DNA of 64,000 bases. It comes from an uncultured Gammaproteobacteria bacterium (GTDB lineage: Bacteria > Patescibacteriota > Patescibacteriia > Magasanikbacterales > GCA-002688135). The first letter of the stretch is position 1, and each line of letters begins with the position of its first letter. The notes beneath the pieces were generated by a model that saw only the letters and a list, made by a program, of their open reading frames with translations, searched no databases and was not told the DNA's origin. Positions 1 through 64,000 of this stretch are shown here, in pieces. A program made the position numbers and the translations under genes. The stretch spans positions 5,944-69,943 of the forward strand of contig CAZHVT010000001.1 in the NCBI GenBank assembly GCA_964536205.1, in the 5' to 3' direction.

Positions 1-70
1 TGCAATCCGGAATTGAAGTCAGCACATCTGATTTATCCGAATCAGGTTCTGACATTGTGCAAATAAAAAA

Positions 71-110
71 CCCCTCGTAAGGGGTGCCCGTGCATATGCA
101 TGGGTTTTTT
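71..110. terminator. Two adjacent GC hairpins (ccccTCGTAAgggg; cccgtgcatatgcatggg) with A-run on one side and T-run on the other: bidirectional Rho-independent terminator
   Basis: Inverted repeats read directly; T6 follows on + strand, T-run follows on - strand after the ClpP-like gene. Confidence 0.5.
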
Positions 111-112
111 AA

Positions 113-685
113 TTATCCCGTCAGAAAATCGAGTTCAAACATATCCTCATGTGAAACAGTAGCACGATCAAAACACAATTTTCGAGCGATGCATACTGAT
201 TCTTCTTTTTCATGAGTTCTCATCTGTGAAGCCCAAATGTTGAGCACTTTCTCAAACTTTGCATCAATCACACGAGCTTCTTCTTTTAGCTCTTCACTCG
301 ACATGCTCATGTTCTCGAAATAGTGACGCTTGATTGGATGAAAAAGGAAAAGACTATGAGGAGCGCTTGATCGAGTATCTGCTGCCATCAGCACTGTGAT
401 TGCTGCAGATGATGCCTCACCAGCAACATGAATCTCGAGTTGATCCGACCAGTTGAGTGTATGGCGAACTAGATCATGAAACGCAATCGCTACATCAAGT
501 GATCCACCAGAGCTCGAGAGAATTAATGTGACACTTTTTTCTGCATCTTCTTTGAATAGATCCCCAATTTCACGCACCACGCGCTCCATTGTTTCAGAAT
601 CAATCACTCCAATCCACAGCACGTGTCTTGCGAAACGATCAGCGGCATTCATTACCAATACCACGCTCTTTTTGAACTGCCACAC
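113..685 (-). CDS. ClpP/crotonase-fold serine protease-like protein (Clp protease proteolytic subunit family)
   Basis: Motifs ILSSSGGSLDVAIAFHDL and IHVAGEASSAAITVLMAAD resemble the ClpP GG(S/D)V...GxA(A)SMG active-site region; true start may be an internal Met. Confidence 0.55.
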   Translation of the reverse strand: MWQFKKSVVLVMNAADRFARHVLWIGVIDSETMERVVREIGDLFKEDAEKSVTLILSSSGGSLDVAIAFHDLVRHTLNWSDQLEIHVAGEASSAAITVLMAADTRSSAPHSLFLFHPIKRHYFENMSMSSEELKEEARVIDAKFEKVLNIWASQMRTHEKEESVCIARKLCFDRATVSHEDMFELDFLTG

Positions 686-846
686 TGAATATTATATTTA
701 TCTCGACTCATTTTTTGCTCCTATTTTCTAGTTTTTTGGTTAAAGGATTTATAATGATCGATGGGGAACATTAGCACTTCTTTGAATGTATGTCAATCCC
801 AAGATATTAAAAAACCGCCATTATTGGCGGCTATATAGACAGGTAC

Positions 847-1125
847 TTAATGAACGAGGTCTTCGAAAAAACCATAATCCTTACTATGCCTGATCAAATA
901 ATCACCATCTGACTCATGTTTGTCTGGCATATCAGATTGCTTGATCTCTCCTTCCACCCGCTTTTGAGAATGTATGTAGAATCGCCCATTTCGTGTTGCT
1001 TCGTTCAGCTGATCAAGCGCTTGTCTTTTGGAACGCAGTGCAAGCGGCAACCTTCTGTCGGATTCATCAATTAAATGCCAGTGATCTTCTGCACATCTTT
1101 CAAGTCGCGCATTTGATTGTGTCAC
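847..1125 (-). CDS. hypothetical small protein
   Basis: 92-aa ORF, no recognisable motif. Confidence 0.3.
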   Translation of the reverse strand: MTQSNARLERCAEDHWHLIDESDRRLPLALRSKRQALDQLNEATRNGRFYIHSQKRVEGEIKQSDMPDKHESDGDYLIRHSKDYGFFEDLVH

Positions 1126-1245
1126 ATTTTCTCCCTGTAAAGAACAGTTTTGAAACTACACTATTTTACTTAGTTTGTCAATCACCTTACATGCTATACA
1201 CTCCACGCAATGCACGGCCTGCCATGCACCCCACGCGGTGCATGG

Positions 1246-1950
1246 TCAACCCTTTGAGGCAAGAATGAATAAATTATGCCCCACATCTTGCGTCGCGCGT
1301 TTTCTATTTTTTATATAGTGGGCTTTTTTGATTTTGAATCCTGCTTTTTTTGTTAATTCAACTAATTCATCTTTTAAAAATACATGGACATAACGATTCA
1401 TGAGTAATGTGCCATCGCTGGCATACCATGGAATTGTCATGTCGGATTTTTGTAAATCTTTGTGAGAAAGTTTGAGGCGTTTCTTGTAATAGTTTGCATA
1501 GAGATTCCATGTGGTGATGATTGCCATTCCGCCAGGTTTTAAAACTCGGAAGATTTCATCGAGTGCTTGTTGTTGGAATTTCTCTGAAGGGATGTGATGC
1601 AATGTTGCGAGAGAAAATACCGCATCAAAATAATTGTCTTTGCAGGGGATTTCAAGAAGGTTTGCTGCGACAAATTTTGCACCATCCATTGCATATTGAT
1701 TTTTGGCGGCCTCTATGATAGTCTCGCTTTGATCAATCCCGATGTAGTCAGCTTTTTTTGCGAGTACATATGGAGCGAATCTTCCCGAGCCACAACCAAG
1801 ATCGAGTACGCGCCCTTTATAAGGAATGTATTGCGCGAACATGTCAGCATCTGCCCAAAACTTTGTGCGTGTTTCCTTAAAGTGAGAGGTTATGTTGTCA
1901 TAACCTACTCGTGTTTGTTCCATGATGTTCTGCGCTTCTTTCACATTCAT
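1246..1950 (-). CDS. class I SAM-dependent methyltransferase
   Basis: VLDLGCGSGRF glycine-rich SAM motif I and LKPGGMAIITTWN post-I motif; N-terminus trimmed to MNVKEAQ because the first 27 codons of the listed ORF are translated from the tandem-repeat structure. Confidence 0.7.
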   Translation of the reverse strand: MNVKEAQNIMEQTRVGYDNITSHFKETRTKFWADADMFAQYIPYKGRVLDLGCGSGRFAPYVLAKKADYIGIDQSETIIEAAKNQYAMDGAKFVAANLLEIPCKDNYFDAVFSLATLHHIPSEKFQQQALDEIFRVLKPGGMAIITTWNLYANYYKKRLKLSHKDLQKSDMTIPWYASDGTLLMNRYVHVFLKDELVELTKKAGFKIKKAHYIKNRKRATQDVGHNLFILASKG

Positions 1951-1960
1951 ATCGAATATA

Positions 1961-2090
1961 GTAACGAGTAAAGCGTAAAGCGTAAAGCGTAAGCGGTGTC
2001 GCCAAAGGCGACGATGTATAGATTGTCGCATTGCGACTCATTTTACGCATTACGCATTACGCTTTACGAATTACTCTTTACGCATTTCTA
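1961..2090. repeat. Composite palindrome built from tandem heptamers: (GTAAAGC)x3-GTAAGCG, central hairpin gtcgccAAAggcgac, then inverted (CGCATTA)x2-CGCTTTACG
   Basis: Read directly; sits in the divergent intergenic region between the methyltransferase and the Elp3-like gene. Confidence 0.6.
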
Positions 2091-2094
2091 ACAC

Positions 2095-3846
2095 ATGTCC
2101 ATCAACAAACAAATCATCAAAGAATTAACCATGGCTGATCTCCATGACTTTCGTGATGTCGATAAAATTAAACACAGCGTATTGCGCGCGGCAAAAGGGA
2201 AGCAGCCGACTAAATCGGAATTACTCAAAACCTATCGCGAGATGCTGGATTCTGGGGAAGTAGAGAAATCTGCGGTGATTGAACGATTGCTGCAACGTGG
2301 TCATATTCGATCTCTCTCTGGAGTTTCCGTGATTACTGTTTTGACGAAACCTTATGCATGTCCTGGAAAGTGCGTGTATTGCCCAACTGAATCTATCATG
2401 CCAAAAAGTTATCTTTCTAATGAGCCAGCGGCACAGCGAGCGTTGCGCAATAAGTTCGACCCGTGGCTGCAGATTTCAAATCGGATTTGTATGTTGGAGG
2501 GAAATGGTCATGCGGTTGATAAAGTTGAGATGATTGTGAAGGGTGGAACCTGGAATGCGTATCGATATGATTATCAGTTGTGGTTTATTCGACGTTGTTA
2601 TGAGGCGTGTAATCGATATGGAACTTCTGATGCAAATCTTCCTGATGAGCGCGCGGATTTTAAGATGAAGGAGATTGATCCTGAAACAACTTTTACGAAT
2701 GTGAATTCTTTGGAGGTGATTGATGCGCCGAATGCGACCACTTCAGATGAGATTCAGAAATCTATTGAAATAGAAAAACAAAAATTGGCCGAAGCGATTA
2801 AAATTAATGAGATGGCGAAATATCGGATTATTGGATTAACTTTGGAGACGCGACCGGATTGGATTCGCCCAGAAGAAGTTGCGCGCATGCGTGAGATGGG
2901 ATGTACGCGCGTTGAGGTTGGCCTACAACACACTGATGATGAGGTTTTAAAATTAATAAAACGTGGGCACACCGTCCAGCAATTTAAGGATGGGATTTCT
3001 TTGTTGCGTGATGCGGGATTCAAAGTTGATTTGCATACGATGCCTCATTTGCCTGGTGCGACGCCGGAATCTGATATTAAGATGTATGATATTTTATTTG
3101 ATGATCCTGGATTGCGGCCGGATATGATTAAAATTTATCCGTGTACAGTTGTCCCACTTTCTGAATTGCAAGATTGGTATGATGAAGGAAAATTTACACC
3201 ATATCCAATTGAAGATTTGTATCGCGTTTTGAAAGAAGCGAAAAAACGTGTGCCTAAATATTGTCGGATTTCGCGTTTGATCCGAGATATTCCTTCTGAT
3301 TCTATTACAGCTGGGAACAAAGTCACAAACTTAAGAGAAATGCTTCAGAAAGATATGGAGGCTGATGGAGAGACTTGTGTGTGTTTGCGGTGTCGTGAAT
3401 ATGGTCGATCTTCAAAAAAATACGATGATTTACTTAAAGAAGAGCCGCAACTCTTTATAGAAAAATTTATTGCAGGGAATGGGACGGAGTATTTTTTGTC
3501 TTATGAGGATCCGCAGCGGAGATGTGTGTTTGCTTTCTTGCGATTGCGATTGCCATCATCGCAGGATGAGAAGATATTAGAATTGATGCCGGAAATTAAA
3601 GATTGTGCTTTTGTGAGAGAGTTGCATACATATGGTCATCTCGTAAAAATCGATGCGGAAGCTTCAGATTCAGATGTGCAACACAAGGGCTTCGGAAAGA
3701 AATTAATGAAAGAAGCAGAAAACATCGCCACAGAAAAAGGATTTAAAACGATGGCCGTCATCTCCGGTGTCGGCGTCCGCCAATACTACGAAAAACTCGG
3801 TTACCATCCCGGCGAAACATATATGCTGAAGAACTTGTCATCCTGA
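2095..3846 (+). CDS. elp3: Elp3-like radical SAM / GNAT acetyltransferase (tRNA uridine-34 modification enzyme homolog)
   Basis: 583 aa. KPYACPGKCVYCP radical-SAM Cys cluster, conserved Elp3 core (GHTVQQFKDGISLLRDAGFKVDLHTMPHLPGAT, MIKIYPCTVV) and C-terminal GNAT-like segment (HKGFGKKLMKEAENIA); ends at a TGA stop. Confidence 0.85.
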   Translation: MSINKQIIKELTMADLHDFRDVDKIKHSVLRAAKGKQPTKSELLKTYREMLDSGEVEKSAVIERLLQRGHIRSLSGVSVITVLTKPYACPGKCVYCPTESIMPKSYLSNEPAAQRALRNKFDPWLQISNRICMLEGNGHAVDKVEMIVKGGTWNAYRYDYQLWFIRRCYEACNRYGTSDANLPDERADFKMKEIDPETTFTNVNSLEVIDAPNATTSDEIQKSIEIEKQKLAEAIKINEMAKYRIIGLTLETRPDWIRPEEVARMREMGCTRVEVGLQHTDDEVLKLIKRGHTVQQFKDGISLLRDAGFKVDLHTMPHLPGATPESDIKMYDILFDDPGLRPDMIKIYPCTVVPLSELQDWYDEGKFTPYPIEDLYRVLKEAKKRVPKYCRISRLIRDIPSDSITAGNKVTNLREMLQKDMEADGETCVCLRCREYGRSSKKYDDLLKEEPQLFIEKFIAGNGTEYFLSYEDPQRRCVFAFLRLRLPSSQDEKILELMPEIKDCAFVRELHTYGHLVKIDAEASDSDVQHKGFGKKLMKEAENIATEKGFKTMAVISGVGVRQYYEKLGYHPGETYMLKNLSS

Positions 3847-3891
3847 ATGCTTTAGTCGAAGAATCTCCTCAAATTTTCTGCAATTAAAAAA

Positions 3892-3914
3892 ATCCCGTTG
3901 TCCGGGATTTTTTG
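3892..3914. terminator. Bidirectional Rho-independent terminator (atcccgTTGTCcgggat + T6)
   Basis: Perfect 6-bp stem; A-run on one side and T-run on the other, between convergent genes. Confidence 0.6.
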
Positions 3915-3915
3915 A

Positions 3916-4494
3916 TCAGCCTATGCGAATCATGAGCGCGACACTTCCGTTTCCGATAATACCATTTACGATTGGATGCACCAGCGCCATTGCACTTGTG
4001 TCATTCCAGTTCAGAATAATTCCCACAATCACCAAGCAATATGCCAAAACAGCTGTATCCCACGGCGGCGTTTTTTCTCTAAGCGTGCCATTCCATAACC
4101 CTACCACAGTAGGATAAAACGAAATGAGATACACAATTTGTAATAAGATATTTGCGAGTACGGCATTACCTGTTGTCTGCCACAAAATACCCACTGCAAG
4201 TGAAATGCAAAGCGAGAACTTTTCAATTTTTCCCACTCTCGCAAATTTTCCCTTTGCCAGAGCGTAGAAAAAAATCGTACTTAATCCGATAGTTGCAGTC
4301 AGTGTGATTGACCATTCAAACAAATTTCCGTCGACTACTGTGAAGTATGTCGCCGTGTTGATCAATCCAATCACTGTCCAAATCAGCCATGTCGCTGGAT
4401 TGGGAATAGATACCCCTTGCACGATCTGACGAAAATACATCACAATAACAAGGATCAAAACCACACTTGCCAGGGTTGAAAATACCTCTGCCAT
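3916..4494 (-). CDS. polytopic membrane protein, function unknown
   Basis: 192 aa, about 6 hydrophobic helices. Confidence 0.5.
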   Translation of the reverse strand: MAEVFSTLASVVLILVIVMYFRQIVQGVSIPNPATWLIWTVIGLINTATYFTVVDGNLFEWSITLTATIGLSTIFFYALAKGKFARVGKIEKFSLCISLAVGILWQTTGNAVLANILLQIVYLISFYPTVVGLWNGTLREKTPPWDTAVLAYCLVIVGIILNWNDTSAMALVHPIVNGIIGNGSVALMIRIG

Positions 4495-4589
4495 GAGCCC
4501 TCCTTTTGTAATGAGCCACCACAGAAACTACTTGAAAAATCTGTACTTGTCAATCCCAAATAAAAAACACCCAAACGGGTGTTGAAATT

Positions 4590-5423
4590 TTATGTGTCGA
4601 GAATCGCACCATTATAAAACGTTTTGTTCCAGAATACGCGTTCCCAATAATCGCTGTTTGCGCTAGCTGGTTGAGATGTTCGCCATTCATATCGACACAT
4701 CCCACAATTACTAATCGCAAATTTTTTATCTTCACGATTCAAATCGGCCAAGAGAGTCTGTTCGTCGATATGTTCAATCTCGGCTCGCAACCCCATGAGA
4801 GACGCAAGATGACCAATAATCACCACATCCTTTTCGCCATATTGCGGAGTATAAATCCGCTGCAAAAATCCTCCAACTCGACGTACCACCTGCCAATGCG
4901 ACTCCCCCGTCATCGTCGGCAGATCCATCGCTATATCGCCGGTCGTCAAACCATTGTGCCTGAACTTTGTATAATCGCGATGTTTGAGCTCTAATAATCT
5001 CAAACGCTTAAATTGCATATCCCACGACTCGCGCTTATCAGGATCCAAATATAGAACGTTGTCACCCTGATCTTGTTCAGCAAGTGCTTTTGAATCCTTG
5101 CTTTGTCTTTTCACACGAGCTCGAATCCCATCATCTTGCCAGGCAGCCTGCATTAATTCTAATGTTTGCCGAACCCGTAACCAAGGACTGTAGAAAATGG
5201 TAATAAATCCCTTGGGGTACATTTCAGCAAGTGCATGCCCGGTAGCAATCGCCTGCTCTTTGCCCGCTGGCGTCAGCGGCACATGCTGTTCCTGCACGCC
5301 AATTATTTGATGTGGTACATCATCTAAACTCTCGAAATGAAAATTAGCACGCTGTGCTATGTTCCAATAATACTCACCATGCCGTAACAACGTAATGCTG
5401 TTTGGCCGATGCATTCCCATCAT
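4590..5423 (-). CDS. histidine phosphatase superfamily protein (phosphoglycerate mutase-like)
   Basis: N-terminal LLRHGE (RHG catalytic motif) and downstream VVIIGHLASL second His; start moved to the ATG 7 nt after the AAGGAGG RBS. Confidence 0.7.
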   Translation of the reverse strand: MMGMHRPNSITLLRHGEYYWNIAQRANFHFESLDDVPHQIIGVQEQHVPLTPAGKEQAIATGHALAEMYPKGFITIFYSPWLRVRQTLELMQAAWQDDGIRARVKRQSKDSKALAEQDQGDNVLYLDPDKRESWDMQFKRLRLLELKHRDYTKFRHNGLTTGDIAMDLPTMTGESHWQVVRRVGGFLQRIYTPQYGEKDVVIIGHLASLMGLRAEIEHIDEQTLLADLNREDKKFAISNCGMCRYEWRTSQPASANSDYWERVFWNKTFYNGAILDT

Positions 5424-5498
5424 GATCACAGCCTCCTTGTGGTCTTTCACACACTTCAATGAACGAGGTCAGAGATTACCATGACACTGGATTGCGCG

Positions 5499-5939
5499 TC
5501 AATACTTTGCCTTACCAATTGCTTTCACCAACTTCTCCGGTTCATCAGTTCCTAACATAAAAGTTTTACCGTCGGATTTTTCGATGAGAACAGCATGACG
5601 TCCGGAAATATTATACAGCCATCCTCTGCGTGTGAGATGAATCCCCCATCCTTCAATTATTTTTGTTTTCACTGCTTTAGCACTTATAATATCCGACAAT
5701 ATCACTCGTTTCTTTATGAGAGGAATCGGACCGAAATTCCAGATAAGTTCATGATCTGTGATTCTGATGGTTAATGTGGAAAATATCAACGCTAGGAATA
5801 AAAATAATATACCCTCAACCAACAACACTACCCGCGCCGTATCATCTTGCATCAACAAAGCCGTTACAAAAATACCCACCGCAACAAGCCCCAGCGCGAT
5901 CATGATCACATAACCTTGTTGTGTGTGCCTGTATTTCAT
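5499..5939 (-). CDS. membrane protein with two N-terminal TM helices and a bacterial PH-like domain
   Basis: Hydrophobic N-terminus followed by a basic beta-rich domain; 4-nt overlap with the upstream toxin gene. Confidence 0.45.
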   Translation of the reverse strand: MKYRHTQQGYVIMIALGLVAVGIFVTALLMQDDTARVVLLVEGILFLFLALIFSTLTIRITDHELIWNFGPIPLIKKRVILSDIISAKAVKTKIIEGWGIHLTRRGWLYNISGRHAVLIEKSDGKTFMLGTDEPEKLVKAIGKAKY

Positions 5940-6181
5940 CTGTATGTATTATCATTTCTTTTTTCTAATCTCAATACTTTTGTCTTCTCACCGATTACTC
6001 GATATATAACTCTGACTTTTCCTTTTCTTACTCGATATATATCATTCCTTCCTTTTAATTTTTTAACATCCAACCCGCTTAACTGATTTTTTTTTATACG
6101 AATAAGGAGCGTTTTGCATACACTCCTTTCTTTTTCAGACATCTTGGCCAGGATTTTCTTAATCTTTTCCATATACAGCAC
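5936..6181 (-). CDS. relE: type II toxin, RelE/ParE family
   Basis: 81 aa, basic, C-terminal YRVRKGKVRVIYRV typical of RelE/ParE mRNA interferases; immediately downstream of an antitoxin-like gene. Confidence 0.7.
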   Translation of the reverse strand: MLYMEKIKKILAKMSEKERSVCKTLLIRIKKNQLSGLDVKKLKGRNDIYRVRKGKVRVIYRVIGEKTKVLRLEKRNDNTYR

Positions 6182-6397
6182 TTAGAGCAATGCTAGTATA
6201 TCATCGATGTCTACTCCTCCTTTTTTAATTTTTGTAAAATCAGCAACCATCTCCCAATTGCTTTGTGAATCAGCTGCAGATAATCGAAAAAGTGGTTTAT
6301 TTTTTCTCATTACTATGAATGTTTGGCCCTTAGTGATAAGCTTCGCAAATTTGTCTACATCTTGTCGCAACTCTTTGAGTCCTATGATGTTTTCCAT
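6182..6397 (-). CDS. type II antitoxin, Phd/YefM family
   Basis: 71 aa; IGLKELRQDVDKFAKLITKGQTFIVMRKNKPLFRL aligns to the Phd/YefM N-terminal pattern (I..TEaR..l..ll..v..GE.v.ItRrGKPvAvL). Confidence 0.65.
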   Translation of the reverse strand: MENIIGLKELRQDVDKFAKLITKGQTFIVMRKNKPLFRLSAADSQSNWEMVADFTKIKKGGVDIDDILALL

Positions 6398-6482
6398 ATT
6401 TTTTGTAAGTAAGATTATCTTAAGGTTATCTTATGCTACATTGTTTGTCAAACAAAAAACCCACCGATGTGGTGGGTACGAT

Positions 6483-7211
6483 TTAGAGCGATAATCCACA
6501 CATTGCGAGAGCTCCGAGCGTGAGACCGTCGTCAAGTTCGCCTGCTTCCACAAGCTGACGGATTTCCGACATGGAGTGCAATTTGCTTCCTCCAATCAAC
6601 TCAGTTTCTTCTGGAGATGCATCGCCGATGGATTTGATTTTTGCATGGACGACATATTGTGCATGCGCGAAATATGCAGAATCCATCATCAAACGTCCAA
6701 CAATGCGTGCTCCTGCGATTTCGTATCCTGCTTCATCGAGAGCTTCCATCTTTGCTGTTTTAATGACAAAGTCTTCGATCGATTCGTTGCCTTCAGCGTC
6801 GGGATTTGGTGGAATTTGTCCACGTGGGCATTCCCATCGCCATTGACCCAGCGATGCAACAAGCTCTTCCCACAGCTGATTTTCATCAATATATTTGATG
6901 TAATCTGCAGCATCACCCTCAAAAGGCAGCCTCTCTCCCGTCATTCGGTAATTGCGAATGAGCCCTACGCGATCGCCAACCTGCGCGATTACAATCGACC
7001 CCGCAGTTTCTGCGATGATGATCCGATCAAATGACGGCTGAAACTCACCATCACGAAATCGTTCTTCCATGAGACGTAGCAGAGCCCAGCCGCGCTTGTT
7101 GTGAATCCCACCCACTCCTTGCGAGTTTGGACCCCATCCAATCACTGATGCAGCCTTCACAAAATGATCTTCTCCCAGCAGCACTACCCTTCCGGGTCTT
7201 TCTTCGGTCAT
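6483..7211 (-). CDS. hypothetical protein; possible divergent NUDIX-like fold
   Basis: Segment GNESIEDFVIKTAKMEALDEAGYEI loosely resembles a Nudix box but does not fit GX5EX7REUXEEXGU exactly. Confidence 0.3.
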   Translation of the reverse strand: MTEERPGRVVLLGEDHFVKAASVIGWGPNSQGVGGIHNKRGWALLRLMEERFRDGEFQPSFDRIIIAETAGSIVIAQVGDRVGLIRNYRMTGERLPFEGDAADYIKYIDENQLWEELVASLGQWRWECPRGQIPPNPDAEGNESIEDFVIKTAKMEALDEAGYEIAGARIVGRLMMDSAYFAHAQYVVHAKIKSIGDASPEETELIGGSKLHSMSEIRQLVEAGELDDGLTLGALAMCGLSL

Positions 7212-7365
7212 TCTTTGTCCTTTTGCTCTTCCGAAGCAACACACTTCAGCGCCGCAACCTTAGAATAAAATGATCTAATTGTCAATCATTAGATTTGTGA
7301 TAAAAAAAGAACCCTGCCTCTCGCTTGTAGCGATATGACAGAGTTTCTTGTGCGATGACTGGGTG

Positions 7366-7716
7366 TTAGTTTGCTCTCTGAAAAGCGCGCAGCCGCTCTA
7401 CGAAATCTTTGACCGCCTGCCGTCGTCCAGCCTTGGTCATTGAGCCATCCTCACAGAGCAGATGATCGTCGTAGAACACGAAGTGATCTCGATCTCGACA
7501 CAATGCCGCTAGCTCATCATTCCGACACATCATCATCGATGAAGATCTCACCATCACCGGCCCGTTGTCGGGCACCGAATCCAGCGTACCGTGCCAGTCA
7601 TGCCTCTCAAGCACGATCCCCAACCCCTCAAGCATCGCCATAAGTACTGGCGAATGATTGAAAAGAGATCTGATGCCCACATAATCTGGAAACAGATATA
7701 CTTTTACTTTCATCAT
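7366..7716 (-). CDS. hypothetical protein
   Basis: 116-aa ORF, higher local GC, no motif recognised. Confidence 0.4.
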   Translation of the reverse strand: MMKVKVYLFPDYVGIRSLFNHSPVLMAMLEGLGIVLERHDWHGTLDSVPDNGPVMVRSSSMMMCRNDELAALCRDRDHFVFYDDHLLCEDGSMTKAGRRQAVKDFVERLRAFQRAN

Positions 7717-7823
7717 TCTCCTCTTTTTTCATGCGTGAAATGACAGATTCAATACGGCTATAATAACACAAAAAAGCAGTTCTGTCAACAGTCTAGATGG
7801 CTGTAATTTTATATTTGCAATGA

Positions 7824-7852
7824 TTGACATATATCTATTGATTTGATAGATT
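7824..7852 (+). promoter_or_regulatory. sigma70-like promoter TTGACA-N17-TAGATT
   Basis: TTGACA at 7824-7829 and TAGATT at 7847-7852, upstream of the RBS AAAGGAGG. Confidence 0.45.
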
Positions 7853-7884
7853 CAAGCATCCTGAAATGGAAAGGAGGTGCAGAA

Positions 7885-8457
7885 TTGTTTCACATCATAT
7901 TGCAAATCTGGGGCGGTGGATTCTATCTCCTCAACAAGATCTTTTTCTCACAAGCTGAACGAAGCAAAGATGACGTAAAACAGAAATGGCTTGTTCGTTC
8001 ATGGGCAGTTTATCTGATTGGTCTTCCTGCATGGCTCGTGATATTCGTACTTGAGCGAAACTGGATTGTTTTCGCAGTAGAAGCTGGTGGCGCCACAGGC
8101 ATGGTTCTCGGACTCATGATTGCCAAACAAGGAATTGGAAATGAACCCAAGTGGCTGGATTACATTACACGCGTTGCGGTTGTAATGGGCATCGGCGTGA
8201 GTCTATATGACTTTGGTGGCATCACAACGATCAATCAAGTTCTCGAATTAGGTACCATTGTTGGATTCCTTTTCGGGACATACTTGCTTGCCAAACAAAA
8301 AGCTTCGGGCTATCTATGGTTTATTCTCATGAATGGATCAATGGGGACCTTGCTGGCAGTACAAAACTATTTTTGGCTTGTCCTTCAGCAAGCATTGTCT
8401 CTCATATTCGTACTCGATGCCTATCGCATGAACAAGCGCAATAAAGCACATTCATAA
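7885..8457 (+). CDS. polytopic membrane protein (possibly PnuC-like transporter; uncertain)
   Basis: TTG start 8 nt after AAAGGAGG; about 7 hydrophobic segments rich in Trp. Confidence 0.45.
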   Translation: MFHIILQIWGGGFYLLNKIFFSQAERSKDDVKQKWLVRSWAVYLIGLPAWLVIFVLERNWIVFAVEAGGATGMVLGLMIAKQGIGNEPKWLDYITRVAVVMGIGVSLYDFGGITTINQVLELGTIVGFLFGTYLLAKQKASGYLWFILMNGSMGTLLAVQNYFWLVLQQALSLIFVLDAYRMNKRNKAHS

Positions 8458-8524
8458 TCCATCCTGCGCGGTGGATTTTTTATTTACCCAAACAAAAAAT
8501 CCCCTTTCGGAGATCTTTTGTATA

Positions 8525-8597
8525 AGCAGGTGGCGGGAATCGAACCCGCATCGTCTGCTTGGAAGGCAGAAATAATAAGCCACTATACCACACCTGC
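8525..8597 (-). tRNA. tRNA-Gly (anticodon TCC)
   Basis: Reverse complement GCAGGTGTGGTATAGTGGCTTATTATTTCTGCCTTCCAAGCAGACGATGCGGGTTCGATTCCCGCCACCTGCT folds as a cloverleaf; anticodon loop CTTCCAA. Confidence 0.85.
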
Positions 8598-8841
8598 GTG
8601 AGTTGTTGTGGCAGTAGAATACAACATATTAAAATAAACGTCAATAAAAAAAGAAAGGGTATGCGCATCTTGCACATACCCTTGCCCTTAGGCTTCGTCT
8701 AGCTCTCGCTCGATGTCGAGTTGAGGCAGTGCTTCACGATCGTCCTTATCGACCGCACGCTCAAGGAGTTCCAATCGCTTCCATATATACAACATTATAT
8801 TTCCCTTCATGATATACTTTCCATGCATGAAATTCACCGTG

Positions 8842-9933
8842 ATGTCACACATTTATAAACAAGCTATCAAACCCCTTCTTTTCCGTATGGATCCTGAATC
8901 TGCACATGACAGGTTCATTCGCATGGGACATGTATTGGGGCGATATTCTGGCGCTCGCCATGCAACAAGCGCTTTGTTTAGATATGAGCACCCCAGTCTT
9001 TCTCAAAAGTTGTGTGGCTTGAAATTTAAAAATCCTGTTGGTCTTTCTGCAGGATTTGATAAAAATGGTGATCTTACGCAGATTATGGAACCTGTTGGTT
9101 TTGGGTTTATGCAGGTTGGCACACTTACACTTCATGCATACGCAGGAAATCCCAAACCGCGTGCTGTTCGATTACCACATTCTCAAGCGCTCGTGGTGAA
9201 CTATGGTTTAAAAAATATCGGGGTGGAGCACATTCTTCCCAAGCTTAACACGCATACTGATTTCCCTATTGGTGTTTCTGTTGGAAAAACTAATTGTTAT
9301 GAGACAGCTGATGTTAATGCGGGGATTTTGGACTATGCTTCTTGTTTATATAAAGTAATTCAGAGTGGGGCTGGAGATTTTTACACGATCAATATTTCAT
9401 GCCCTAATACTTTTGGTGGTGAGCCGTTTATTACATCTGATCGTCTTGATAGATTATTGACCTCCTTGTTTCGATTAAAAATTGAGAAACCTGTTTTTTT
9501 GAAAATGCCCATTCATCTTGCGTGGAATAATTTTAAACCCTTATTAGATGTTGCTGTTGCTCATGGAGTTGATGGAGTGATTATTGGAAACTTGTGTAAG
9601 GATCGACATTATCCGCTTATCAAAGATGCGTTGTCTCCTGCTGTGAAAGGTGGGATTAGTGGTAAGCCAACATGGGATGCATCTAACGAATTGATTTCTC
9701 AAGCATTTGAAAATTATAGAAATCAATTACTTATTGTTGGTGTTGGAGGAATTTTTTCTGCGGCTGATGCGTATGAAAAAATAAAACGCGGAGCTTCGCT
9801 TGTGCAACTTATTACCGGTATGATTTACGAAGGCCCTCAGCTGATTGGATCTATAAATAAAGGACTTGTGCAACTTCTGCGTGCTGATGGATATAAGAAT
9901 ATTTCTGATGCAATTGGTGCATACCATAAATAA
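8842..9933 (+). CDS. pyrD: dihydroorotate dehydrogenase (quinone), class 2
   Basis: N-terminal LLFRMDPESAHDRF, LKFKNPVGLSAGFDKNG and GVDGVIIGN motifs typical of PyrD; start at internal Met is approximate. Confidence 0.85.
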   Translation: MSHIYKQAIKPLLFRMDPESAHDRFIRMGHVLGRYSGARHATSALFRYEHPSLSQKLCGLKFKNPVGLSAGFDKNGDLTQIMEPVGFGFMQVGTLTLHAYAGNPKPRAVRLPHSQALVVNYGLKNIGVEHILPKLNTHTDFPIGVSVGKTNCYETADVNAGILDYASCLYKVIQSGAGDFYTINISCPNTFGGEPFITSDRLDRLLTSLFRLKIEKPVFLKMPIHLAWNNFKPLLDVAVAHGVDGVIIGNLCKDRHYPLIKDALSPAVKGGISGKPTWDASNELISQAFENYRNQLLIVGVGGIFSAADAYEKIKRGASLVQLITGMIYEGPQLIGSINKGLVQLLRADGYKNISDAIGAYHK

Positions 9934-9967
9934 AAAACGACCTTTTTTCGAGTGGCCGTAAACTCGT

Positions 9968-10423
9968 TTATTTCAGTAATCGCGCGCGGATGTTCATCAA
10001 CCGCGAGCAGAATTCTTCCTCCGTGAGAACTGTCCTTTTCGGATCTGCATTGCCCATCGAGTGGGTCAGTAGTTGGTCACCTGTCGACAGCAGTGCGATT
10101 CGCCAGTGGACGTTTTTTGCGAGTGCATCAAACGCGCGGTCGAGAAGTTTTTGATATTCCTCGCCTTCGCGCTCGTATGCTACGCCATTCCACCACAATG
10201 TTTGCGTCGATTGCCACTCCAGGTTTTTTTGTCGCCCAACTTTTTTTGCCATGCGACCAACCAAGACGCACACCCGTTTCTGATCCAATGGATGCGGAAA
10301 TTTGAATGCTTGCAGCAATCCTTCCATCGACTGACACACCAAACCATCAAAGGTAAAGATGCGCATCGGAAAGTTGGAGAGTTCTGCCGCAGGTCCTGTT
10401 TGTTCCGATGATATGTCGATCAT
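9968..10423 (-). CDS. NADAR (YbiA-like, DUF1768) domain protein
   Basis: LSNFPMRIFTFDGLVCQSMEGLLQAFKF matches the NADAR signature (FLSNF...F...S.E...QA.KF). Confidence 0.65.
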   Translation of the reverse strand: MIDISSEQTGPAAELSNFPMRIFTFDGLVCQSMEGLLQAFKFPHPLDQKRVCVLVGRMAKKVGRQKNLEWQSTQTLWWNGVAYEREGEEYQKLLDRAFDALAKNVHWRIALLSTGDQLLTHSMGNADPKRTVLTEEEFCSRLMNIRARLLK

Positions 10424-10710
10424 GGTTCCATTCTCTTGTTTCCAACTCGTGTGATGGTGGGTGTGAAATTGAAGCGGAATGTCTCATAAAAATGCTCTTC
10501 GCAATCCCCGCAATAGAATTGGATTTCCTCTTCAGCATTGCCTTTTGGATAGCTGAGATAGTCATTGTCACCTTCACCCCAATCTGCGGCGGTATTGCAT
10601 GTCGGACAGTGCGATGTAATTATCACACCCCCCATCTGATACTGCTTGATGTCTTCCAAATAAAAATTTTTGATTTCAATTGTTGTTGCAAAGGCACTTT
10701 TGTCTACCAT
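10420..10710 (-). CDS. small zinc-ribbon protein
   Basis: CPTCN...CGDC pairs; start and stop codons overlap the downstream NADAR gene. Confidence 0.45.
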   Translation of the reverse strand: MVDKSAFATTIEIKNFYLEDIKQYQMGGVIITSHCPTCNTAADWGEGDNDYLSYPKGNAEEEIQFYCGDCEEHFYETFRFNFTPTITRVGNKRMEP

Positions 10711-10813
10711 GATTCTCTCCTCTTTTTTATGTTAATGAACACGAAACTATACCTTAAAAATCACTATTTGTCAATGGTAGCATAAAAAAAGCCCAGCGTG
10801 TGCTGAGTGTAAG

Positions 10814-11128
10814 TTAATTGCTCAAAATGAGTGAGATGATATGCGGGAGATCGCCGGCGAGATCCGCGATGATGCCATCGTGATCGACAGTTACCACTGT
10901 TCGTACCCACTGCTCCACCTCATGCGCTATCGATGGACGAGACCCGCGCGGAATCTCCATTTGTGTGATCAATTCAACGAGTGCCTTGAGTGTATGCAAC
11001 GCAATGTTCTTGCGGTCTGTTTCACCTCCAAGCGCTGCTATTGATGCTTGTCCGGCGAAATCTGAAATCATCATGAGCGTTGCTTCGTAGCCGGGAAGTT
11101 TCTGACTATGTGTTTGTGGTTGTGGCAT
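10814..11128 (-). CDS. hypothetical protein
   Basis: 104-aa ORF. Confidence 0.4.
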   Translation of the reverse strand: MPQPQTHSQKLPGYEATLMMISDFAGQASIAALGGETDRKNIALHTLKALVELITQMEIPRGSRPSIAHEVEQWVRTVVTVDHDGIIADLAGDLPHIISLILSN

Positions 11129-11266
11129 TATGCCCTCCTTATAATGATCGTGACCGAACCATACCTCATCACTTACTTCTTGTCAATATTTTTGACGCCT
11201 GCCCTTCGTAGCTTTAGCGAAGAAGGGTCGAAATAAAAAGTGCCCCCGATTTCTCGAGGGCTTTTT

Positions 11267-12412
11267 CTATAACTCGTTTTGTGGCCAAACGTGGCCAGCG
11301 CGGTTCACCTTGATGAGCCATGGTGCGCCTGTGTTGTATTTCCGGAACTCTTCCAGATCATCTGGTTTGTAGTCCCATGTTTTGTCTTTTTCTTGCGAGT
11401 AGAATTTTACCTCGTACTCCCCTTTGTGTGTATTGCGGAGATCGCTCCTGCCGTTTGTTGGAAAATCTGGCCAATGTTCCTCGTGTGTTGTCCCGCCAAC
11501 CACATTTGTTTTGATAACATCCCATTCGTGATAGTCGAATGAACACCACTCATCGTAAACAGGACATTGATCGTAGCACGTGTCGTACTCGGTTCGGTAA
11601 CAGGTGTCGTAGCAGGTCGAACATGTTGTTGTGCAGGATGCATAGCCATTTCCACTAGGTGAGCATGACTCGCGACAATTACAATCATGAGGTCTACAAT
11701 CGTAGCTCACTTGATGAGGATTACAATCGTGCGGATTACATCGTTCGTACTCCTTGAACTTGGTCACACACTTTACATTATGTGCGTCACTTGGCATGTT
11801 TCCATCCCAATCATTGCCATGCTTGAGAAATCGCTGTTCAAGATTTACGGTATGCTCCCAATGAATTCCTGTGACCTCGGCGTTCACTTCATATGGCATG
11901 AAAATCCACAAAAGTAATCCGACTACTAATGCAATGCCGCCGATAATGCTCGCGATTTTTATCATTCGCGTTTTACGCTGTCGCGCAAACTCGAAATCAA
12001 CTTCATAGCGATCAAAAGATGATGTGAAATCATCATTTCTGCGAATCGGCGTTCCTGGTTTCATATCCTGCTCGGGATGATACCGCTTAGTTTCCCGTGC
12101 CTCTGGATGGAAACTATCCATATCTTTTTTTCCGGCGCAGTTACGGCAACTGCCATTGAGATTTCTCTCCTGCGATCCGCAGTACTCGCACACCCAGTTT
12201 GCTCCAGCATTCGCTTCACGCAAACGCTCGGCGTCGGTGACGGATGCAACTTTTGTCGAGTCACCAGGCATGATGTCTTTTTCATCAGCCTCTTTTGGCG
12301 ACCCACAACTCTGACACTGCGTGTGGCGTCCTTTATTCACATGATGACAGCTCGAGCATTCCCATGTCAGCTCGATAATGCGATGCCCTCTGCGTTTCAT
12401 GAATCCCTCCAT
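11267..12412 (-). CDS. Cys-rich single-pass membrane protein with two N-terminal zinc ribbons and a C-terminal Cys-rich ectodomain
   Basis: CSSCHHV...CQSCGS and CEYCGS...CRNCAG, TM helix MIKIASIIGGIALVVGLLLWIF, then about 24 Cys in 200 aa. Confidence 0.5.
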   Translation of the reverse strand: MEGFMKRRGHRIIELTWECSSCHHVNKGRHTQCQSCGSPKEADEKDIMPGDSTKVASVTDAERLREANAGANWVCEYCGSQERNLNGSCRNCAGKKDMDSFHPEARETKRYHPEQDMKPGTPIRRNDDFTSSFDRYEVDFEFARQRKTRMIKIASIIGGIALVVGLLLWIFMPYEVNAEVTGIHWEHTVNLEQRFLKHGNDWDGNMPSDAHNVKCVTKFKEYERCNPHDCNPHQVSYDCRPHDCNCRESCSPSGNGYASCTTTCSTCYDTCYRTEYDTCYDQCPVYDEWCSFDYHEWDVIKTNVVGGTTHEEHWPDFPTNGRSDLRNTHKGEYEVKFYSQEKDKTWDYKPDDLEEFRKYNTGAPWLIKVNRAGHVWPQNEL

Positions 12413-12661
12413 TGCTAAAAGTTTTGCAGAAATACAATTTGAAAGAACATAGTACTATAACATGATATTTCACTTTTGTCAATGTTTATACGCAAAAATT
12501 GATATCTATTGACCTATTGCTGGGTCTATGGTATTATCTTCCGACACAAAAGACTCGCAGCATAGGTGGGCTTCCCACACGTCGGTATGTCAGGTCTAAG
12601 TGTTTATATATAAGAGGTGCTGCTTAATCCTCGGATTATCTGCATCTCGCGAACCGAATCT

Positions 12662-12859
12662 ATGACCGGTACCATTGCAAGAAAAATGGACAAGGGTTAC
12701 GGATTCATCAAATCAGATGAGATGGAAAAAGATCTCTTCTTCCACGCCAAGGAATTGGTTGGAGTAATGTTTGATGAATTGAACGAGGGCGACGCAGTAA
12801 CTTTCGAAGTTGCTGAAGGACCTAAGGGCGCAAACGCTGTGAACGTACAGCGCGCGTAG
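12662..12859 (+). CDS. cspA: cold-shock protein (CspA family)
   Basis: MTGTIARKMDKGYGFIKSDE...DLFFHAKEL aligns with the cold-shock domain RNP motifs (KGFGFI, VFVHF-like); long leader upstream. Confidence 0.8.
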   Translation: MTGTIARKMDKGYGFIKSDEMEKDLFFHAKELVGVMFDELNEGDAVTFEVAEGPKGANAVNVQRA

Positions 12860-12948
12860 TAACCGTCCCAAAAACCACTCTTTACGAGTGGTTTTTGTTT
12901 TGCAATTTAAAAATCCCCTTTTTGGGGGATTAAGCGCTACTTGATGTA

Positions 12949-13332
12949 CTAGTTGGCGTTTTCTTGCCCTGTTTCGCCCTGGGGAATGAGAAGGCTACGC
13001 AACTTGGCTTGCATGCGATACATCATGGCGAGTGCAGCCCAGAATTTGTGATCCTCCGCGTGATCGTCACTTATGTCTTTCAACCATGACTCAACCTTCA
13101 ACTCAAGATAGCTCGTCATGTAGGTAACCTTCGCTTTGTCAGCTACTGACAGACTCCCCACCAATGCAGGATCTCCGAATATATCTCCAGTCTGTCTCAG
13201 GGGATAAATAATGTCTCCCACAGTACCTAACACTTCAGAATCTCCAGAATCGAGAATTTCACGAGTCAATGCATCAACTTCTGTTTCCGTTCTTTTGAGA
13301 AGTACGACGAGTAGTGCGTTTGGTTCATCCAT
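12949..13332 (-). CDS. hypothetical protein
   Basis: 127-aa ORF. Confidence 0.4.
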   Translation of the reverse strand: MDEPNALLVVLLKRTETEVDALTREILDSGDSEVLGTVGDIIYPLRQTGDIFGDPALVGSLSVADKAKVTYMTSYLELKVESWLKDISDDHAEDHKFWAALAMMYRMQAKLRSLLIPQGETGQENAN

Positions 13333-13450
13333 TATGTCCTCCGTTTGAATGAGCGTACACTATTACATCATACCCGTTCGGATTAATCAATTATTGACAC
13401 TTTAACCATCTTTTGATACATTCTTCTCATCGCTCATAAAAGGAGGCATC

Positions 13451-13744
13451 GTGCACTTTGCCACGTTTCAACAAACAATCGCTGTAAACTTCGAAGATCC
13501 GCACAATTTTCGTGATCTGACTGACATGACCGGATTCAACTTTCCTTTGTTTTCGGCCGAACTTTCTCATCGACAATTTGGTCGATTTGAGATTCGCGTT
13601 GCAGAGGCTTCTCGTCGATATTGGAATGCATGGATTGAGCGCGCAGTGCTCGGAACACGCAATCTCCGTATTAACGGCGCACGATCTATCGATATTGCAC
13701 TTACTTCGTTCATTCCGATTGTTCAATCGCATTTGATTGATTGA
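13451..13744 (+). CDS. hypothetical protein
   Basis: GTG start 5 nt after AGGAGG; followed by a strong terminator. Confidence 0.45.
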   Translation: MHFATFQQTIAVNFEDPHNFRDLTDMTGFNFPLFSAELSHRQFGRFEIRVAEASRRYWNAWIERAVLGTRNLRINGARSIDIALTSFIPIVQSHLID

Positions 13745-13751
13745 AATTCAT

Positions 13752-13780
13752 CCGCATGTCTACAGACATGCGGTTTTTTT
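13752..13780 (+). terminator. Rho-independent terminator ccgcatgtcTACAgacatgcgg + T7
   Basis: 9-bp perfect stem plus T-run. Confidence 0.7.
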
Positions 13781-13822
13781 GATGTGAATATGTTTTTTGC
13801 TAAAATTGGTCACCAACTTATC

Positions 13823-13905
13823 TTATTTCCACATCACCTTGTCTTTATCCACATCTATGCACACCTTTGTGGATAACATGTGGAAGTTATGCACATATCC
13901 ACAGA
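13823..13905. promoter_or_regulatory. Cluster of DnaA-box motifs (perfect TTATCCACA at 13845-13853, GTTATCCACA on the opposite strand at 13868-13877, TATCCACA at 13897-13904, plus weaker TTTCCACA/TGTGGAAG)
   Basis: Matches to the DnaA box consensus TTATCCACA read directly. Confidence 0.5.
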
Positions 13906-14759
13906 TTGTGTGCATAACCATGTGTATTGTTTGTGATTACACACAGTTTTAAATTCAATGTCCAACTTCTCTGCAACTAATTTAAGTAAAAAAGCTACGT
14001 TGACAAAACCGGTTTTTCATGTTATACTGTTTATGTAACTGAGATGACCGTTTGCACACCACTTACGCATCCGCGTTACCCATCATGTACAGTTAGCACC
14101 ACCACTACCAACTGTATATACCACTACAACCACTTAGTTCATTCATGGGCCTGTCGCACCTGCGATAGACCTACAATCAAATCTTCCTCGTTCACTCGTT
14201 GGGAGAATTGGGTTTAACCTCTTTCTCCATCACTCTGCTCTGCTTTATGCTTACGTATATACCAAACAGGACACTGTGTGGCATACTCATAAGCTTGGGA
14301 ACCTCTTTTAGATGGATCTCCCGTGGCTTGGGTAGGATGATGAGGTAAGTCACTCGGAAAATCCAGGAGAGTTATGTTGCAGATGCGTATAGCATGAGAT
14401 GTCTCATGTCGTACTATACGCGTCTGCAGGTACTCGTCGATTATCCGAAGGGGGTACTGCAGGCTTTAAGCAACACTGTAAGGCTGTCGCAGACCCCTCT
14501 TTTTTTTGCTTAAAACCAGAAATCTCCGATTTCGTAAGTTTTAAGTATTCCCGAGGCCTACCACAATTTTGAAAATATTACGCGTATCGCATACCACTTA
14601 GTCAGAAGAATGCACAGATGAACCTAGCCGTGTGGAACAAAGCAAGAGGCGAGCTGAGGATTTTTACCAAGACTAATACGCCTCCATCGTATTCCCTTCG
14701 AAATTTCTGATTGCCTTAATTTTCTTGGACGCATCCGAAGCCTATCAAGCAGATTTTTA

Positions 14760-14783
14760 ACACCACATAATGTGGTTTTTTTA
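14760..14783 (+). terminator. Rho-independent terminator ccacatAAtgtgg + T7
   Basis: Hairpin plus T-run ending an ORF-free transcript region. Confidence 0.55.
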
Positions 14784-15054
14784 TTTCTCTAAAAAATGCG
14801 GATGTGCCTGGCTTCTGGTGCGATAGATACTGAATTCCGTATTTACCATTACACCCACCTAACAAGAGCATTCACCATCCAAGAAATACAGCATCATCAG
14901 CACCAAGATCTAAGAGAGCAAATCTTCACCCACAACAATTTATTATATATTTTGTCACAAAAACCCCAACAAAAAAGTAAATTATTATCCCCAAACCAAC
15001 TTGACATAGCCCCTATTTCGGAGGATAATGATTTCATAATTTTGATATAGAAAT

Positions 15055-15435
15055 ATGGCTGGACACACAAAAACATTTGTTAAAAAAATGAATGAGCAAC
15101 TTCTTGAGGAAGAAACTCGATTGAAGTTTGAATTGGGTCAAATTGCTGATCCTCAAGCTGAAGGTGGAAGTGAATATGAAACTCGTTTCCCGCAATATGG
15201 AGATTCTGAAGAAGATAATGCCGCAGAAGTTGAGGATTTTAGTCATAACATTGCGATGAAGGGTACATTAACCAAAGAACTAGCGGATGTTCAGAAAACC
15301 CTCAAAAGGCTCGATTCTGGCGATTATGGTATTTGCAAGTATTGTGAGCAACCCATAGAGGAAAAGCGCTTAGAGGCGCGTCCTACGTCTAATTCTTGTG
15401 TTGCGTGCAAGAAGGCCTTAAAACAAGAGATTTAA
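15055..15435 (+). CDS. DksA/TraR-family C4 zinc-finger transcription factor
   Basis: C-terminal CKYCEQPIEEKRLEARPTSNSCVACK four-Cys finger; acidic coiled-coil N-terminus. Confidence 0.7.
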   Translation: MAGHTKTFVKKMNEQLLEEETRLKFELGQIADPQAEGGSEYETRFPQYGDSEEDNAAEVEDFSHNIAMKGTLTKELADVQKTLKRLDSGDYGICKYCEQPIEEKRLEARPTSNSCVACKKALKQEI

Positions 15436-15605
15436 TCTTTTCAAATGACAAGTGGTCATCGCACTAATAATTGTCACCCAACTGCAGCGATCCTTTTCTA
15501 CTAAACACCCTTAAAGCTTGTCGGCGATGCACCTACATCTCCTCCTCGCTTATTCGGCTCTTTAGCGAAAAACTATCACTACATTTGAATAACACTATTA
15601 CTGTG

Positions 15606-16055
15606 ATGACCACTAAAAAAAAAGCGACATATTTATTTATAGTGTCGTTTTTTTTGTTGATTGTTGATCGTGCGCTCAAAATGTTTGCGATGCGCGACAA
15701 TATTCGTGTATTAATTGAGAATAGATTGCATATTAGATTGTTTGAGAATGATCGTATTGCATTTTCATTACCAGTCTCGTGGGGGCCTTTTTTGTCTGGC
15801 ATTGCAATTATGATTATGATATTTGTTCTTATCAAAGCCTATCGTACGTATCGTGAGTATTATTATGTTGATGCTGTACTTTGGTTGATGATTTTCTTGG
15901 GAGCAGCTTCAAATATTTATGATCGCTTGGTGCACGGATTTGTGATTGATTATATTCATTTACTTCCTGCTTCGTATTTTAATATTGCGGATGTGTTTAT
16001 TGGAGTTGGAATTATTGCGTTGATGTTTATGAAGCCTAAAGTTTGTAGGGTATGA
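15606..16055 (+). CDS. lspA: lipoprotein signal peptidase II
   Basis: About 150 aa with 4 TM segments; FNIADVFIGVG matches the LspA FNxAD motif; upstream part of the listed ORF is probably not translated. Confidence 0.7.
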   Translation: MTTKKKATYLFIVSFFLLIVDRALKMFAMRDNIRVLIENRLHIRLFENDRIAFSLPVSWGPFLSGIAIMIMIFVLIKAYRTYREYYYVDAVLWLMIFLGAASNIYDRLVHGFVIDYIHLLPASYFNIADVFIGVGIIALMFMKPKVCRV

Positions 16056-17248
16056 AGTACATAGTTCAAGTTGGGAGAGAGCCGGCCCTAGCGGTTTCAG
16101 AGGTTCTCACACTCGCCGAAACATTTAATAAACAAGTTACCATGTCGTGGGTTCACGATTCTTTAGTTTGTTTTGAAGCGGATTCTGCGTGTGATTTTAT
16201 GACGACTGATCGACTTGGTGGTGCTTTGAAAGTTATTGAGCCTCTTGAATATGTTGATGATGTTCATACTGCGATAGTTGAGCATGTTTTGAAAACTGAA
16301 GGTAAAATTACGTTTGGGATTAGTTCGTGGATTGATGATGATCGACTAGCGCCGCAACACCTTTGTCCTGCAATTAAATCTGAATTGCGGGATCATGATC
16401 GTTCTGCGCGATTTATATTGCCAAAGAAAAAGCAGTTGGATGCTGCTGCAATTATTCATAGTGATATTTTGAAATCTGGTGGTGAGTTTCATATTATCCC
16501 GGAGGGTGACAAGATTTTGTTAGGACGATCGACGTCAGTCCATGATATAGATGCGTGGAGTACACGTGATTTTGAAAAGCCTGCACGCGATGCAAAACGT
16601 GGCATGTTGCCACCAAAGTTAGCGCGTACGATGGTGAATTTGAGTGGGATTTCTTCAGGAACTATTTTGGATCCGTTTTGTGGGACAGGAACTGTTTCTA
16701 TGGAAGCGTCGTTATTAGGATTTGATGGGATTGCGTCTGATGCAGACCCAGAAGCTATTGAAGCAACAAAACAGAATATTGAGTGGCTTTCCTCTGTCAT
16801 CCCGAATATGATTGTCATTCCCGCGAAGGCGGGAACCCATGTAGAAATACTGCAAAGTGATGCGCGCGACGTAGCACGCCGAATTAAAAAGGATGTTGAT
16901 GCAATTGTTACAGAACCATTTCTCGGCAATCCAAAAAAACTTACACATGCACAACGAGAAGAACATGCATTAGGAATTGCGGATTTGTATGCTGATGCTT
17001 TAAAAAATTGGACGAAATTTCTCGAAAAGGGAGCGAGGGTTGTGATGGTAATTCCATTGTACGTAACAAAAAAGGGATTAGTGGCAATCCCGATTCATGA
17101 TAAAATTTCTACATTAGGTTACGAAGTTATCGAGCCGCCGACTAAACCTATTTCGCTCGATGACCAACTCTCTCCTGCTGGTAATCTCCTCTACGGCCGC
17201 GATGATCAACGCGTGCTCCGCGAAATTATTTTGTTACGCAGAAATTAA
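16052..17248 (+). CDS. THUMP-domain RNA (guanine-N2)-methyltransferase-like protein
   Basis: DPFCGTGT SAM motif and TEPFLGNP motif IV-like segment typical of RlmL/Trm11-type N2-G methyltransferases; contains repeat R1 in-frame. Confidence 0.7.
   Translation: MKYIVQVGREPALAVSEVLTLAETFNKQVTMSWVHDSLVCFEADSACDFMTTDRLGGALKVIEPLEYVDDVHTAIVEHVLKTEGKITFGISSWIDDDRLAPQHLCPAIKSELRDHDRSARFILPKKKQLDAAAIIHSDILKSGGEFHIIPEGDKILLGRSTSVHDIDAWSTRDFEKPARDAKRGMLPPKLARTMVNLSGISSGTILDPFCGTGTVSMEASLLGFDGIASDADPEAIEATKQNIEWLSSVIPNMIVIPAKAGTHVEILQSDARDVARRIKKDVDAIVTEPFLGNPKKLTHAQREEHALGIADLYADALKNWTKFLEKGARVVMVIPLYVTKKGLVAIPIHDKISTLGYEVIEPPTKPISLDDQLSPAGNLLYGRDDQRVLREIILLRRN
16813..16838 (+). repeat. R1 hairpin repeat copy a (TGTCATTCCCGCGAAGGCGGGAACCC)
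   Basis: One of five near-identical about 26-bp elements; this one lies inside the THUMP methyltransferase gene and is translated as IVIPAKAGT. Confidence 0.7.
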
Positions 17249-18189
17249 GCAACCTCGTCAATATCTTCTGGTTTCACTGGTTTTCTCTCTTGCGTTGCTG
17301 CATGCGGATCTATAGTATCTTTTTGAACCGCTTCCAGTGATGGAAGTGTTTTTTCTGTGCCGTCATATTCTACTGTATCATCGATAGGATTTACTGCAGC
17401 TACCGTTTCTCCTGTCTCATCAACCTCACCTGTAATTGCCAAAAGATCTCGTGCAACTGTGTCGTCAGTTGGAGATACATGCTCAAGCGTAGGCTCTTCT
17501 CCTGTGAACCTTTCCGTCCCTGCTCTTTCTGACCGTCTTGAAAATGTTGGTTGGGTCACCGCTAGTTTTAATGTTTCCTCTGGATCACTGTGGGTTTCTA
17601 ACATTCGCTGTTCTAATATTGCAAACTCTCCCATTAATCCCTCGATCTTTGCTCGAAAGGCTTTCAGTTTTTCTGGTTCAACACTTTTACCTTCCAGAAT
17701 TTCATCACTTGTTTCAGCTCGTGCATCATCAATTGATTCCTCATACTCATTAGTAACCTCTTCAAATTCTGTTTTCCACTGTCTAAATACTCCTTCTAAT
17801 TGAGCATCTCTATCCTCAAGTACATTTGCTGCAAAAGTCATTTCATCATCACTCTCATCTGATACCACATGCAATTCACCATACTTTTCCTTTATATATG
17901 TTGCTCTTATGACCAACAAAGAAACAAGCCTGCTCGCCTTCACTTGTAAGCGTGCAATATCGACCAACGATATTTTGTCCTTTGCGAGAACCTCCTCAAC
18001 ATCATTAAACTGCGTTTCCCTTTCAGTAAACGTACTCTCAATTAATTCTTCAATGCGCTCAATTTTCTTTTTTCGTTCTTCGGGTGAATCCTGCTCCACC
18101 TCTTCTGGTTGTTCTTCTTTCGGTTCAGAAAACTCGACCTCTTTCTTATTTCTTCTTGCTAGATACTCATCTATTTTTTTAAAAAATCC
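17245..18189 (-). CDS. highly acidic coiled-coil protein, function unknown
   Basis: Start placed at MGFFKK 5 nt after GGAGG; about 30% Asp+Glu. Confidence 0.5.
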   Translation of the reverse strand, partial: GFFKKIDEYLARRNKKEVEFSEPKEEQPEEVEQDSPEERKKKIERIEELIESTFTERETQFNDVEEVLAKDKISLVDIARLQVKASRLVSLLVIRATYIKEKYGELHVVSDESDDEMTFAANVLEDRDAQLEGVFRQWKTEFEEVTNEYEESIDDARAETSDEILEGKSVEPEKLKAFRAKIEGLMGEFAILEQRMLETHSDPEETLKLAVTQPTFSRRSERAGTERFTGEEPTLEHVSPTDDTVARDLLAITGEVDETGETVAAVNPIDDTVEYDGTEKTLPSLEAVQKDTIDPHAATQERKPVKPEDIDEVA

Positions 18190-18193
18190 CATA

Positions 18194-19252
18194 TTATCCT
18201 CCAATTTTAAATACACATACATCTCCATCTTGCATGACATATGTTTTTCCTTCAAGTCGAACCTTTCCCACTTCTTTTAATCCACCCCATCCGTTGTGTT
18301 CTACAAAATCATCGTATGTTGCGATTTCTGCCGCGATGAATTTCTTCTCAAAATCTCCATGGATTTTTCCGGCTGCTTGCGGCGCAGCTGTTCCTTTTTG
18401 GATTTTCCATGCGCGGGATTCAAGCTCTCCAGATGTGAGATACGTCATAAGATTCAATAATTCTTGTCCTGTTTTTATAACGCGAACCAACCCGCTTTCC
18501 TCCATTCCCAAATCGCTCATGAATTCTTTGGCTTCTTCTGCTGATAATTCTGAAAGTTCTGCTTCGATTTTTGCAGAGATTTTTACGATGGGGCAATTAA
18601 ATGTTCCCTTCAAATCTTCATCCTCGCCCTCGTCAGTGTTTTGGATAATGAAGTATGGTTTTGCGGTTAGTAAACTGAGTTCTTGGGCGAGATATTTTTC
18701 ATCTTCTTCAATTGCATCGATGATTGCTTTGCCTTGATCAAGTCGCGCTTTAAATTTCTCTAAAATGGAAAGGTCTTTCTCGAGTTCTTTGCTTGATCCT
18801 GCTTTCATGTTGCTTTTTGTTTTTTCAAGGCGTTTTTGTACGGTAGCGAGATCTGCCATGGCGAGTTCTATCATAATGACATCTAAATCGTTTTCCGGGT
18901 CGACGTCGCCGTGAACATGCATGACATCTTTATCTGTGAATGCGCGGATGACATGAGCTATCGCATCGACTTCGCGGATGTGTGCGAGAAATTGATTTCC
19001 CAATCCCTCACCTTCTGATGCACCTTTTACTAATCCGGCGATATCTACAAATTCAATTGTTGATGGGACGATTTTTTGTGATTGTGAAATTTCTGCGAGT
19101 TTGTCGAGGCGTTCGTCTGGAACATCAACAATACCGACTGATGGGTCGATTGTTGCGAATGCATAATTTGCAATCAATGTTTGTTTTTTGGTAAGAGCTT
19201 TGAATAAGGTTGATTTCCCTACATTCGGCAGCCCGACAATTCCAATTTTCAT
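18194..19252 (-). CDS. ychF: ribosome-binding ATPase YchF (Obg-like GTPase family)
   Basis: MKIGIVGLPNVGKSTLF P-loop, TIDPSVGIV, DIAGLVKGAS G-motifs and conserved C-terminal TGS-like region. Confidence 0.9.
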   Translation of the reverse strand: MKIGIVGLPNVGKSTLFKALTKKQTLIANYAFATIDPSVGIVDVPDERLDKLAEISQSQKIVPSTIEFVDIAGLVKGASEGEGLGNQFLAHIREVDAIAHVIRAFTDKDVMHVHGDVDPENDLDVIMIELAMADLATVQKRLEKTKSNMKAGSSKELEKDLSILEKFKARLDQGKAIIDAIEEDEKYLAQELSLLTAKPYFIIQNTDEGEDEDLKGTFNCPIVKISAKIEAELSELSAEEAKEFMSDLGMEESGLVRVIKTGQELLNLMTYLTSGELESRAWKIQKGTAAPQAAGKIHGDFEKKFIAAEIATYDDFVEHNGWGGLKEVGKVRLEGKTYVMQDGDVCVFKIGG

Positions 19253-19319
19253 AGATGAGGATTGTAGCATTTTTGCTCGTCTACATCAAGATTCTAAAAA
19301 CGCCCTTGCGGGCGATGTT

Positions 19320-19775
19320 TTAGAGTTTTTTGAGTGCTTCGATTTGGGAGTCTTCGAGGTGTATTACTGGGCGTTTTGATTGTACTTCTGCAATTGCTTC
19401 GTCCACCGACATCCCTGTGCTGATGAGATATGCTGCGACTAATGTTGGTGCGCGACCATGCCCGTTTTTGCAATGTACATATACTTTTTCATTTTGTCCG
19501 ACCAGCGATGCAATCATATCTACACCTGATTTGATTTGTGATGGATTTGGCGGCGTGTGATCTACTGTCGGAAGCCAGAGAAATAAATCAACTCCGTATG
19601 GCGCATCCAAATGTTCTTTTTCTAGTGAGATGTCAGATTTTACTCCGTTTGCTAATAACTCATCTTTGAAATGATCTACGCAACATGCGTTTGTTCCGAG
19701 ATAAATGTGGTCTGTGATTTGATTGTACTCAAAATCTGGCTGGCCTTCTTCGTGTGCTTTCATATATATTGTCAT
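19320..19775 (-). CDS. dual-specificity protein phosphatase
   Basis: VHCKNGHGRAPTLVAAYL = HCx2Gx2R(S/T) catalytic loop; the start codon is embedded in repeat R1 copy b. Confidence 0.7.
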   Translation of the reverse strand: MTIYMKAHEEGQPDFEYNQITDHIYLGTNACCVDHFKDELLANGVKSDISLEKEHLDAPYGVDLFLWLPTVDHTPPNPSQIKSGVDMIASLVGQNEKVYVHCKNGHGRAPTLVAAYLISTGMSVDEAIAEVQSKRPVIHLEDSQIEALKKL

Positions 19776-19796
19776 TCCCGCGAAGGCGGGGACCCA
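19771..19796 (+). repeat. R1 hairpin repeat copy b
   Basis: TGTCATTCCCGCGAAGGCGGGGACCC; overlaps the phosphatase start codon. Confidence 0.7.
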
Positions 19797-22700
19797 TTAA
19801 ATAACTTCCTCCTCCTCAATTATCTCCTCTACGACCTCTTCGACTGGGGTCACCTCTTCTTGTGTTTCTTCTTCTATTATTTCTTCTAGGATCTCTTGAG
19901 CTGTTTGTTCTTCTGCTTCTTCTGCTTCTTCGATTACTTCCTCAAAAACTTCTTCTACTACCTCTTCTTCGGCGGTTTCTTCATTTTCCTCTAAAGATGA
20001 AACAGGATTTGTTTCTTCTTCCTGTTCGATTATTTCCTCTTCAATCACCGCTTCTTCAACATCTACAACTGTTTCCTCTACAACTTCTTCAGTAACATCC
20101 TCAATTACCTCTTCTTGTGCTTCTTGCTCTAGCTCCTCAAATGTTGGGATTGGTTCTTCTGAAATGATTTCTTCTGGAGTTTCCGCTGCTTGTGCTGGTT
20201 CGCCAAATGGAATTGGTGGAGCTTGCGCTGCTTCGATTTCTGTTTCAACTCCTTCTTTTTGAACGATCCACCAATCGAGTAATGTGTATTCTGAAACTGG
20301 TGAGGACAGCATGATCGTGAATGATTCTCCTGGAATTTTTTCAGAAATATGGTAGCTTCTTCCTGCAAGATTGGTGAGGAAACTTACGAAAACTTTTGAA
20401 TTATCCTGAATTGCTGGCGTGATAACTTTCAGCGAATCATTTCCTGTTTCAATCACCCCCTCACCGATCGTTGGGGCATTGAGGTTTTGCTCAACAACGT
20501 ATTCTTCCGATGTAATTCGTTTTACTGAAATCTTACCATCTTGATCAATCGCCCATGTTCCTCGAGTTGAAGTAATTGCTGTTGCCAACATATCAGAGCT
20601 ACTTGGTGACGATAAACTTCCATCTGAATTTTCTCCAATTGAAAGTGTTGTGCTTGATGTCATCATGCCGGCTCGAACCAATGTTTTGATATTTCCCATT
20701 CCTTCATCATGACTTTCCAGAGCTGTTGCAACAACAATTGCGTTGATTCCTATTGCAAGACTTGAATCGTATTTCATGAGATATCCTGGTTCTGATGCGG
20801 TCACCAACATATCTCCAACCTTAATTGCACCATTTTCATCTGATACATTTGTGTTTACCAGTCCGGCCAATGCGAGCGCTGCGCGATTCTCACCGCGAGC
20901 CCCCATCACAAAGGCAGCAGTGTTTGAAATGATACCTGCTGCAGATGATGAATATGCTTCATCAACTTTTTTGAATTTTCCTTCATGTTCTGGGTCTGGC
21001 ATTACTACATCTCCAGACTCTACAAATTGTCCAGGCGCAAGATCAACATACTCAGCAAGATCACCAATTCCGAAGTCTGTTGAGTTTGCTATGAAACTGT
21101 TTTTTGCGTATACATTTCCGCCTGCACCGACATGGAATTTCGGTGTTCCTCCATTTGAAACTGTGAGTAATGTTCGATCGAGTGCATCTGTCGATGATGT
21201 GATGGAATTTTCCGTGTCAAAGTGAAATGCTGTTGCACCTTCAGCATCTTGAATCCCAGAGAAAAATGTTGTTGTTGTGAAATTACCAGATGGATCGATT
21301 GCATAACCGATTTCAAGCAATGTCCTGTTTACGCTTCCGTCTTCTGTGGTTGTACTGAATGATACGAGGTTTCCTTGGTCTATATCTGTTCCAGTAACCG
21401 CAAATCCAAATGCTGAAGTTCCGTCCGAGTTTGTTGGCTGCGATACAAGTGACCCAGCACTTGAAAAGAATATCGCATTCCCCGCCATTGCATCTGTTGT
21501 ATCGACGGTAAGCGTACCATTTACGAATATTCCTCCTGCAACCTGAAGTTTTGCTCCTTCTGCAGTCGTATTAAGTGTTGTTGAGCTAATTCCTACGAAT
21601 CCCCCTCCAGTTGTGTCCGCAATAATAATCGGTGCATTTCCAGTAGATCCATGTCCGATGTGTGCAGTTCCAGATGTGTATAATTCTGTCCATGCATTTC
21701 CTGGTTCACCTAAGTCGCGTGTTCCGTTTGGAATGACATCTGATGTGATAACACCTTGGATGGTGATTCCATCTCCTCCGTCACTTGAGCCAAGTATGAC
21801 TGCACCTTCTGCTGAAAATACTTGATTGTTTGTGACAGTTAATGCGCTGAAATATCCTGGGCCACCAAAGAATGTTCCAGAAGCATAAATGTCATCCAAT
21901 GCATTGTTTACTGCTCCAATATCGTATGTGTTGTGTGTGCCAAGTGATACTTCGGAATTCAGTGTGATTCCAGCATTGAACGTAGAGGTTGCATTTACTG
22001 TGAGTGTGTCTTGAGATGACGCTGTGAATGTATCACCGATGATCATATTTCCTCCAAAATATGATTCGTAACCATCCCCTAATATTAACCCGTAATTCAT
22101 GTATCCACCTCCAAAAATAGTACTGGTTGCAATCGCCACTCCATTTTGAGCACCGTTTTGAATTCTAACTACTGGAAGCCCACTTGCCCCCCCATTGGTA
22201 GCTCCTCCGAGGTGTGCTGCTCCAGATGCATATAACCCTTGAAATGATAATGATTGTGATCCTAAATCTGTCGAGGCTGTTGCTTTAGGAAGAAGGTTCT
22301 GGCCGAATCTTGCTATTCCATTAAATGTAATGTTATCTCCGGATCCATCTCCTAGCGTGACATGACTGTTGAATGAAACTTGGTCTCTTACAGAAGTTGT
22401 TGAGTAGATGAGTAATGAGTCCCCTGCAGAATTGTCACCAATGATTACGCGCTCATCGAATTGTATGTCTGATTCAAATGTAGACGATGAGTGGACTACT
22501 AAATTATTTCCACTATTTGTTCCTATTACCACATCCCCTTCAGCTGTTAATGCTGATTCAAACGATGATGTTGAATGCACTCGTAAACTATTGCTATTGT
22601 TGGTTCCAATATAAAATTCTCCATCAATTCCAGCATTGTTTGCAAAAGTTGTTGATGCGTTTACGGTAACCAAGTCAGTCCCCGCACTTCCGATCGCATC

Positions 22701-24368
22701 TGGAAGCATTGTTGATGCGTACATTGTTCCTGATGTGTATGTGTTCCCATTTCCATCAATTGAGAATTTTTCTTCGCCTTGTTGTCTCACCATCAATAAC
22801 GATCGGTTTTCTGCTACGGTCAAACCTCGTGCTGTATCAAATACAAATGCACCTGCTCCAGCCTGATCCAAAACTTCTGATTTGAATAGAACTTCTGCTG
22901 TATCTGTTCCGTAAATGAATAGTCTCGTTGCATCATCTGAAGACAAAGCTAGAATCGGTGATTTCGATGCATCATCTTCATTATCAATTCGAACAGCTGC
23001 CGTGCTTGATGTATCCGTCAAATTATGCTGACTTGAATTTGATGTTCCTTCCAGCTCGACCCATCCACCTGCAACATACAGATCACTTACTCCAGCACTC
23101 CAACTTCCGGAGATAAACTGTCCTAAACCAGCATCGTCCAACGTCACTCCATCGTCATCCATCCCAATAAACAACGCCTTTCCATTTGACCTTTGATCCA
23201 TAATCACAAGCTGAGATTCCCCCATATTTAAATCTTGTCCATTTTCATCCATTGCATGAATGATAACTGAAGCCTCACGATTATTTCCCAACCCTTGTTT
23301 TGTATTTATTAATAATGCATGGTCATCGTATGCCATGTCTTGGTTCTCGTTAATATACACGTTGTTGAATAGCGATGTATCCCCTGAAATATCGAGTGTC
23401 GAACTTCCATAAAATGCTCCGCCAGAATCTACCCAAGCTAGCAAACTTGAGGAGGCGGAATTTACCCATTGTGTGAGATGTCCGGAAGTTCCTGTTGCGT
23501 GAATTGAGAGTGCTGGCTGTCCGGAGTCCGGGACGATGGTGAGTTTACCGACTGCTGTTGATGTACCAAATGCAAGATCGTCTGATGTGTCATCGAGTGT
23601 GATCGTTCCTCCGTTATCTGTAATTCCTCCTCCGCCACATCCTGTACATGTTCCGGAAACCGTGAGGTCTCCTGTGTACATTGTTCCAGATGCAAAAACA
23701 TCTCCATCTTCATCAACGCGGAATTTTTCTGTGCCCCCAACCGCAAGACCCAGCAGTGTGTAGTCTGCTGTTGCTGATGCTGGGTTGATGTAGAGCACAC
23801 CGCCAGCTACTTCAGTGCTTGTTGGCGTTCCGGTAAAAACGAAATCTCCATTGCTTAATGCTGCTGGAATGTATGCTCCTGTTCCGCCGGCTGTGGATGT
23901 TGCAAGTCCAGAGAGATAGAGTGCGTTGTATGCGAAACCGACGTTGTTTAATTGTTTGCGTGGCGTCATTTCTGAATCTGATGCAACGGTGACGCCGAGA
24001 AAAAGATTGTTTGATTGGAAAATTGTTGGATCGATGGTATTTGTATCTGATCCATCTCCTAAGTTTACAGAGAAAATTCCGCCGGTTACCGTGACGGTAA
24101 CTGCAGTTGGCGTTCCACATGTTCCTGATGCAGTGTATTGACATGATCCGCCAGTTGATGCGTCGTAGATTGAAAATTTGATACTATAATCACCATCTGA
24201 AACCGTAGTTCCTGTGCTATCGGAGAGTTTTCCTTGATATGTGATGATGCCGTCAAATGCGTGAGCTGGTGTTGCGAAAAAGATTATTGAGATGCTTACC
24301 ATGACAAAAACCATCACAGTAAATGTGATCTTAAAAAACCATTCAGTACGTGACAAGAATGGGGGCAT
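19797..24368 (-). CDS. giant secreted/surface protein (1523 aa): signal peptide, Gly/Thr/Ser-rich beta-repeat region, strongly acidic Glu/Val/Ile C-terminal tail
   Basis: N-terminal hydrophobic leader ending AHA-FDG; long low-complexity G/T/S repeats; last about 150 aa roughly 50% Glu. Confidence 0.65.
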   Translation of the reverse strand: MPPFLSRTEWFFKITFTVMVFVMVSISIIFFATPAHAFDGIITYQGKLSDSTGTTVSDGDYSIKFSIYDASTGGSCQYTASGTCGTPTAVTVTVTGGIFSVNLGDGSDTNTIDPTIFQSNNLFLGVTVASDSEMTPRKQLNNVGFAYNALYLSGLATSTAGGTGAYIPAALSNGDFVFTGTPTSTEVAGGVLYINPASATADYTLLGLAVGGTEKFRVDEDGDVFASGTMYTGDLTVSGTCTGCGGGGITDNGGTITLDDTSDDLAFGTSTAVGKLTIVPDSGQPALSIHATGTSGHLTQWVNSASSSLLAWVDSGGAFYGSSTLDISGDTSLFNNVYINENQDMAYDDHALLINTKQGLGNNREASVIIHAMDENGQDLNMGESQLVIMDQRSNGKALFIGMDDDGVTLDDAGLGQFISGSWSAGVSDLYVAGGWVELEGTSNSSQHNLTDTSSTAAVRIDNEDDASKSPILALSSDDATRLFIYGTDTAEVLFKSEVLDQAGAGAFVFDTARGLTVAENRSLLMVRQQGEEKFSIDGNGNTYTSGTMYASTMLPDAIGSAGTDLVTVNASTTFANNAGIDGEFYIGTNNSNSLRVHSTSSFESALTAEGDVVIGTNSGNNLVVHSSSTFESDIQFDERVIIGDNSAGDSLLIYSTTSVRDQVSFNSHVTLGDGSGDNITFNGIARFGQNLLPKATASTDLGSQSLSFQGLYASGAAHLGGATNGGASGLPVVRIQNGAQNGVAIATSTIFGGGYMNYGLILGDGYESYFGGNMIIGDTFTASSQDTLTVNATSTFNAGITLNSEVSLGTHNTYDIGAVNNALDDIYASGTFFGGPGYFSALTVTNNQVFSAEGAVILGSSDGGDGITIQGVITSDVIPNGTRDLGEPGNAWTELYTSGTAHIGHGSTGNAPIIIADTTGGGFVGISSTTLNTTAEGAKLQVAGGIFVNGTLTVDTTDAMAGNAIFFSSAGSLVSQPTNSDGTSAFGFAVTGTDIDQGNLVSFSTTTEDGSVNRTLLEIGYAIDPSGNFTTTTFFSGIQDAEGATAFHFDTENSITSSTDALDRTLLTVSNGGTPKFHVGAGGNVYAKNSFIANSTDFGIGDLAEYVDLAPGQFVESGDVVMPDPEHEGKFKKVDEAYSSSAAGIISNTAAFVMGARGENRAALALAGLVNTNVSDENGAIKVGDMLVTASEPGYLMKYDSSLAIGINAIVVATALESHDEGMGNIKTLVRAGMMTSSTTLSIGENSDGSLSSPSSSDMLATAITSTRGTWAIDQDGKISVKRITSEEYVVEQNLNAPTIGEGVIETGNDSLKVITPAIQDNSKVFVSFLTNLAGRSYHISEKIPGESFTIMLSSPVSEYTLLDWWIVQKEGVETEIEAAQAPPIPFGEPAQAAETPEEIISEEPIPTFEELEQEAQEEVIEDVTEEVVEETVVDVEEAVIEEEIIEQEEETNPVSSLEENEETAEEEVVEEVFEEVIEEAEEAEEQTAQEILEEIIEEETQEEVTPVEEVVEEIIEEEEVI

Positions 24369-24572
24369 AATCTCCTTCGCGGAATATTATTTCCGGTTAC
24401 TTATTATACCATGAAAAGATATATTTTTTTATACTTTTTATGATGATTTCTGTGTATAAATTCTACATAAACTTTTTCTAAATTTAGGATGAAATAAATA
24501 TTTTAACTTGGAAAGAAAAAAACGGCCCTGGCCGTTTTTCTCATAGAACACTGAACTTAGAACTTGAAACAT

Positions 24573-27500
24573 TTAAGAGCCTTTTCCCTCACCAAAATAT
24601 CCTCCAGATTTTGGTAATGGTGGTAGTTTTGGAGGTGAGTCCGTATCACTCTCGCTTTCAGGTGTTTTTTCAGTGGGTTTTTTACCTTCATGAAATAGAT
24701 CCTTTGGTTCATTTGGATTTGTTGGTGTTTTGTCTGTTTCTGGAGTTGTTTTTTTCTCTGAAGGTAACGCTGTTGGAGTTGATCCCGAATCTGGGTGTTT
24801 TTGGGTGGTTTGTGCTTCTTCGAGCTGCTTATCCTGTTGTTGTGTGCTTTGTTCTTGTGTTTTTTGTTCCTGGCCTTCGCCGCGCTCTAACATTACTTTT
24901 TCACCAATAATTGTGGCTTCTTTTTTGTCTGATAAATCGAATACCTCACTCTTTTTCTTAATGAATCCCTTCTTTTCGTAGGTGACGTAGTATGTGCGTT
25001 GTGATGCGAGAAAGGCATATCTGCCGCGTGCATCAGTAAGTTGTGTATCCAACAGCTTGTTGTATTCTGTGTCGAAAATACGTGCAACTGTGTATCGCAA
25101 CGGTTTTCGTACAAATGCATCGAATACAATTCCCCATTCTTTTGGTTTCTTTGGATATGCAAGACGTCTTATGAGGAAGAATAATGCGATGTGAGCGAAT
25201 AGAATGAATATTGTTTTTGCGGTTGGAACAATGATTACCGAAACGAGCGCTAATACAATTCCCAACATTGAGATCCCAACTTGTACTTTTCGACCGATCG
25301 CCTTGAATATCAATTTCTTGATTGAAACATTGTCTGCCTTAGCTGGATCCAGAGGAATGTTTGGTGCGATGCGATGTGCTTCATTTTCAACGACGATTTC
25401 TTCGTTATGATAAAGTTCTGCGTATCGCCCATCAAGTTGTGTATCTTTGACGTATGTTGATGGGAAGGTGAATTTGTTTTTTGATGCTTCAAGTCTGTAT
25501 CTTCCTTGATCTACGAAGAATGCATATCGTCCGAGTTTGTCTGTGATTTTTGTTCTGATGATTCGCCCGGAATTTACATCGATCAGTCGAACATATGCGA
25601 GATCAACAGGATTTTTTGTGAGTGAGTTATATACCACTCCCCAACCCTTTCTTTTGCGTCGACTGAATAGCAAGAGTGGTTGTGTGAACATGAATTGAAG
25701 ATAGTGCAGCATCGAAGGCAAACCTGTTGCCGCGACAGTGTTTACTGCGATAGCTGTTGCAACAGTTGGAGCAACTGTTTGCTCCGTCGCATCCTCAACC
25801 TCTGGATTTTGTACGAATTTGATTGTTTCACGCACAGCAATTTTTGATCCATATGCAACTTTTTCTCCAACGTTTTCAGTGACATTTAATATGTTTTCGA
25901 GAACTGGAGCGTCGGGATCTATTACATCTGCGATTTTTTTCGGTATGCGAAATAGATCGAACGATCGATTTATGATGTTGTTTTCTATATCGAATGTTAC
26001 TGTTTCAGTTCGATGTCCTGGCTCACTTACTTCAATTTTGTATCGTCCATTTGGAATCATAAATCCGAACAGTCCATTTCCTGAAGTTGTGGTTGGATTT
26101 GTTTGACCATACGGCGATACATCAATATTGTTTCCATCTACGTCTGTGAGTTTGATTGAAGCTCCTGGAAGTGCAGTGAGTGTGCCGTCAGTTTTTGATG
26201 ATACTAACCCATACAGCGCCCCGCCGATTGTAAATGATGTTGTGTCTTCACTTCCGTCAGAGTATGCCACTCGCACAAATGATGATTCTTGGCCGGCTTT
26301 TTTCATCAGTGTTGCGTGATAGGATTTGTCACTTTCTTTGAGTGAGAATGTTTGTTCTCCGGTTACTAATGTGACTGATTGTACTTCTTTTTCAGCTTGT
26401 AGATTCTTTTTAGGTACGACTACACTTAGATCAAATCCTGTCAGAACTGTGACGGTATTTTTTATTGGCTTGAGTGTAATCGAGTATGAAGCGGTTGCAA
26501 ATGCAAGATCATTGATGTCGAAAACATCTTCTGGTGCGCTGCCAAATCCTATTAATCCCAGCGCTGTGTCAGCTATCCCCTTTTCTTCTTCTCCTTTTGG
26601 AATATCTGCAGCCTCATCAGCTCCTGCATCCTCACCATCACCACCTTGCGGTGGTTTGAATGGAATTTCGTCAGGAATTCCCGGCTCTTCTCCGTCGGTT
26701 TCTGGAAAGGCATCTTCATCGCACGCATCTCCAATTCCATTTGCATCTTTGTCGATTTGATCAGGATTGTGAACATCTGGGCAGTTATCCTCGTCATTTG
26801 GAAATCCATCGTTGTCTTTATCTGCGGCTACTGGCTCATCTTCCGGTTTTGGTTCAATCAAATCTCCTTGTGCGAGCGCGCCTGATGAAACATTTCCAGA
26901 TGTGTCTTTTGTGAATGCAACGAAATACACTTGTTTTGGAAATGATGCTTCTTTTGGAACTGAAATTATGATTGATGTTGTTTCTGCTGTTGTGGTTACG
27001 AGTGATAATCCGTCAGTTATACTTGTTGGTTTTGTATCTAAATTGTATCGAATAACTGTGCTTTCAAAATCTGGAACTGGTGGATTTTTCCATTTGAGAA
27101 TTGCGAGCCATGAGTAGTTGTTTTCTCCGATTGGTTCTGGAATTAAGTTTGCCTGAAAATCGATGACGTTTGGTGGTGACACTTCGTCAGTTAGTGTGTT
27201 AAATGTTTTTATTTCGAGTGTTCCATTTGATTGCGCATCAGCCACAAATACATTCACCTCTTGTGATGCATTTGAAATCAAATTCACAAATGTTGCGGTG
27301 TGTGTTGTGCTAAATCCTTCTGGTGCTTTTGTTTGTGGCTCAACCGTTTCGTGTTCTTGGTCAATTATTTGGATGACACTTGTGGTTGGCTCGTTCGTTG
27401 TTACCGTAATTGTTGCTGTGGTTTGGGTGATGTTTGTGATTTCAAATGATAGGATTTGTGGTGCAGTTGTGTCTGGAGTTTGGAATGATCCGACATCACT

Positions 27501-28553
27501 TGTTGTTGTTCCATAAGCACCCTCGGCTTTGACTATGTAAAAGTAGGTTGTGTCTGATAACAATTCTGAAATTGGAATTGCATGATTTGTTTCGTCTTGA
27601 GGATTTATGAGGATGATATCAAACGGCCCTTCGATGGATGTCGAGAGACTCACGTTTGATGCAACTGCTTCGCTTGTTTGCCAACTTAAAATTCCACTTG
27701 TGTCGCTGACTGATTGATATGAGATGCCGCTTATAGTTGGTGGTACACCTGTTGTGGTTGCTGATGTTTCGACTTCTTCAGATTCTTGATCTGTGGCGGA
27801 TGTGAGTCTTATAAAATATTCTGTGAGTGGTTCGAGTTGTGTGATTCCTACACTGTGTTGCGTGCTTAATTCTGCTGTATATGATTGTCCAATTTCATAT
27901 GCCGCGGTTTTTCCAAGTTCGAGTTTTGTGTCTGCGTCTTTATTTGTTACCCACGTTACAGTGATTTTGCCGGCTGTATCTGCATCTACTTGCACATCTG
28001 TTATTTCAAGTGCGACAAAATCTGCGGCTGGTGTAGTGATAACCACCTCTTCTTGCACAGCTAATTCTGTGTCTGTTGCTGATGAGATTTTTCCAAAATA
28101 CGTGATTTCAGGATTCAGACCTGTTAGCACCATTGTGTGATTACTCAATTCATTTGGGTCGTACGTGGATCCGAGTTCGTAGTTTAATGTTGTCCCCCAT
28201 TCCACTTGAGAATCTGCTGCATGATTCGTGGTCCATGTGATTTTCATGGATGTTCCTGATATCGGAGTTACTACCACATTTGAGATTGCGAGTGATGCTG
28301 GTGGATCTGGATCTAATGGGTCAACTGGAGGATCTGCTGGAGGATCTGGCTGACTAGGAGCTCCCCCGCCGCCTCCGGACGGAACAGTTGCCTCAATAAT
28401 CACATTTCCGGTACTTGTTGATATGATTTGAGAATGCGCGTCCTGTACTCCGGTTTGCATCAATCCAAAAGCTCCGAGCGCGAGCGCGGTGATTGCAATA
28501 TATATGTGTATGCTTTTTTGTAGGCGCTTAATCATATTGATTATCGTCATTTT
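24573..28553 (-). CDS. giant surface protein (about 1320 aa) with Fn3-like repeats, thrombospondin type-3 Ca-binding repeats, carboxypeptidase-regulatory-like domains and internal TM segments
   Basis: Signal peptide; repeated S..V.W.T Fn3-like units; DKDNDGFPNDEDNCPDVHNPDQIDKDANGIGDACDED is a TSP3 repeat; GRYKIEVSEPGH / GRYAFLASQ CarbopepD_reg-like; start is approximate. Confidence 0.65.
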   Translation of the reverse strand, partial: KMTIINMIKRLQKSIHIYIAITALALGAFGLMQTGVQDAHSQIISTSTGNVIIEATVPSGGGGGAPSQPDPPADPPVDPLDPDPPASLAISNVVVTPISGTSMKITWTTNHAADSQVEWGTTLNYELGSTYDPNELSNHTMVLTGLNPEITYFGKISSATDTELAVQEEVVITTPAADFVALEITDVQVDADTAGKITVTWVTNKDADTKLELGKTAAYEIGQSYTAELSTQHSVGITQLEPLTEYFIRLTSATDQESEEVETSATTTGVPPTISGISYQSVSDTSGILSWQTSEAVASNVSLSTSIEGPFDIILINPQDETNHAIPISELLSDTTYFYIVKAEGAYGTTTSDVGSFQTPDTTAPQILSFEITNITQTTATITVTTNEPTTSVIQIIDQEHETVEPQTKAPEGFSTTHTATFVNLISNASQEVNVFVADAQSNGTLEIKTFNTLTDEVSPPNVIDFQANLIPEPIGENNYSWLAILKWKNPPVPDFESTVIRYNLDTKPTSITDGLSLVTTTAETTSIIISVPKEASFPKQVYFVAFTKDTSGNVSSGALAQGDLIEPKPEDEPVAADKDNDGFPNDEDNCPDVHNPDQIDKDANGIGDACDEDAFPETDGEEPGIPDEIPFKPPQGGDGEDAGADEAADIPKGEEEKGIADTALGLIGFGSAPEDVFDINDLAFATASYSITLKPIKNTVTVLTGFDLSVVVPKKNLQAEKEVQSVTLVTGEQTFSLKESDKSYHATLMKKAGQESSFVRVAYSDGSEDTTSFTIGGALYGLVSSKTDGTLTALPGASIKLTDVDGNNIDVSPYGQTNPTTTSGNGLFGFMIPNGRYKIEVSEPGHRTETVTFDIENNIINRSFDLFRIPKKIADVIDPDAPVLENILNVTENVGEKVAYGSKIAVRETIKFVQNPEVEDATEQTVAPTVATAIAVNTVAATGLPSMLHYLQFMFTQPLLLFSRRKRKGWGVVYNSLTKNPVDLAYVRLIDVNSGRIIRTKITDKLGRYAFFVDQGRYRLEASKNKFTFPSTYVKDTQLDGRYAELYHNEEIVVENEAHRIAPNIPLDPAKADNVSIKKLIFKAIGRKVQVGISMLGIVLALVSVIIVPTAKTIFILFAHIALFFLIRRLAYPKKPKEWGIVFDAFVRKPLRYTVARIFDTEYNKLLDTQLTDARGRYAFLASQRTYYVTYEKKGFIKKKSEVFDLSDKKEATIIGEKVMLERGEGQEQKTQEQSTQQQDKQLEEAQTTQKHPDSGSTPTALPSEKKTTPETDKTPTNPNEPKDLFHEGKKPTEKTPESESDTDSPPKLPPLPKSGGYFGEGKGS

Positions 28554-29452
28554 TTTCGTTTTTGTATTATCATCCAGCCGAATAATGGCAAGAAAAAGAT
28601 CCACAATAATGGCGTGTAGATTATGAAACGTGATGTTAGTACCTCTCCCTGATAACCATTAAGTTGTAATTCGGCTTCGTACAATCCAATGCTTAGTGGG
28701 CTGAGCGCGTCATACCATTTGTTGTTTGCGTTCCAATATTGTCTGATTGTGCGTTGTGAATTTGGTAGGATTTTGTGAAAATCTTCGTTTATGGTTACGA
28801 AGTCTTGTGCCCCGGTAAATATATTTGTGACACTAATAATTCCTTGTGGTGTTGTATGAATTGAGCCTGTGTTTTCTAACATGAAAGATAGTTCAACTGG
28901 AAATCCTATAATTGTTTTGGGGGTTGCTGTGAACTCTTTAATTTCTTTTGTGATTTTCATGTCTCCCTCAACTGTGATGAAATGCAGAATTCCAACTTCA
29001 TTTGCGCTTGCGATGATTGCGTTTTCCGGAGGTCGTGTTCGTGCAAAAACTGCTGCGTAATATCCTCCTGGGTTTGCATCTGGCGGAACTGTTATGGTGA
29101 TGGGAATTTTTTTTGTTTCTTGTGGTTCAAGTGATATTTCTTGTTGTGGTACTTGAAACCATCTTACTGGCAAAGTCTCACTATCATCTGTAAATTCTGG
29201 CACACCTTCTGTTTCTCCTGCTGTGAATGCACGGACTTTAAAACTTACGAGTTCGATGAATGACGATTGATTGCTCACTTCTACTTCGAATTCGTGCCTT
29301 ACTCCTGCTTCTCCGATTACTTCTTTGGTGAATGGGCGTACACCGAGCGCGTCAGCTTTTGTTGGGATTATTACTGCTGTAAAACCTAATATCAATGCCA
29401 TCAATACTAAGATTGAGTGCCTATTTGTGTGAGTTTTTCTTAAAGTAAGCAT
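28547..29452 (-). CDS. cell-surface protein with N-terminal signal peptide and C-terminal TM anchor followed by KRKK
   Basis: Architecture read from hydrophobicity; ends LWIFFLPLFGWMIIQKRKK. Confidence 0.5.
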   Translation of the reverse strand: MLTLRKTHTNRHSILVLMALILGFTAVIIPTKADALGVRPFTKEVIGEAGVRHEFEVEVSNQSSFIELVSFKVRAFTAGETEGVPEFTDDSETLPVRWFQVPQQEISLEPQETKKIPITITVPPDANPGGYYAAVFARTRPPENAIIASANEVGILHFITVEGDMKITKEIKEFTATPKTIIGFPVELSFMLENTGSIHTTPQGIISVTNIFTGAQDFVTINEDFHKILPNSQRTIRQYWNANNKWYDALSPLSIGLYEAELQLNGYQGEVLTSRFIIYTPLLWIFFLPLFGWMIIQKRKK

Positions 29453-29458
29453 GTATTA

Positions 29459-30106
29459 CTAGAAATTTGCGACTGTTGAAAATGTGACTGTGTGTGCATA
29501 TGATCCGGGTTCTGTATTGTCTGATATTGCTGCTTTGAAATATACGGTCGTTTCGTCTGATGTTACCGCACTACTTGAGCTAATGATTGATAGCAATGCT
29601 GAAGTTATTCCGATATCACGTGTGTTATATAGTCCAGATGTTCCGTCAGTTTGAAAACCATATTCTTCCGTTCCTGCAGTTACAACGAAATCTGAAACAT
29701 CATCAATATCATAATCTCCACTTCTTAAGTTTCCGTCTTCACTCATTTTTACCGAGTAACCTGACATTGCATCTGTTGTAACGGTTATTAATAATCGAGC
29801 CTGCTCTATAGAAGAATCTGAAAGCTGACCGAGATCAAGCGAGCCTGTCGATAATGATGCGGTTAAAACTCCGTCCTGAAGTGCTCCGATCAGTCCGTCG
29901 ATAACTTGATAATTTGTACTGGTTGCTGTCTCGCCGCCAAACTCCCCTATTGTGTCTTTGAGTGTATAATTTGTTGATGTTGAAAGACCTCCAGATCCGA
30001 ATGAATCGAGCTGAATATGATAATTTGTTGAGGACATTGTTTCCGCCCACACAGCATATGGCATGAGCACTAACACGATTATTATTGCGGCGATTTTAGA
30101 TTTCAT
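29459..30106 (-). CDS. secreted protein with repeated STNY-x(n)-G motifs
   Basis: Signal peptide MKSKIAAIIIVLVLMPYAVWA; three STNY repeats. Confidence 0.45.
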   Translation of the reverse strand: MKSKIAAIIIVLVLMPYAVWAETMSSTNYHIQLDSFGSGGLSTSTNYTLKDTIGEFGGETATSTNYQVIDGLIGALQDGVLTASLSTGSLDLGQLSDSSIEQARLLITVTTDAMSGYSVKMSEDGNLRSGDYDIDDVSDFVVTAGTEEYGFQTDGTSGLYNTRDIGITSALLSIISSSSAVTSDETTVYFKAAISDNTEPGSYAHTVTFSTVANF

Positions 30107-30116
30107 ATCGACTGAA

Positions 30117-30899
30117 TTATAGCACGAAATTTGCGCGTGGATCTGATTGGGATGAATCCCATAAAACGTTCCATAATGACTTGAGTTGGCCGACCACCAT
30201 CATGTCCGTCATATATGTTATATGATATTTTCCTGCTTTTCGGTAGAGATAAATTACCGTGGATCCGAGGATGATGCTGTTTGTTGGGAATAATTCTGGT
30301 CCGGACCATTTTCTTACGTGGAGTGGGGGCTGATGAACTGTTACGTCATGTTGATTTATTTCTTTTGAAAACGAGAGGATGTGGATTGGTACATCTATGT
30401 TGTGTGTGAATGCGAGGTCTTGGAGTATTTCCAGAAATGGGATTGTTGTTCTTTTGTCAGCGTATGCCCAGCCTTTGAGAGATGCAAGTGAATCGATTTT
30501 TACGAGAGAATCGAATTTTTCTGATATGTGCGAGACTGCTAGTTCGAGTGATTCGAATTGGTGTCGGGCTGCATATTCATAATCATCTTCAGCTTGAAGC
30601 TGCTCGATTACTCTTTGGGTGGCTTTTTTCTTTTCTTTTACTTGGGCTGCTTCTTTTTGGATTATGGATTCGAGGACATGTGGCGACTGTGGTGTGAATG
30701 ATGTTCCGGCCGTATTTGTCATTATTGAAATGAGTCCTTTTTTGGACAGTTCTTTAGTGGCGCTGTATACGGTGGTTCGATTTATCCCTGTTGCTGATGA
30801 TATGTCTTTTGGAGATGCTGTACCTGAATCGAGCAGCCATACGTATATGGCTGCTTCTGTTTTTGTGAGTCCTACTGTTACTAGGTCTTGTTCCAACAT
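30117..30899 (-). CDS. TrmB-family transcriptional regulator
   Basis: N-terminal winged-HTH LTKTEAAIYVWLLDSGTASPKDISSATGINRTTVYSATKELSKKGLI typical of TrmB; ATG start chosen 2 nt from the operator palindrome. Confidence 0.65.
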   Translation of the reverse strand: MLEQDLVTVGLTKTEAAIYVWLLDSGTASPKDISSATGINRTTVYSATKELSKKGLISIMTNTAGTSFTPQSPHVLESIIQKEAAQVKEKKKATQRVIEQLQAEDDYEYAARHQFESLELAVSHISEKFDSLVKIDSLASLKGWAYADKRTTIPFLEILQDLAFTHNIDVPIHILSFSKEINQHDVTVHQPPLHVRKWSGPELFPTNSIILGSTVIYLYRKAGKYHITYMTDMMVVGQLKSLWNVLWDSSQSDPRANFVL

Positions 30900-30900
30900 G

Positions 30901-31006
30901 TGTTGAAGGTACTTCAACAGGTATTTAAAGCTAAATTTAGTATAACAAAGTGTGAAATAAAGTCAAATTGTTGAAGGTACTTCAACACGAATTACTCTAA
31001 ATTTAG
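30901..31006. promoter_or_regulatory. Duplicated composite operator: TGTTGAA-N5-TTCAACA (30901-30919, 30969-30987), each followed after about 10 bp by the perfect palindrome CTAAATTTAG (30931-30940, 30997-31006)
   Basis: Inverted and direct repeats read directly; located at and upstream of the TrmB-like gene start. Confidence 0.55.
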
Positions 31007-31177
31007 CGGTGTAGTTTCTATAATACATCTATCTGAGGCGCTTCTTGTTGGATCTCTTCCAACACAAAAACTCCTGGATTGCCGTCTATTTTTTGAGATT
31101 ATGGCAATAAAAAAATCCGATATATTATCGGATATAACTTACATATGTTTACAGTGCGTTCCGCGTGAAACACCACA

Positions 31178-31741
31178 CTATCCAACTAAAAATCTATGAA
31201 TTCTGTTTACTATTAACCCGTAATCAATATCTGCTGGAATACCAGTGTTAACCTCAATCACGTCACCATTAATAGCAAGAGACTGCAGTTCCTTATTACT
31301 AAATAACTTGGATATTTCCTGCATATTCAGCTCATCTCGATGTCCTTTATGACGATCACCGCTCGTAGCTCTGGACGCAAACCTACTTCGCAGTACTCCA
31401 GCACTGGCAGTACAAACAACCTGAATGGCTCTGCATCTACTATCCTCTATGATCTGTCCCACTTTGGGAGAATCGATTTCAGGCTTGAAATTACTCTCCA
31501 CTATCGCAATGGCTCCTGACCTCATCAATTCCCTAAGAACTGTGTACATCATGAGATAGCTTGCGGCTCCAATCTTCCTTGACCACTCCCTATCTCCAAT
31601 TCCCATTGTATCGAATAGCCCCTCTTTTATATCATCCCTGCTAATGAGAGGCAGGTCCAAAGTCGTCGCCAAGTATCGTGCCAGAGTCGTCTTGCCACTT
31701 GCCGGCAAACCCCCAACGATGATTAATGCTCCTGTATTCAT
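31178..31741 (-). CDS. P-loop NTPase / small-molecule kinase-like protein (AAA_33-type)
   Basis: Walker A GGLPASGKTTLARYLA near the N-terminus; 187 aa. Confidence 0.6.
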   Translation of the reverse strand: MNTGALIIVGGLPASGKTTLARYLATTLDLPLISRDDIKEGLFDTMGIGDREWSRKIGAASYLMMYTVLRELMRSGAIAIVESNFKPEIDSPKVGQIIEDSRCRAIQVVCTASAGVLRSRFASRATSGDRHKGHRDELNMQEISKLFSNKELQSLAINGDVIEVNTGIPADIDYGLIVNRIHRFLVG

Positions 31742-31763
31742 GCATCCTCCGTCAGCACTATCC

Positions 31764-31836
31764 TGTCCCCAAGAGGAGTCGAACCTCTATCTCCACCTTA
31801 GGAGGGTGGCATTCTATCCGGTTGAATTATGGGGAC
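31764..31836 (-). tRNA. tRNA-Arg (anticodon CCT)
   Basis: Reverse complement GTCCCCATAATTCAACCGGATAGAATGCCACCCTCCTAAGGTGGAGATAGAGGTTCGACTCCTCTTGGGGACA; anticodon loop CTCCTAA. Confidence 0.85.
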
Positions 31837-31920
31837 TTATTTGTTGAATTTGAGTTTACTCTGCTTTTTCCTCGTTTTGTGAGCTCAATGTTCTTTTTTT
31901 CTCATTCCTGTACATGATTT

Positions 31921-31951
31921 GTGGATATTCTGTGGATAGCGTGGATAAGTG
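31921..31951. promoter_or_regulatory. Three tandem DnaA-box-like motifs TGTGGATAT, TGTGGATAG, GTGGATAAG
   Basis: Direct reading; in the AT-rich region between tRNA-Arg and rmuC. Confidence 0.45.
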
Positions 31952-32168
31952 TTTCACGCGTAACTCTTTTTGCCACTTTGTTTAATATTCCAGAGCCAAT
32001 TTCTAAACTTGTTTTTTAACAGGGGATTGGTCATCACTTCTGCGTAAGTTCTTGTGTTTGTGAAACATAGCATGAAACACTATGTGCTATTTATTTTAAA
32101 TTAGTAAAATAATATTTTCTGTTTCGTACACATCTCAAGAAACGAGGTCTGTGTTATAATAGTGCCCT

Positions 32169-33146
32169 ATGAATACTCTATCAATTATCTTTGCTGCTGT
32201 CAGCGTGGTCGCTATTGGTCTTCTTTTATATATGCTCCGCGAAATCCGCGCACTTCATCATTCTCAAATGGCTGATAAATCATCTGAATTGCTTAATCAA
32301 AACGTACAGAATATGCATCAACGTTTAGATGCTGCGACAAAAATCCTTAATGAACGTCTTGATGCTTCACATAAAACCATGCTAACTAGTCATGAGTCAA
32401 TGTCTAAGGTTATGGGAACTGTTGGACAAGAATTGGGAACTGTAAAGGAAATCGGCCACAAACTCTCCAAGTTTCAGGAATTTCTCAACTCACCAAAACT
32501 TCGAGGAAATTTGGGAGAGCATATTTTGTATGATTCTCTTGCAAAAATCCTTCCAAAAGACAGTTTTACTCGGCAACATACATTCAAAACAGGAGCATGC
32601 GTAGACGCGCTTATTATAACAGATAAAGGCCATATTCCTATTGATTCGAAGTTTCCCATGGAGGATTTTCAAGCTCTAGCGAAATGTGAAGATGAGGAAG
32701 AGTTGGCGCGATTGCAATCTGCATTTAATCGAAGTACAAAAAAACATGTTGATGCAATCAGCAATAAGTATATTTTGCCGGCAGAGGGGACTGTTGATTT
32801 CGCATTGATGTATGTTCCTGCAGAGCAAGTTTATTATGAAATGGTGAGTGGAGATCACCAAATCTCTACATATGCCCAACAAAAGAAGGTGATTATGGTT
32901 TCACCAAACACATTCTTCCATTTCCTTCGCGTGGTTTTGATGGGACTTGAGAGATCCAAAGTAAATGATGAAGCGGAGAAAGTTTGGAAACTACTCACCT
33001 CACTCCAGCATGATTTCACCAAATTCGGTAAGCAAATCGACATCTTACAGAAGCATATATCACACGCAAGTTCCGCTGTTGAAGGCGTATCATCCGATTA
33101 CACGAAGATTGGCCTGAAGTTTGACAATATCAAGCAATTAGATTAG
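32169..33146 (+). CDS. rmuC: DNA recombination protein RmuC
   Basis: N-terminal TM helix, long coiled coil, conserved LRGNLGE and C-terminal RmuC domain. Confidence 0.8.
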   Translation: MNTLSIIFAAVSVVAIGLLLYMLREIRALHHSQMADKSSELLNQNVQNMHQRLDAATKILNERLDASHKTMLTSHESMSKVMGTVGQELGTVKEIGHKLSKFQEFLNSPKLRGNLGEHILYDSLAKILPKDSFTRQHTFKTGACVDALIITDKGHIPIDSKFPMEDFQALAKCEDEEELARLQSAFNRSTKKHVDAISNKYILPAEGTVDFALMYVPAEQVYYEMVSGDHQISTYAQQKKVIMVSPNTFFHFLRVVLMGLERSKVNDEAEKVWKLLTSLQHDFTKFGKQIDILQKHISHASSAVEGVSSDYTKIGLKFDNIKQLD

Positions 33147-33213
33147 AATATCTCCGATTTGTAGTTTCGCACACATGTTTTGTGTCTCATTCGGTGAGCG
33201 AAGCGAAATCCCG

Positions 33214-33241
33214 CGTTACGCTTTACTCGTTACGCTTTACT
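33214..33241 (+). repeat. Tandem 14-mer CGTTACGCTTTACT x2 immediately upstream of rpsT
   Basis: Direct repeat; shares the TTACGCTTTAC core with the palindrome at 1961-2090. Confidence 0.5.
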
Positions 33242-33249
33242 CATAAATT

Positions 33250-33528
33250 ATGGCAAATACATCAGAAAGAAAGAGCGCTGGCTTAAAAGCCGTCCGCTCA
33301 GATAAAAAACGTGCTGCACGCAACGCCGCTCAAAAAGGCGCAATTGAAGTGCAAGAACGCATGATGAAAAAAGCAATCGTTGCAAAAGATTCAGAAGCAA
33401 TCAAAAAAATTCAACTCGGATTACAGAAACTCTACGACAAGGCAACAAAGAACAACATCATGCATAGCAAAACTGCCGATCGTAAAAAATCTCGATTAGC
33501 AAAACGTGTTGCAACTGCAACAAAATAG
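33250..33528 (+). CDS. rpsT: 30S ribosomal protein S20
   Basis: 92 aa, very basic, MANTSERKSAGLKAVRSDKKRAARNAAQK matches the S20 N-terminus. Confidence 0.85.
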   Translation: MANTSERKSAGLKAVRSDKKRAARNAAQKGAIEVQERMMKKAIVAKDSEAIKKIQLGLQKLYDKATKNNIMHSKTADRKKSRLAKRVATATK

Positions 33529-33614
33529 TCTCAATGAATCGCCGCTTGGCGATTTTTTGTTTGATCTTGACCATAATGAGTCTTATACTTTGTATCTAAC
33601 TATCAAATTTTTTT

Positions 33615-34439
33615 ATGAAAATCGGAGCACATGTTTCTATTGCAGGGGGGATTGATAATGCGCCTGGACGCGCTGCTGAGTTAGGTTGTGAGGTTTTTCA
33701 GATTTTTTCTCGTTCACCACAGGGTGGTCCTGCGCCAAAATTGACTTCTGAATTGGTTGATAATTTTTTGAATGAATGTGAGAAATACAAAATATCGGAA
33801 TGGGTCGTGCATACGCCGTATTATATTAATTTGGCGAATGCGAAAGAGGCGACACGGAAAAATTCCGCGCGGATTATTCGTGAGGAATTAGAGCGGGCGA
33901 GTGTGATTGGTGCGGCGTATGTTATGACGCATATTGGAAGTTCTCGTGAAGTTGGTCCTGAAGAAGGCTTGAAGTTATGCGTTGAGGGTGTGAAAAGGAT
34001 TATGGATGGATATGATGGATCTGCGAAATTTTTAATTGAGATTGCTGCTGGTTCTGGTCATGTGATTGGCGGAACATTTGAGGAAATAGCTGAAATCATC
34101 AAAAAATCTAAAGCTGATGTAGAGGTTTGTTTTGATACCCAACATGCATTTGGCGCAGGATATGATTTATCGACAAAAGCTGGCGTGAAAAAAACTCTCG
34201 ATCATTTTGATGCAACTGTTGGATTAGATAAGCTCAAAATTTCACATTGTAATGACTCAAAAGTAGAACTTGGGTCGCAGAAAGATCGTCATGAACATAT
34301 CGGTGAAGGATTTATTGGAACAAAAGGTTTTGAAGCTTGGTTTGCCGACAAACGCACAAAAAACATCAATTTATACCTTGAAACAAAACACGACGCAGTT
34401 GATACAGACATTAAACTTTTAAAGAAGCTGCGGGGTTGA
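33615..34439 (+). CDS. nfo: endonuclease IV (AP endonuclease, Nfo)
   Basis: MKIGAHVSIAGG start, TIM-barrel metal-ligand motifs (HTPYYINLA, HCNDSK, HEHIGEG). Confidence 0.9.
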   Translation: MKIGAHVSIAGGIDNAPGRAAELGCEVFQIFSRSPQGGPAPKLTSELVDNFLNECEKYKISEWVVHTPYYINLANAKEATRKNSARIIREELERASVIGAAYVMTHIGSSREVGPEEGLKLCVEGVKRIMDGYDGSAKFLIEIAAGSGHVIGGTFEEIAEIIKKSKADVEVCFDTQHAFGAGYDLSTKAGVKKTLDHFDATVGLDKLKISHCNDSKVELGSQKDRHEHIGEGFIGTKGFEAWFADKRTKNINLYLETKHDAVDTDIKLLKKLRG

Positions 34440-34791
34440 CAAAGTCGTGAAATCCTGCTATACTTTTTTTGATTCGTTGGACTTTGTCCAGTCGAAGGAG
34501 TTGATTGCTGGGCTCATTACCCAGCAATACAACTCAGCACCCTGAGTGGAAGTTGGCCCGGGTAGCGTATATGCTGCAGCAGTCCAATCTCGTAAGGAGA
34601 TTGTGGGGCATACGTGCCCTTAAGCGGACTACCTCGTCCAGACTTCATCTAGCTTTGTGTGTGCCACAAAAGATTCTGCTGCGAGCGCCTGTTATCTATA
34701 TGATGACGGGCGTTTTTCTTTTTGAGTTACTCATTGACATTTCAAAAAATTTATTCTAGTATTGCTGCAGATCATTTGAAAAGGATGGAAA

Positions 34792-35184
34792 ATGAGCATT
34801 AGACTGAAGATTAAAACACCCCGACAGACCTTTGAGCGAATTCTCAATATGGTGAGGGGGCATTCAAAGGTGTATACGAGAAACGAAGAACTTCTCATCA
34901 TTTCATGTGGAGAGTTGAGCGGAGAGATTCTTGCGCGAGTCATCGCTCTTGGTGGGACGGTAAATCAAGAAAAGCCGTCTGATCTGGAAGACCCCGACAA
35001 ATTCATTCACTTTGAAATTGATGGCGTTCAATATGGTGCCGACCGCACACAATTTCTTGAGACTGGGTGTGTGCTTTTGCCCGGGGGGATGGTCATACGT
35101 ATTAATACTTGGAATGAGACTGCGCCTCCGACACCACGAACGTGGTCTGTTGTTCAAATGGCCAAAGCCTACCTTCTTCCATAG
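34792..35184 (+). CDS. hypothetical protein
   Basis: RBS AAGGATGG upstream; 130 aa. Confidence 0.45.
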   Translation: MSIRLKIKTPRQTFERILNMVRGHSKVYTRNEELLIISCGELSGEILARVIALGGTVNQEKPSDLEDPDKFIHFEIDGVQYGADRTQFLETGCVLLPGGMVIRINTWNETAPPTPRTWSVVQMAKAYLLP

Positions 35185-35198
35185 ACTAGGGACATCGC

Positions 35199-35471
35199 AT
35201 GTACGAACATTACCATGCCGTGATGATGCGATCTGTTCGAGATAAGTGGAAGGAATCTACTTTTCTTGACTGGGTTGCACGAAATTTAAATATGGATCGT
35301 TCGACGATTTCACTTCAGACAACAGTTCCAACAGAAGATGCAATAGAATCGGTTATCAGTTATCTCGTGTGGCATCATTGCTCTCTTGATAAAGGCCTGC
35401 TTCCAAAAGATCGACTCCCAACATTAGAAGAAATTCGATCGATTTTTTCTCACACATCTGGTGGTGATTAA
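35199..35471 (+). CDS. hypothetical protein
   Basis: 90-aa ORF followed by hairpin tcccgTACCGcggga + T6 at 35486-35506. Confidence 0.4.
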   Translation: MYEHYHAVMMRSVRDKWKESTFLDWVARNLNMDRSTISLQTTVPTEDAIESVISYLVWHHCSLDKGLLPKDRLPTLEEIRSIFSHTSGGD

Positions 35472-35510
35472 TAACCACTCATACATCCCGTACCGCGGGA
35501 TTTTTTAATT

Positions 35511-35535
35511 AAAAAATCCTCAACCGTAGTTGAGG
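35511..35535 (-). terminator. Terminator hairpin cctcaaccGTAGttgagg + T-run on the minus strand (repeat-type terminator, second copy at 38620-38644)
   Basis: Same 18-bp hairpin sequence occurs twice, each directly after a paralog gene. Confidence 0.55.
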
Positions 35536-35539
35536 AACT

Positions 35540-36247
35540 TTAACGAAAGAAAAGTTCTTGTGGATGAACATCTACAGTCGGTAGATTCCACCACCAATGC
35601 AGAAGCGGCTTCCATCGCGAAGCGCTGGGTGCGAAATACACGGAGTTATCTTGACTTGGAATCGCAGGAAATGCACCCCCGATGAAGTATGAAAAATGCT
35701 CATCCATTCCGAATTCATCAATCAAAGAAACATCGGTGTTGTTCTTGCGGGCAATGCAGAATATACAGTATAACCACGTGCATGTTACGCTACGTTTGTG
35801 AGTTATCTTTGCCCATAATTTGCAGTTTGTTGAATCGCACTCTTGGCATCGATAATTTTCCGGGATTGGCTTTTCAGGAAGTACCTCTAATTCTGACAAT
35901 CCTTCCCACAATCCTACATGAGCGGAGGTGAGACAGCTCTTACGTACCCACGAATCAGCAATGCACAGTCTTCCGCCCGTGAAGTACATGCATTTCACTG
36001 CGCGCGTGTATCCACGATCTTCACATATTTTCTCATTTTCTTGCGTTGTCGTGCTCTTGGTGACTATCTGCCTTGTTCCCACAATACACTCAGTGCATGC
36101 GTACTGCGTGTATCTCATCGGCAGTGACAATGATGATGGTCGGCCTATATAACCCGAAGCTTCCTTCCACCACAATCTACATTTACGAGCGCCACATGTC
36201 TGACAACTGTGTCCCATCATTGATTCCAATAGTACTATATCTGACAT
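35540..36247 (-). CDS. Cys-rich HPQELFF-tail family protein A (two zinc-ribbon-like modules)
   Basis: CQTCGARKCRLW...CTEC and CQECDSTNCKLW...CIFC; FPAIP; HWWWNLP; ends HPQELFFR. Confidence 0.7.
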   Translation of the reverse strand: MSDIVLLESMMGHSCQTCGARKCRLWWKEASGYIGRPSSLSLPMRYTQYACTECIVGTRQIVTKSTTTQENEKICEDRGYTRAVKCMYFTGGRLCIADSWVRKSCLTSAHVGLWEGLSELEVLPEKPIPENYRCQECDSTNCKLWAKITHKRSVTCTWLYCIFCIARKNNTDVSLIDEFGMDEHFSYFIGGAFPAIPSQDNSVYFAPSASRWKPLLHWWWNLPTVDVHPQELFFR

Positions 36248-36255
36248 GTTCCCCC

Positions 36256-36615
36256 CTATTGAAAGAATTTTTCTTGCGGATGGATTTCTTCAGGAGCGTC
36301 CTTCGTGGGTATGTTCAGATGAGCAAATGCTTTCGCGAGCTGTACTGGCAGCTCCCACTCCTCATCCTCTTCTTCATTCCATGGATGTACGAAGGTAAAC
36401 CTACAACTATGCATTTTTGCAGCAGAATTAAGCTTTTTACCCAAGAGGCACTTATGATCTGCTGTTATGTATGGACAAGTTATTGGTTTTACAACTGTGC
36501 TTGCATCACCGTGCTTCTCAATCCGAACATACAAATTTACAGGTTTCACTAGAATCGCAGCTCCATTAGCCCCAACTCCAACACAATCAACACGAATATC
36601 AAGTGTGTCTTCCAT
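36256..36615 (-). CDS. divergent HPQEKFF-tail family protein (lacks canonical zinc ribbon)
   Basis: Ends ...NIPTKDAPEEIHPQEKFFQ; start placed at MEDTLD directly after the upstream gene stop, with GGAGGAAAC RBS. Confidence 0.55.
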   Translation of the reverse strand: MEDTLDIRVDCVGVGANGAAILVKPVNLYVRIEKHGDASTVVKPITCPYITADHKCLLGKKLNSAAKMHSCRFTFVHPWNEEEDEEWELPVQLAKAFAHLNIPTKDAPEEIHPQEKFFQ

Positions 36616-36623
36616 GTTTCCTC

Positions 36624-37305
36624 CTACTGAAAGAATAGTTCTTGTGGATGGATGCGTTGCGTTTGGAGGTTGCGCCACCATATAACGCGATCCTCTGGCG
36701 CGGCGGTGAATTTCCAGTAGCCTGTGCCTTCTAAGTTTGGCACTGCAGGCATATACGAACCAATCCAATCTGTTTTGACGTTTTCGCGAGCAAAGAGAGG
36801 ATTTACTATTTTCCCCTGATCATCAATTTTATTTACATCGATTCCAACATCTTTTGCCACACATTCTGCACAAAATGTCGATGTGCCGTTTTGCTTTCGC
36901 CACAACTTACAGTCATCTGCAGCACATTCGATACACCAATAATTTTTTGGTGTACCAATTGAGGATGTATCAATGTTCGGTCGTGCTTTTGTTTCCAGTG
37001 CACACCACCATTTCACGGCGTCGTCTGGAGCCCCTGCATATTCCCAGTAAGCCGAATTGTCAGGAAGCGGAATAGCGGCATAATACCACCCAATCCGATC
37101 ATTTTTGAGACCGTCGTCATCTGTAAACACTCCCGAATCATCCATGTCGCTGATGTTTTTTTCTTCTCTTCGAGAAGCACATGGTGCGCACACAAGACCG
37201 TATGACGGTACTGAGAAGTTTCTGAACAATTTACAGTTTGTGGAATTGCACTCGCGACAATAGTAATCAGCAGGAATCTCGTTTGTACTATAATCCAACA
37301 TCATC
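36624..37305 (-). CDS. Cys-rich HPQELFF-tail family protein B/C (two modules)
   Basis: CRECNSTNCKLF...CAPC and CIECAADDCKLW...CAEC; AAIP/PAVP; WWCALE/WWRNLQ; ends IHPQELFFQ; AGGAGG RBS before ATGATG. Confidence 0.7.
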
Positions 37306-37312
37306 GTACCTC

Positions 37313-38029
37313 CTATTGAAAGAATAATTCTTGTGGATGTGATGACTCTACAGGGAGTCGCTTCCACCAATCGAGCATTTCTTTGGTGATTTGTTCATTC
37401 CGCGCAGTGCCATGATTGGACGTCGCTTGTGCAGATGGGATTGCTGGATCCCATCTCGACTCAGGCAGATATGGTTTTATGTATGGAATATCCACCCCTC
37501 TTGGATTTTCTTCAACATCCTCATGAGTCAGCAGCTTCACCTTCATTATGCATGCCTTGCAAGATAATTCAAGATTATCGCTTTCCCAAAGTTGCATTCC
37601 TGTCTGCTCGCACTCCAAGCATCTATACCATTCGGGAACCTCACTCGCTGTGTAATCGAATACATTTTCGTCTGCATCTTCTTCAGGCTCGATGATGCCT
37701 AGTTTCTGTAGCACTGGGATAATCTCTCCGGGTGGTTTCCAGCCGGGGTTTTGTTTTTTCGAATATAGATAGTCAAAAGACAATCGACAATAAACCCCCT
37801 TTCTCTCTGGATCACATGTTTGACTCATGACGAAACATCGTGAACCAGATTCCTCACGACCAAACATGCACTCTTCCACTCTGACACGTACGTCAGATTC
37901 TTTGCTCAGCTTTAGAATCCCTATACGTACACTAACCCCCGCCCCCTCTAAGACAGGCTGGCCTTCGAAATCATAGCCCTCACATACCACTCTGGTTATT
38001 ACATCAATTCTTCCTGTGTCCTTAGTCAT
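37313..38029 (-). CDS. Cys-rich HPQELFF-tail family protein D
   Basis: CLECEQTGMQLW...CKAC; DPAIP; DWWKRLP; ends SHPQELFFQ; own TTGACA-N17-TACATT promoter. Confidence 0.7.
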   Translation of the reverse strand: MTKDTGRIDVITRVVCEGYDFEGQPVLEGAGVSVRIGILKLSKESDVRVRVEECMFGREESGSRCFVMSQTCDPERKGVYCRLSFDYLYSKKQNPGWKPPGEIIPVLQKLGIIEPEEDADENVFDYTASEVPEWYRCLECEQTGMQLWESDNLELSCKACIMKVKLLTHEDVEENPRGVDIPYIKPYLPESRWDPAIPSAQATSNHGTARNEQITKEMLDWWKRLPVESSHPQELFFQ

Positions 38030-38127
38030 AGCCGTCTTCTCCTTTTGTCAAAGAGCCTTTGAAATGTACGTTATTTTTTGTGGTTTGTCAATAGTTTAGA
38101 GAAAATAAAACCCCACTTACCGCGGGG

Positions 38128-38487
38128 CTATCTGAAGAATTTTTCTTGTGGATGCATGGGGTGTGTTGGGATATTCCTCCACCATAAACTCTCTTGCGCG
38201 CTGTTTGGTGTGTCTGTATACCATCCTCCGTCCTTGTTCCGTCTCGGGATTGCGGGGATGAACCAGCCTATGTGATTTGTTCTACCGGGGTGTTCTCGAT
38301 AGTGCGGATCAGAAATTGTTCCATCATCGTCTATTTCTTCGGTTGTTATTTTGACCCTTCTGGCGACGCATGCAACACAGTATGTGGTGTCTATCCTTTC
38401 TGTTTTCCATAACTTGCATTGAGATGCACCACACAAACTACACATGTAAGAGTCGGGTATATTCTGTGAGCTGTAGTCAAACGACAT
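38128..38487 (-). CDS. Cys-rich HPQEKFF-tail family protein E
   Basis: CSLCGASQCKLW...CVAC; IPAIP; LWWRNIP; ends MHPQEKFFR; own TTGACA-N17-TACATT promoter and terminator ccccgcggtaagtgggg. Confidence 0.7.
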   Translation of the reverse strand: MSFDYSSQNIPDSYMCSLCGASQCKLWKTERIDTTYCVACVARRVKITTEEIDDDGTISDPHYREHPGRTNHIGWFIPAIPRRNKDGGWYTDTPNSAQESLWWRNIPTHPMHPQEKFFR

Positions 38488-38619
38488 GCGCACCCCCATC
38501 TGAATAATTCTTTTTGTGGCCGGATCTCTTTTTTGGTTCTTGTTTTAATTGGAGGCCATCTCCCTATATTCCAAAGAGTTATTGTAATGTACGGTGCTGT
38601 GATGTACTTGTCAATAATT

Positions 38620-38644
38620 AAAAACCTCAACCGCAGTTGAGGAA
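38620..38644 (-). terminator. Terminator hairpin cctcaaccGCAGttgagg + T-run on the minus strand
   Basis: Near-identical copy of the hairpin at 35518-35535. Confidence 0.55.
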
Positions 38645-38675
38645 TTTTATTGAATTAATGCTCCTTGTGAATGTT

Positions 38676-39008
38676 TTAGGGTACATTCGGCAAGCTCATC
38701 CACCATTGTGCTTGTGATTTTGTGTGGTGTCCTGTTGCCACATATTTCTCGTGTGAATCTAGTATGGCTGGGTAGTAGGCTCCGAGATTCCAGATTCTAC
38801 ACTCTGTATGATTCAGAGTGCATATACGTGTCCCATCTTCCCCTATATCCCTCAGACTTATCCCGAAATAATTAGTCAGACACACAATGCATTGCAACCC
38901 CTTGAAGCTTGGGTTCTTCCACAACTTACATTGTTTTGCGCCACATACTGCACACAGATAAAAGTCGGGTATCGACCTTGGTGTATCTTCTTGTAATGCG
39001 TCGTCCAT
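38676..39008 (-). CDS. Cys-rich family protein F (tail-less: ends WWMSLPNVP)
   Basis: CAVCGAKQCKLW...CIVC; YYPAIL; WWMSLP; promoter TTGACA-N17-TATTAT and GGGGGG RBS upstream. Confidence 0.65.
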   Translation of the reverse strand: MDDALQEDTPRSIPDFYLCAVCGAKQCKLWKNPSFKGLQCIVCLTNYFGISLRDIGEDGTRICTLNHTECRIWNLGAYYPAILDSHEKYVATGHHTKSQAQWWMSLPNVP

Positions 39009-39075
39009 TTTGACCCCCCGCATGTATTAATAAAAGAACAGCACATAATATCAAATATACTTGAATATGTCAACC

Positions 39076-39348
39076 CTACACCAGGTCATTTCCACCTTTG
39101 TTCCAAGGGTTGCAGCGGAGGATTCTAAAGAGTGTTTTTATTGATCCTTTTGTTAGGCCGTATTTTTTTATTGATTTGTAACTGTACTGCGAGCATGTTG
39201 GATTGAATTTGCAGTATCCGTGTGGGAAGAATTTTTTGAGCGGGCCGTGATCTGGAGAGAGTGTTTTTTGATAGAGGCGTACTAAAAACATTCCAATATG
39301 GCGGGGAATGTGTAGGATGTTCATACTGGCGTTTGTGCTAATCCTCAC
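39076..39348 (-). CDS. yidD: membrane protein insertion efficiency factor YidD
   Basis: YQKTLSP...CKFNPTCSQYSY...ILRCNPWNKGGNDLV matches the YidD/haemolytic-domain signature. Confidence 0.75.
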   Translation of the reverse strand: MRISTNASMNILHIPRHIGMFLVRLYQKTLSPDHGPLKKFFPHGYCKFNPTCSQYSYKSIKKYGLTKGSIKTLFRILRCNPWNKGGNDLV

Positions 39349-39377
39349 GAGATCCTTCGACTTCGCTCAGGATGACG

Positions 39378-39761
39378 CTATCGCGTCAGTTTTGAGATGA
39401 GCTCCTTCATGTTTTCCATCACATCTTTATATGAAGCTGCGCGCTCGGGAGGCGTTTTTTGACCCTCTTCTTTCGGTTTGGTGTATGTGGTAGATGCTGA
39501 TCGTGCTTGAATAACAACATCAAAACCTTTTGGAACTGTTTCCAAAATTTCTCGCAATGATTCGCGAACACGACGTTTGATTAAATTTCGAACTGTGGCT
39601 CGTTTTGCAACTTTTGTACTTACAACTACTGCGAAGCGAGTTTCTTCTGCATTTGTTTTCAAAACTTGATACCGAAAAAGCGGCGTTATTACGCGCCGCC
39701 CTTTTTTAAATACTTTTTTAATGTCTCGTTCCGCCCGAAGTCTGTTTTGTTTGGGCAACAT
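39378..39761 (-). CDS. rnpA: ribonuclease P protein component
   Basis: MLPKQNRLRAERDIKKVFKKGRR... basic 127-aa protein, conserved RnpA N-terminus; adjacent to rpmH. Confidence 0.85.
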   Translation of the reverse strand: MLPKQNRLRAERDIKKVFKKGRRVITPLFRYQVLKTNAEETRFAVVVSTKVAKRATVRNLIKRRVRESLREILETVPKGFDVVIQARSASTTYTKPKEEGQKTPPERAASYKDVMENMKELISKLTR

Positions 39762-39767
39762 AGTAAT

Positions 39768-39905
39768 TTATACAGCAAGAGACTTTCTTCCTTTGGCACG
39801 ACGTCTTTTCAAAATGTTACGTCCTCCTGGAGAATTTGTTCGAGCTCGAAAACCGTGCTTTCGTGCACGTTTTCTTACTTTTGGTTGATATGTTCGCTTA
39901 GGCAT
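39768..39905 (-). CDS. rpmH: 50S ribosomal protein L34
   Basis: [45 protein letters not shown] is near-consensus L34; upstream part of the listed ORF is not translated. Confidence 0.9.
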
Positions 39906-39959
39906 ATGTTTATTGGGCAGTAGGTTGCAGGGAGCAGGCAGTAGTTTTGCTTCGCTCAA

Positions 39960-40285
39960 TGCTTTATTTGTGGGGGTATACTAACATTGTGGATTTTGTT
40001 TGGCAAGAGGTTGGGATGCACCGCGACATTTTGAGTATGTGTGGATAAGGGTTGACAGAATCCACAGGTCACGATAGGCTTAAATTCTAGCTATTGTTAG
40101 TGAATTAATATATTTTTAAAAATATATTCACACTTATTTTTTACATTTATCCACACTATCCACAAGTTTTCCACATGGTACACACATATCGTAAACAGTT
40201 GACCCTTTTCAAAGAATATTTTGTGATGTATCATCAGAAGACTTGTACTTTTATCGGGTGTGATACCCCATGACCTCCCACTATT
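39960..40285. promoter_or_regulatory. oriC DnaA-box region upstream of dnaA (TGTGGATTT 39989-39997, TGTGGATAAG 40041-40050, ATCCACA 40071-40077, TTATCCACA 40147-40155, TATCCACA 40157-40164, TTTCCACA 40167-40176) with an AT-rich tract at 40100-40140
   Basis: DnaA-box consensus matches plus the canonical rpmH | dnaA-dnaN synteny and the strand switch at this point. Confidence 0.65.
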
Positions 40286-41683
40286 ATGATGACGAATGAA
40301 TCAATCTGGCAAGCAGTGCTTGCAGAATTGGAGCTAGAGCTCTCTAAAGCGAACTTTACGACGTGGTTTCGTAATACTTCATTATCTTTAATGGAGAATA
40401 ATGAGGTTTCAGTGTATGTCCCTAATAACTTCACCAAATCATGGTTGGAGAAAAAGTATCACACATCTATATTGAAAACCCTTGAACAGGTTCTTGGAGC
40501 TCGTATTCAAAAGGTTGCGTATTGCGTTGAGAAAAATCCACAAAAATCCCAAGCTTCTTTTATCACACAAGGTTTCACCTTCAATCACGATTCTGCAGAC
40601 AATTCACTTACTGTTGGCCCACAGGCTCCTGTGGTACAGCAAAATCCAAATGCGCGCGGCTTACACCCGCGTTATGTTTTTGAAAATTTTATTGTGAGTA
40701 AAAGTAATGAGTTGGCACATGCCGCGGCGCAGGCTGTGGTATCCAACCCCGGTGCTTCTTATAACCCCCTCTTTATATACGGCGGAGTTGGGCTTGGAAA
40801 AACTCATTTAATGCAAGCGATCGGACACTCTGTTTTGCAACAAAATCAAGAGGCGAAAGTTTTGTATGTTTCTTGCGAGACATTTACGAATGATTTCATT
40901 CACGCAGTTCGCAATGGTTTGGCAAAAGAATTTAAAGATCGTTATCGCAATGTTGATGTATTGATTGTTGATGATATTCAATTTATTACTGGAAAAGAGG
41001 GGACGCAGGAAGAGTTTTTTCACACGTTTAATGCGCTTCACCAACAGGATAAGCAGATTATTATTTCATCAGATCGTCCACCAAAAGCAATTCCGGCATT
41101 GGAGCAGCGATTACTTTCTCGTTTTGAATGGGGGATGATTGCTGATATTTCATTTCCAGATGTTGAAACACGTGTGGCTATTTTGGAAGCGCGTTGCTCA
41201 GAGCGTGGTATTAAAGTTCCATCAGATGTATTGCACACTATTGCAAATCACATCCAAAATAATATTCGTGAATTAGAAGGAGCTTTGAATAAAATTATTG
41301 CGACGATTGAAATGCACAAGAGTGAGCCTACGTCTGAAATGGTACAGCAAGTTTTAGGAAGTATTAAAGCATCACGCACCATTCACTCTGTATCACCTAA
41401 GGAATTGATTAGAGTGGTTTCTGAATACTTTGATGTAGGTATTGATGATATGGTTGGAAAAAGCCGTGAGAAACGTATTGCATTCCCACGACAGATTATT
41501 ATGTATTTGTTGCGTAAGGAGATGAAAAACTCATATCCTTCGATTGGAGCGGAGTTGGGTGGACGAGATCATACAACTGCGATTCATGCGTATGAGAAGA
41601 TTCGTAAGGCTGTTGAGGTTGATAATAAACTCAAAGCCGACATACAGTATATTAAAGAACGATTGTATACGCCTGCGGCGTAG
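40286..41683 (+). CDS. dnaA: chromosomal replication initiator DnaA
   Basis: AAA+ Walker A GGVGLGKTHL, sensor motifs, C-terminal DNA-binding helix-turn-helix; 465 aa. Confidence 0.95.
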   Translation: MMTNESIWQAVLAELELELSKANFTTWFRNTSLSLMENNEVSVYVPNNFTKSWLEKKYHTSILKTLEQVLGARIQKVAYCVEKNPQKSQASFITQGFTFNHDSADNSLTVGPQAPVVQQNPNARGLHPRYVFENFIVSKSNELAHAAAQAVVSNPGASYNPLFIYGGVGLGKTHLMQAIGHSVLQQNQEAKVLYVSCETFTNDFIHAVRNGLAKEFKDRYRNVDVLIVDDIQFITGKEGTQEEFFHTFNALHQQDKQIIISSDRPPKAIPALEQRLLSRFEWGMIADISFPDVETRVAILEARCSERGIKVPSDVLHTIANHIQNNIRELEGALNKIIATIEMHKSEPTSEMVQQVLGSIKASRTIHSVSPKELIRVVSEYFDVGIDDMVGKSREKRIAFPRQIIMYLLRKEMKNSYPSIGAELGGRDHTTAIHAYEKIRKAVEVDNKLKADIQYIKERLYTPAA

Positions 41684-41702
41684 TGAGTTGGTGAGACTAT
41701 TT

Positions 41703-41767
41703 CGTTGTACGTTCTACGTTGTACGTTCTAGGGTGATTTCTAGAATGTAGGACGTAGAACGTAGAAC
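41703..41767. repeat. Imperfect long palindrome built from direct repeats (CGTTGTACGTTCTA)x2 ... TAGAATGTAGGACGTAGAACGTAGAAC just downstream of dnaA
   Basis: Read directly; same architecture class as 1961-2090. Confidence 0.55.
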
Positions 41768-42064
41768 TTTTCCACTCTTTAATCACATGTTGGTAGGGTG
41801 TGAATTCGGTCGAACAACTGGTGTATAAACATTCAGTTGTGCACAGGAAAATCTAGAACGTTTTGTTCATACACATTTCGTACACATAGCATTTCACAGT
41901 CAGTGTGTATAAATTATCGTCTAAATTTAAAACAAAAATATAGTTGTTAGACTTATCCCGTGCCTTATTATTACTATTAGTTTAATTTATATAAAAATAT
42001 ATAATATAGCGTTTCAGAAAATGAGAATCTAGGAGGAACTTACACACACTAACCCAAAGAGGAT

Positions 42065-43189
42065 ATGAAGTTCTCATGCACAAAGGAGAATTTACTCAAA
42101 GCATTAACCTGTACAGGATATGTATCAGGTAAACAGGTGAACTTACCGATATTGCAAAATGTGTTGATATCGATGAAGAATACCGAAACTAAGATTGTGT
42201 CGACTAATTTGGAGATTGCTGTTTCAGCGCAGTTGCGAGCAAAAGTTGAGACTGATGGAGAATTTACAGTTCCAGCTCGAGTATTTTTGGAGTATATGGC
42301 GAATGTTCCAGGTGATCGTGTTGATATTGAATTGCATGAATCTGGATTGGGTGTTCAGATGGGGCATTCAAAAACTGTTTTGAAGGGGATGGAAGCTACG
42401 GAATTTCCGTTGATTCCAGGAATTGAGGGGGATGTAGTATTTGAGTTAGATGCGAAAGTTTTATTGAATGCATTGCATCAGGTTTTGTTTGCTGCATCTA
42501 AGAGTGATGTGCGTCCTGAATTATCTGGAGTTTTATTTCATTGTAATCCACCCGAAGGAAAACAAAGTTTGGTGTTGGCGGCGACAGATAGTTTTCGATT
42601 AGCTGAAAAGAAAATTACGTTTAAGAGTGGGGGAACAGAGGAAAAGCGAGTGATTGTTCCATCTCGTACAGTTTCCGAATTGGTTCGCATTATAAATGTT
42701 TCGACGAAAGAAATTGATAGTGTAACGATGCGTGTTTCTGATCATCAGATTGTGTTTGTGTGTGGTGGTGTGCAAATTACTTCGCGATTGACTGATGGGA
42801 ATTATCCGAACTATGAACATATTATCCCCAAGGAATCGAATGTTGAGATGAGTGCGTTGAAGGATGATGTGGTGAAGCAGGTGAAGGGTGCGAGTTTATT
42901 TACGACAAAGGGAATTGGTGCGGTGCGGATGAAATTTGTGGCAGCAGAAAATAAAATTAATATTACATCGACGAATGCGCAGACGGGTGAGCACGCGGGG
43001 AGTGTTGTTGCTGAAGGGAAGGGTGATGAGGTTGAGATGTATTTGAATCATCGATATATTTTGGATGGGTTGAGTGTGATTGATAATGAGCGAGTGAAAT
43101 TTTCCGCGCAATCTACTGATGCGCCGTTGGTGATGCGTCCGCAGATGGATAAGGACTATCTTTACATGATAATGCCTATTAAGCAGTAA
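42065..43189 (+). CDS. dnaN: DNA polymerase III beta sliding clamp
   Basis: 374 aa, three-domain clamp; synteny with dnaA. Confidence 0.9.
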   Translation: MKFSCTKENLLKALTCTGYVSGKQVNLPILQNVLISMKNTETKIVSTNLEIAVSAQLRAKVETDGEFTVPARVFLEYMANVPGDRVDIELHESGLGVQMGHSKTVLKGMEATEFPLIPGIEGDVVFELDAKVLLNALHQVLFAASKSDVRPELSGVLFHCNPPEGKQSLVLAATDSFRLAEKKITFKSGGTEEKRVIVPSRTVSELVRIINVSTKEIDSVTMRVSDHQIVFVCGGVQITSRLTDGNYPNYEHIIPKESNVEMSALKDDVVKQVKGASLFTTKGIGAVRMKFVAAENKINITSTNAQTGEHAGSVVAEGKGDEVEMYLNHRYILDGLSVIDNERVKFSAQSTDAPLVMRPQMDKDYLYMIMPIKQ

Positions 43190-43446
43190 CCGCTCGCGAG
43201 GAGGGCGATATATGTTTGCTTCATAAAACATTTGCTCGACGTACGCCTGTACGACTCGCTGCATGTTTTACTCCAGCTGCGCATATCTCATCCCACCTCA
43301 CTTCGCTAGCTTCGTGGATAGCTTTCAGAATTTTCTTATTCGAGTTATTGTTTAATAGCCCTCATTTCGAAAATTCTTCCAAACACGCACATTTCATCTC
43401 AATATACTTTGCTGACTTCGTGGTAGGTTATTGTGCTTGCATGTAC

Positions 43447-43472
43447 TGTCATTCCCGCGAAGGTGGGAATTC
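43447..43472 (+). repeat. R1 hairpin repeat copy c
   Basis: TGTCATTCCCGCGAAGGTGGGAATTC in the dnaN-downstream intergenic region. Confidence 0.65.
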
Positions 43473-43570
43473 AGAAAATTCAAGAGTAAAAGTAAAAACC
43501 AACGATTTTAAGCGTATCATTCTGGGGTGAGGTATGAATGATAGAATATGGTTTTATAAACATGGATCCC

Positions 43571-43596
43571 GTACGACTACGGGATGACAGGTACAA
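43571..43596 (+). repeat. R2 hairpin repeat (CATGGATCCCGTACGACTACGGGATG); second copy at 53646-53671
   Basis: 26-bp element with internal hairpin cccgtaCGACtacggg, followed by GATGACA resembling the R1 3' end. Confidence 0.55.
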
Positions 43597-43666
43597 CACT
43601 TTGTAGAATGTTACATTGTATAAATTTAAATTGAATTAAAAAACCGCTGGCGTGCCGGCGGTTTTA

Positions 43667-44353
43667 CTATTGGAAGAATTTTTCTTGTGGGTGTTGTTCT
43701 GTCGAGTCGGGGAGTGATTCCCACCATGCGATCATTGAGCCTGTGATGGTGTGTCTGAGTTCAAAATATTCGCGTGTCATGTGGGTTGGTATTGCAGCTC
43801 GAAAAAAACGTTTGCTAAAGCTCAATTCAACTTTTGGTACACGTATTTCGTTTAGATTTTTATGGGGCGTATGTATTTTCAGCACATTGACTTGTATATC
43901 ACTCATACACTTATAACACAGTAACATTCCGAAGTTGTTTATCCATAGCTTACATGTCGTTGCTTCACACTCATCACATTTGTAGTGAAGAGGAATATCA
44001 ATTCCCTCATGGTGTTGTGGAATTTTGTCGTCTAGTACATTTTCCGTTGTTGGTTGTACCGACAAACTTTTCCACCAACTCCAACCTTTTTCAGTTAATG
44101 AGGTGTATGGTGTGTATAGTTGGGCACGTGAATTTTTCGGTACTGCTGGGTGGAATGGTCCGATTTTATCATTATTAGTAGTCAGATCTTCGAAGAAATT
44201 ATCACGAATGCAATTCCAGCATTTTAATGCTACGTCATCCATGTGATCTGTTCGTGTAAACCACAATCTGCAGTTTGTTGCATTACATTTTTTACAGAGG
44301 TACCACGGTGGGCACTCTTTGAGCTTCAGATTGAATACTCCGAATTTTGCCAT
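43667..44353 (-). CDS. Cys-rich HPQEKFF-tail family protein G/H (two modules)
   Basis: CKKCNATNCRLW...CWNC and CDECEATTCKLW...CYKC; HPAVP/AAIP; WSWWKSL/AWWESLP; ends QHPQEKFFQ; AAAAGGAG RBS. Confidence 0.7.
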   Translation of the reverse strand: MAKFGVFNLKLKECPPWYLCKKCNATNCRLWFTRTDHMDDVALKCWNCIRDNFFEDLTTNNDKIGPFHPAVPKNSRAQLYTPYTSLTEKGWSWWKSLSVQPTTENVLDDKIPQHHEGIDIPLHYKCDECEATTCKLWINNFGMLLCYKCMSDIQVNVLKIHTPHKNLNEIRVPKVELSFSKRFFRAAIPTHMTREYFELRHTITGSMIAWWESLPDSTEQHPQEKFFQ

Positions 44354-44461
44354 GCCATCTCCTTTTGTTTGTAATGAACGGTTTTTAGATTAGTGGATTT
44401 TTTGGGTTCTGTCAAGGTGTTGACTTGTTATGAAATAAAAAAACCACCGGAGTGTCGGTGG

Positions 44462-44827
44462 TTAGTGAAAGAACAATTCTTGTGGGTGGAGTTCTGGTGC
44501 TTTTTCTTGTGCGTGCCACCAGGTCATCATTTCTTGTGTGATGTCGTCGATCCACGGTGTGTGTTGTTGCTTGCAATCAGTTCTTTTGCATTTTGTTGGG
44601 ATTGCTGGTTCGAACCAACTCATAGTAATCAACTCTACCCCATGTGCGTTTTTTTCTGTTTCGATTCGTGACTTTTCGTCTAGCTCGTCGTTATGTAAGC
44701 ATGTTCCGCATATGAATTCTGGGTTGATTAAGATACCGGAACTTCGCCATAGCTGTACATAATCATTTCCACATCTTGCGCATATATAATCTTGTCTTTG
44801 TGGACAAAATGTTCTGGTGTGTTTCAT
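44462..44827 (-). CDS. Cys-rich HPQELFF-tail family protein I
   Basis: CARCGNDYVQLW...CGTC; EPAIP; TWWHAQE; ends LHPQELFFH. Confidence 0.7.
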   Translation of the reverse strand: MKHTRTFCPQRQDYICARCGNDYVQLWRSSGILINPEFICGTCLHNDELDEKSRIETEKNAHGVELITMSWFEPAIPTKCKRTDCKQQHTPWIDDITQEMMTWWHAQEKAPELHPQELFFH

Positions 44828-44871
44828 GTGTATCTCCTCAAGATCTAGCTCACTTTATAGCGTGAGAGATT

Positions 44872-45615
44872 TTACTGAAAGAACAATTCTTGTGGGTGAA
44901 TTTCTGGTTCTTCTGGGAGGTTCATCCACCACTCGTTCATGACATAATGCATGGAGAATTGATTTACCATATATGTTGGGTCGACCATGCTGGGTACTGC
45001 GTTTAAATAATTGCCTCGCATAAAGTAGTAATGATCCCTACCTTGTGATGCAGTCTGCATTTTATCTGAATTTATGAGATTGAGACACGCTGTACAGATG
45101 AGTGCTGGTTTTATTTTGTCTGACGATAGGTTTGGTTGTCATAACCTACAGTCAGTTTGTTTGCATTGATTACAGACATAATTTTCTGGCACAGTTCTTC
45201 CATAATAGTCGAACCATGACTCCTTTTTTTTCATGGGCGGTGGTTTTTCGGGGAGGTTGGCCCACCATTCCAACATATCATCAGTGAAGTTACTTGATCG
45301 TTCTGATTGTTTTGTGTCTTGTGCGATAGGGATTGCTGGTATGAATGCACCTTTTACGGGATAGATGAGACCTTTTACGTTTCTAAATTTAGCATCCCGT
45401 CCTGCTATTTCATTATGGGGTAAGCATGTGGTGCACCACAATATTGATCTGTATAGTGTTGCTCTTGACCTTCGCCATAGGCGACAATTTGTTATTCCGC
45501 ACATGTTGCAGACATAACCATCCGGCACTACTTTTTCGAAATAGTTGAGCATGATTTTACCTTTTGGGTTGTGAAAGGACTTATGGATAATAGTGTTTTC
45601 TTGTTGGATTGTCAA
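44872..45615 (-). pseudogene. Two-module Cys-rich family gene (K/J) interrupted by an in-frame TGA exactly at the conserved Trp of the second CxxCx5C(K/R)LW motif
   Basis: 45139..45615 ends ...YVCNQCKQTDCRL-TGA; the same frame continues QPNLSSDKIKPALICTACL...WWMNLPEEPEIHPQELFFQ (44872..45060). Paralogs have W (TGG) at this position. Confidence 0.6.
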
Positions 45616-46463
45616 GGTTTTAGTCGTTTGGTGATGTCTTTGTAAATTGGTGATTCTGGTTGAATGTGTGAAGATGTTGTAGTAAAAATTCCGATTTCGC
45701 GAGAGATTTTGAAGGGGAGTTTTATTTTTTGAAGTGATTTTGATGTGAGTTCGTCTGCTATGTGATGTTGTGGGAGAAGTGTTACTCCAGCGCCAGATTC
45801 TGCCATCTCCAAAAGAAAGTTTGGATTGGTGGACTCGATGAGAATTTTTGGCGCGTAATTATTTTTTTGAAATGTTGTATCGATGTAGGATCTTGTTGTT
45901 GATCCGGCGTCATACAGAATAAAAGGGATTTCATTTTTTGGATTCCACTTTTTTTCAGATACTGGGATGAGTTCTTCTTTGTGTGTTGAAAGTATTTTGA
46001 TATTTTCTGGTGGTTTGTAATTTTGTGGAATAACGCAAATGCAGATGTCGAATAATCCAGCAGCTAGCCATGAGAGAAGATTGCGAGAATTATCAATTTT
46101 CATTTCAAAATGATATTCGTGTGTGTCGAGATTTTTTTTGAGAAAGGGGATGAGTTTGAGTGCTGCGGAATCATAGAGGCCGAGTGAGACAATTTGAGAT
46201 CCTCGAAGATTCGTCAGTTCGCTGGCATTTTGTATTTTATCCCAATTGTCGTTCATTCGTCTGGCGAGCTGGTATACGATTTGGCCTTCTTTGGAGAGCT
46301 GTGGTGTTGGGGTGAGTGATGTGAATAGATTGAGCTGTAGATGCTCTTGAAGGCGCTTGAGTGACTGTGAGATGGCTGGTTGGGATATTTGATGGTGTTG
46401 GGCTGCTTTTGTGAGTGAGCCTTTGTGTACGATTGATATGAATCGTTGTAGTTCGAGGAGCAT
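45612..46463 (-). CDS. LysR-family transcriptional regulator
   Basis: N-terminal HTH LTKAAQHHQISQPAISQSLKRLQEHL and LysR substrate-binding domain; stop overlaps the first paralog start (ATGA). Confidence 0.8.
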   Translation of the reverse strand: MLLELQRFISIVHKGSLTKAAQHHQISQPAISQSLKRLQEHLQLNLFTSLTPTPQLSKEGQIVYQLARRMNDNWDKIQNASELTNLRGSQIVSLGLYDSAALKLIPFLKKNLDTHEYHFEMKIDNSRNLLSWLAAGLFDICICVIPQNYKPPENIKILSTHKEELIPVSEKKWNPKNEIPFILYDAGSTTRSYIDTTFQKNNYAPKILIESTNPNFLLEMAESGAGVTLLPQHHIADELTSKSLQKIKLPFKISREIGIFTTTSSHIQPESPIYKDITKRLKP

Positions 46464-46493
46464 GTGTTTTGGTCCACGAATAGTATAAATCTT

Positions 46494-46641
46494 TTACAAA
46501 TCTACAAATGCTTTTCTAGCAACAACTTGACCAACTGTCATTGCGAGCATTTTAGCGAAGCAATCTCATCCACAGATTGCTTCGTAAGCTCGCAATGACA
46601 GTCTACCACCAGCGTGCTCGAAGAGAATTTGTAGATTTGTA
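46494..46641. repeat. Nested large palindrome: outer arms ACAAATCTACAAA / TTTGTAGATTTGT; inner 14-bp arms CTGTCATTGCGAGC / GCTCGCAATGACAG; innermost GAAGCAATCT / AGATTGCTTC; loop CATCCACA
   Basis: Read directly in the LysR / inositol-phosphate-synthase divergent intergenic region. Confidence 0.6.
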
Positions 46642-46760
46642 TTCAATTTGTATTATTCGTGGGTGTAGTGTGGATAAGCTGTGTTTATAGTGGATAAGTA
46701 TCATTAATTTGGATTATATATGAGTATGGTATATAGTTCAAGCGTTCTTTACTTATTTAC

Positions 46761-46786
46761 TGGATTCCCACATTCGTGGGAATGAC
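46761..46786 (-). repeat. R1 hairpin repeat copy d (reverse orientation; GGGAATGACA faces the downstream gene start)
   Basis: GGATTCCCACATTCGTGGGAATGACA immediately 5' of the RBS AAAGGAGAG. Confidence 0.65.
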
Positions 46787-46802
46787 AAGAAAGGAGAGTT
46801 TT

Positions 46803-47942
46803 ATGTCCTCTAAAAACATCAATGTTGCGATTGTTGGCGTAGGAAACTGCGCTTCTTCATTCGTACAGGGTTTGGAATATTATCGTGATCACGAGGGTGA
46901 TCATATTCCTGGTTTGATTAACACGGATTTGGGTGGATATCGCATTGGTGATATTCGTGTGGTTGCGGCGTTTGATGTGAATGCTGAGAAGGTCGGGCGC
47001 GATCTTTCGCATGCGATTTTCACTGCTCCGAATAACACGAAGAAATTTTCCGATGTTCCGCTTACGGGCGTGCGTGTTCATAATTCGAAACCTTTGGATG
47101 GCATCGGCGAGTATATCCAAGATGTGTATCCACTTTCTGATGCAGAGATTCCAGATCCAGTTCAAGTGCTTCGAGAGTCTGGAGCTGATGTGTTAGTGAA
47201 TTATCTTCCTGTCGGTTCGCAAAAAGCGGTTGAATACTGGGCGCAGGTTTGTCTGGATGCTGGTGTGGCGATGGTGAATTGCATGCCGGTGTTTATTGCG
47301 AGCGATCGGGGTTGGGCGGCGAAGTTTACTGCTGCTGGCGTTCCGATTGTCGGCGATGATATCAAATCACAATTTGGTGCGACGATTTTGCATCGTGCTT
47401 TGATTAAGTTGATGGCTGATCGTGGAATGCCGGTTGATACGACATATCAATTGAATTTTGGTGGGAATACTGATTTTCAGAATATGTTGGAACGTAAACG
47501 TCTTGCCAGCAAGAAACTTTCCAAAACGCGTGCTGTGACTTCTCAAGCAGATCGAGATCAGAGTTTGCTGCATGATGATGCGACGCATATTGGTCCATCT
47601 GATTTTGTTCCTCATCTGAAGGATAATAAGATTGCACAGATTCATTTGGAGGGTCGTCATTTTGGTGATGTTCCGATGAGCGTTGAGATTCGATTGTCTG
47701 TTGAGGATTCTCCGAATTCTGCTGGGGTTGTGGTTGATGCGGTGCGATGCGCTAAGCTTGCGCTGGATGCGCATATTGGTGGGCCTTTGTTGGCGCCCAG
47801 CGCGTACTACATGAAATCTCCGATTCGGCAGATGGAAGATACGGCTGCGCGAGATGGTGTGTTTGCATTTGTACATGAATGTCAATCCATGATTTCTAGC
47901 CCCTCGCTTCCAGTGATGGAGCCAATGCGGCAACGCGCGTAA
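46803..47942 (+). CDS. myo-inositol-1-phosphate (inositol-3-phosphate) synthase-like protein
   Basis: N-terminal NAD-binding VAIVGVGNCASSFVQG, overall length and layout like archaeal/bacterial MIPS; assigned from recall, not searched. Confidence 0.65.
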   Translation: MSSKNINVAIVGVGNCASSFVQGLEYYRDHEGDHIPGLINTDLGGYRIGDIRVVAAFDVNAEKVGRDLSHAIFTAPNNTKKFSDVPLTGVRVHNSKPLDGIGEYIQDVYPLSDAEIPDPVQVLRESGADVLVNYLPVGSQKAVEYWAQVCLDAGVAMVNCMPVFIASDRGWAAKFTAAGVPIVGDDIKSQFGATILHRALIKLMADRGMPVDTTYQLNFGGNTDFQNMLERKRLASKKLSKTRAVTSQADRDQSLLHDDATHIGPSDFVPHLKDNKIAQIHLEGRHFGDVPMSVEIRLSVEDSPNSAGVVVDAVRCAKLALDAHIGGPLLAPSAYYMKSPIRQMEDTAARDGVFAFVHECQSMISSPSLPVMEPMRQRA

Positions 47943-47983
47943 ATAAAAACCTCCGAGAAACCTCGGAGGTATTTTTTATTTCT

Positions 47984-50800
47984 TTATTTGCTTACAAAGA
48001 CTGGGAGGGTTTGGGAGTTTGTTGTTTGGCCGCTGTCATAGTGAGCTGTGAAAGAAAATTCGTAGATTCCTGAATCTTCTGGAATATTTTCCCATGTGTA
48101 TGTCATGTTTGATGAGATGTTTCCATCAAAGATAATTGTTTCCAAAAGTTCGCCGGCTTTCTTTTTGATGTATAGCGTGACTTTGTTGATACGCGATGGC
48201 ATTGTTGGTCGGAACTCAAATGTGAATGGGAATTCTACTTCTGTGAGCGTGACATTTGCAGGAGGATAGTTCCACACAACCGTTGGTGTGTCGGATTGGC
48301 CGGTAAGGTTGATGGTGAATGATTGTGATTTTACATTGTAATCTGCATCGTATGCGCGCGCTTCGAATGTGTGGAATCCGCTTACGAATTGTCCGAGATT
48401 CAAAGTTGCTGCATATTCTTCTCCTGAAAATACTTCGCCAACTTGAATTCCATCGACAAAATACCTCACGCGTTTCACGCCATTTGGAGCAGATGCGTTT
48501 ACGCGTGCCGTCATAACTCGATTTACTGTTTGTTTTCTGGTGGGTTCGATAATCGAAATTGATGGCGTGAATTCGGGTTTATGAATATCATCATATTCTG
48601 TTGGAGGTTCTGAAATTTCGATGGGTTCTTTTTCTAATTCTTCATCTGTTTTTTCTGCCCATTCCAAAATTCCCTTTTCCCATGCTGCAAATTGTGCGTC
48701 TTCTTGTGGATTTTCTGGTGGTTTTCCTTGTGGATCCTCTTTATTAACGTGATACAAAATTGAATGTCCGGCAAAGAACTTCTTTTTTTCTTTTGTTTCT
48801 TCTGGTGTGTGTTCTGTTGCGAGCTTTCCTGAAATTGTATCGATTTCAACTTCTTGCAATCCTGGATCTTGTCCGATCAAAACCGGTTTTTTTGTTTTTG
48901 GTTCTTCTGGTGGTTCAAATTGTTCGATTTCTGTTCCTGCTAATGCGCGTTGCATAAATGCCTGCCAGATTGGTCCGGCTGCTGTTGATCCACCTGAACC
49001 TTGTCGCATCGGTGTGTTGTCATTATTTCCAGCCCATACTCCCGCAGCAAAAGATGGGGTGTATCCCATGAGCCATCCATCTCGATAATCATTTGTAGTT
49101 CCTGTTTTTGCTGCGACTGGTCGTTCTCCTAATTGCGCCACAGAATTGAGCCCAAATGCGAATGCGCGTGCATTATTATCGGAGAGAATATTTGAGAGTT
49201 GTCGGACAGCATTTTTGTCGATCATTTTTTTACCTCGCTTTTTTTCATGTTCGAAAAGTGTTGTTCCATCATCGTCTTCAACTTTGAGAATTGATACTGG
49301 CGGAATGTACACTCCTTCTCGTGCAAATGATGCATATCCACTCGTGTGATCGAGTAATGTCACTTCTCCACCACCCAACACAAGTGATAATCCGAAACGT
49401 GAGCGATCTCCTAATGTTGTGTATCCAATACTATCTGCGACATCAAGCACATGACTAATTCCCGCCAAATAAATCATTTTAACGGCTGGAATATTGAGTG
49501 ATCCTTGAATCGCTTTTCGGATGGTGACAGGGCCGCGCTCTTTGAAATCGTAATTTTTTGGTTGATATGGTTTTCCGATTGCATTTGAAAAAGCTGTGTT
49601 TACGTCGTAGAGAATTGTTTTTGGAGTGTAGCCTTTTTCAAATCCTGCGACATATACTAATGGTTTGAATGATGATCCTGGTTGTCGCGGCGCGAGCGCA
49701 ACATTAAATTGACCATCATATTCTTTGTCGAAAAAATCTCGAGAACCTACCATAGCTCGGATTTCTGCGGTTTTTACATCCATTGCTACAAGTGCTGCGT
49801 TTGTTGCTTTGTTATGTTCGCGATTATGATCCACGCCCTTTTTTACTTCTTCTTCTGCGATTTCTTGTAGATCGTAATCAAGTGATGTGGTGATTTTTAG
49901 TCCTCCTGTTTCAACTAATTTTTCTCCGAGTGTTTGAGAGAGCTGTTCTTTAACCATCATTACGAAGTGTGGGGCTCGAATTGAATTATCGACACTTTGT
50001 TTGATTTCTACATCGACTTGTTTTGCTGCGCGAGCCGCAGATTCTGATGCAAATTCTTGTTCCACCATTAAATCTAAAATGAAATCTCGTCGATCTTGTA
50101 GTCGTGTAAGATTATTGAGATAGCGAGTCGGCGCTTGTGGGAGAGCTGCGAGGGTTGCAGCTTCGGCAAGAGAAATATCCTCAACTTTTTTTGCGAAATA
50201 ACTTTGTGATGCAGCTTCAATTCCGTAGTTTGTTGATCCGTATGGAATTTCGTTGAAGTATAATTGTAGGATTTCTTTTTTGGTGTATTTTTTTTCAAGT
50301 TGAGTCGCGAGAATCGCTTCTTTGATTTTTCGGATGTACGAATGATCATCTCCAACAATTGCGTTTTTGATGAGTTGTTGTGTGAGTGTTGAGGCACCGC
50401 CTTGTCCGGATTTTTTTCCGAGTAGATTTGAAACGGCTGCGCGCATAATACTTTTGTATGCAACACCTTTGTGGTTGTAGAAGTTTTTATCTTCGACGGC
50501 GAGTGTGGCGTTTACTGCGTAGTCTGGAATGTCGTCGAGCGAGACAAGTGTTCGTTTTCTTTCATTGAAAATTTCGAATAATAAGATCTCTCCTGTGCGA
50601 TCATAAATTTTTGTTGTTTGTCCAAGAGATCTTTCCGAAAGTTTTTCTGGGTCTGGTAAATCTTTTGCGATTGATGCAATCCAAATCGTCAACAAAATGA
50701 ACATGAGTAATCCAGCTCCAAATCCCCATTTAATTAATTTCCAAAAGAAGCGCTTTTTGGCGCGACGTTTTTTGTATGGTTTGTGATATTTTTTTTCCAT
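47984..50800 (-). CDS. penicillin-binding protein 1A (bifunctional glycosyltransferase/transpeptidase) with C-terminal beta-sandwich extension
   Basis: GT51 motifs (GGASTLTQQL), SxxK transpeptidase motif (GSSFKP), N-terminal TM anchor; 938 aa. Confidence 0.85.
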   Translation of the reverse strand: MEKKYHKPYKKRRAKKRFFWKLIKWGFGAGLLMFILLTIWIASIAKDLPDPEKLSERSLGQTTKIYDRTGEILLFEIFNERKRTLVSLDDIPDYAVNATLAVEDKNFYNHKGVAYKSIMRAAVSNLLGKKSGQGGASTLTQQLIKNAIVGDDHSYIRKIKEAILATQLEKKYTKKEILQLYFNEIPYGSTNYGIEAASQSYFAKKVEDISLAEAATLAALPQAPTRYLNNLTRLQDRRDFILDLMVEQEFASESAARAAKQVDVEIKQSVDNSIRAPHFVMMVKEQLSQTLGEKLVETGGLKITTSLDYDLQEIAEEEVKKGVDHNREHNKATNAALVAMDVKTAEIRAMVGSRDFFDKEYDGQFNVALAPRQPGSSFKPLVYVAGFEKGYTPKTILYDVNTAFSNAIGKPYQPKNYDFKERGPVTIRKAIQGSLNIPAVKMIYLAGISHVLDVADSIGYTTLGDRSRFGLSLVLGGGEVTLLDHTSGYASFAREGVYIPPVSILKVEDDDGTTLFEHEKKRGKKMIDKNAVRQLSNILSDNNARAFAFGLNSVAQLGERPVAAKTGTTNDYRDGWLMGYTPSFAAGVWAGNNDNTPMRQGSGGSTAAGPIWQAFMQRALAGTEIEQFEPPEEPKTKKPVLIGQDPGLQEVEIDTISGKLATEHTPEETKEKKKFFAGHSILYHVNKEDPQGKPPENPQEDAQFAAWEKGILEWAEKTDEELEKEPIEISEPPTEYDDIHKPEFTPSISIIEPTRKQTVNRVMTARVNASAPNGVKRVRYFVDGIQVGEVFSGEEYAATLNLGQFVSGFHTFEARAYDADYNVKSQSFTINLTGQSDTPTVVWNYPPANVTLTEVEFPFTFEFRPTMPSRINKVTLYIKKKAGELLETIIFDGNISSNMTYTWENIPEDSGIYEFSFTAHYDSGQTTNSQTLPVFVSK

Positions 50801-51023
50801 GCTTTTGGGGTTGTTGTACTGAAACGATTGTAGAATTATATTGTTACGTTTGATGCTTATTTATACCTTTTTATTGAGTTTAGAGCAATAGAATTGTGTT
50901 GTAAATGAGTTACATCAGATGAAAAATTAATCCACATCAGACCATTGACTTTTAGGCTGTTTTGTGCTATACTACTGGCGTCTCTGAGAGGTTTCTTAGA
51001 GGCTTTTTTATTAGGAAATTGAT

Positions 51024-51049
51024 GGGTTCCCGCCTTTGTGGGAATGACA
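51024..51049 (-). repeat. R1 hairpin repeat copy e (reverse orientation, overlaps candidate start codons)
   Basis: GGGTTCCCGCCTTTGTGGGAATGACA. Confidence 0.65.
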
Positions 51050-51544
51050 ATTTATACTATGATTACTGATTTCTTACTTCAATCTGCAGCGAAAGTTTTA
51101 ATGGTGACCACAGCGGTTTCCACTCTTCCTGTTGCTGCAAATTCTACTTCTTCTGCAGTGCAAGATGTGTCGCGCGGTTTCAGTATTGGGCAGCGTGTGC
51201 CTGATCCTATGCCTATTTCGGAGGAACGTGGATATACGACATGGGTTGGTACGACTGCGTATTCATCTTCACCAGATCAAACGGATGATTCTCCATTTAT
51301 CACGGCCAATCAAACGGTTGTGCGTGATGGGATTGTAGCTGCGAACTTTTTGCCGTTTGGGACTCGTGTGAAAGTTCCCGAGTTGTATGGTGATAAAGAG
51401 TTTGTTGTTGCTGATCGTATGAATGCGCGTTATTACAAGAAGATGGATTTTTGGATGCCTACTCGTGAGGCTGCGATGGCTCATGGGTATAAATATGTTG
51501 AGATTGAGGTTTTGCCTCCTGCGAGTAATATCGCGCGGAGATAA
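51038..51544 (+). CDS. 3D-domain cell-wall-binding protein (MltA/RpfB C-terminal-like)
   Basis: Signal peptide; C-terminal VAANFLPFGTRVKVP...ADRMNARY resembles the 3D domain; start is ambiguous (51038 vs 51059). Confidence 0.5.
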   Translation: MGMTIYTMITDFLLQSAAKVLMVTTAVSTLPVAANSTSSAVQDVSRGFSIGQRVPDPMPISEERGYTTWVGTTAYSSSPDQTDDSPFITANQTVVRDGIVAANFLPFGTRVKVPELYGDKEFVVADRMNARYYKKMDFWMPTREAAMAHGYKYVEIEVLPPASNIARR

Positions 51545-51684
51545 CTTTTATTGATTATTTCAAAAAACGGCTTCGGCCGTTTTTTGTGTTATTTGGTTGA
51601 CAACAGTGGAATTTGTGCTTACAGTGAAAAGTGGTCAGGGTGGTCATTGATAACTTAATTATTGTTGATTGTGAGGAGGGTAGC

Positions 51685-52044
51685 ATGGGTCATTCGGGTC
51701 CGTGGAAGAAACGTCATACAGGCGTGAATGAAATGAATAAGCGATCTGATGAATTTCGGCATCATACCGATTCCGCATTGATTGCTTTACATAGTGGATT
51801 GGGTGGTCGTGTGACGCGCATGCATACGCGTCTTAAAATTGTGTTGATTGTTTTGTTGATGAGTGTGATTGGTGCTGTTTCACTTTTTCGTGTGGTTTCG
51901 TGGATTGCGTATATTTTTATTGGCGTGTCCATTGTGAGTTCTTTTGTGGGGTTGCATGCGATTCACATGAAGGAGAAGTTTAGTAATAGAATTTCGATGA
52001 TTTTTGCTGAATTGAAAGCGCGTGGAGCTGCTCATCGTCTGTAA
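51685..52044 (+). CDS. small membrane protein, hypothetical
   Basis: ATG after GAGGAGGG RBS. Confidence 0.4.
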   Translation: MGHSGPWKKRHTGVNEMNKRSDEFRHHTDSALIALHSGLGGRVTRMHTRLKIVLIVLLMSVIGAVSLFRVVSWIAYIFIGVSIVSSFVGLHAIHMKEKFSNRISMIFAELKARGAAHRL

Positions 52045-52059
52045 TTGACTTGAGGTTGT

Positions 52060-52488
52060 TTGGGGAGTACATTGTGCCCAGATCATTTTAAGGAGCAGAC
52101 TGTGAAAACTCGGACAGTGGAAATTCCGCCTGATGTGCACACTATAGATGTGACACTGTTAGGCAGGCAGCTTAAACGTCTTGAGATCGGTATTGCGATT
52201 TCTGAAGCGCATCGCCGTCGTGGTGAGTATTTTTCTTACATGTGGGCGTCATGGTCGCTTTCTTCTTGGCTGCTGCTTTTGCTTGTTCTTGCTCAATCTT
52301 ATTTGCCGCCTCGTCTTTATCTTCCTTTGCTTTTTGTGCTCTTAGTTTCCTCCATTATTCCTTTGTTGGTTTTGGTGATTAAGGTTCAAATTGTTAATCG
52401 AGAGATTCATCAATTGGAGGAGCAGAGAGCTGGTATTACTGTTGATAATGTATCAACGGGTATTAGGCTTCTTGGCGAGACTGGTTAG
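52060..52488 (+). CDS. small membrane protein, hypothetical
   Basis: 142-aa ORF with a central hydrophobic stretch. Confidence 0.35.
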   Translation: MGSTLCPDHFKEQTVKTRTVEIPPDVHTIDVTLLGRQLKRLEIGIAISEAHRRRGEYFSYMWASWSLSSWLLLLLVLAQSYLPPRLYLPLLFVLLVSSIIPLLVLVIKVQIVNREIHQLEEQRAGITVDNVSTGIRLLGETG

Positions 52489-52489
52489 T

Positions 52490-52735
52490 ATGAGGTTGGT
52501 GTACGGCGCAGGAGTTATGGGTGGGTTGATAGGATTGTGTGGAATTCTCGGTGTGTTATTTTTTGTAGCTCGAGCGAGATATTTGCAGTCACAGCAATCT
52601 CATGACGATGTAGAATCTGCACATCAGGACATGTATACATTGCAAGGAATTCTTCCTCAATTTGCTGCAAGTCTGTTTGCACTTTTGCTGGGAATAGTCC
52701 TGATTGTTGTTTCGCATATTTTTGGCGGGCCATGA
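52490..52735 (+). CDS. small membrane protein, hypothetical
   Basis: Start placed at the ATG immediately after the upstream stop. Confidence 0.35.
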   Translation: MRLVYGAGVMGGLIGLCGILGVLFFVARARYLQSQQSHDDVESAHQDMYTLQGILPQFAASLFALLLGIVLIVVSHIFGGP

Positions 52736-52811
52736 ACCACAAGGGTTCACGGTGCCGTCTTTTTTATTTGCTTGATTAATGTCTATGATTTCTATATGAT
52801 TATTTCGCTGT

Positions 52812-52843
52812 GGCCAGGTAGCCAAGTGGTAAGGCAGGGGCCT
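52812..52843 (+). other. Duplicated 5' half (32 nt) of tRNA-Cys; not a functional tRNA
   Basis: GGCCAGGTAGCCAAGTGGTAAGGCAGGGGCCT identical to positions 1-32 of the complete tRNA-Cys 205 bp downstream, then diverges. Confidence 0.7.
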
Positions 52844-52915
52844 ACTTCACCCTCCATTCGTTATTGCTCAACATCCGATACTAGCAAGCTGCACTTGTCT
52901 TCACTCGTCACTTAT

Positions 52916-52947
52916 TCGACGTACGGAAATGTACGACTCATTGCGTG
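52916..52947 (+). repeat. R3 repeat (TCGACGTACGgaaaTGTACGACTCattgcgtg); related copy at 43236-43265
   Basis: Shared CGACGTACG-N4-TGTACGACTC core between the two intergenic regions. Confidence 0.45.
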
Positions 52948-53016
52948 ACTCCCTCCAGACAAGCACATCTTACACAGTCTCGAATGTCGTCCGTGTTCGT
53001 GGAAAATTTACATTAT

Positions 53017-53088
53017 GGCCAGGTAGCCAAGTGGTAAGGCAGGGGCCTGCAAAGCCTCTATTCGTGGGTTCGATCCCCGCTCTGGCCT
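53017..53088 (+). tRNA. tRNA-Cys (anticodon GCA); CCA encoded at 53089-53091
   Basis: GGCCAGGTAGCCAAGTGGTAAGGCAGGGGCCTGCAAAGCCTCTATTCGTGGGTTCGATCCCCGCTCTGGCCT cloverleaf, anticodon loop CTGCAAA; terminator hairpin follows at 53100-53125. Confidence 0.85.
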
Positions 53089-53179
53089 CCATCCGATAAA
53101 AGTCCTTATGGGCTTTTTTTGGTTGACAATGTTTAATGTTGATGCTATAGTTTGGTCGTTCTTTTTCTGGAGGTGAATT

Positions 53180-53584
53180 GTGGGTGATACAAAAGATAGT
53201 GTGGGGCTTTTTATCCGAAATGCTGCGGGGTTGTATTTATTGCAGTTTCGGGATAATGCGCCGCAGAATACCGCCAAGCTGACATGGGATGTATTTGGTG
53301 GACATATGAAGTTGGGTGAAACTCCGGAGAAGTGTGCGTCCCGTGAATTGCCTGAGGAGCTTGCAATTGGATCTGTCCATATTGCATCCTTCTCAATTGT
53401 GGGTTATTTTGAGAAGGAAAATGGCGGGCTCATGTATTGCGCTCAGTACCAATTTCCTATTGAGTGGAAAGATTTTCGAGTTTTGGAAGGTGCTGGTGCA
53501 GGATTTTTTTCCACGTATGATGTCTCTTGTTTGCAGCCCGTTTTCTCGGGTGCACGTGAAATGTTTCGGAGATTTGGTAAATGA
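53180..53584 (+). CDS. NUDIX hydrolase
   Basis: Canonical Nudix box GGHMKLGETPEKCASRELPEELAI (GX5EX7REUXEEXGU); GTG start after GGAGGTG; terminator aaaaggccTTATggccttttttt follows. Confidence 0.8.
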   Translation: MGDTKDSVGLFIRNAAGLYLLQFRDNAPQNTAKLTWDVFGGHMKLGETPEKCASRELPEELAIGSVHIASFSIVGYFEKENGGLMYCAQYQFPIEWKDFRVLEGAGAGFFSTYDVSCLQPVFSGAREMFRRFGK

Positions 53585-53645
53585 GTCAAAAGGCCTTATG
53601 GCCTTTTTTTATTTGGGTTGAGGTGGTAAGATTTGTTTCTACATA

Positions 53646-53671
53646 CATGGATTCCGTACGACTACGGAATG
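53646..53671 (+). repeat. R2 hairpin repeat copy 2, immediately upstream of the polA start
   Basis: CATGGATTCCGTACGACTACGGAATG. Confidence 0.55.
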
Positions 53672-53677
53672 GTAATT

Positions 53678-56323
53678 ATGAGTGATAAAAAGACATTGGT
53701 TTTAATTGATGGAAATGCGATTTTGCATCGTGCGTATCATGCGTTGCCTCCGATGAGTACGAAGGATGGGACGCTGGTGAATGCGGTGTATGGATTTTCA
53801 TCACTGCTTTTAAAAATTATGAATGACATCAAGCCGGATGGTTTGGTGTGTACGTTTGATTTGGCTGGTGGAACGTTTCGGGACGAGATTTATCCAGAAT
53901 ATAAAGCGACGCGTGAGAAGAAATCGCAGGAGTTATATGATCAGTTGGATCCGATTAAGGATGTATTGGATGCCTTTGCTATTCCGTGGTTTGAGAAAGA
54001 AGGGTATGAGGCGGATGATATTATTGGATCGATTTCAAAGCAGATTACGAAAAAAAATAAAGATTGGAAGGTGTTGATTGTGACGGGGGATTTGGATGAG
54101 TTGCAGTTGGTGGATGAGCAGATTAATTTGTATATGTTGAAGAAAGGGATTTCGCAGGTGAAGATTTATGATGAGGTTGCGGTGCATGAGCGATATGGAT
54201 TGACGCCGGATGAGTTGATTGATTATAAAGCGTTTAAGGGTGATCCTTCGGATAATATTAAGGGTGTTGCGGGGATTGGTGATAAGGGGGCGACGCAATT
54301 GATTCAGTCGTTTGGTTCGGTTGAGGGAGTATATAAGGCTTTGAGTGATGAGGGGTTGGAGGGATTTTCTGCGGGTGTTGCGAAAAAGGTTCGTGATGGT
54401 GAGGAGGATGCGAAGTTGGCGAAGGAGTTGGTAACAATCGTCACGGATTTGAAAACAGATTTTGATTTGAAAGATTCTTATTTGCATGATTTTGAGTTTG
54501 AGGATGTTGAGAAAGTTTTTCGTGGTTTGGAATTTGGTTCGTTGTTGTCTCGTGTTCCAGGTTCGAAGGTTGCACCAGTGCGCGCATCTAAAGCATCTTC
54601 TACTATTATCCCGCTGGAGGTGACGGTGGATCAGAAGGATTGGAAAGATTTTATTTTACTGTGTGAGAAGCAGAAGTATGTGGTTGTGTTTGCGCATAAG
54701 GCTGAACAGACTTCGATGTTTGAATCTGGTGTGACGATGGGATGTGTAGTTGGTGATGAAACGTTTGTATTTTTATTGAATGATGCACGGCGAAATGTGT
54801 TGCTAGATATTATTTTGAATAAGAAAATTGCGTTGGTTGGATTTGATGTGAAGCGATTGTTTCATGTGTTGGATGTTGATGATGTTTCTGATTTTGTGAT
54901 TGATGATGTGATGTTGTTGGAATATGTGTTGCATGCGGGGCGTCAAACTACATTAGCGAATGTGTTGTTTCAGTATGCGGATGTGACGCTTCCTTCTAAG
55001 GTGCCTGCTGATGTTGTTGGTTATGTTGGTTCTATTGTAGATGGGTTGTCACATGCATATACAGCTTTGCGAAAAGAGATTAAAGGAAATTCTGTTGAGA
55101 AAGTTTTGGATGAGATTGAGATACCTTTGTTGCCGGTTTTGTATGCGATGGAGCGTGCTGGCGTGCAGCTGGATGTTCTCGAATTATCGAAATTGCATGA
55201 TGTGGTGGTGAAGGATATCGAGAATTTAAAAAAGAAAATGTATAAGGCCTGTGGCGTTGAGTTTAATATTTCATCACCCTCGCAATTGAAGGATGTGTTG
55301 TTTGAGACGTTGCAATTGCCGACGCAAGGGATTAAGAAAGGGAAAACAGGGTATTCGACGGCTGCTTCTGAATTAGAAAAGTTGCGTGGAATGCATCCGA
55401 TTATTGAGGATATTTTTGTGTATCGTGAGTTATCGAAATTGCAGTCGACGTATATTGATGCATTGCCGAAGTTGGTTGCCAGAGATGGTCGAGTGCATAC
55501 GACGTTTGCGCAATCGGTTACATCGACGGGACGATTGGCATCATTGAGTCCGAATTTGCAGAATATTCCGATGCGGACTGCGCGTGGACGAGAGGTGCGC
55601 GCGGCATTTATTCCGAAAGATGGTTTTGTTTTATTGGCGGCTGATTATTCACAGATTGAGTTACGTCTTGTGGCACATATTTCAAAAGATAAAGAATTGA
55701 CTCGAATTTTTAAGGAGGGTGAGGATGTGCACACAGCGACCGCGGCGAAGATTCATGGAATTCCAATTGAGAAAGTGACGAAAGATATTCGGAGAACTGC
55801 GAAGGAAGTTAACTTTGGAGTTTTGTATGGGATGGGTGCATTTGGGTTAGCGTCTCGAACGGGGATTTCTCGAGTTGAGGCTGCGGAATTTATTGAAAAT
55901 TATTTTGATTCGTTTTTTGGTGTGAAAAAATATGTTGATGCGACGATAAAGAAAGCGGCGAAAGATGGATATGTTGAGACGATGTTTGGTCGTCGTCGTG
56001 AATTGCCAGAATTATCAAGTGATGTTGGAATGGTTCGAAAGGCAGGAGAGCGCATGGCGGTTAATATGCCAACGCAGGGCGCGCAAGCTGATATTATTAA
56101 AAAGGCGATGGTGGAAATGCATGAGATTTTAGATGGAGAGGAAAAAGAGATTCAGATGTTGCTGCAAGTTCATGATGAGTTAGTATTTGAAGTGAAAAAG
56201 GGAAAAGAACAGGAGTGGGCAAAAAAAATAAAGAAAGTGATGGAAGGTGTGGTGAAGTTGAAAGTTCCGATTATCGTTGATGTACATGTTGGCGATAATT
56301 GGCGTGATATGAAAGATTTGTAA
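53678..56323 (+). CDS. polA: DNA polymerase I
   Basis: 5'-3' exonuclease N-terminus (LIDGNAILHRAYHA), polymerase motifs A (DYSQIELR), B (RRTAKEVNFGVLYG) and C (VHDE); about 880 aa. Confidence 0.9.
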   Translation: MSDKKTLVLIDGNAILHRAYHALPPMSTKDGTLVNAVYGFSSLLLKIMNDIKPDGLVCTFDLAGGTFRDEIYPEYKATREKKSQELYDQLDPIKDVLDAFAIPWFEKEGYEADDIIGSISKQITKKNKDWKVLIVTGDLDELQLVDEQINLYMLKKGISQVKIYDEVAVHERYGLTPDELIDYKAFKGDPSDNIKGVAGIGDKGATQLIQSFGSVEGVYKALSDEGLEGFSAGVAKKVRDGEEDAKLAKELVTIVTDLKTDFDLKDSYLHDFEFEDVEKVFRGLEFGSLLSRVPGSKVAPVRASKASSTIIPLEVTVDQKDWKDFILLCEKQKYVVVFAHKAEQTSMFESGVTMGCVVGDETFVFLLNDARRNVLLDIILNKKIALVGFDVKRLFHVLDVDDVSDFVIDDVMLLEYVLHAGRQTTLANVLFQYADVTLPSKVPADVVGYVGSIVDGLSHAYTALRKEIKGNSVEKVLDEIEIPLLPVLYAMERAGVQLDVLELSKLHDVVVKDIENLKKKMYKACGVEFNISSPSQLKDVLFETLQLPTQGIKKGKTGYSTAASELEKLRGMHPIIEDIFVYRELSKLQSTYIDALPKLVARDGRVHTTFAQSVTSTGRLASLSPNLQNIPMRTARGREVRAAFIPKDGFVLLAADYSQIELRLVAHISKDKELTRIFKEGEDVHTATAAKIHGIPIEKVTKDIRRTAKEVNFGVLYGMGAFGLASRTGISRVEAAEFIENYFDSFFGVKKYVDATIKKAAKDGYVETMFGRRRELPELSSDVGMVRKAGERMAVNMPTQGAQADIIKKAMVEMHEILDGEEKEIQMLLQVHDELVFEVKKGKEQEWAKKIKKVMEGVVKLKVPIIVDVHVGDNWRDMKDL

Positions 56324-56332
56324 TTCGTTATT

Positions 56333-56839
56333 ATGTCAAAATTTGATCATGATGAAGTGATTGAAAAAGCGATTCGCTTTTTATGTGAGTATGCCCCTAA
56401 AGAATGGGATCGGCCGAAACGACTTGTGATGCATGATTTGCGAGTTGGGTTTTATTTATATGAGCGTAATTATTCGCTAGACGTTATTGTCGCTGGTTTT
56501 CTTCATGATATTTTAGAATGGACGGAGTGTGATGAGACCCTCATAAAGGAAAAATTTGGGGATCATGTGTTTGAAATTGTGAATGCGAATACAAAGGATC
56601 GTTCTATACATGATCCGAAAGATCGTCGCAGCGATTATGTCCAGCGGTGTTTGGGGGTTGGTGTTGATGCTTTGATTGTGAAGGCTGCGGATACTTTGGA
56701 CAGTTATGAATTTTATAGTGAGCAGCAGAACAATTCTGAAATGGCACGTTCTTGTGATATTGCGGAAAAATTGCTGAGTGTTATTTCTCCTGAAATGAGC
56801 GATAGTATTTTTGAGGAACTGAAATTAATTCTGGTTTAA
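56333..56839 (+). CDS. HD-domain phosphohydrolase
   Basis: H...HD motif (VMHDLRVG, GFLHDILE); 168 aa. Confidence 0.65.
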   Translation: MSKFDHDEVIEKAIRFLCEYAPKEWDRPKRLVMHDLRVGFYLYERNYSLDVIVAGFLHDILEWTECDETLIKEKFGDHVFEIVNANTKDRSIHDPKDRRSDYVQRCLGVGVDALIVKAADTLDSYEFYSEQQNNSEMARSCDIAEKLLSVISPEMSDSIFEELKLILV

Positions 56840-56843
56840 TTTT

Positions 56844-57806
56844 ATGGTACTTTTTTACTGGGGAGCTGATGGTTTTCGGTCGCATGAGCATGTTGTGCGG
56901 ACGATTGAGAGTTTTCGTGAAAAAAGAGATCCGCAGGGATACAATGTTTTTGTGTTTGATGTGAAGGATGCGAAATCTTCGGAGGTGTGGGAGGCGATTT
57001 CGTCGGCGCCTTTTATGGCTGAGAAGAAGATGGTTGTGGTGAAACATTTATTTTCGGTGAAGTCTGAATTTGAGGATGAGTTGAAAGAAAGATTGTCGAG
57101 TTTAGATGCACGAGAGGATTTGGTTTTGCTTTTGCATGCAGAAGGAGATAAATTTCGAAATAGTTTGTTTAAGGATGTGATGAAATTGCAGTATGCGCAG
57201 GAATTTATTCCGATGAAGGCGCCGGAAATTATGGGATGGATTGCGGAGCGTTTGGATGGGCATGGCGTGACGATTGAATCTGATGCGTCGAATGTGTTGG
57301 CCAAATCATATGCAGAGGATATGTGGGCGTTGTCGCGGTTGGTTGATCAATTGGTGGCGTTTGTGAAATCTGAATCTCGTGCGATTGTGACGAAATCTGA
57401 TTGTGAAATATTTTTACCAGAAGTTATTGATGATAATACATTTCATTTTGTGGATGCGATTAATGCGAGAGATCATGGGCGTGCGTTGTCGTTGCTGGAT
57501 CAGCAGTGGCAGGCAGGAAAAACACCGATTGAGGTGATTGGGTTGTTGTTGTGGCAGTGGCGGGTTATGTTGAAAGTTCGTGCGTTGTTGGATGAGCAGC
57601 CGAAATTACGAGGAAAAGAAATTGCGAAGGAATTAAAGATTCATGCTTTCGTTGCTGACAAATCCGCGCGTTTGGTTCGTGATGTTGACGTCAATCATGT
57701 TTTGGGACAATATAATCAACTCATGCAATTAGATGAGTCCGCAAAGTCTGGGGGATATGCGCAAGCGGAATTAACCTCGCTGGTAACAGCACTTACATGT
57801 CAGTGA
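56844..57806 (+). CDS. holA: DNA polymerase III delta subunit
   Basis: Length and layout like HolA, follows polA; family assignment from pattern only. Confidence 0.6.
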   Translation: MVLFYWGADGFRSHEHVVRTIESFREKRDPQGYNVFVFDVKDAKSSEVWEAISSAPFMAEKKMVVVKHLFSVKSEFEDELKERLSSLDAREDLVLLLHAEGDKFRNSLFKDVMKLQYAQEFIPMKAPEIMGWIAERLDGHGVTIESDASNVLAKSYAEDMWALSRLVDQLVAFVKSESRAIVTKSDCEIFLPEVIDDNTFHFVDAINARDHGRALSLLDQQWQAGKTPIEVIGLLLWQWRVMLKVRALLDEQPKLRGKEIAKELKIHAFVADKSARLVRDVDVNHVLGQYNQLMQLDESAKSGGYAQAELTSLVTALTCQ

Positions 57807-58633
57807 AAAGAATATTCGTCATATTAAGTATTGTTTTGATGGGGGCTACCCCTTCTTTTTTGTTTGGGCAGGAGCGATTGGAAAATGAGATTAAGCTTTC
57901 GGTTCCAGCGGAAATTCATGACGAGGTTTTGGCGTACATGCTTTCTGTGTTTGTAGATGAGCGATTTGTGTTTGAGGATTTTCGTTTGGATGGGGATTTT
58001 GTGACTGAACAATTTTTTGATTCGTATTATGATACATCGCGATTTGATGTGGTTGATGATGATAATGGGATTCGGTATCGTCGGCGCTATGCCGATGGTG
58101 AGTTTTCGTCGCGTGTGGTGCAGGTGAAGGTTGCTGGTGAGGATACCACTGCGCAGGAATTTAAATTTGAGGTTGATAATGGTTCGTTTGATGATCGCTC
58201 TCCAAAATTATTTGATTTAGTTGTTGATGAGGATGGTTTTGGTGATTTGATGAGTGAATTGGGATACAATGCAAAAAAATTGCGTCCGGCTTTGGAATTA
58301 GCGCAGGTTCGTGATCGTGTGTTGCTTTTTGTTGATGGTGATCCCCGGGTAACTTTGACGCTTGATTCTGTGTATTCAAAAAAATGGTGGATCGATCACC
58401 AGTTTGTTGAGTTAGAGTTGGAATTGAATGAGGTGTATTATACTGCGGCGGATGATGATGAGCGCGCGCGATGGGAGCGCTTAGCTCAAGCGATTGAGGA
58501 TGAGATCACTTCGGAGTTTGAGGAGATTGTGCCGAATCAGCGTCCGAAGTATTCGCAGATGTTTGAACGACTTGCGTCTGTGTTTCCACTTTCGTGGTTT
58601 TGGCGGCCGTTTCGATGGGTGGGGTTGATGTAG
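57797..58633 (+). CDS. secreted CYTH-like domain protein (tentative)
   Basis: Signal peptide, then EIKLSVPAEIHDEVL resembling the CYTH ExExK start; acidic. Confidence 0.4.
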   Translation: MSVKRIFVILSIVLMGATPSFLFGQERLENEIKLSVPAEIHDEVLAYMLSVFVDERFVFEDFRLDGDFVTEQFFDSYYDTSRFDVVDDDNGIRYRRRYADGEFSSRVVQVKVAGEDTTAQEFKFEVDNGSFDDRSPKLFDLVVDEDGFGDLMSELGYNAKKLRPALELAQVRDRVLLFVDGDPRVTLTLDSVYSKKWWIDHQFVELELELNEVYYTAADDDERARWERLAQAIEDEITSEFEEIVPNQRPKYSQMFERLASVFPLSWFWRPFRWVGLM

Positions 58634-58884
58634 ATATGGCTTCGCCATACTATTTTTGGCATCCGTAGTTCTATTACTGAGTCTGTATGAAAGCTTTTTT
58701 TTATTTAAATTATTATCGGTAGTACTTTTTCAAAAAAGTACCAAAAACTTTCGCGCCACGTTCAGTTCAGGGCTCGACTTGATTTTTCAGACAAAAAATC
58801 AAACTCGCTAAAACGCTCAAACAGTGATTTTTTGTAGCTGAAAAATCTTCGTCTCGCTGATCCTGAACTTCTCTATGCGCGGCC

Positions 58885-58925
58885 GCTATCGCGGATTTAT
58901 AGAACGGCTATCGCCGATTTATAGA
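58885..58925 (+). repeat. Direct 19-bp repeat GCTATCGC(G/C)GATTTATAGA x2 separated by 3 bp
   Basis: Read directly in the intergenic region upstream of the CotH-like gene. Confidence 0.5.
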
Positions 58926-58951
58926 TTTTTACTGGGGCAGTTTTTTATTTA

Positions 58952-60586
58952 TTAGTAGCCGACGGAGGTGATAGGGAGTTCATGGAGTTTTTGGGATATG
59001 AGGTTTTGGAGAGTGAGAGTGATGTGATGCCTTTCTGTTTGTGGTCGATTGAATCGCATGGTGAATGTATATGTTTGTGGTTCGGTTTTGAATGTTGTGT
59101 AGAGAAGGTGGTTTTCGCGGATGATTTTTTGAGCCATGATATCTGGTTGATGTACTCGTTTTTCTGCTTCGTTAAATATCGAGAAATTTCCATCTGTGCT
59201 CCACTCAATAATTTTATATGGCGCGCCACTTTGTGTGGTGATTTTTATTTCAGCGATGGTGTTTCGCACATTCCAATTTGCTGATGCATAAACTTTAAAT
59301 TCTTGCAGTTCATTTTTTATTGCGTCTATGTTTGTTTCGCGAAGTCGTGTGTAATTTGAAAATTCTTGTTCGATGGCATTATTTGTTGGTTCTTTTGCAC
59401 GATCCCAAAAGAGTGCTGGTCTCATGAGTGTGATTGCATGTTCAAAATTTGTGCGATCGTCTTGTTTCCATTTTTGGCTTGCGACAGTTTCCCACAAAAT
59501 TTTTCCGCGCATGATTTGGTATTCTTTAATGTTTGCGAGACGATCGAGAATAGGATTGTATTTTCGATCGATCATGTTTTCGCGATGCAATTCATCAAAT
59601 AATACATCCCACGGCATGAATTTTAGTTTGCCTTCTGCTGGCGAATAATAGATGCGCATGTTGTGTGCCCAATCTTGATGATTTGAGCCAGCAAGGATTG
59701 AGTGTGCGTGCCATGTTGCGAGATTTTCTGTGTCTACAATTTGTTTGAGTTTTCTGTAATAGATTTCGTCGGATGGTTCATTGAGAATTTCTAATAATGT
59801 CTCAAGTTGTTTGTACGATGTGTTTGGATCGCCAGCTTTGATGCTCCAATATCCAGCATTTGAGAAGATCGGTTCGTTCACACCATCTTCACCGAAAATC
59901 ACTGTATCTTCAGGAAGATCATGATTGAAAATAAAATCATCACTCACTTGTTCAAATAATACGTACGGCCCCATCTTTTTTTGATTGAGCGTGAGTGCAA
60001 CGAATTGTGCATCTGGGACGAGCAGGTTCATTGATTTAGCTCGTTCGTTGTTGAGCCATTCCATGACGTACAACCGATCTTCGGGAACGATGAGATTAAA
60101 TACTTTGTGTCCAAGAATTGTTTTATTTTTTTTGAGTTCAATGCGCCATGATTTTTTTGTGTATGCCCAGTGCGAGCTTGTATCTCCGCGCAAGCGTGCG
60201 CGTGCTTTGTATGTTTGTCCTTCAAATTCTACTTCTGCGTCACGCCATACTTTTCCGCGTGTTTGATATGCATCATCAGAATCGATCGTATTGAGCGCGT
60301 CGATATCTGTTGGTTTCATGATGAGGTTTATTGTGGGGAGTTTTTTGTTTTGAAATGCTGTTTTGATCATTGAGGGTGCGTCTTTGATATAGAGCGATGT
60401 ATTTTTTCCTGCTTTTCGCAATCCGTCGGGCAAGCTATTAACAAATGTTGATCCTCGTAGGGCTTGAATATTTCCTGTTGCTACAAATAAAAAAACGCCC
60501 GCGAGTGCGATTCCGGCGATTCCCCAGATAATTTTGTGTCTTTTTTTCATCGGGCACAGGTTAGCAAATGCATGATGTGGAATCAA
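58952..60586 (-). CDS. CotH-like (spore-coat protein H family, atypical kinase fold) protein with N-terminal TM/signal
   Basis: ARARLRGDTSSHWAYTKKSWRIEL matches the CotH signature (RGNSS...KKS(Y/W)(K/R)(I/L)); 544 aa. Confidence 0.65.
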   Translation of the reverse strand: MIPHHAFANLCPMKKRHKIIWGIAGIALAGVFLFVATGNIQALRGSTFVNSLPDGLRKAGKNTSLYIKDAPSMIKTAFQNKKLPTINLIMKPTDIDALNTIDSDDAYQTRGKVWRDAEVEFEGQTYKARARLRGDTSSHWAYTKKSWRIELKKNKTILGHKVFNLIVPEDRLYVMEWLNNERAKSMNLLVPDAQFVALTLNQKKMGPYVLFEQVSDDFIFNHDLPEDTVIFGEDGVNEPIFSNAGYWSIKAGDPNTSYKQLETLLEILNEPSDEIYYRKLKQIVDTENLATWHAHSILAGSNHQDWAHNMRIYYSPAEGKLKFMPWDVLFDELHRENMIDRKYNPILDRLANIKEYQIMRGKILWETVASQKWKQDDRTNFEHAITLMRPALFWDRAKEPTNNAIEQEFSNYTRLRETNIDAIKNELQEFKVYASANWNVRNTIAEIKITTQSGAPYKIIEWSTDGNFSIFNEAEKRVHQPDIMAQKIIRENHLLYTTFKTEPQTYTFTMRFNRPQTERHHITLTLQNLISQKLHELPITSVGY

Positions 60587-60619
60587 GCATAAAAAAACTC
60601 CGCTCGTGGCGGAGAAGTT

Positions 60620-61108
60620 TTAATTAAAAAATTTTTCTTGCGGATGCGGTGTTGTGTCTACTTCTTCAGCGCTTACTTCAAATGCTTCGGCGAGCGCGAG
60701 AATGGCTTTACCCCATCTGTTTTCTTTCGTAAGCGGTTTGAGGTAGTTTGTGGATTCTCGTTCGCTATTAGCAACCTGTTGTTTCATGAGATTGCTTTGT
60801 CTGACAATTTCATGAATGATGAGCTGGATTGCTTCTTTTTCCGAACCATCACAGTCGCTTGCGAGTTCCTGGCACATGGTGAGATATTCTTGGAAAGAAC
60901 TTTCAAAGTAATTTACGTATGTTTCTGTTGTTGGTTGTGCGTCTTTTTTACCCAAGCCTGCGGCAAATGAGCAGAAGTTCCCTGTAGTTGCATCGAGACT
61001 TTTTGGACTTAGGGGTTTCATTCGTATACCAAAAGGATGTGAGAAACCGCGCAAATCGTACTGTGTCATCACGATTGCTCGGTCGATGTTTGCTGTGAGA
61101 AATGACAC
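60620..61108 (-). CDS. non-Cys-rich protein carrying the same C-terminal tail (…TPHPQEKFFN)
   Basis: GTG start 6 nt after AAAGGAG; N-terminal region unrelated to the zinc-ribbon paralogs; own promoter and terminators. Confidence 0.55.
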   Translation of the reverse strand: MSFLTANIDRAIVMTQYDLRGFSHPFGIRMKPLSPKSLDATTGNFCSFAAGLGKKDAQPTTETYVNYFESSFQEYLTMCQELASDCDGSEKEAIQLIIHEIVRQSNLMKQQVANSERESTNYLKPLTKENRWGKAILALAEAFEVSAEEVDTTPHPQEKFFN

Positions 61109-61184
61109 GATATTCTCCTTTGATAATATTATAATAAAGAGCGTTGTGTGGAGTGTAGTGTATTGTTTTGAGCTTGTCAATACA

Positions 61185-61206
61185 AAAACCCCGTTGCCGG
61201 GGTTTT
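61185..61206 (-). terminator. Rho-independent terminator ccccggcaacgggg + T-run after tig
   Basis: Hairpin plus T5 on the minus strand. Confidence 0.6.
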
Positions 61207-61211
61207 TGTTT

Positions 61212-62531
61212 TTATGAGGTTTTTTCTTTTTCTTCTTTTTTAGCTTCGGCTTTTTTGATGAGTCGCTCGCGGAGTTTTTCTGTTGTTTTTCTGTTTCGGA
61301 GGTTTACGGTGATGAAGTCGATGATGTTTGGATCTTTCAATTTTTCATCGATTTGTGGATTGTCTTGATATGATTTTCTGACATTTTCTAATTCGAGTTT
61401 GATTTCTTCATCTGAAACTTCGATGTTTTCTAGGTCTGCGAGGTCGCGGAACACGAGTGATCCTTTGACGCGTTTAACTGCTTGATCTTTAAATCCTTCT
61501 GCGACTTCTTCAATTGTTTTTTTGACATCAGCGAGATATTTTTCAATATCCATTCCTTGATCGCTTAATCGTTGTTTGAATTCTCCAAAGAGGCGATCTT
61601 TCTCCGCTTCAATTAATACTTCTGGGATTTCGCCGAATGTTGATTTTTCTAGAATCGTGTCGATCATTTCTCCTGTTGCGCGATCTGTTTCTTTTGCTTG
61701 TTTATCACGCAACAAATTTTCTTTGAGCATTGTTTTGAGTTGGTCAATTGATTCTGTTCCCAAACCTTTTGCAAATGCTTCGTCCAATTCTGGGAGTGTT
61801 CGTTCAAACACTTCTTTTACTTTCACTTTGAATTGCGCTTTTTTCCCAGCTAACAATTTTGAGTAATGCGTTTTTGGGATTTCGAGATTGAAATCTAAAT
61901 CAGCGTCCTTTTTTGCACCAATTAATTTTTCAGTCAATCCTGGAACATAACTATCTTCTGAAAGATAGATTGAGTGATCTTTTGTTGTACCTCCTTCAAT
62001 CGCAACATTTTCGACGAGGATTTCCATGTCGATGACTACGCGATCTTCTTTTGTTGCAGCTTTTGTTGTTGCTGCTTCTGTTGCGCGCATTTTTTGGATT
62101 TCCCCAATTGCTTTTTCAACTTCTTTATCATCTACTTCAACTGTTTTTTCTTCAACTGAAATTGTTGAGATGTCTGGAAGTTTTGTTTCTGGGAGTTTTG
62201 CCCAATCTACATTAACTTCTACATCATTTCCTGGGGTGAGTTTTTTGATTTCAACTTGAGGTTGTCCAATAGTTTTCAGGTTGTGTTCTTTCACTGCATC
62301 GACTAAACCTTTTTGGATCATTTGATCTGCAGCAGTTTCAAGAATAGCCATTTCGCCAACTTCTTTTTTGACGATATCAAATGGAATGTGTCCTGGACGA
62401 AATCCAGAGACCTTTAGATTTTGTGAAATTTTTTCTGCGGCTTTTTGCAGAAATGGTTCCTGTTCTGCGACAGGAATAGTGAGTGTGATGAATGCCATTG
62501 ATTTTGGCTTGGATTCACAGGTGATTTGCAT
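61212..62531 (-). CDS. tig: trigger factor
   Basis: N-terminal ribosome-binding domain with GFRPGHIP signature, PPIase-like middle, C-terminal arm; 439 aa. Confidence 0.9.
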   Translation of the reverse strand: MQITCESKPKSMAFITLTIPVAEQEPFLQKAAEKISQNLKVSGFRPGHIPFDIVKKEVGEMAILETAADQMIQKGLVDAVKEHNLKTIGQPQVEIKKLTPGNDVEVNVDWAKLPETKLPDISTISVEEKTVEVDDKEVEKAIGEIQKMRATEAATTKAATKEDRVVIDMEILVENVAIEGGTTKDHSIYLSEDSYVPGLTEKLIGAKKDADLDFNLEIPKTHYSKLLAGKKAQFKVKVKEVFERTLPELDEAFAKGLGTESIDQLKTMLKENLLRDKQAKETDRATGEMIDTILEKSTFGEIPEVLIEAEKDRLFGEFKQRLSDQGMDIEKYLADVKKTIEEVAEGFKDQAVKRVKGSLVFRDLADLENIEVSDEEIKLELENVRKSYQDNPQIDEKLKDPNIIDFITVNLRNRKTTEKLRERLIKKAEAKKEEKEKTS

Positions 62532-62618
62532 AGAATAGAGTTAATTTGATGGTGAGAGTATAGCCTGTTTTGTGGTTTATGTCAACAGTCACAATGGGAT
62601 AAAAAATACCCCATAGTA

Positions 62619-63107
62619 TTATGAGGCATTGTTTTGGCTTTTAAATGTTACGTCGATGACGGGTGACATCATTCTCATGAGAAATATCAACCATCCGATG
62701 TCTTGTGTGGTGTATCGATGTGTGACGCCTGTAAGTATGAATGATCCAATCCCTGTCAGTATTCGTTCAAAGTCTCTGTATGGGTCTCTTTCGTCATTTT
62801 CTTTACAGAGCTTGTTTGTGAGTTCTCGTATGATTACGAATAACATCCATGAGAGATCTTCTCTGTTTTTGTTGGTTTCTTTTCGGAGAGCATGTTCTAG
62901 GCCTTCGTAGCCTTGTTTGTGTGAGAACGTGTAATCGCAATCGTCGCTCGACATGGTGAGTTGTACTTTTTCTGAATCGTATGCGTTGGCGAGAACAAAC
63001 TTAATTGTACATGTTTGTTTTTTATTACTTATGCGAATGCTTACTGTGCCTTCACATCTTTTTTCTGGTTGAAGATTAGGAGCATCTGCAAAAAGTGTGA
63101 CGCGCAT
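62619..63107 (-). CDS. hypothetical protein
   Basis: 162-aa ORF. Confidence 0.4.
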   Translation of the reverse strand: MRVTLFADAPNLQPEKRCEGTVSIRISNKKQTCTIKFVLANAYDSEKVQLTMSSDDCDYTFSHKQGYEGLEHALRKETNKNREDLSWMLFVIIRELTNKLCKENDERDPYRDFERILTGIGSFILTGVTHRYTTQDIGWLIFLMRMMSPVIDVTFKSQNNAS

Positions 63108-63201
63108 GTTTCCCTCTTAAATGATCTGTGGGTTTTGTATCATGGATACTTTATTAGGTCAAAGTATTGTAATAAAAGAGCACCCCGTGGGGTGCGAGTT
63201 T

Positions 63202-63969
63202 TTATTTTTTGGTTCGTTTTTCGTGAGAGGCGATGAGTGCATTGAGTTCTTTCTTGATTCGCCGTGCATCTTCGCCGCGCCATCCGCGAGCCCACAGCAG
63301 GAATCGATGAATAATTCCTAGGGCGTTGTCCATGTAGTAATCTTCGCCTACATGTACGATGTTTTTCATGTGCGAATGATAATCTGCGGCATTTCGATTT
63401 GGATTTTTCCAGCATGCTTTGATCTCATTTGAGATGTCATACACACTTCGTTCACCAGTCATGAATGTTCTGAGGCAAGCGAAGTACATTCGAAATGAAC
63501 ATTGATAGAGGTCGGCATTCGAGAATATCTTCAGGCCGCCTTTTTTGTTATCGTGAGCAACGAGTGTTGCTAGCTGAAGTGCGAGTATCTGTCCGGCTTG
63601 CAATGATTCTGACGGATCCGTTCCGATGTCATGTTCGATATCAATGCGTGACATTTCGAATTTGTTGTGCGGATCGTATCGCCACTCAATGGGGAATGAT
63701 GCAGACTCTAGCGTTTCGTGAAGCCAGAATGTGATCGTTCCTTTTGTGACGAATTTTGGTAGTTCTTCGTCAGGGCTGGTGCGGATGCATGCAATCGAAA
63801 TGGAAACGTTGTGATCGCATGTTGTTTGCTGGATAGGTTCGTTGACAGTCATTACGCAGCCTTTTTGCTGATGATGAGAAGTGGATGATTTTTTTTGTAG
63901 CGAACCTCTGCGTTCATTTGGTGATGCGAGAGGTTTCGTTTGATTCGGTCCACGACACTTGTGCTCCAT
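63202..63969 (-). CDS. hypothetical protein
   Basis: 255-aa ORF. Confidence 0.4.
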   Translation of the reverse strand: MEHKCRGPNQTKPLASPNERRGSLQKKSSTSHHQQKGCVMTVNEPIQQTTCDHNVSISIACIRTSPDEELPKFVTKGTITFWLHETLESASFPIEWRYDPHNKFEMSRIDIEHDIGTDPSESLQAGQILALQLATLVAHDNKKGGLKIFSNADLYQCSFRMYFACLRTFMTGERSVYDISNEIKACWKNPNRNAADYHSHMKNIVHVGEDYYMDNALGIIHRFLLWARGWRGEDARRIKKELNALIASHEKRTKK

Positions 63970-64000
63970 TTTTGTGGAAGCGGCACGTCGACGGTTTCTC

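Follow-up and report, generated by a model that had tools for sequence, protein, structure and literature searches.

Strain-variable arrays of small zinc-finger-like proteins beside the replication origin of a marine Parcubacteria lineage share a portable C-terminal peptide

GATA-type zinc fingers (PF00320), such as those of GATA-1 and GATA-3 (PDB 3vd6 and 4hc7), are eukaryotic domains built on a C-X2-C-X17-C-X2-C spacing (C-X2-C-X17-20-C-X2-C for the type in general) with a 'CxxCGAT..LWR....LCxxC' signature. The second Cys pair is followed by a helix, which together with a basic tail gives sequence-specific DNA binding. SspB-type ClpX adaptors consist of a folded domain, a short linker and a conserved C-terminal peptide; this XB peptide (LRVVK) docks on the zinc-binding domain of ClpX, and degrons end in ...LAA. 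Short peptides also bind the beta sliding clamp, DnaN, as in PolC (QLSLF) and MutS (QLSFF). Clamp-binding motifs are defined here by Gln at position 1, Leu or Phe at position 4 and Phe at position 5; MutS QLSFF binds the clamp, so Phe is tolerated at position 4, and binding of MutL QEMIVP, which has Glu at position 2, is not measurable (bioRxiv 10.64898/2026.05.27.728225). The proteins described below resemble each of these systems in part.

The locus lies in a 64-kb stretch of DNA (the window), in which an initial annotation had described ten minus-strand paralog genes beside an rpmH-oriC-dnaA-dnaN core, all built from one or two copies of a Cys-rich module and ending in an almost invariant C-terminal tail. 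The strand, the module motifs and the tail hold up on closer analysis, and the count of ten does not. The features are as follows.

35540..36247, minus strand: G1, two modules, the first degenerate (G1a), and tail HPQELFFR; last gene of the G4-G1 operon
36256..36615, minus strand: G2, domain B (four conserved Cys, no GATA-like module) and tail HPQEKFFQ
36624..37304, minus strand: G3, two modules and tail HPQELFFQ
37313..38029, minus strand: G4, domain B, one module and tail HPQELFFQ; promoter-like site at 38091-38063
38128..38499, minus strand: G5, single module and tail HPQEKFFR; promoter-like site at 38614-38586, terminator at 38129-38109
38501..38526, minus strand: remains of a tail-coding 3' end (..RPQKELFR..), decayed, located after the promoter-like site and ahead of the G5 start
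38676..39023, minus strand: G6, single module, tail lost
38647-38673: decayed tail of G6 (CATTCACAAGGAGCATTAATTCAATAA), out of frame
38642-38625: terminator of G6, homologous to the G1 terminator
43667..44353, minus strand: G7, two modules and tail HPQEKFFQ; convergent with dnaN
44462..44827, minus strand: G8, single divergent module and tail HPQELFFH; terminator at 44463-44442
44872..45552, minus strand: G9/10, two modules and tail HPQELFFQ; promoter-like site at 45615-45587
60620..61069, minus strand: unrelated 149-aa protein ending PHPQEKFFN

Two of the supposed ten genes, ORFs of 62 and 158 aa (44872-45060 and 45139-45615), form a single two-module gene split by an in-frame TGA, which leaves nine. 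The TGA (45139-45141) falls exactly on the W codon of C-R-L-W and is also present in a separately deposited JGI contig. A recoded genome that reads TGA as Trp or Gly was rejected, because TGA is the normal stop of 11 other, ordinary genes in the window. TTG 45615, previously taken as the start of this last gene, belongs to a -35 hexamer, and the real start is ATG 45552. Nor does every gene contain the module: G2 (36256-36615) lacks it and carries the different four-Cys domain B, which is also the N-terminus of G4. The 12 modules are spread over eight genes in about five transcription units. A promoter or terminator of its own, proposed for most genes, is seen only for these units; G4-G3-G2-G1 form an operon with spacings of 8-9 nt, and the tail precedes the stop codon of the family genes except in G6. 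As first described, no gene encodes an N-terminal signal peptide; transmembrane segments are likewise absent (maximum Kyte-Doolittle 19-residue average, 1.32), and from sequence and structural models the family proteins look soluble and folded. A LysR gene had been proposed as a dedicated regulator of one array. Relatives without an array at this place (L003, L004 and L005) also have LysR adjoining dnaN, which argues against such a role. An Rfam scan of the window found three tRNAs only, with no tmRNA to set against the tail.

The earlier suspicion of a zinc-binding fold proved sound, in that the family has a zinc-finger core. As predicted from sequence and models, the domain (~105 aa) opens with a treble-clef zinc finger of GATA-like CX2CX17CX2C spacing and continues as a beta/alpha subdomain that carries PA(I/V)P and WWxxLP. 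In G5 the cysteines are C20, C23, C41 and C44, the two pairs being 17 residues apart, and the corresponding columns are invariant or nearly so in alignments A1 and A2. AlphaFold2 pLDDT was 87.5 for G5, which bears a tail, and 92.4 for a typical tail-less member; in the G5 model the tail is a separate terminal element of lower confidence.

A profile made from A2, which comprises mainly sequences from other genomes plus the window's G5 and its relative P0076, recognised all 12 modules (E 5e-34 to 1e-13 for intact ones). In an exhaustive profile search the module had 1,233 cluster representatives elsewhere, 450 of them at E<=1e-10. The family, which the initial annotation did not recognise, is unannotated but no orphan. 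Pfam, NCBIfam, PHROG and PADLOC gave no significant whole-domain match to it, a PDB fold search no structural neighbour, the BFVD viral structures no match at E≤0.001 (best E 0.9), and tblastn against the GenBank phages of INPHARED no match; word-indexed searches with G3, the module alignment A1 and A2 yielded little beyond proteins of the window itself and unnamed hypothetical proteins, a misleading sign of an orphan. The only PDB sequence-level matches below E 0.01 were GATA fingers (GATA-1 profile E 0.005; each finger alone E ~1). Pfam GATA reached at best 19.4 bits on typical members, below its gathering threshold of 26.8, and did not match the window proteins. Judged by these searches, the domain family is widespread yet unnamed, with no database assignment.

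Family members occur in CPR-like genomes and on IMG/VR viral contigs. The typical protein ends directly after WWxxLPTxP, without a tail, and its gene is a lone copy surrounded by housekeeping genes, in one case with rpsJ and rplC on either side; this points to a function of the domain inside the cell. Loci outside the lineage are single-copy, both cellular (L006, L231 and L232) and viral (25 IMG/VR loci), and Pfam enrichment among 147 pooled neighbours of viral family members revealed no recurring partner.

Copy number and gene order vary between close relatives, as a synteny comparison confirmed: the window holds 12 modules and two sister strains hold 3 each. The family genes also evolve as fast as had been supposed, with 40-50% identity between strains versus 96-98% for DnaA and DnaN. 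In three strains the arrays lie directly beside dnaN or dnaA. These data show the arrays to be a high-turnover expansion, specific to the lineage, of a small-protein domain that is widespread elsewhere. Some copies are decaying, as G6 has lost its tail and G9/10 carries a nonsense codon, and a geneless tail remnant and the degenerate module G1a are further signs of decay. It is nevertheless highly improbable that the arrays as a whole consist of decaying copies of one gene that have no function (junk paralogs). Eight ORFs are intact and have strong ribosome-binding sites, and family genes lie directly downstream of four of the region's best promoter-like sites, with terminators after them. Zinc ligands and core motifs are all kept in 11 of the 12 modules, dN/dS between strains is 0.17-0.33 for family genes, with dS saturated, the tail is invariant across strains, and the AlphaFold2 model is confident.

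The tail has the consensus [HS][PT]QExFFx-COOH, its last residue being Q, R, H, N, E or K. Q-E-x-F-F is present in 16 of 16 known tails; the strains they belong to number about three and are close relatives, so the tails are not independent observations. The window contains nine occurrences of the pattern CAYCCNCARGARNNNTTYTTY, where chance alone would give 0.3, and the ninth occurrence (60626-60646) lies outside the range first annotated, on the unrelated 149-aa protein. A CotH-kinase-like gene (58952-60586) lies downstream of the gene for this protein (60620-61069), after a gap of 34 nt. No further tails were found beyond one side of the window. Among 185,579 species genomes, ORF-terminal matches occurred in the sister MAG ARS125 only, the remaining ~70 matches being at chance level and in short ORFs; a metagenome scan added, among the matches listed, only contigs like ARS125. 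Six kinds of domain carry the tail: the module, domain B, the 149-aa protein, a 104-aa protein (L078), a 63-aa zinc ribbon (L087) and, on a single 5-kb contig of a sister strain (L009), a ClpX-type zinc finger (PF06689, E 3.9e-14) fused to a module. The tail is thus confined to a narrow lineage and portable over at least six unrelated domains.

We next consider whether this conservation resides in the DNA or in the peptide. The conserved 3' coding sequence had been proposed to mediate cassette shuffling. Consistent with a DNA recombination site, the ribosome-binding site of the next gene directly follows the tail in the G4-G1 operon, the 3' UTRs and terminators of G1 and G6 are homologous, with 78% identity across 54 nt, and gene content varies between strains. 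The codons tell against it: Leu within the tail uses four codons, CTT, CTA, TTA and TTG, and His, Pro and Phe also vary synonymously. Just outside the coding constraint, DNA identity drops to 60-70%, with no longer repeats and no flanking inverted repeats, and monocistronic genes elsewhere in the genome end in the same peptide. The arrays contain no integron attC-like sites, their only hairpins being ordinary terminators of differing sequence. Because its codons vary synonymously, no extended DNA repeat surrounds it and unrelated genes carry it, the tail is a peptide motif and not a DNA site, and shuffling through the 3' sequence is barely credible. It does not vary across strains, against 40-50% identity in the remainder of the protein; selection on the tail acts at the peptide level.

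Several peptide functions were considered and rejected. A membrane-targeting helix or a sortase-type signal does not fit a tail that is too short, acidic and devoid of a transmembrane segment. An ssrA-type degron would have non-polar last residues and a free carboxylate (..LAA), and the tail ends in Q, R, H, N, E or K. Resemblance to the universal DnaA segment TQEEFFHTF is probably coincidental, as that helix lies buried within the AAA+ fold.

We infer that the tail binds one common partner. The reading that we prefer, and to which we give an even chance, is that the proteins of the arrays are diversifying binding domains, small and soluble, whose common C-terminal peptide is a portable docking tag. 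In a narrow marine Parcubacteria lineage, the module and at least five unrelated small domains have acquired one C-terminal linear peptide, and this tag would tie varied small cytoplasmic zinc-binding recognition domains to a single receptor, by analogy with the docking of the SspB XB peptide on ClpX or of clamp-binding peptides on DnaN. The candidate partners are, in order, the zinc-binding domain of ClpX, or ClpXP, which is possible if doubtful; the beta clamp, which is rather unlikely; and a secretion coupling protein, which is unlikely; other partners take up the remaining likelihood. The link to ClpX is a Rosetta-stone fusion, in L009, of a ClpX-type zinc-binding domain with the module and tail. 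As an alternative to a shared receptor, 3'-end exchange could spread a tail among unrelated genes.

Binding to the beta clamp would make the proteins clamp-tethered zinc-finger factors at the replisome or origin. The Q, F and F of Q-E-x-F-F sit at the critical positions 1, 4 and 5 of Q-phi-x-L-F, the tail is at the extreme C-terminus behind a short linker, like many clamp partners, and dnaN or dnaA directly adjoins the arrays in three strains. At position 2, however, clamp-binding motifs favour an aliphatic residue and the tail always has Glu; the invariant His-Pro before the motif, which is no feature of such motifs, is left unexplained. Further tail-bearing genes (60620, L078 and L087) lie away from dnaN, the dnaN-LysR interval of ARS125 is empty, and at least nine competing, quickly evolving clamp ligands would be odd for a replication function. 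We regard a clamp-binding motif as distinctly unlikely.

An export signal would place the same proteins outside the cell, as a diversifying effector repertoire aimed at the host cell of an episymbiont, for example through type IV secretion. Varied or unrelated N-terminal domains, a conserved C-terminus, the absence of signal peptides, fast evolution and strain-specific copy number make the classical effector pattern, and the tail is hydrophobic at -2 and -3 and acidic at -5. The initial annotation had likened the proteins to a secreted or immunity/effector-like family, which they may be. Type IV coupling proteins read C-terminal signals. Known signals of this type are degenerate, unlike a strict 7-residue motif, and zinc-finger domains are typically cytoplasmic. 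Type IV secretion systems occur widely in Patescibacteria, where a repurposing for non-conjugative functions is proposed (PMC12102498). No secretion genes were found in the 64-kb window or in the flanks examined, and we consider export unlikely.

A bolder form of the docking-tag reading, improbable in our estimate, would have the tail as the address label of a new CPR-lineage targeting pathway, with a strain-variable zinc-finger repertoire docked on one machine, ClpXP or export. With ClpXP, interchangeable substrate receptors would destroy the proteins of invaders such as phages, in the manner of F-box repertoires; with export, the tail-bearing proteins would be effectors sent into the host cell.

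These observations bring to light a large domain family missed by databases, with at least 450 robust clusters, a confident predicted structure and no PDB neighbour. The tail is a rare bacterial case of a short linear motif spreading over unrelated proteins inside one lineage, and such spread can point to a new interaction hub in unculturable organisms. Should the receptor turn out to be a protease, a secretion coupling protein or the sliding clamp, the arrays would offer a directly testable way into how ultra-small episymbionts handle phages or hosts; if no receptor emerges, they remain a hypervariable gene island beside the origin.

Set beside known systems, the family matches each in a different respect. 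DUF7573 (PF24458, 39 residues) gave recurrent weak matches of 14-27 bits to the first zinc-finger stretch, covering the finger alone, and none at its 30.2-bit threshold. The tail shares with the clamp-binding motifs of PolC and MutS a Gln at position 1, aromatic or hydrophobic residues at positions 4 and 5, a C-terminal location and genes by dnaN, but the tail motif belongs to one lineage and DnaN is universal. With GATA fingers the module has in common the Cys spacing, the signature and the helix after the second Cys pair. The finger makes up only the first ~35 of ~105 residues, however, and the PAxP strands and WWxxLP helix have no GATA counterpart; the module family is bacterial and viral, not eukaryotic, and its proteins are neutral to acidic, with no basic tail noted. 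SspB-type ClpX adaptors share neither sequence similarity with these proteins, in SspB itself or in the XB peptide, nor the chemistry of the tail, which is unlike both LRVVK and the ...LAA degrons. Their layout is nevertheless the same: a folded domain, a short linker (4-7 residues before the tail) and a conserved C-terminal peptide.

The feature described in the initial annotation is real, and the array genes and motifs claimed there are present in the sequence, in array 1 (35540-39023, genes G1-G6) and array 2 (43667-45552, genes G7, G8 and G9/10). It goes beyond that description in having a portable C-terminal tail on unrelated proteins, and it is less exotic than described because its module is shared by a large family that simply lacks a name. 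In an alignment of the window's 12 modules, P15, C20, C23, L30, C41, C44, A83, W106 and W107 (G5 numbering) were invariant or near-invariant, and pairwise identity to G5 was only 16–38%.

The count of ten separate genes required revision, as ORFs of 158 aa and 62 aa form one two-module gene, G9/10, that is split by an in-frame stop:

45139-45141, minus strand: in-frame TGA in G9/10, the last array gene, taking the place of the C-R-L-W motif's invariant Trp codon

This TGA was found in both deposited assemblies (ENA and JGI). Because TGA is the stop of 11 other confident genes in the window, the standard genetic code is indicated, with the codon as a nonsense mutation; it represents either a recent change (TGG to TGA) or a Trp read-through site. 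The module had been assigned to every array gene, but G2 lacks it and consists of a separate 4-Cys domain (domain B), found again as the N-terminal half of G4 (BLASTP E 1e-4). G6 has lost its tail, with a decayed copy just downstream, and upstream of G5 there is a second, orphan remnant of a tail; pure decay is nevertheless a poorly supported account of the arrays. The proposal that most genes have their own promoter and terminator held in part. Promoter-like sites just upstream of G10, G6, G5 and G4 were 4 of the 8 best in the region, and terminators were located 3′ of G1, G5, G6 and G8. G4–G3–G2–G1, however, have gaps of 8–9 nt, every stop codon being followed by a GGAGG box, and therefore constitute one operon. 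No hydrophobic segment was found in any array protein.

The family had appeared to be an orphan in word-indexed searches. An exhaustive profile search ruled this out, returning 1,233 cluster representatives at E≤1e-3, of which 450 reached E≤1e-10, with no named protein among them. Typical members are 105–125 aa long and end directly after the consensus Y.C..CGAtGCKLWR…LLCA.CAA…ID..G…TDQIGw.VPAVPte..YWgY..vP…WW..LPT.P. Pfam, PHROG, NCBIfam and PADLOC models gave no match to the module, only sub-threshold DUF7573 and GATA hits on the finger. The only sequence-level PDB matches below E 0.01 were the GATA-1 and GATA-3 fingers (E 0.005), aligned as CxxCGAT..LWR…LCxxC. Since the C-X2-C-X17-C-X2-C spacing is also that of GATA fingers, we interpret the module as a new domain based on a GATA-like finger. 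Elsewhere in the window, a 381-aa protein (11267-12412, minus strand), which matches nothing but, below threshold, an N-terminal RanBP-type zinc ribbon, is another putative, unannotated zinc-finger protein.

Outside the lineage of the window, family members occur one per locus, on CPR-like cellular contigs and on viral contigs. One cellular member lies within the ribosomal-protein operon of another CPR-like genome:

L231:10001-10339 (JGI Ga0568923_0000214): between rpsJ (S10) and rplC (L3), a single tail-less member and, next to it downstream, a 129-aa unknown gene

Two others are located near lon, thyX and greA (L232) and on an 826-kb contig (L006). Among IMG/VR viral contigs, 25 had a member, and many of these were 100–450 kb long; no Pfam family recurred among the neighbors of these viral members.

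The tail has the consensus [HS][PT]-Q-E-[LKAR]-F-F-[QRHNEK]-COOH, and its coding pattern occurs nine times in the window versus 0.3 expected. A scan of one genome for each of 185,579 species gave 75 matches, about the chance expectation, and the only ones ending real ORFs were those in the sister MAG ARS125; a metagenome scan added, among the matches listed, only ARS125-like contigs. Tail-bearing proteins comprise module proteins, domain B (G2), a 104-aa protein (locus L078), a 63-aa zinc ribbon (locus L087) and two further proteins:

60620–61069, minus strand: 149-aa protein, 34 nt upstream of a CotH-kinase-like gene
L009:328-948 (ERZ930062 contig k127_78734, another sister strain): 206-aa protein with a true ClpX-type zinc finger at the N-terminus (PF06689, E 3.9e-14)

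In the 206-aa protein the finger is accompanied by a second Cys-rich stretch and a single family module, and the tail has the variant form STQEKFFQ. The 149-aa gene is probably co-transcribed with its CotH-kinase-like neighbor (within 58952-61069), which encodes 544 aa (PF08757, E 2e-23) with an N-terminal membrane anchor.

A short conserved 3′ sequence had been suggested to mediate cassette shuffling. The tail is encoded by synonymous codons (Leu CTT/CTA/TTA/TTG; His CAT/CAC; Pro CCA/CCG) and DNA similarity drops immediately beyond the motif, leaving a DNA-level shuffling site poorly supported. The tail is invariant though protein bodies diverge by 50–60%, and it is under selection at the peptide level. 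Most economically, the tail can be read as a docking tag by which numerous small, soluble binding domains that evolve fast would be connected to a single receptor. Residues ~241-249 of DnaA (40286-41683), TQEEFFHTF, are similar to the tail core Q-E-x-F-F-[QH]; this segment is generally conserved among bacterial DnaA proteins, and the likeness is probably a coincidence. P0041 and P0018, family proteins from other lineages, have short C-terminal extensions with 'KFF' or 'SFF' (..PDVNKFFLLKNP and ..TRISFFHCV..) that could represent tail variants, distant or of independent origin.

The window matches ENA metagenome scaffold SUTE22-1 scaffold_16 (211 kb) exactly and differs from JGI contig Ga0118721_1000030 at 1 of 20,372 bases. 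Judged by sequence it belongs to a CPR/Patescibacteria genome of ~41% GC, as the sole named member of the 90%-identity DnaA cluster is labelled 'Parcubacteria group bacterium'. The core reads yidD–rnpA–rpmH, four DnaA boxes (40040–40175), then dnaA–dnaN; polA, holA, clpP, tig and a CotH-like kinase are also encoded. The arrays adjoin dnaN, and the β-clamp is one candidate receptor of the tag: in the clamp-binding motif positions 1, 4 and 5 are critical (bioRxiv 10.64898/2026.05.27.728225), and these are taken in the tail by Q..FF, but at position 2 the tail always has Glu, against one of the preferences that define the motif.

Another five DnaA boxes are packed into 73 bp at 13845-13917 (two show the perfect sequence TTATCCACA, the other three deviate from it at one base), inside a 1.7-kb stretch (13333-15054) without an ORF of at least 110 aa. 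Because of this cluster and a cumulative GC skew minimum at ~22-24 kb, not at dnaA, the actual origin, or else a site that titrates DnaA, could be located at some distance from the gene. Smaller clusters are found at 31920-31948 and 46669-46697. Two giant neighboring ORFs (19797-28604, minus strand) encode 1,523 aa with no Pfam match at all and 1,343 aa with fn3, purple-acid-phosphatase-N, CarboxypepD_reg and TSP3 repeats, the latter likely a surface protein.

Comparison of strains revealed that copy number and order vary. By local profile searches the window has 12 modules, ARS125 and L009 have 3 each, and every other locus has 1. ARS125 has only G3 and G4 orthologues beside yidD, and L009 carries three different genes after dnaN. 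The LysR gene had been taken for a dedicated regulator of the array; in ARS125 it directly follows dnaN with no genes in between, and it is therefore not dedicated to the array. The fast evolution proposed for the family was borne out.

Between-strain identity
Family proteins (G3, G4, G8): 40–50%
DnaA, DnaN: 96–98%
RnpA, LysR, Nfo, Ino1: 85–92%

For family proteins dN was ~0.5 and dS was saturated, so strict orthology of these pairs is uncertain. Sequence comparison turned up no long DNA repeats; G1 and G6 have a 3′ UTR and terminator in common. Convergent with array 1 are two unannotated plus-strand genes (130 aa and 90 aa, 34792-35471), whose position is kept in ARS125; they too evolve fast, at 71% and 56% identity, versus 92-98% for neighboring housekeeping genes.

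An export signal would fit this evolutionary pattern, and Patescibacteria widely encode type IV secretion systems (PMC12102498). The motif, however, is atypically strict for such signals, and neither the window nor the flanks retrieved showed secretion genes. For a docking tag, ClpX is the other candidate receptor. The tail is unlike every known ClpX-binding peptide or degron, but the zinc-binding-domain fusion in the 206-aa L009 protein may tie the family to ClpX in Rosetta-stone fashion, and the tail-bearing proteins resemble SspB in their architecture.

Follow-up and report, generated by a model that had tools for sequence, protein, structure and literature searches.

A portable C-terminal octapeptide on unrelated small proteins of one Parcubacteria lineage

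The protein encoded at 60620-61108 of the window (the whole 64,000-nucleotide stretch of DNA that was analysed) ends in an octapeptide that also closes a series of cysteine-rich proteins encoded elsewhere in the window, raising the question of whether this ending is a signal and, if so, of what might read it. A sequence-only reading of the window had proposed that the octapeptide is a portable tail, conserved on otherwise different proteins and recognised by a dedicated partner as a sorting, secretion, processing or degradation signal.

Occurrence and coding of the tail

Six-frame translation of the window returned HPQE nine times, always on the minus strand and in all nine cases as HPQE[L/K]FF[Q/R/H/N] with a stop codon immediately after it. 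The resulting endings (LFFQ three times, KFFQ twice, and LFFR, KFFR, LFFH and KFFN once each) bear out all nine listed in the sequence-only reading. Given the amino-acid composition of the window, HPQE.FF has a chance probability of 4.6e-9 per position, and fewer than 0.001 occurrences would be expected in the approximately 128,000 six-frame codons. Together with the strictly C-terminal placement of all nine HPQE matches, this value rules out a chance origin, and the frequency of the tail within the window is far above random. Eight of the nine tailed genes are located in two arrays (35540-39023 and 43667-45552) that flank yidD, rnpA, dnaA (40286-41683) and dnaN; the ninth is the gene at 60620-61108 (Table 1).

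Combining these nine tails with four from the Parcubacteria metagenome-assembled genome ARS125, described below, yields 13 tails with the consensus H-P-Q-E-x-F-F-x-COOH, a small sample given that it comes from two genomes and that some of its members are orthologous pairs. Six of the eight residues are invariant. Position 5 is occupied by L, K, A or R, and the last residue varies (Q in 6 of 13, R in 3 of 13, and a single case each of H, N, K and E) but is polar or charged throughout. Exactly one residue follows FF in all 13 tails, and the chain ends are encoded by genomic stop codons, either TAA or TAG. We found no paper in the literature containing the tail sequence.

The codons encoding the tail vary at synonymous positions. 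In the nine window tails, His is encoded by CAT in six and by CAC in three, Pro by CCA in seven and by CCG in two, and the second Phe by TTT in seven and by TTC in two, while position 5 makes use of AAA, TTG, TTA, CTA or CTT. The DNA 3' of the tail stop codons is unrelated between genes; what follows is an intrinsic terminator in some and, in others, the next gene's ribosome-binding site. Synonymous codon variation and unrelated DNA after the stop indicate that conservation operates at the peptide level, and the same two observations rule out a shared DNA repeat or cassette end as the source of the common ending.

Table 1. Positions of the tailed genes, an untailed paralogue and dnaN in the window.
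Feature	Position	Strand	Tail (position)	Description
Array 1 paralogue	35540..36247	(-)	HPQELFFR (35543-35566)	Two Cys-rich modules
Array 1 gene	36256..36615	(-)	HPQEKFFQ (36259-36282)	119 aa; non-module domain
Array 1 paralogue	36624..37304	(-)	HPQELFFQ (36627-36650)	Two Cys-rich modules
Array 1 gene	37313..38029	(-)	HPQELFFQ (37316-37339)	N-terminal non-module domain and one Cys-rich module
Single-module paralogue	38128..38499	(-)	HPQEKFFR (38131-38154)	123 aa
Single-module paralogue without tail	38676..39023	(-)		Ends WWMSLPNVP, as in the wider family
dnaN, beta sliding clamp	42065..43189	(+)		Between the arrays; candidate reader only; C-terminal pocket strand YMIMPIKQ canonical
Array 2 paralogue	43667..44353	(-)	HPQEKFFQ (43670-43693)	Two modules
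Array 2 single-module paralogue	44462..44827	(-)	HPQELFFH (44465-44488)	
Array 2 two-module paralogue	44872..45552	(-)	HPQELFFQ (44875-44898)	
60620 gene	60620..61108	(-)	HPQEKFFN	162 aa, GTG start; helical protein of a conserved Patescibacteria family; ends ...EEVDTTP-HPQEKFFN
Tail codons of the 60620 gene	60623..60646	(-)	HPQEKFFN	CAT CCG CAA GAA AAA TTT TTT AAT, then TAA

The tailed proteins and their relatives

The gene at 60620-61108 (hereafter the 60620 gene) starts with GTG at 61108, preceded by an AAGGAGA ribosome-binding site, and homologues of its product begin M-x-FLTANIDRAIVMTQYDLRGF at the same position; ribosome-binding site and homologue N-termini thus agree with the gene boundaries originally assigned. 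The 60620 gene is equipped with a promoter-like site of its own, and a terminator follows immediately 3' of its stop codon. Searches with the protein retrieved 122 relatives at E <=0.01, 45-69% identical and approximately 150 aa long, in Patescibacteria that include Giovannonibacteria and Woesebacteria. This family of about 120 members is without annotation in the libraries searched, and the gene context of its members presents no conservation. The homologues end ...LALAEAFEVKLEQVAA without the tail; those outside the 90% identity cluster of the 60620 protein end ...LALAEAFEV followed by about seven variable residues, and none of the approximately 120 homologues carries the tail outside that cluster. 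On this evidence, the tail is a lineage-specific addition to an otherwise conserved protein family. The AlphaFold model of the 60620 protein is helical, with a mean pLDDT of 91, and from about residue 151 to the end, tail included, pLDDT values are 51-56.

BLASTP comparison of the 60620 body with a Cys-rich paralogue revealed no real similarity apart from the tail, in agreement with the earlier claim that this protein shares only the tail with the paralogues. The accompanying division of the tailed proteins into two body types holds for the 60620 protein against the paralogues, but the window encodes a third tailed body type at 36256-36615, homologous to the N-terminal half of the protein at 37313-38029 (BLASTP E = 5e-4 over 114 aa).

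The array proteins contain a module of about 105 aa, present once or twice, with the pattern P-x2-Y-x-C-x2-C-x4-C-K-L-W ... C-x2-C ... P-A-[IV]-P ... W-W-x2-L-P, and these modules are CxxC zinc ribbons. Two-module proteins carry the tail only at the protein end, indicating that it is not part of the module. An in-frame TGA (45139-45141) interrupts the two-module paralogue at 44872-45552, at the conserved Trp of the C(K/R)LW motif.

A tail-free profile of the module matched 1085 cluster representatives at E <=1e-3 among 1.84 billion proteins. None of the best 150 of these 1085 relatives presents the tail outside this lineage and, among those listed, they typically end WW[RK]xLPT(R/L)P plus a few residues. 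One distant member is encoded in a long run of tiny same-strand genes, with DnaT, a DnaG-type zinc ribbon, DnaB and an RNA ligase as neighbours, and this run is a phage-like early/replication region; another family member is located on a phage-like contig. A tblastn search of phage genomes with a family member returned no match. The Cys-rich module family, with more than 1000 cluster representatives, is absent as an annotation from the libraries searched. Comparison of the carriers and of two syntenic neighbours (ORF130, 34792-35184, and ORF90, 35199-35471) with Pfam, NCBIfam, PHROGs and PADLOC produced no match above curated thresholds, and only sub-threshold zinc-ribbon matches were obtained for the carriers.

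The AlphaFold model of the single-module protein at 38128-38499 has a pLDDT of 86.5 overall, 77 over residues 111-120 and 51 over residues 121-123, with a short helix predicted at residues 117-121 (QEKFF). Fold searches of the PDB gave no significant match for this model or for that of the 60620 protein, nor did viral structures give one for the module model. Both families are therefore predicted, with confidence, to adopt folds that lack a counterpart among solved structures. As read from their sequences, the carriers contain no signal peptide or membrane helix.

To locate the tail in other genomes, we scanned the degenerate pattern CAYCCNCARGARNNNTTYTTYNNNTAR over 596 Gb of species-representative genomes. 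The scan returned 75 loci, about the number estimated from the information content of the pattern, and the only in-frame ends of real ORFs among them belong to ARS125 (NZCD01). This genome encodes four tailed proteins, two of which are of new types. Its locus L006 is syntenic with the window (rpsT, nfo, ORF130, ORF90, paralogues, yidD and rnpA) and includes two tailed paralogues, ending HPQELFFR and HPQEAFFQ. The new carriers, each on a separate contig, are a 104-aa Cys-free protein ending HPQEKFFK and a 63-aa CxxC...CxxC zinc ribbon ending HPQERFFE. Among the matches listed, a metagenome scan for the tail returned ARS125-like contigs only, and viral contigs presented only out-of-frame chance matches. 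Neither further tails nor an obvious reader came to light in the flanks of the window, read over 8.7 kb to its left and 10 kb to its right. In one narrow lineage of uncultured Parcubacteria, the tail is hence carried by small proteins of at least five unrelated kinds; as judged from these scans, the tail is confined to a single genus, in which two genomes possess it.

Flanking proteins are highly similar between the window and ARS125 (rpsT 98%, nfo 92%, rnpA 87% and yidD 86% identical). The tailed orthologues, in contrast, are only 46% (36624-37304, ending HPQELFFR in ARS125) and 39% identical (37313-38029, ending HPQEAFFQ in ARS125), and both pairs retain HPQExFF. The shared locus contains six paralogues in the window versus two in ARS125. 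These values indicate that the bodies evolve fast and change in copy number while the tail stays fixed, and the sequence comparison thus reveals a tail under purifying selection on diverging bodies. The conservation among related genomes anticipated by the sequence-only reading is accordingly seen in the nearest genome, but not in any of the more distant orthologues, all of which lack the tail.

Proposed docking to a shared partner

As far as these comparisons extend, the tail is portable and strictly C-terminal, it is absent from outside relatives, and it remains invariant on diverging bodies, a combination that fits a signal read by a shared partner. The proposal of a portable signal is hence upheld with regard to a C-terminal element that stays constant on unrelated proteins as their bodies diverge, but not with regard to the partner: no obvious reader was found in the window, in the 18.7 kb of flanks or in the ARS125 loci, and the co-occurring protease, chaperone or transporter that the sequence-only reading had envisaged was not identified in any of them. 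In its general form, the statement that HPQExFFx-COOH is a peptide tag with a shared reader seems to us slightly more probable than not. The best explanation overall, which we hold with evenly balanced confidence, is a lineage-specific docking motif read by one partner, and its more specific version, docking to an intracellular hub, is proposed only tentatively.

Under the docking explanation, HPQExFFx-COOH would be a lineage-specific short linear motif, acting at the protein level and presented on a flexible linker at the extreme C-terminus, and a single shared partner would read both the motif and the free carboxylate located one residue after FF. The tail would serve as a common handle coupling two sets of proteins to the same intracellular reader. 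The first set would comprise the expanded, fast-evolving small zinc-ribbon proteins, whose bodies vary and probably differ in the targets they recognise; the second, recruited set would comprise the 60620 protein, the non-module domain of array 1 and the 104-aa and 63-aa proteins of ARS125. The outcome would presumably be recruitment, through docking to a hub, rather than destruction or export.

We infer that one reader exists and that it recognises the carboxylate at a fixed distance from FF. The six invariant residues, the fixed distance to the chain end and the variable polar last residue argue for a specific pocket that reads the carboxylate, in the manner of HbYX-type or carboxylate-clamp recognition, and so does position 5, which is free and yet takes only residues that favour helices. 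In both carriers modelled, confidence over the tail is low (pLDDT about 51-77). An intracellular site of docking is favoured by the lack of signal peptides and membrane helices, by the zinc-ribbon bodies and by the presence of relatives in phage-like gene runs.

Several known systems make use of comparable endings. Encapsulin cargo peptides and ssrA tags embody the same concept, a short C-terminal peptide that gives unrelated proteins a common fate and that can be appended to a conserved protein, as has occurred with the 60620 family. The tail sequence is nonetheless unlike the Gly/Ser/Leu-rich encapsulin peptides and unlike ssrA, with its non-polar LAA end, and neither a gene for a shell protein nor one for tmRNA was seen in the window. 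The HbYX motif of proteasome activators is likewise hydrophobic and aromatic, with a variable last residue whose free carboxylate is read, and acts as a C-terminal docking plug. The penultimate residue of the tail, however, is Phe rather than Tyr in all 13 cases, HPQE is invariant as well, and HbYX is carried by ATPase rings whereas the tail is found on a diverse set of small proteins. Neither the window nor its 18.7 kb of flanks showed a 20S proteasome or related ring.

The best named candidate for an intracellular hub, and the only one that can be named, is the beta sliding clamp, although it is a weak candidate and we consider it doubtful. Like the clamp-binding motif (general form Q-phi-x-L-F, consensus QL[S/D]LF), which is a short peptide common to many unrelated proteins and often placed at a disordered extreme C-terminus, the tail presents Q-x-x-F-F, matching the important positions 1, 4 and 5 and leaving position 3 free. 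All 13 tails have the Gln of position 1 and, with FF, the Leu/Phe/Met of position 4 and the Phe of position 5, whereas the aliphatic residue of position 2 is replaced by Glu in all 13. Binding data from a preprint point in both directions: both clamps bind the QLSFF peptide of B. subtilis MutS, though 1.5- to 3-fold less tightly than QLSLF, whereas replacing position 2 with alanine reduced binding, and none could be measured for MutL QEMIVP, in which position 2 is Glu and the conserved Leu/Phe of positions 4-6 is missing (10.64898/2026.05.27.728225). The clamp motif also leaves unexplained the invariant His-Pro before Gln and the exactly one trailing residue, and the tail is found in one genus only whereas the clamp is universal. 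The DnaN encoded in the window aligns normally to solved clamps and has a canonical C-terminal pocket strand, which also speaks against the clamp; the clamp-contact segment of the delta subunit (holA), read by eye as ...SAPFMA..., is neutral in this respect. Other than the tails, no clamp-motif-like C-termini were found in window proteins, and no clamp motif was found at the C-termini of module family members elsewhere, among those listed. Both dnaA and dnaN are flanked by the arrays, a circumstance in favour of the clamp.

A broader proposal, which we advance as speculative and rather unlikely, is that the tail constitutes a private C-terminal address code of this CPR (Parcubacteria) lineage, in which a dedicated reader, either an export/host-delivery machine or a hub, would handle a diversifying zinc-ribbon arsenal together with the recruits that acquired the tag. 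If true, such a code would represent a novel kind of targeting signal in bacteria, observed while its spread is only beginning. Portable C-terminal peptides, among them clamp-binding motifs, SSB tips, ssrA tags and cargo-loading peptides, underlie the organisation of much of bacterial cell biology, and nearly all of those known are ancient and universal. The HPQExFFx tag is young and, as judged from the scans above, restricted to a single genus. Its apparent spread can be followed from the zinc-ribbon family to a second domain type, to two small proteins and to a conserved Patescibacteria protein, offering a natural experiment on the origin of a linear motif and its reader. The tagged set may furthermore define a functional group among "hypothetical" genes, and thereby a handle on the opaque biology of the CPR, and an 11-residue synthetic peptide should be enough to fish for the reader.

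Rival readings of the tail

Foremost among the alternatives to docking, although unlikely, is a C-terminal degron for a cytoplasmic AAA+ protease (Lon or ClpXP, possibly with an adaptor), through which small conflict-related proteins would be kept unstable or cleared together. Such a degron would share the format of ssrA, a short and highly conserved C-terminal peptide placed on any body, and the tail is an exposed, aromatic-rich stretch with low model confidence. The window encodes ClpP (113-652), and the carriers evolve fast, like many unstable antitoxin-like proteins. ClpX C-motifs and PDZ-type readers, however, require non-polar terminal residues, and the polar, variable last residue of the tail gives none of the 13 tails the non-polar C-terminus of these motifs or of ssrA. 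The six invariant residues also exceed the usual needs of a pore-loop degron, there is no evident reason for a conserved, housekeeping-type protein such as the 60620 protein to gain one, and no adaptor gene was found in the window, the 18.7 kb of flanks or the ARS125 loci.

Doubtful, too, is an export or delivery signal, by which the tail would send diversifying small effectors to a secretion or host-injection machine of an episymbiotic bacterium. The pattern of a constant tag on fast-evolving bodies (39-46% identity, versus 86-98% in the flanks) is that of effector arsenals, and the expansion of the paralogues, their change in copy number (six versus two genes at the shared locus) and the restriction of the tag to this lineage are in line with it. 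The bodies themselves argue otherwise, being zinc ribbons of cytoplasmic type without signal peptide, with distant relatives in phage-like early-gene regions, and the 60620 family is conserved across Patescibacteria in a housekeeping-like manner. No secretion-system gene was seen beside any tailed gene. The C-terminal secretion signals known to us are long domains or poorly conserved. Sorting signals combine a motif with a membrane helix and a basic tail, and the T9SS C-terminal domain spans about 80-100 aa; the tail, with eight residues and no hydrophobic helix, agrees with neither T9SS nor sortase/exosortase substrates (LPXTG, PEP-CTERM and GlyGly-CTERM).

Still less probable is that the tail is the substrate site of an enzyme that processes or modifies C-termini, such as a carboxypeptidase that takes off the variable last residue, a ligase or another modifying enzyme, by analogy with CAAX boxes or tubulin tails and including the product of a 3C-type protease. 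A fixed register, in which a single variable residue follows FF in all 13 tails, and the high information content of the six invariant residues would suit such an enzyme, but the tail has no invariant modifiable residue (Cys, Ser, Thr, Tyr or Lys) and no candidate enzyme was found nearby. The sequence-only reading had likened the tail to the P-side of a 3C site, as if each protein ended at a cleavage-site Gln. The E-x-hydrophobic-F-Q of the picornavirus site (LEVLFQ|GP) does resemble, superficially, the ELFFQ of three of the nine window tails and the EAFFQ of one ARS125 tail. The analogy fails, since Gln is the last residue in only 6 of 13 tails and the chain ends are set by genomic stop codons; furthermore, among the peptidases seen in the window and the 18.7 kb of flanks (ClpP, M23, NlpC/P60 and CHAP only), none is 3C-like or chymotrypsin-like.

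The least probable reading, which we regard as very improbable, makes the peptide a by-product of a DNA or RNA signal, either the 13-nt palindrome AAGAA-N3-TTCTT or the DnaA-box-like CATCCACA near the origin. Its appeal lies in the palindrome AAGAANNNTTCTT, which has eight occurrences in the window, every one of them within a tail, versus an expectation of 0.14, in the nearly fixed wobble bases within it (CAA in 12 of 13 tails, GAA in 13 of 13 and TTC for the first Phe in 12 of 13), and in the position of the arrays, which flank dnaA and have DnaA-box clusters nearby. DnaA-box mimicry was discarded, as just one of the nine tails comes as close as one mismatch to a DnaA box. Because GAA is the reverse complement of TTC, the palindrome follows from the peptide and the use of preferred codons, which largely account for it as an apparent signal. 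The 60620 tail, moreover, breaks the palindrome (AAGAAAAATTTTT) and keeps the peptide, the His, Pro and position-5 codons vary, and in every case the element is in frame and placed 3 nt before the stop. CAA, GAA and TTC are preferred codons over-used in the tail, as is the preferred Pro codon CCA, which is located outside the palindrome, and TTC already makes up 56% in these genes, an over-use that fits selection for the accurate translation of critical residues. We therefore attribute the codon bias of the tail to the use of preferred codons where residues are critical, while allowing a small chance that a constraint at the nucleotide level adds to it.

Divergence and codon usage of the tailed paralogues

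Comparison of the tailed paralogues of the two arrays with those at the same locus in the related Parcubacteria MAG ARS125 revealed an amino-acid identity of 39-46%, versus 86-98% for neighbouring genes, and a paralogue count at that locus of six in the window versus two in ARS125. By these sequence identities, the tailed paralogues are evolving far faster than the genes that surround them.

The tail is the C-terminal HPQExFFx peptide common to otherwise unrelated small proteins. Its invariant residues over-use preferred codons, with TTC encoding the first Phe in 12 of 13 tails compared to 56% of cases in the same genes. Furthermore, the palindrome AAGAA-N3-TTCTT is present in eight of the nine tails of the window (e.g. 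37320-37332) and absent from the window otherwise.

One tailed gene of array 2 (44872-45552) presents an in-frame TGA on the minus strand (45139-45141), exactly where the zinc-ribbon motif C(K/R)LW has its conserved Trp, and the half of the gene lying 3' of this codon is intact, including its HPQELFFQ tail. TGA serves as an ordinary stop in 11 of the 40 long ORFs of the window. The interruption could correspond to a recent TGG-to-TGA nonsense mutation, to read-through or to a sequencing error.

Protein families of the tail carriers

The Cys-rich module of the arrays defines a large family (1085 cluster representatives at E <= 1e-3) that matched no Pfam or PHROG model and is unannotated in the libraries searched. 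Its AlphaFold model is confident, and fold comparison gave no significant match. Certain members occur in phage-like early or replication gene runs, adjoining DnaT, a DnaG zinc ribbon and DnaB.

The body of the tailed 60620-61108 protein, with N-terminus FLTANIDRAIVMTQYDLRGF, likewise belongs to a family, comprising about 120 members spread over the Patescibacteria, which has no Pfam model and shows no conserved gene neighbourhood. The AlphaFold model of this protein is helical and confident (pLDDT 91), and found no fold match in the PDB.

Neighbouring genes and the dnaA region

Two ORFs adjoin array 1 in both the window and ARS125; neither presented a family match, and both are candidates for a functional link with the tailed proteins. 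The gene encoding a LysR-type regulator next to array 2 may control this array or be co-transcribed with it.

Features of the window and related loci (L006, ARS125 locus syntenic with the array 1 region; L201 and L199, loci elsewhere holding Cys-rich module members)
Feature	Position	Strand	Remark
Tailed paralogues compared	35540-39023; 43667-45552		window
Tailed paralogues compared	L006 4503-5882		ARS125
130-aa ORF	34792-35184	+	beside array 1; ARS125 counterpart L006 3749-4141, 71% identity
90-aa ORF	35199-35471	+	beside array 1; ARS125 counterpart L006 4157-4429, 56% identity
LysR-type regulator	45612-46463	-	end 60 nt upstream of first gene of array 2, same strand
ClpP	113-652	-	left edge of window
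Elp3-type radical SAM/GNAT enzyme	2095-3846
CotH-family kinase	58952-60586		directly downstream of 60620 gene
Cys-rich module members	38128-38499; L201 8001-8432; L199 2956-3339		first is type member
DnaA-box-like clusters	13845-13917; 31920-31948; 40040-40175; 46566-46697

The DnaA protein (gene 40286-41683) contains, at residues ~241-250, an AAA+ segment (TQEEFFHTFN) similar to the PQE(L/K)FF(H) of the tail. Because this segment, near-universal in DnaA proteins, belongs to a folded domain, the likeness is probably a coincidence. DnaA-box-like sites (TTATCCACA, at most one mismatch) number 36 in the window, compared to 19 expected, and the cluster upstream of dnaA is likely the origin. Five boxes form another cluster, within a stretch (~13.3-15.0 kb) devoid of any ORF of at least 110 aa.
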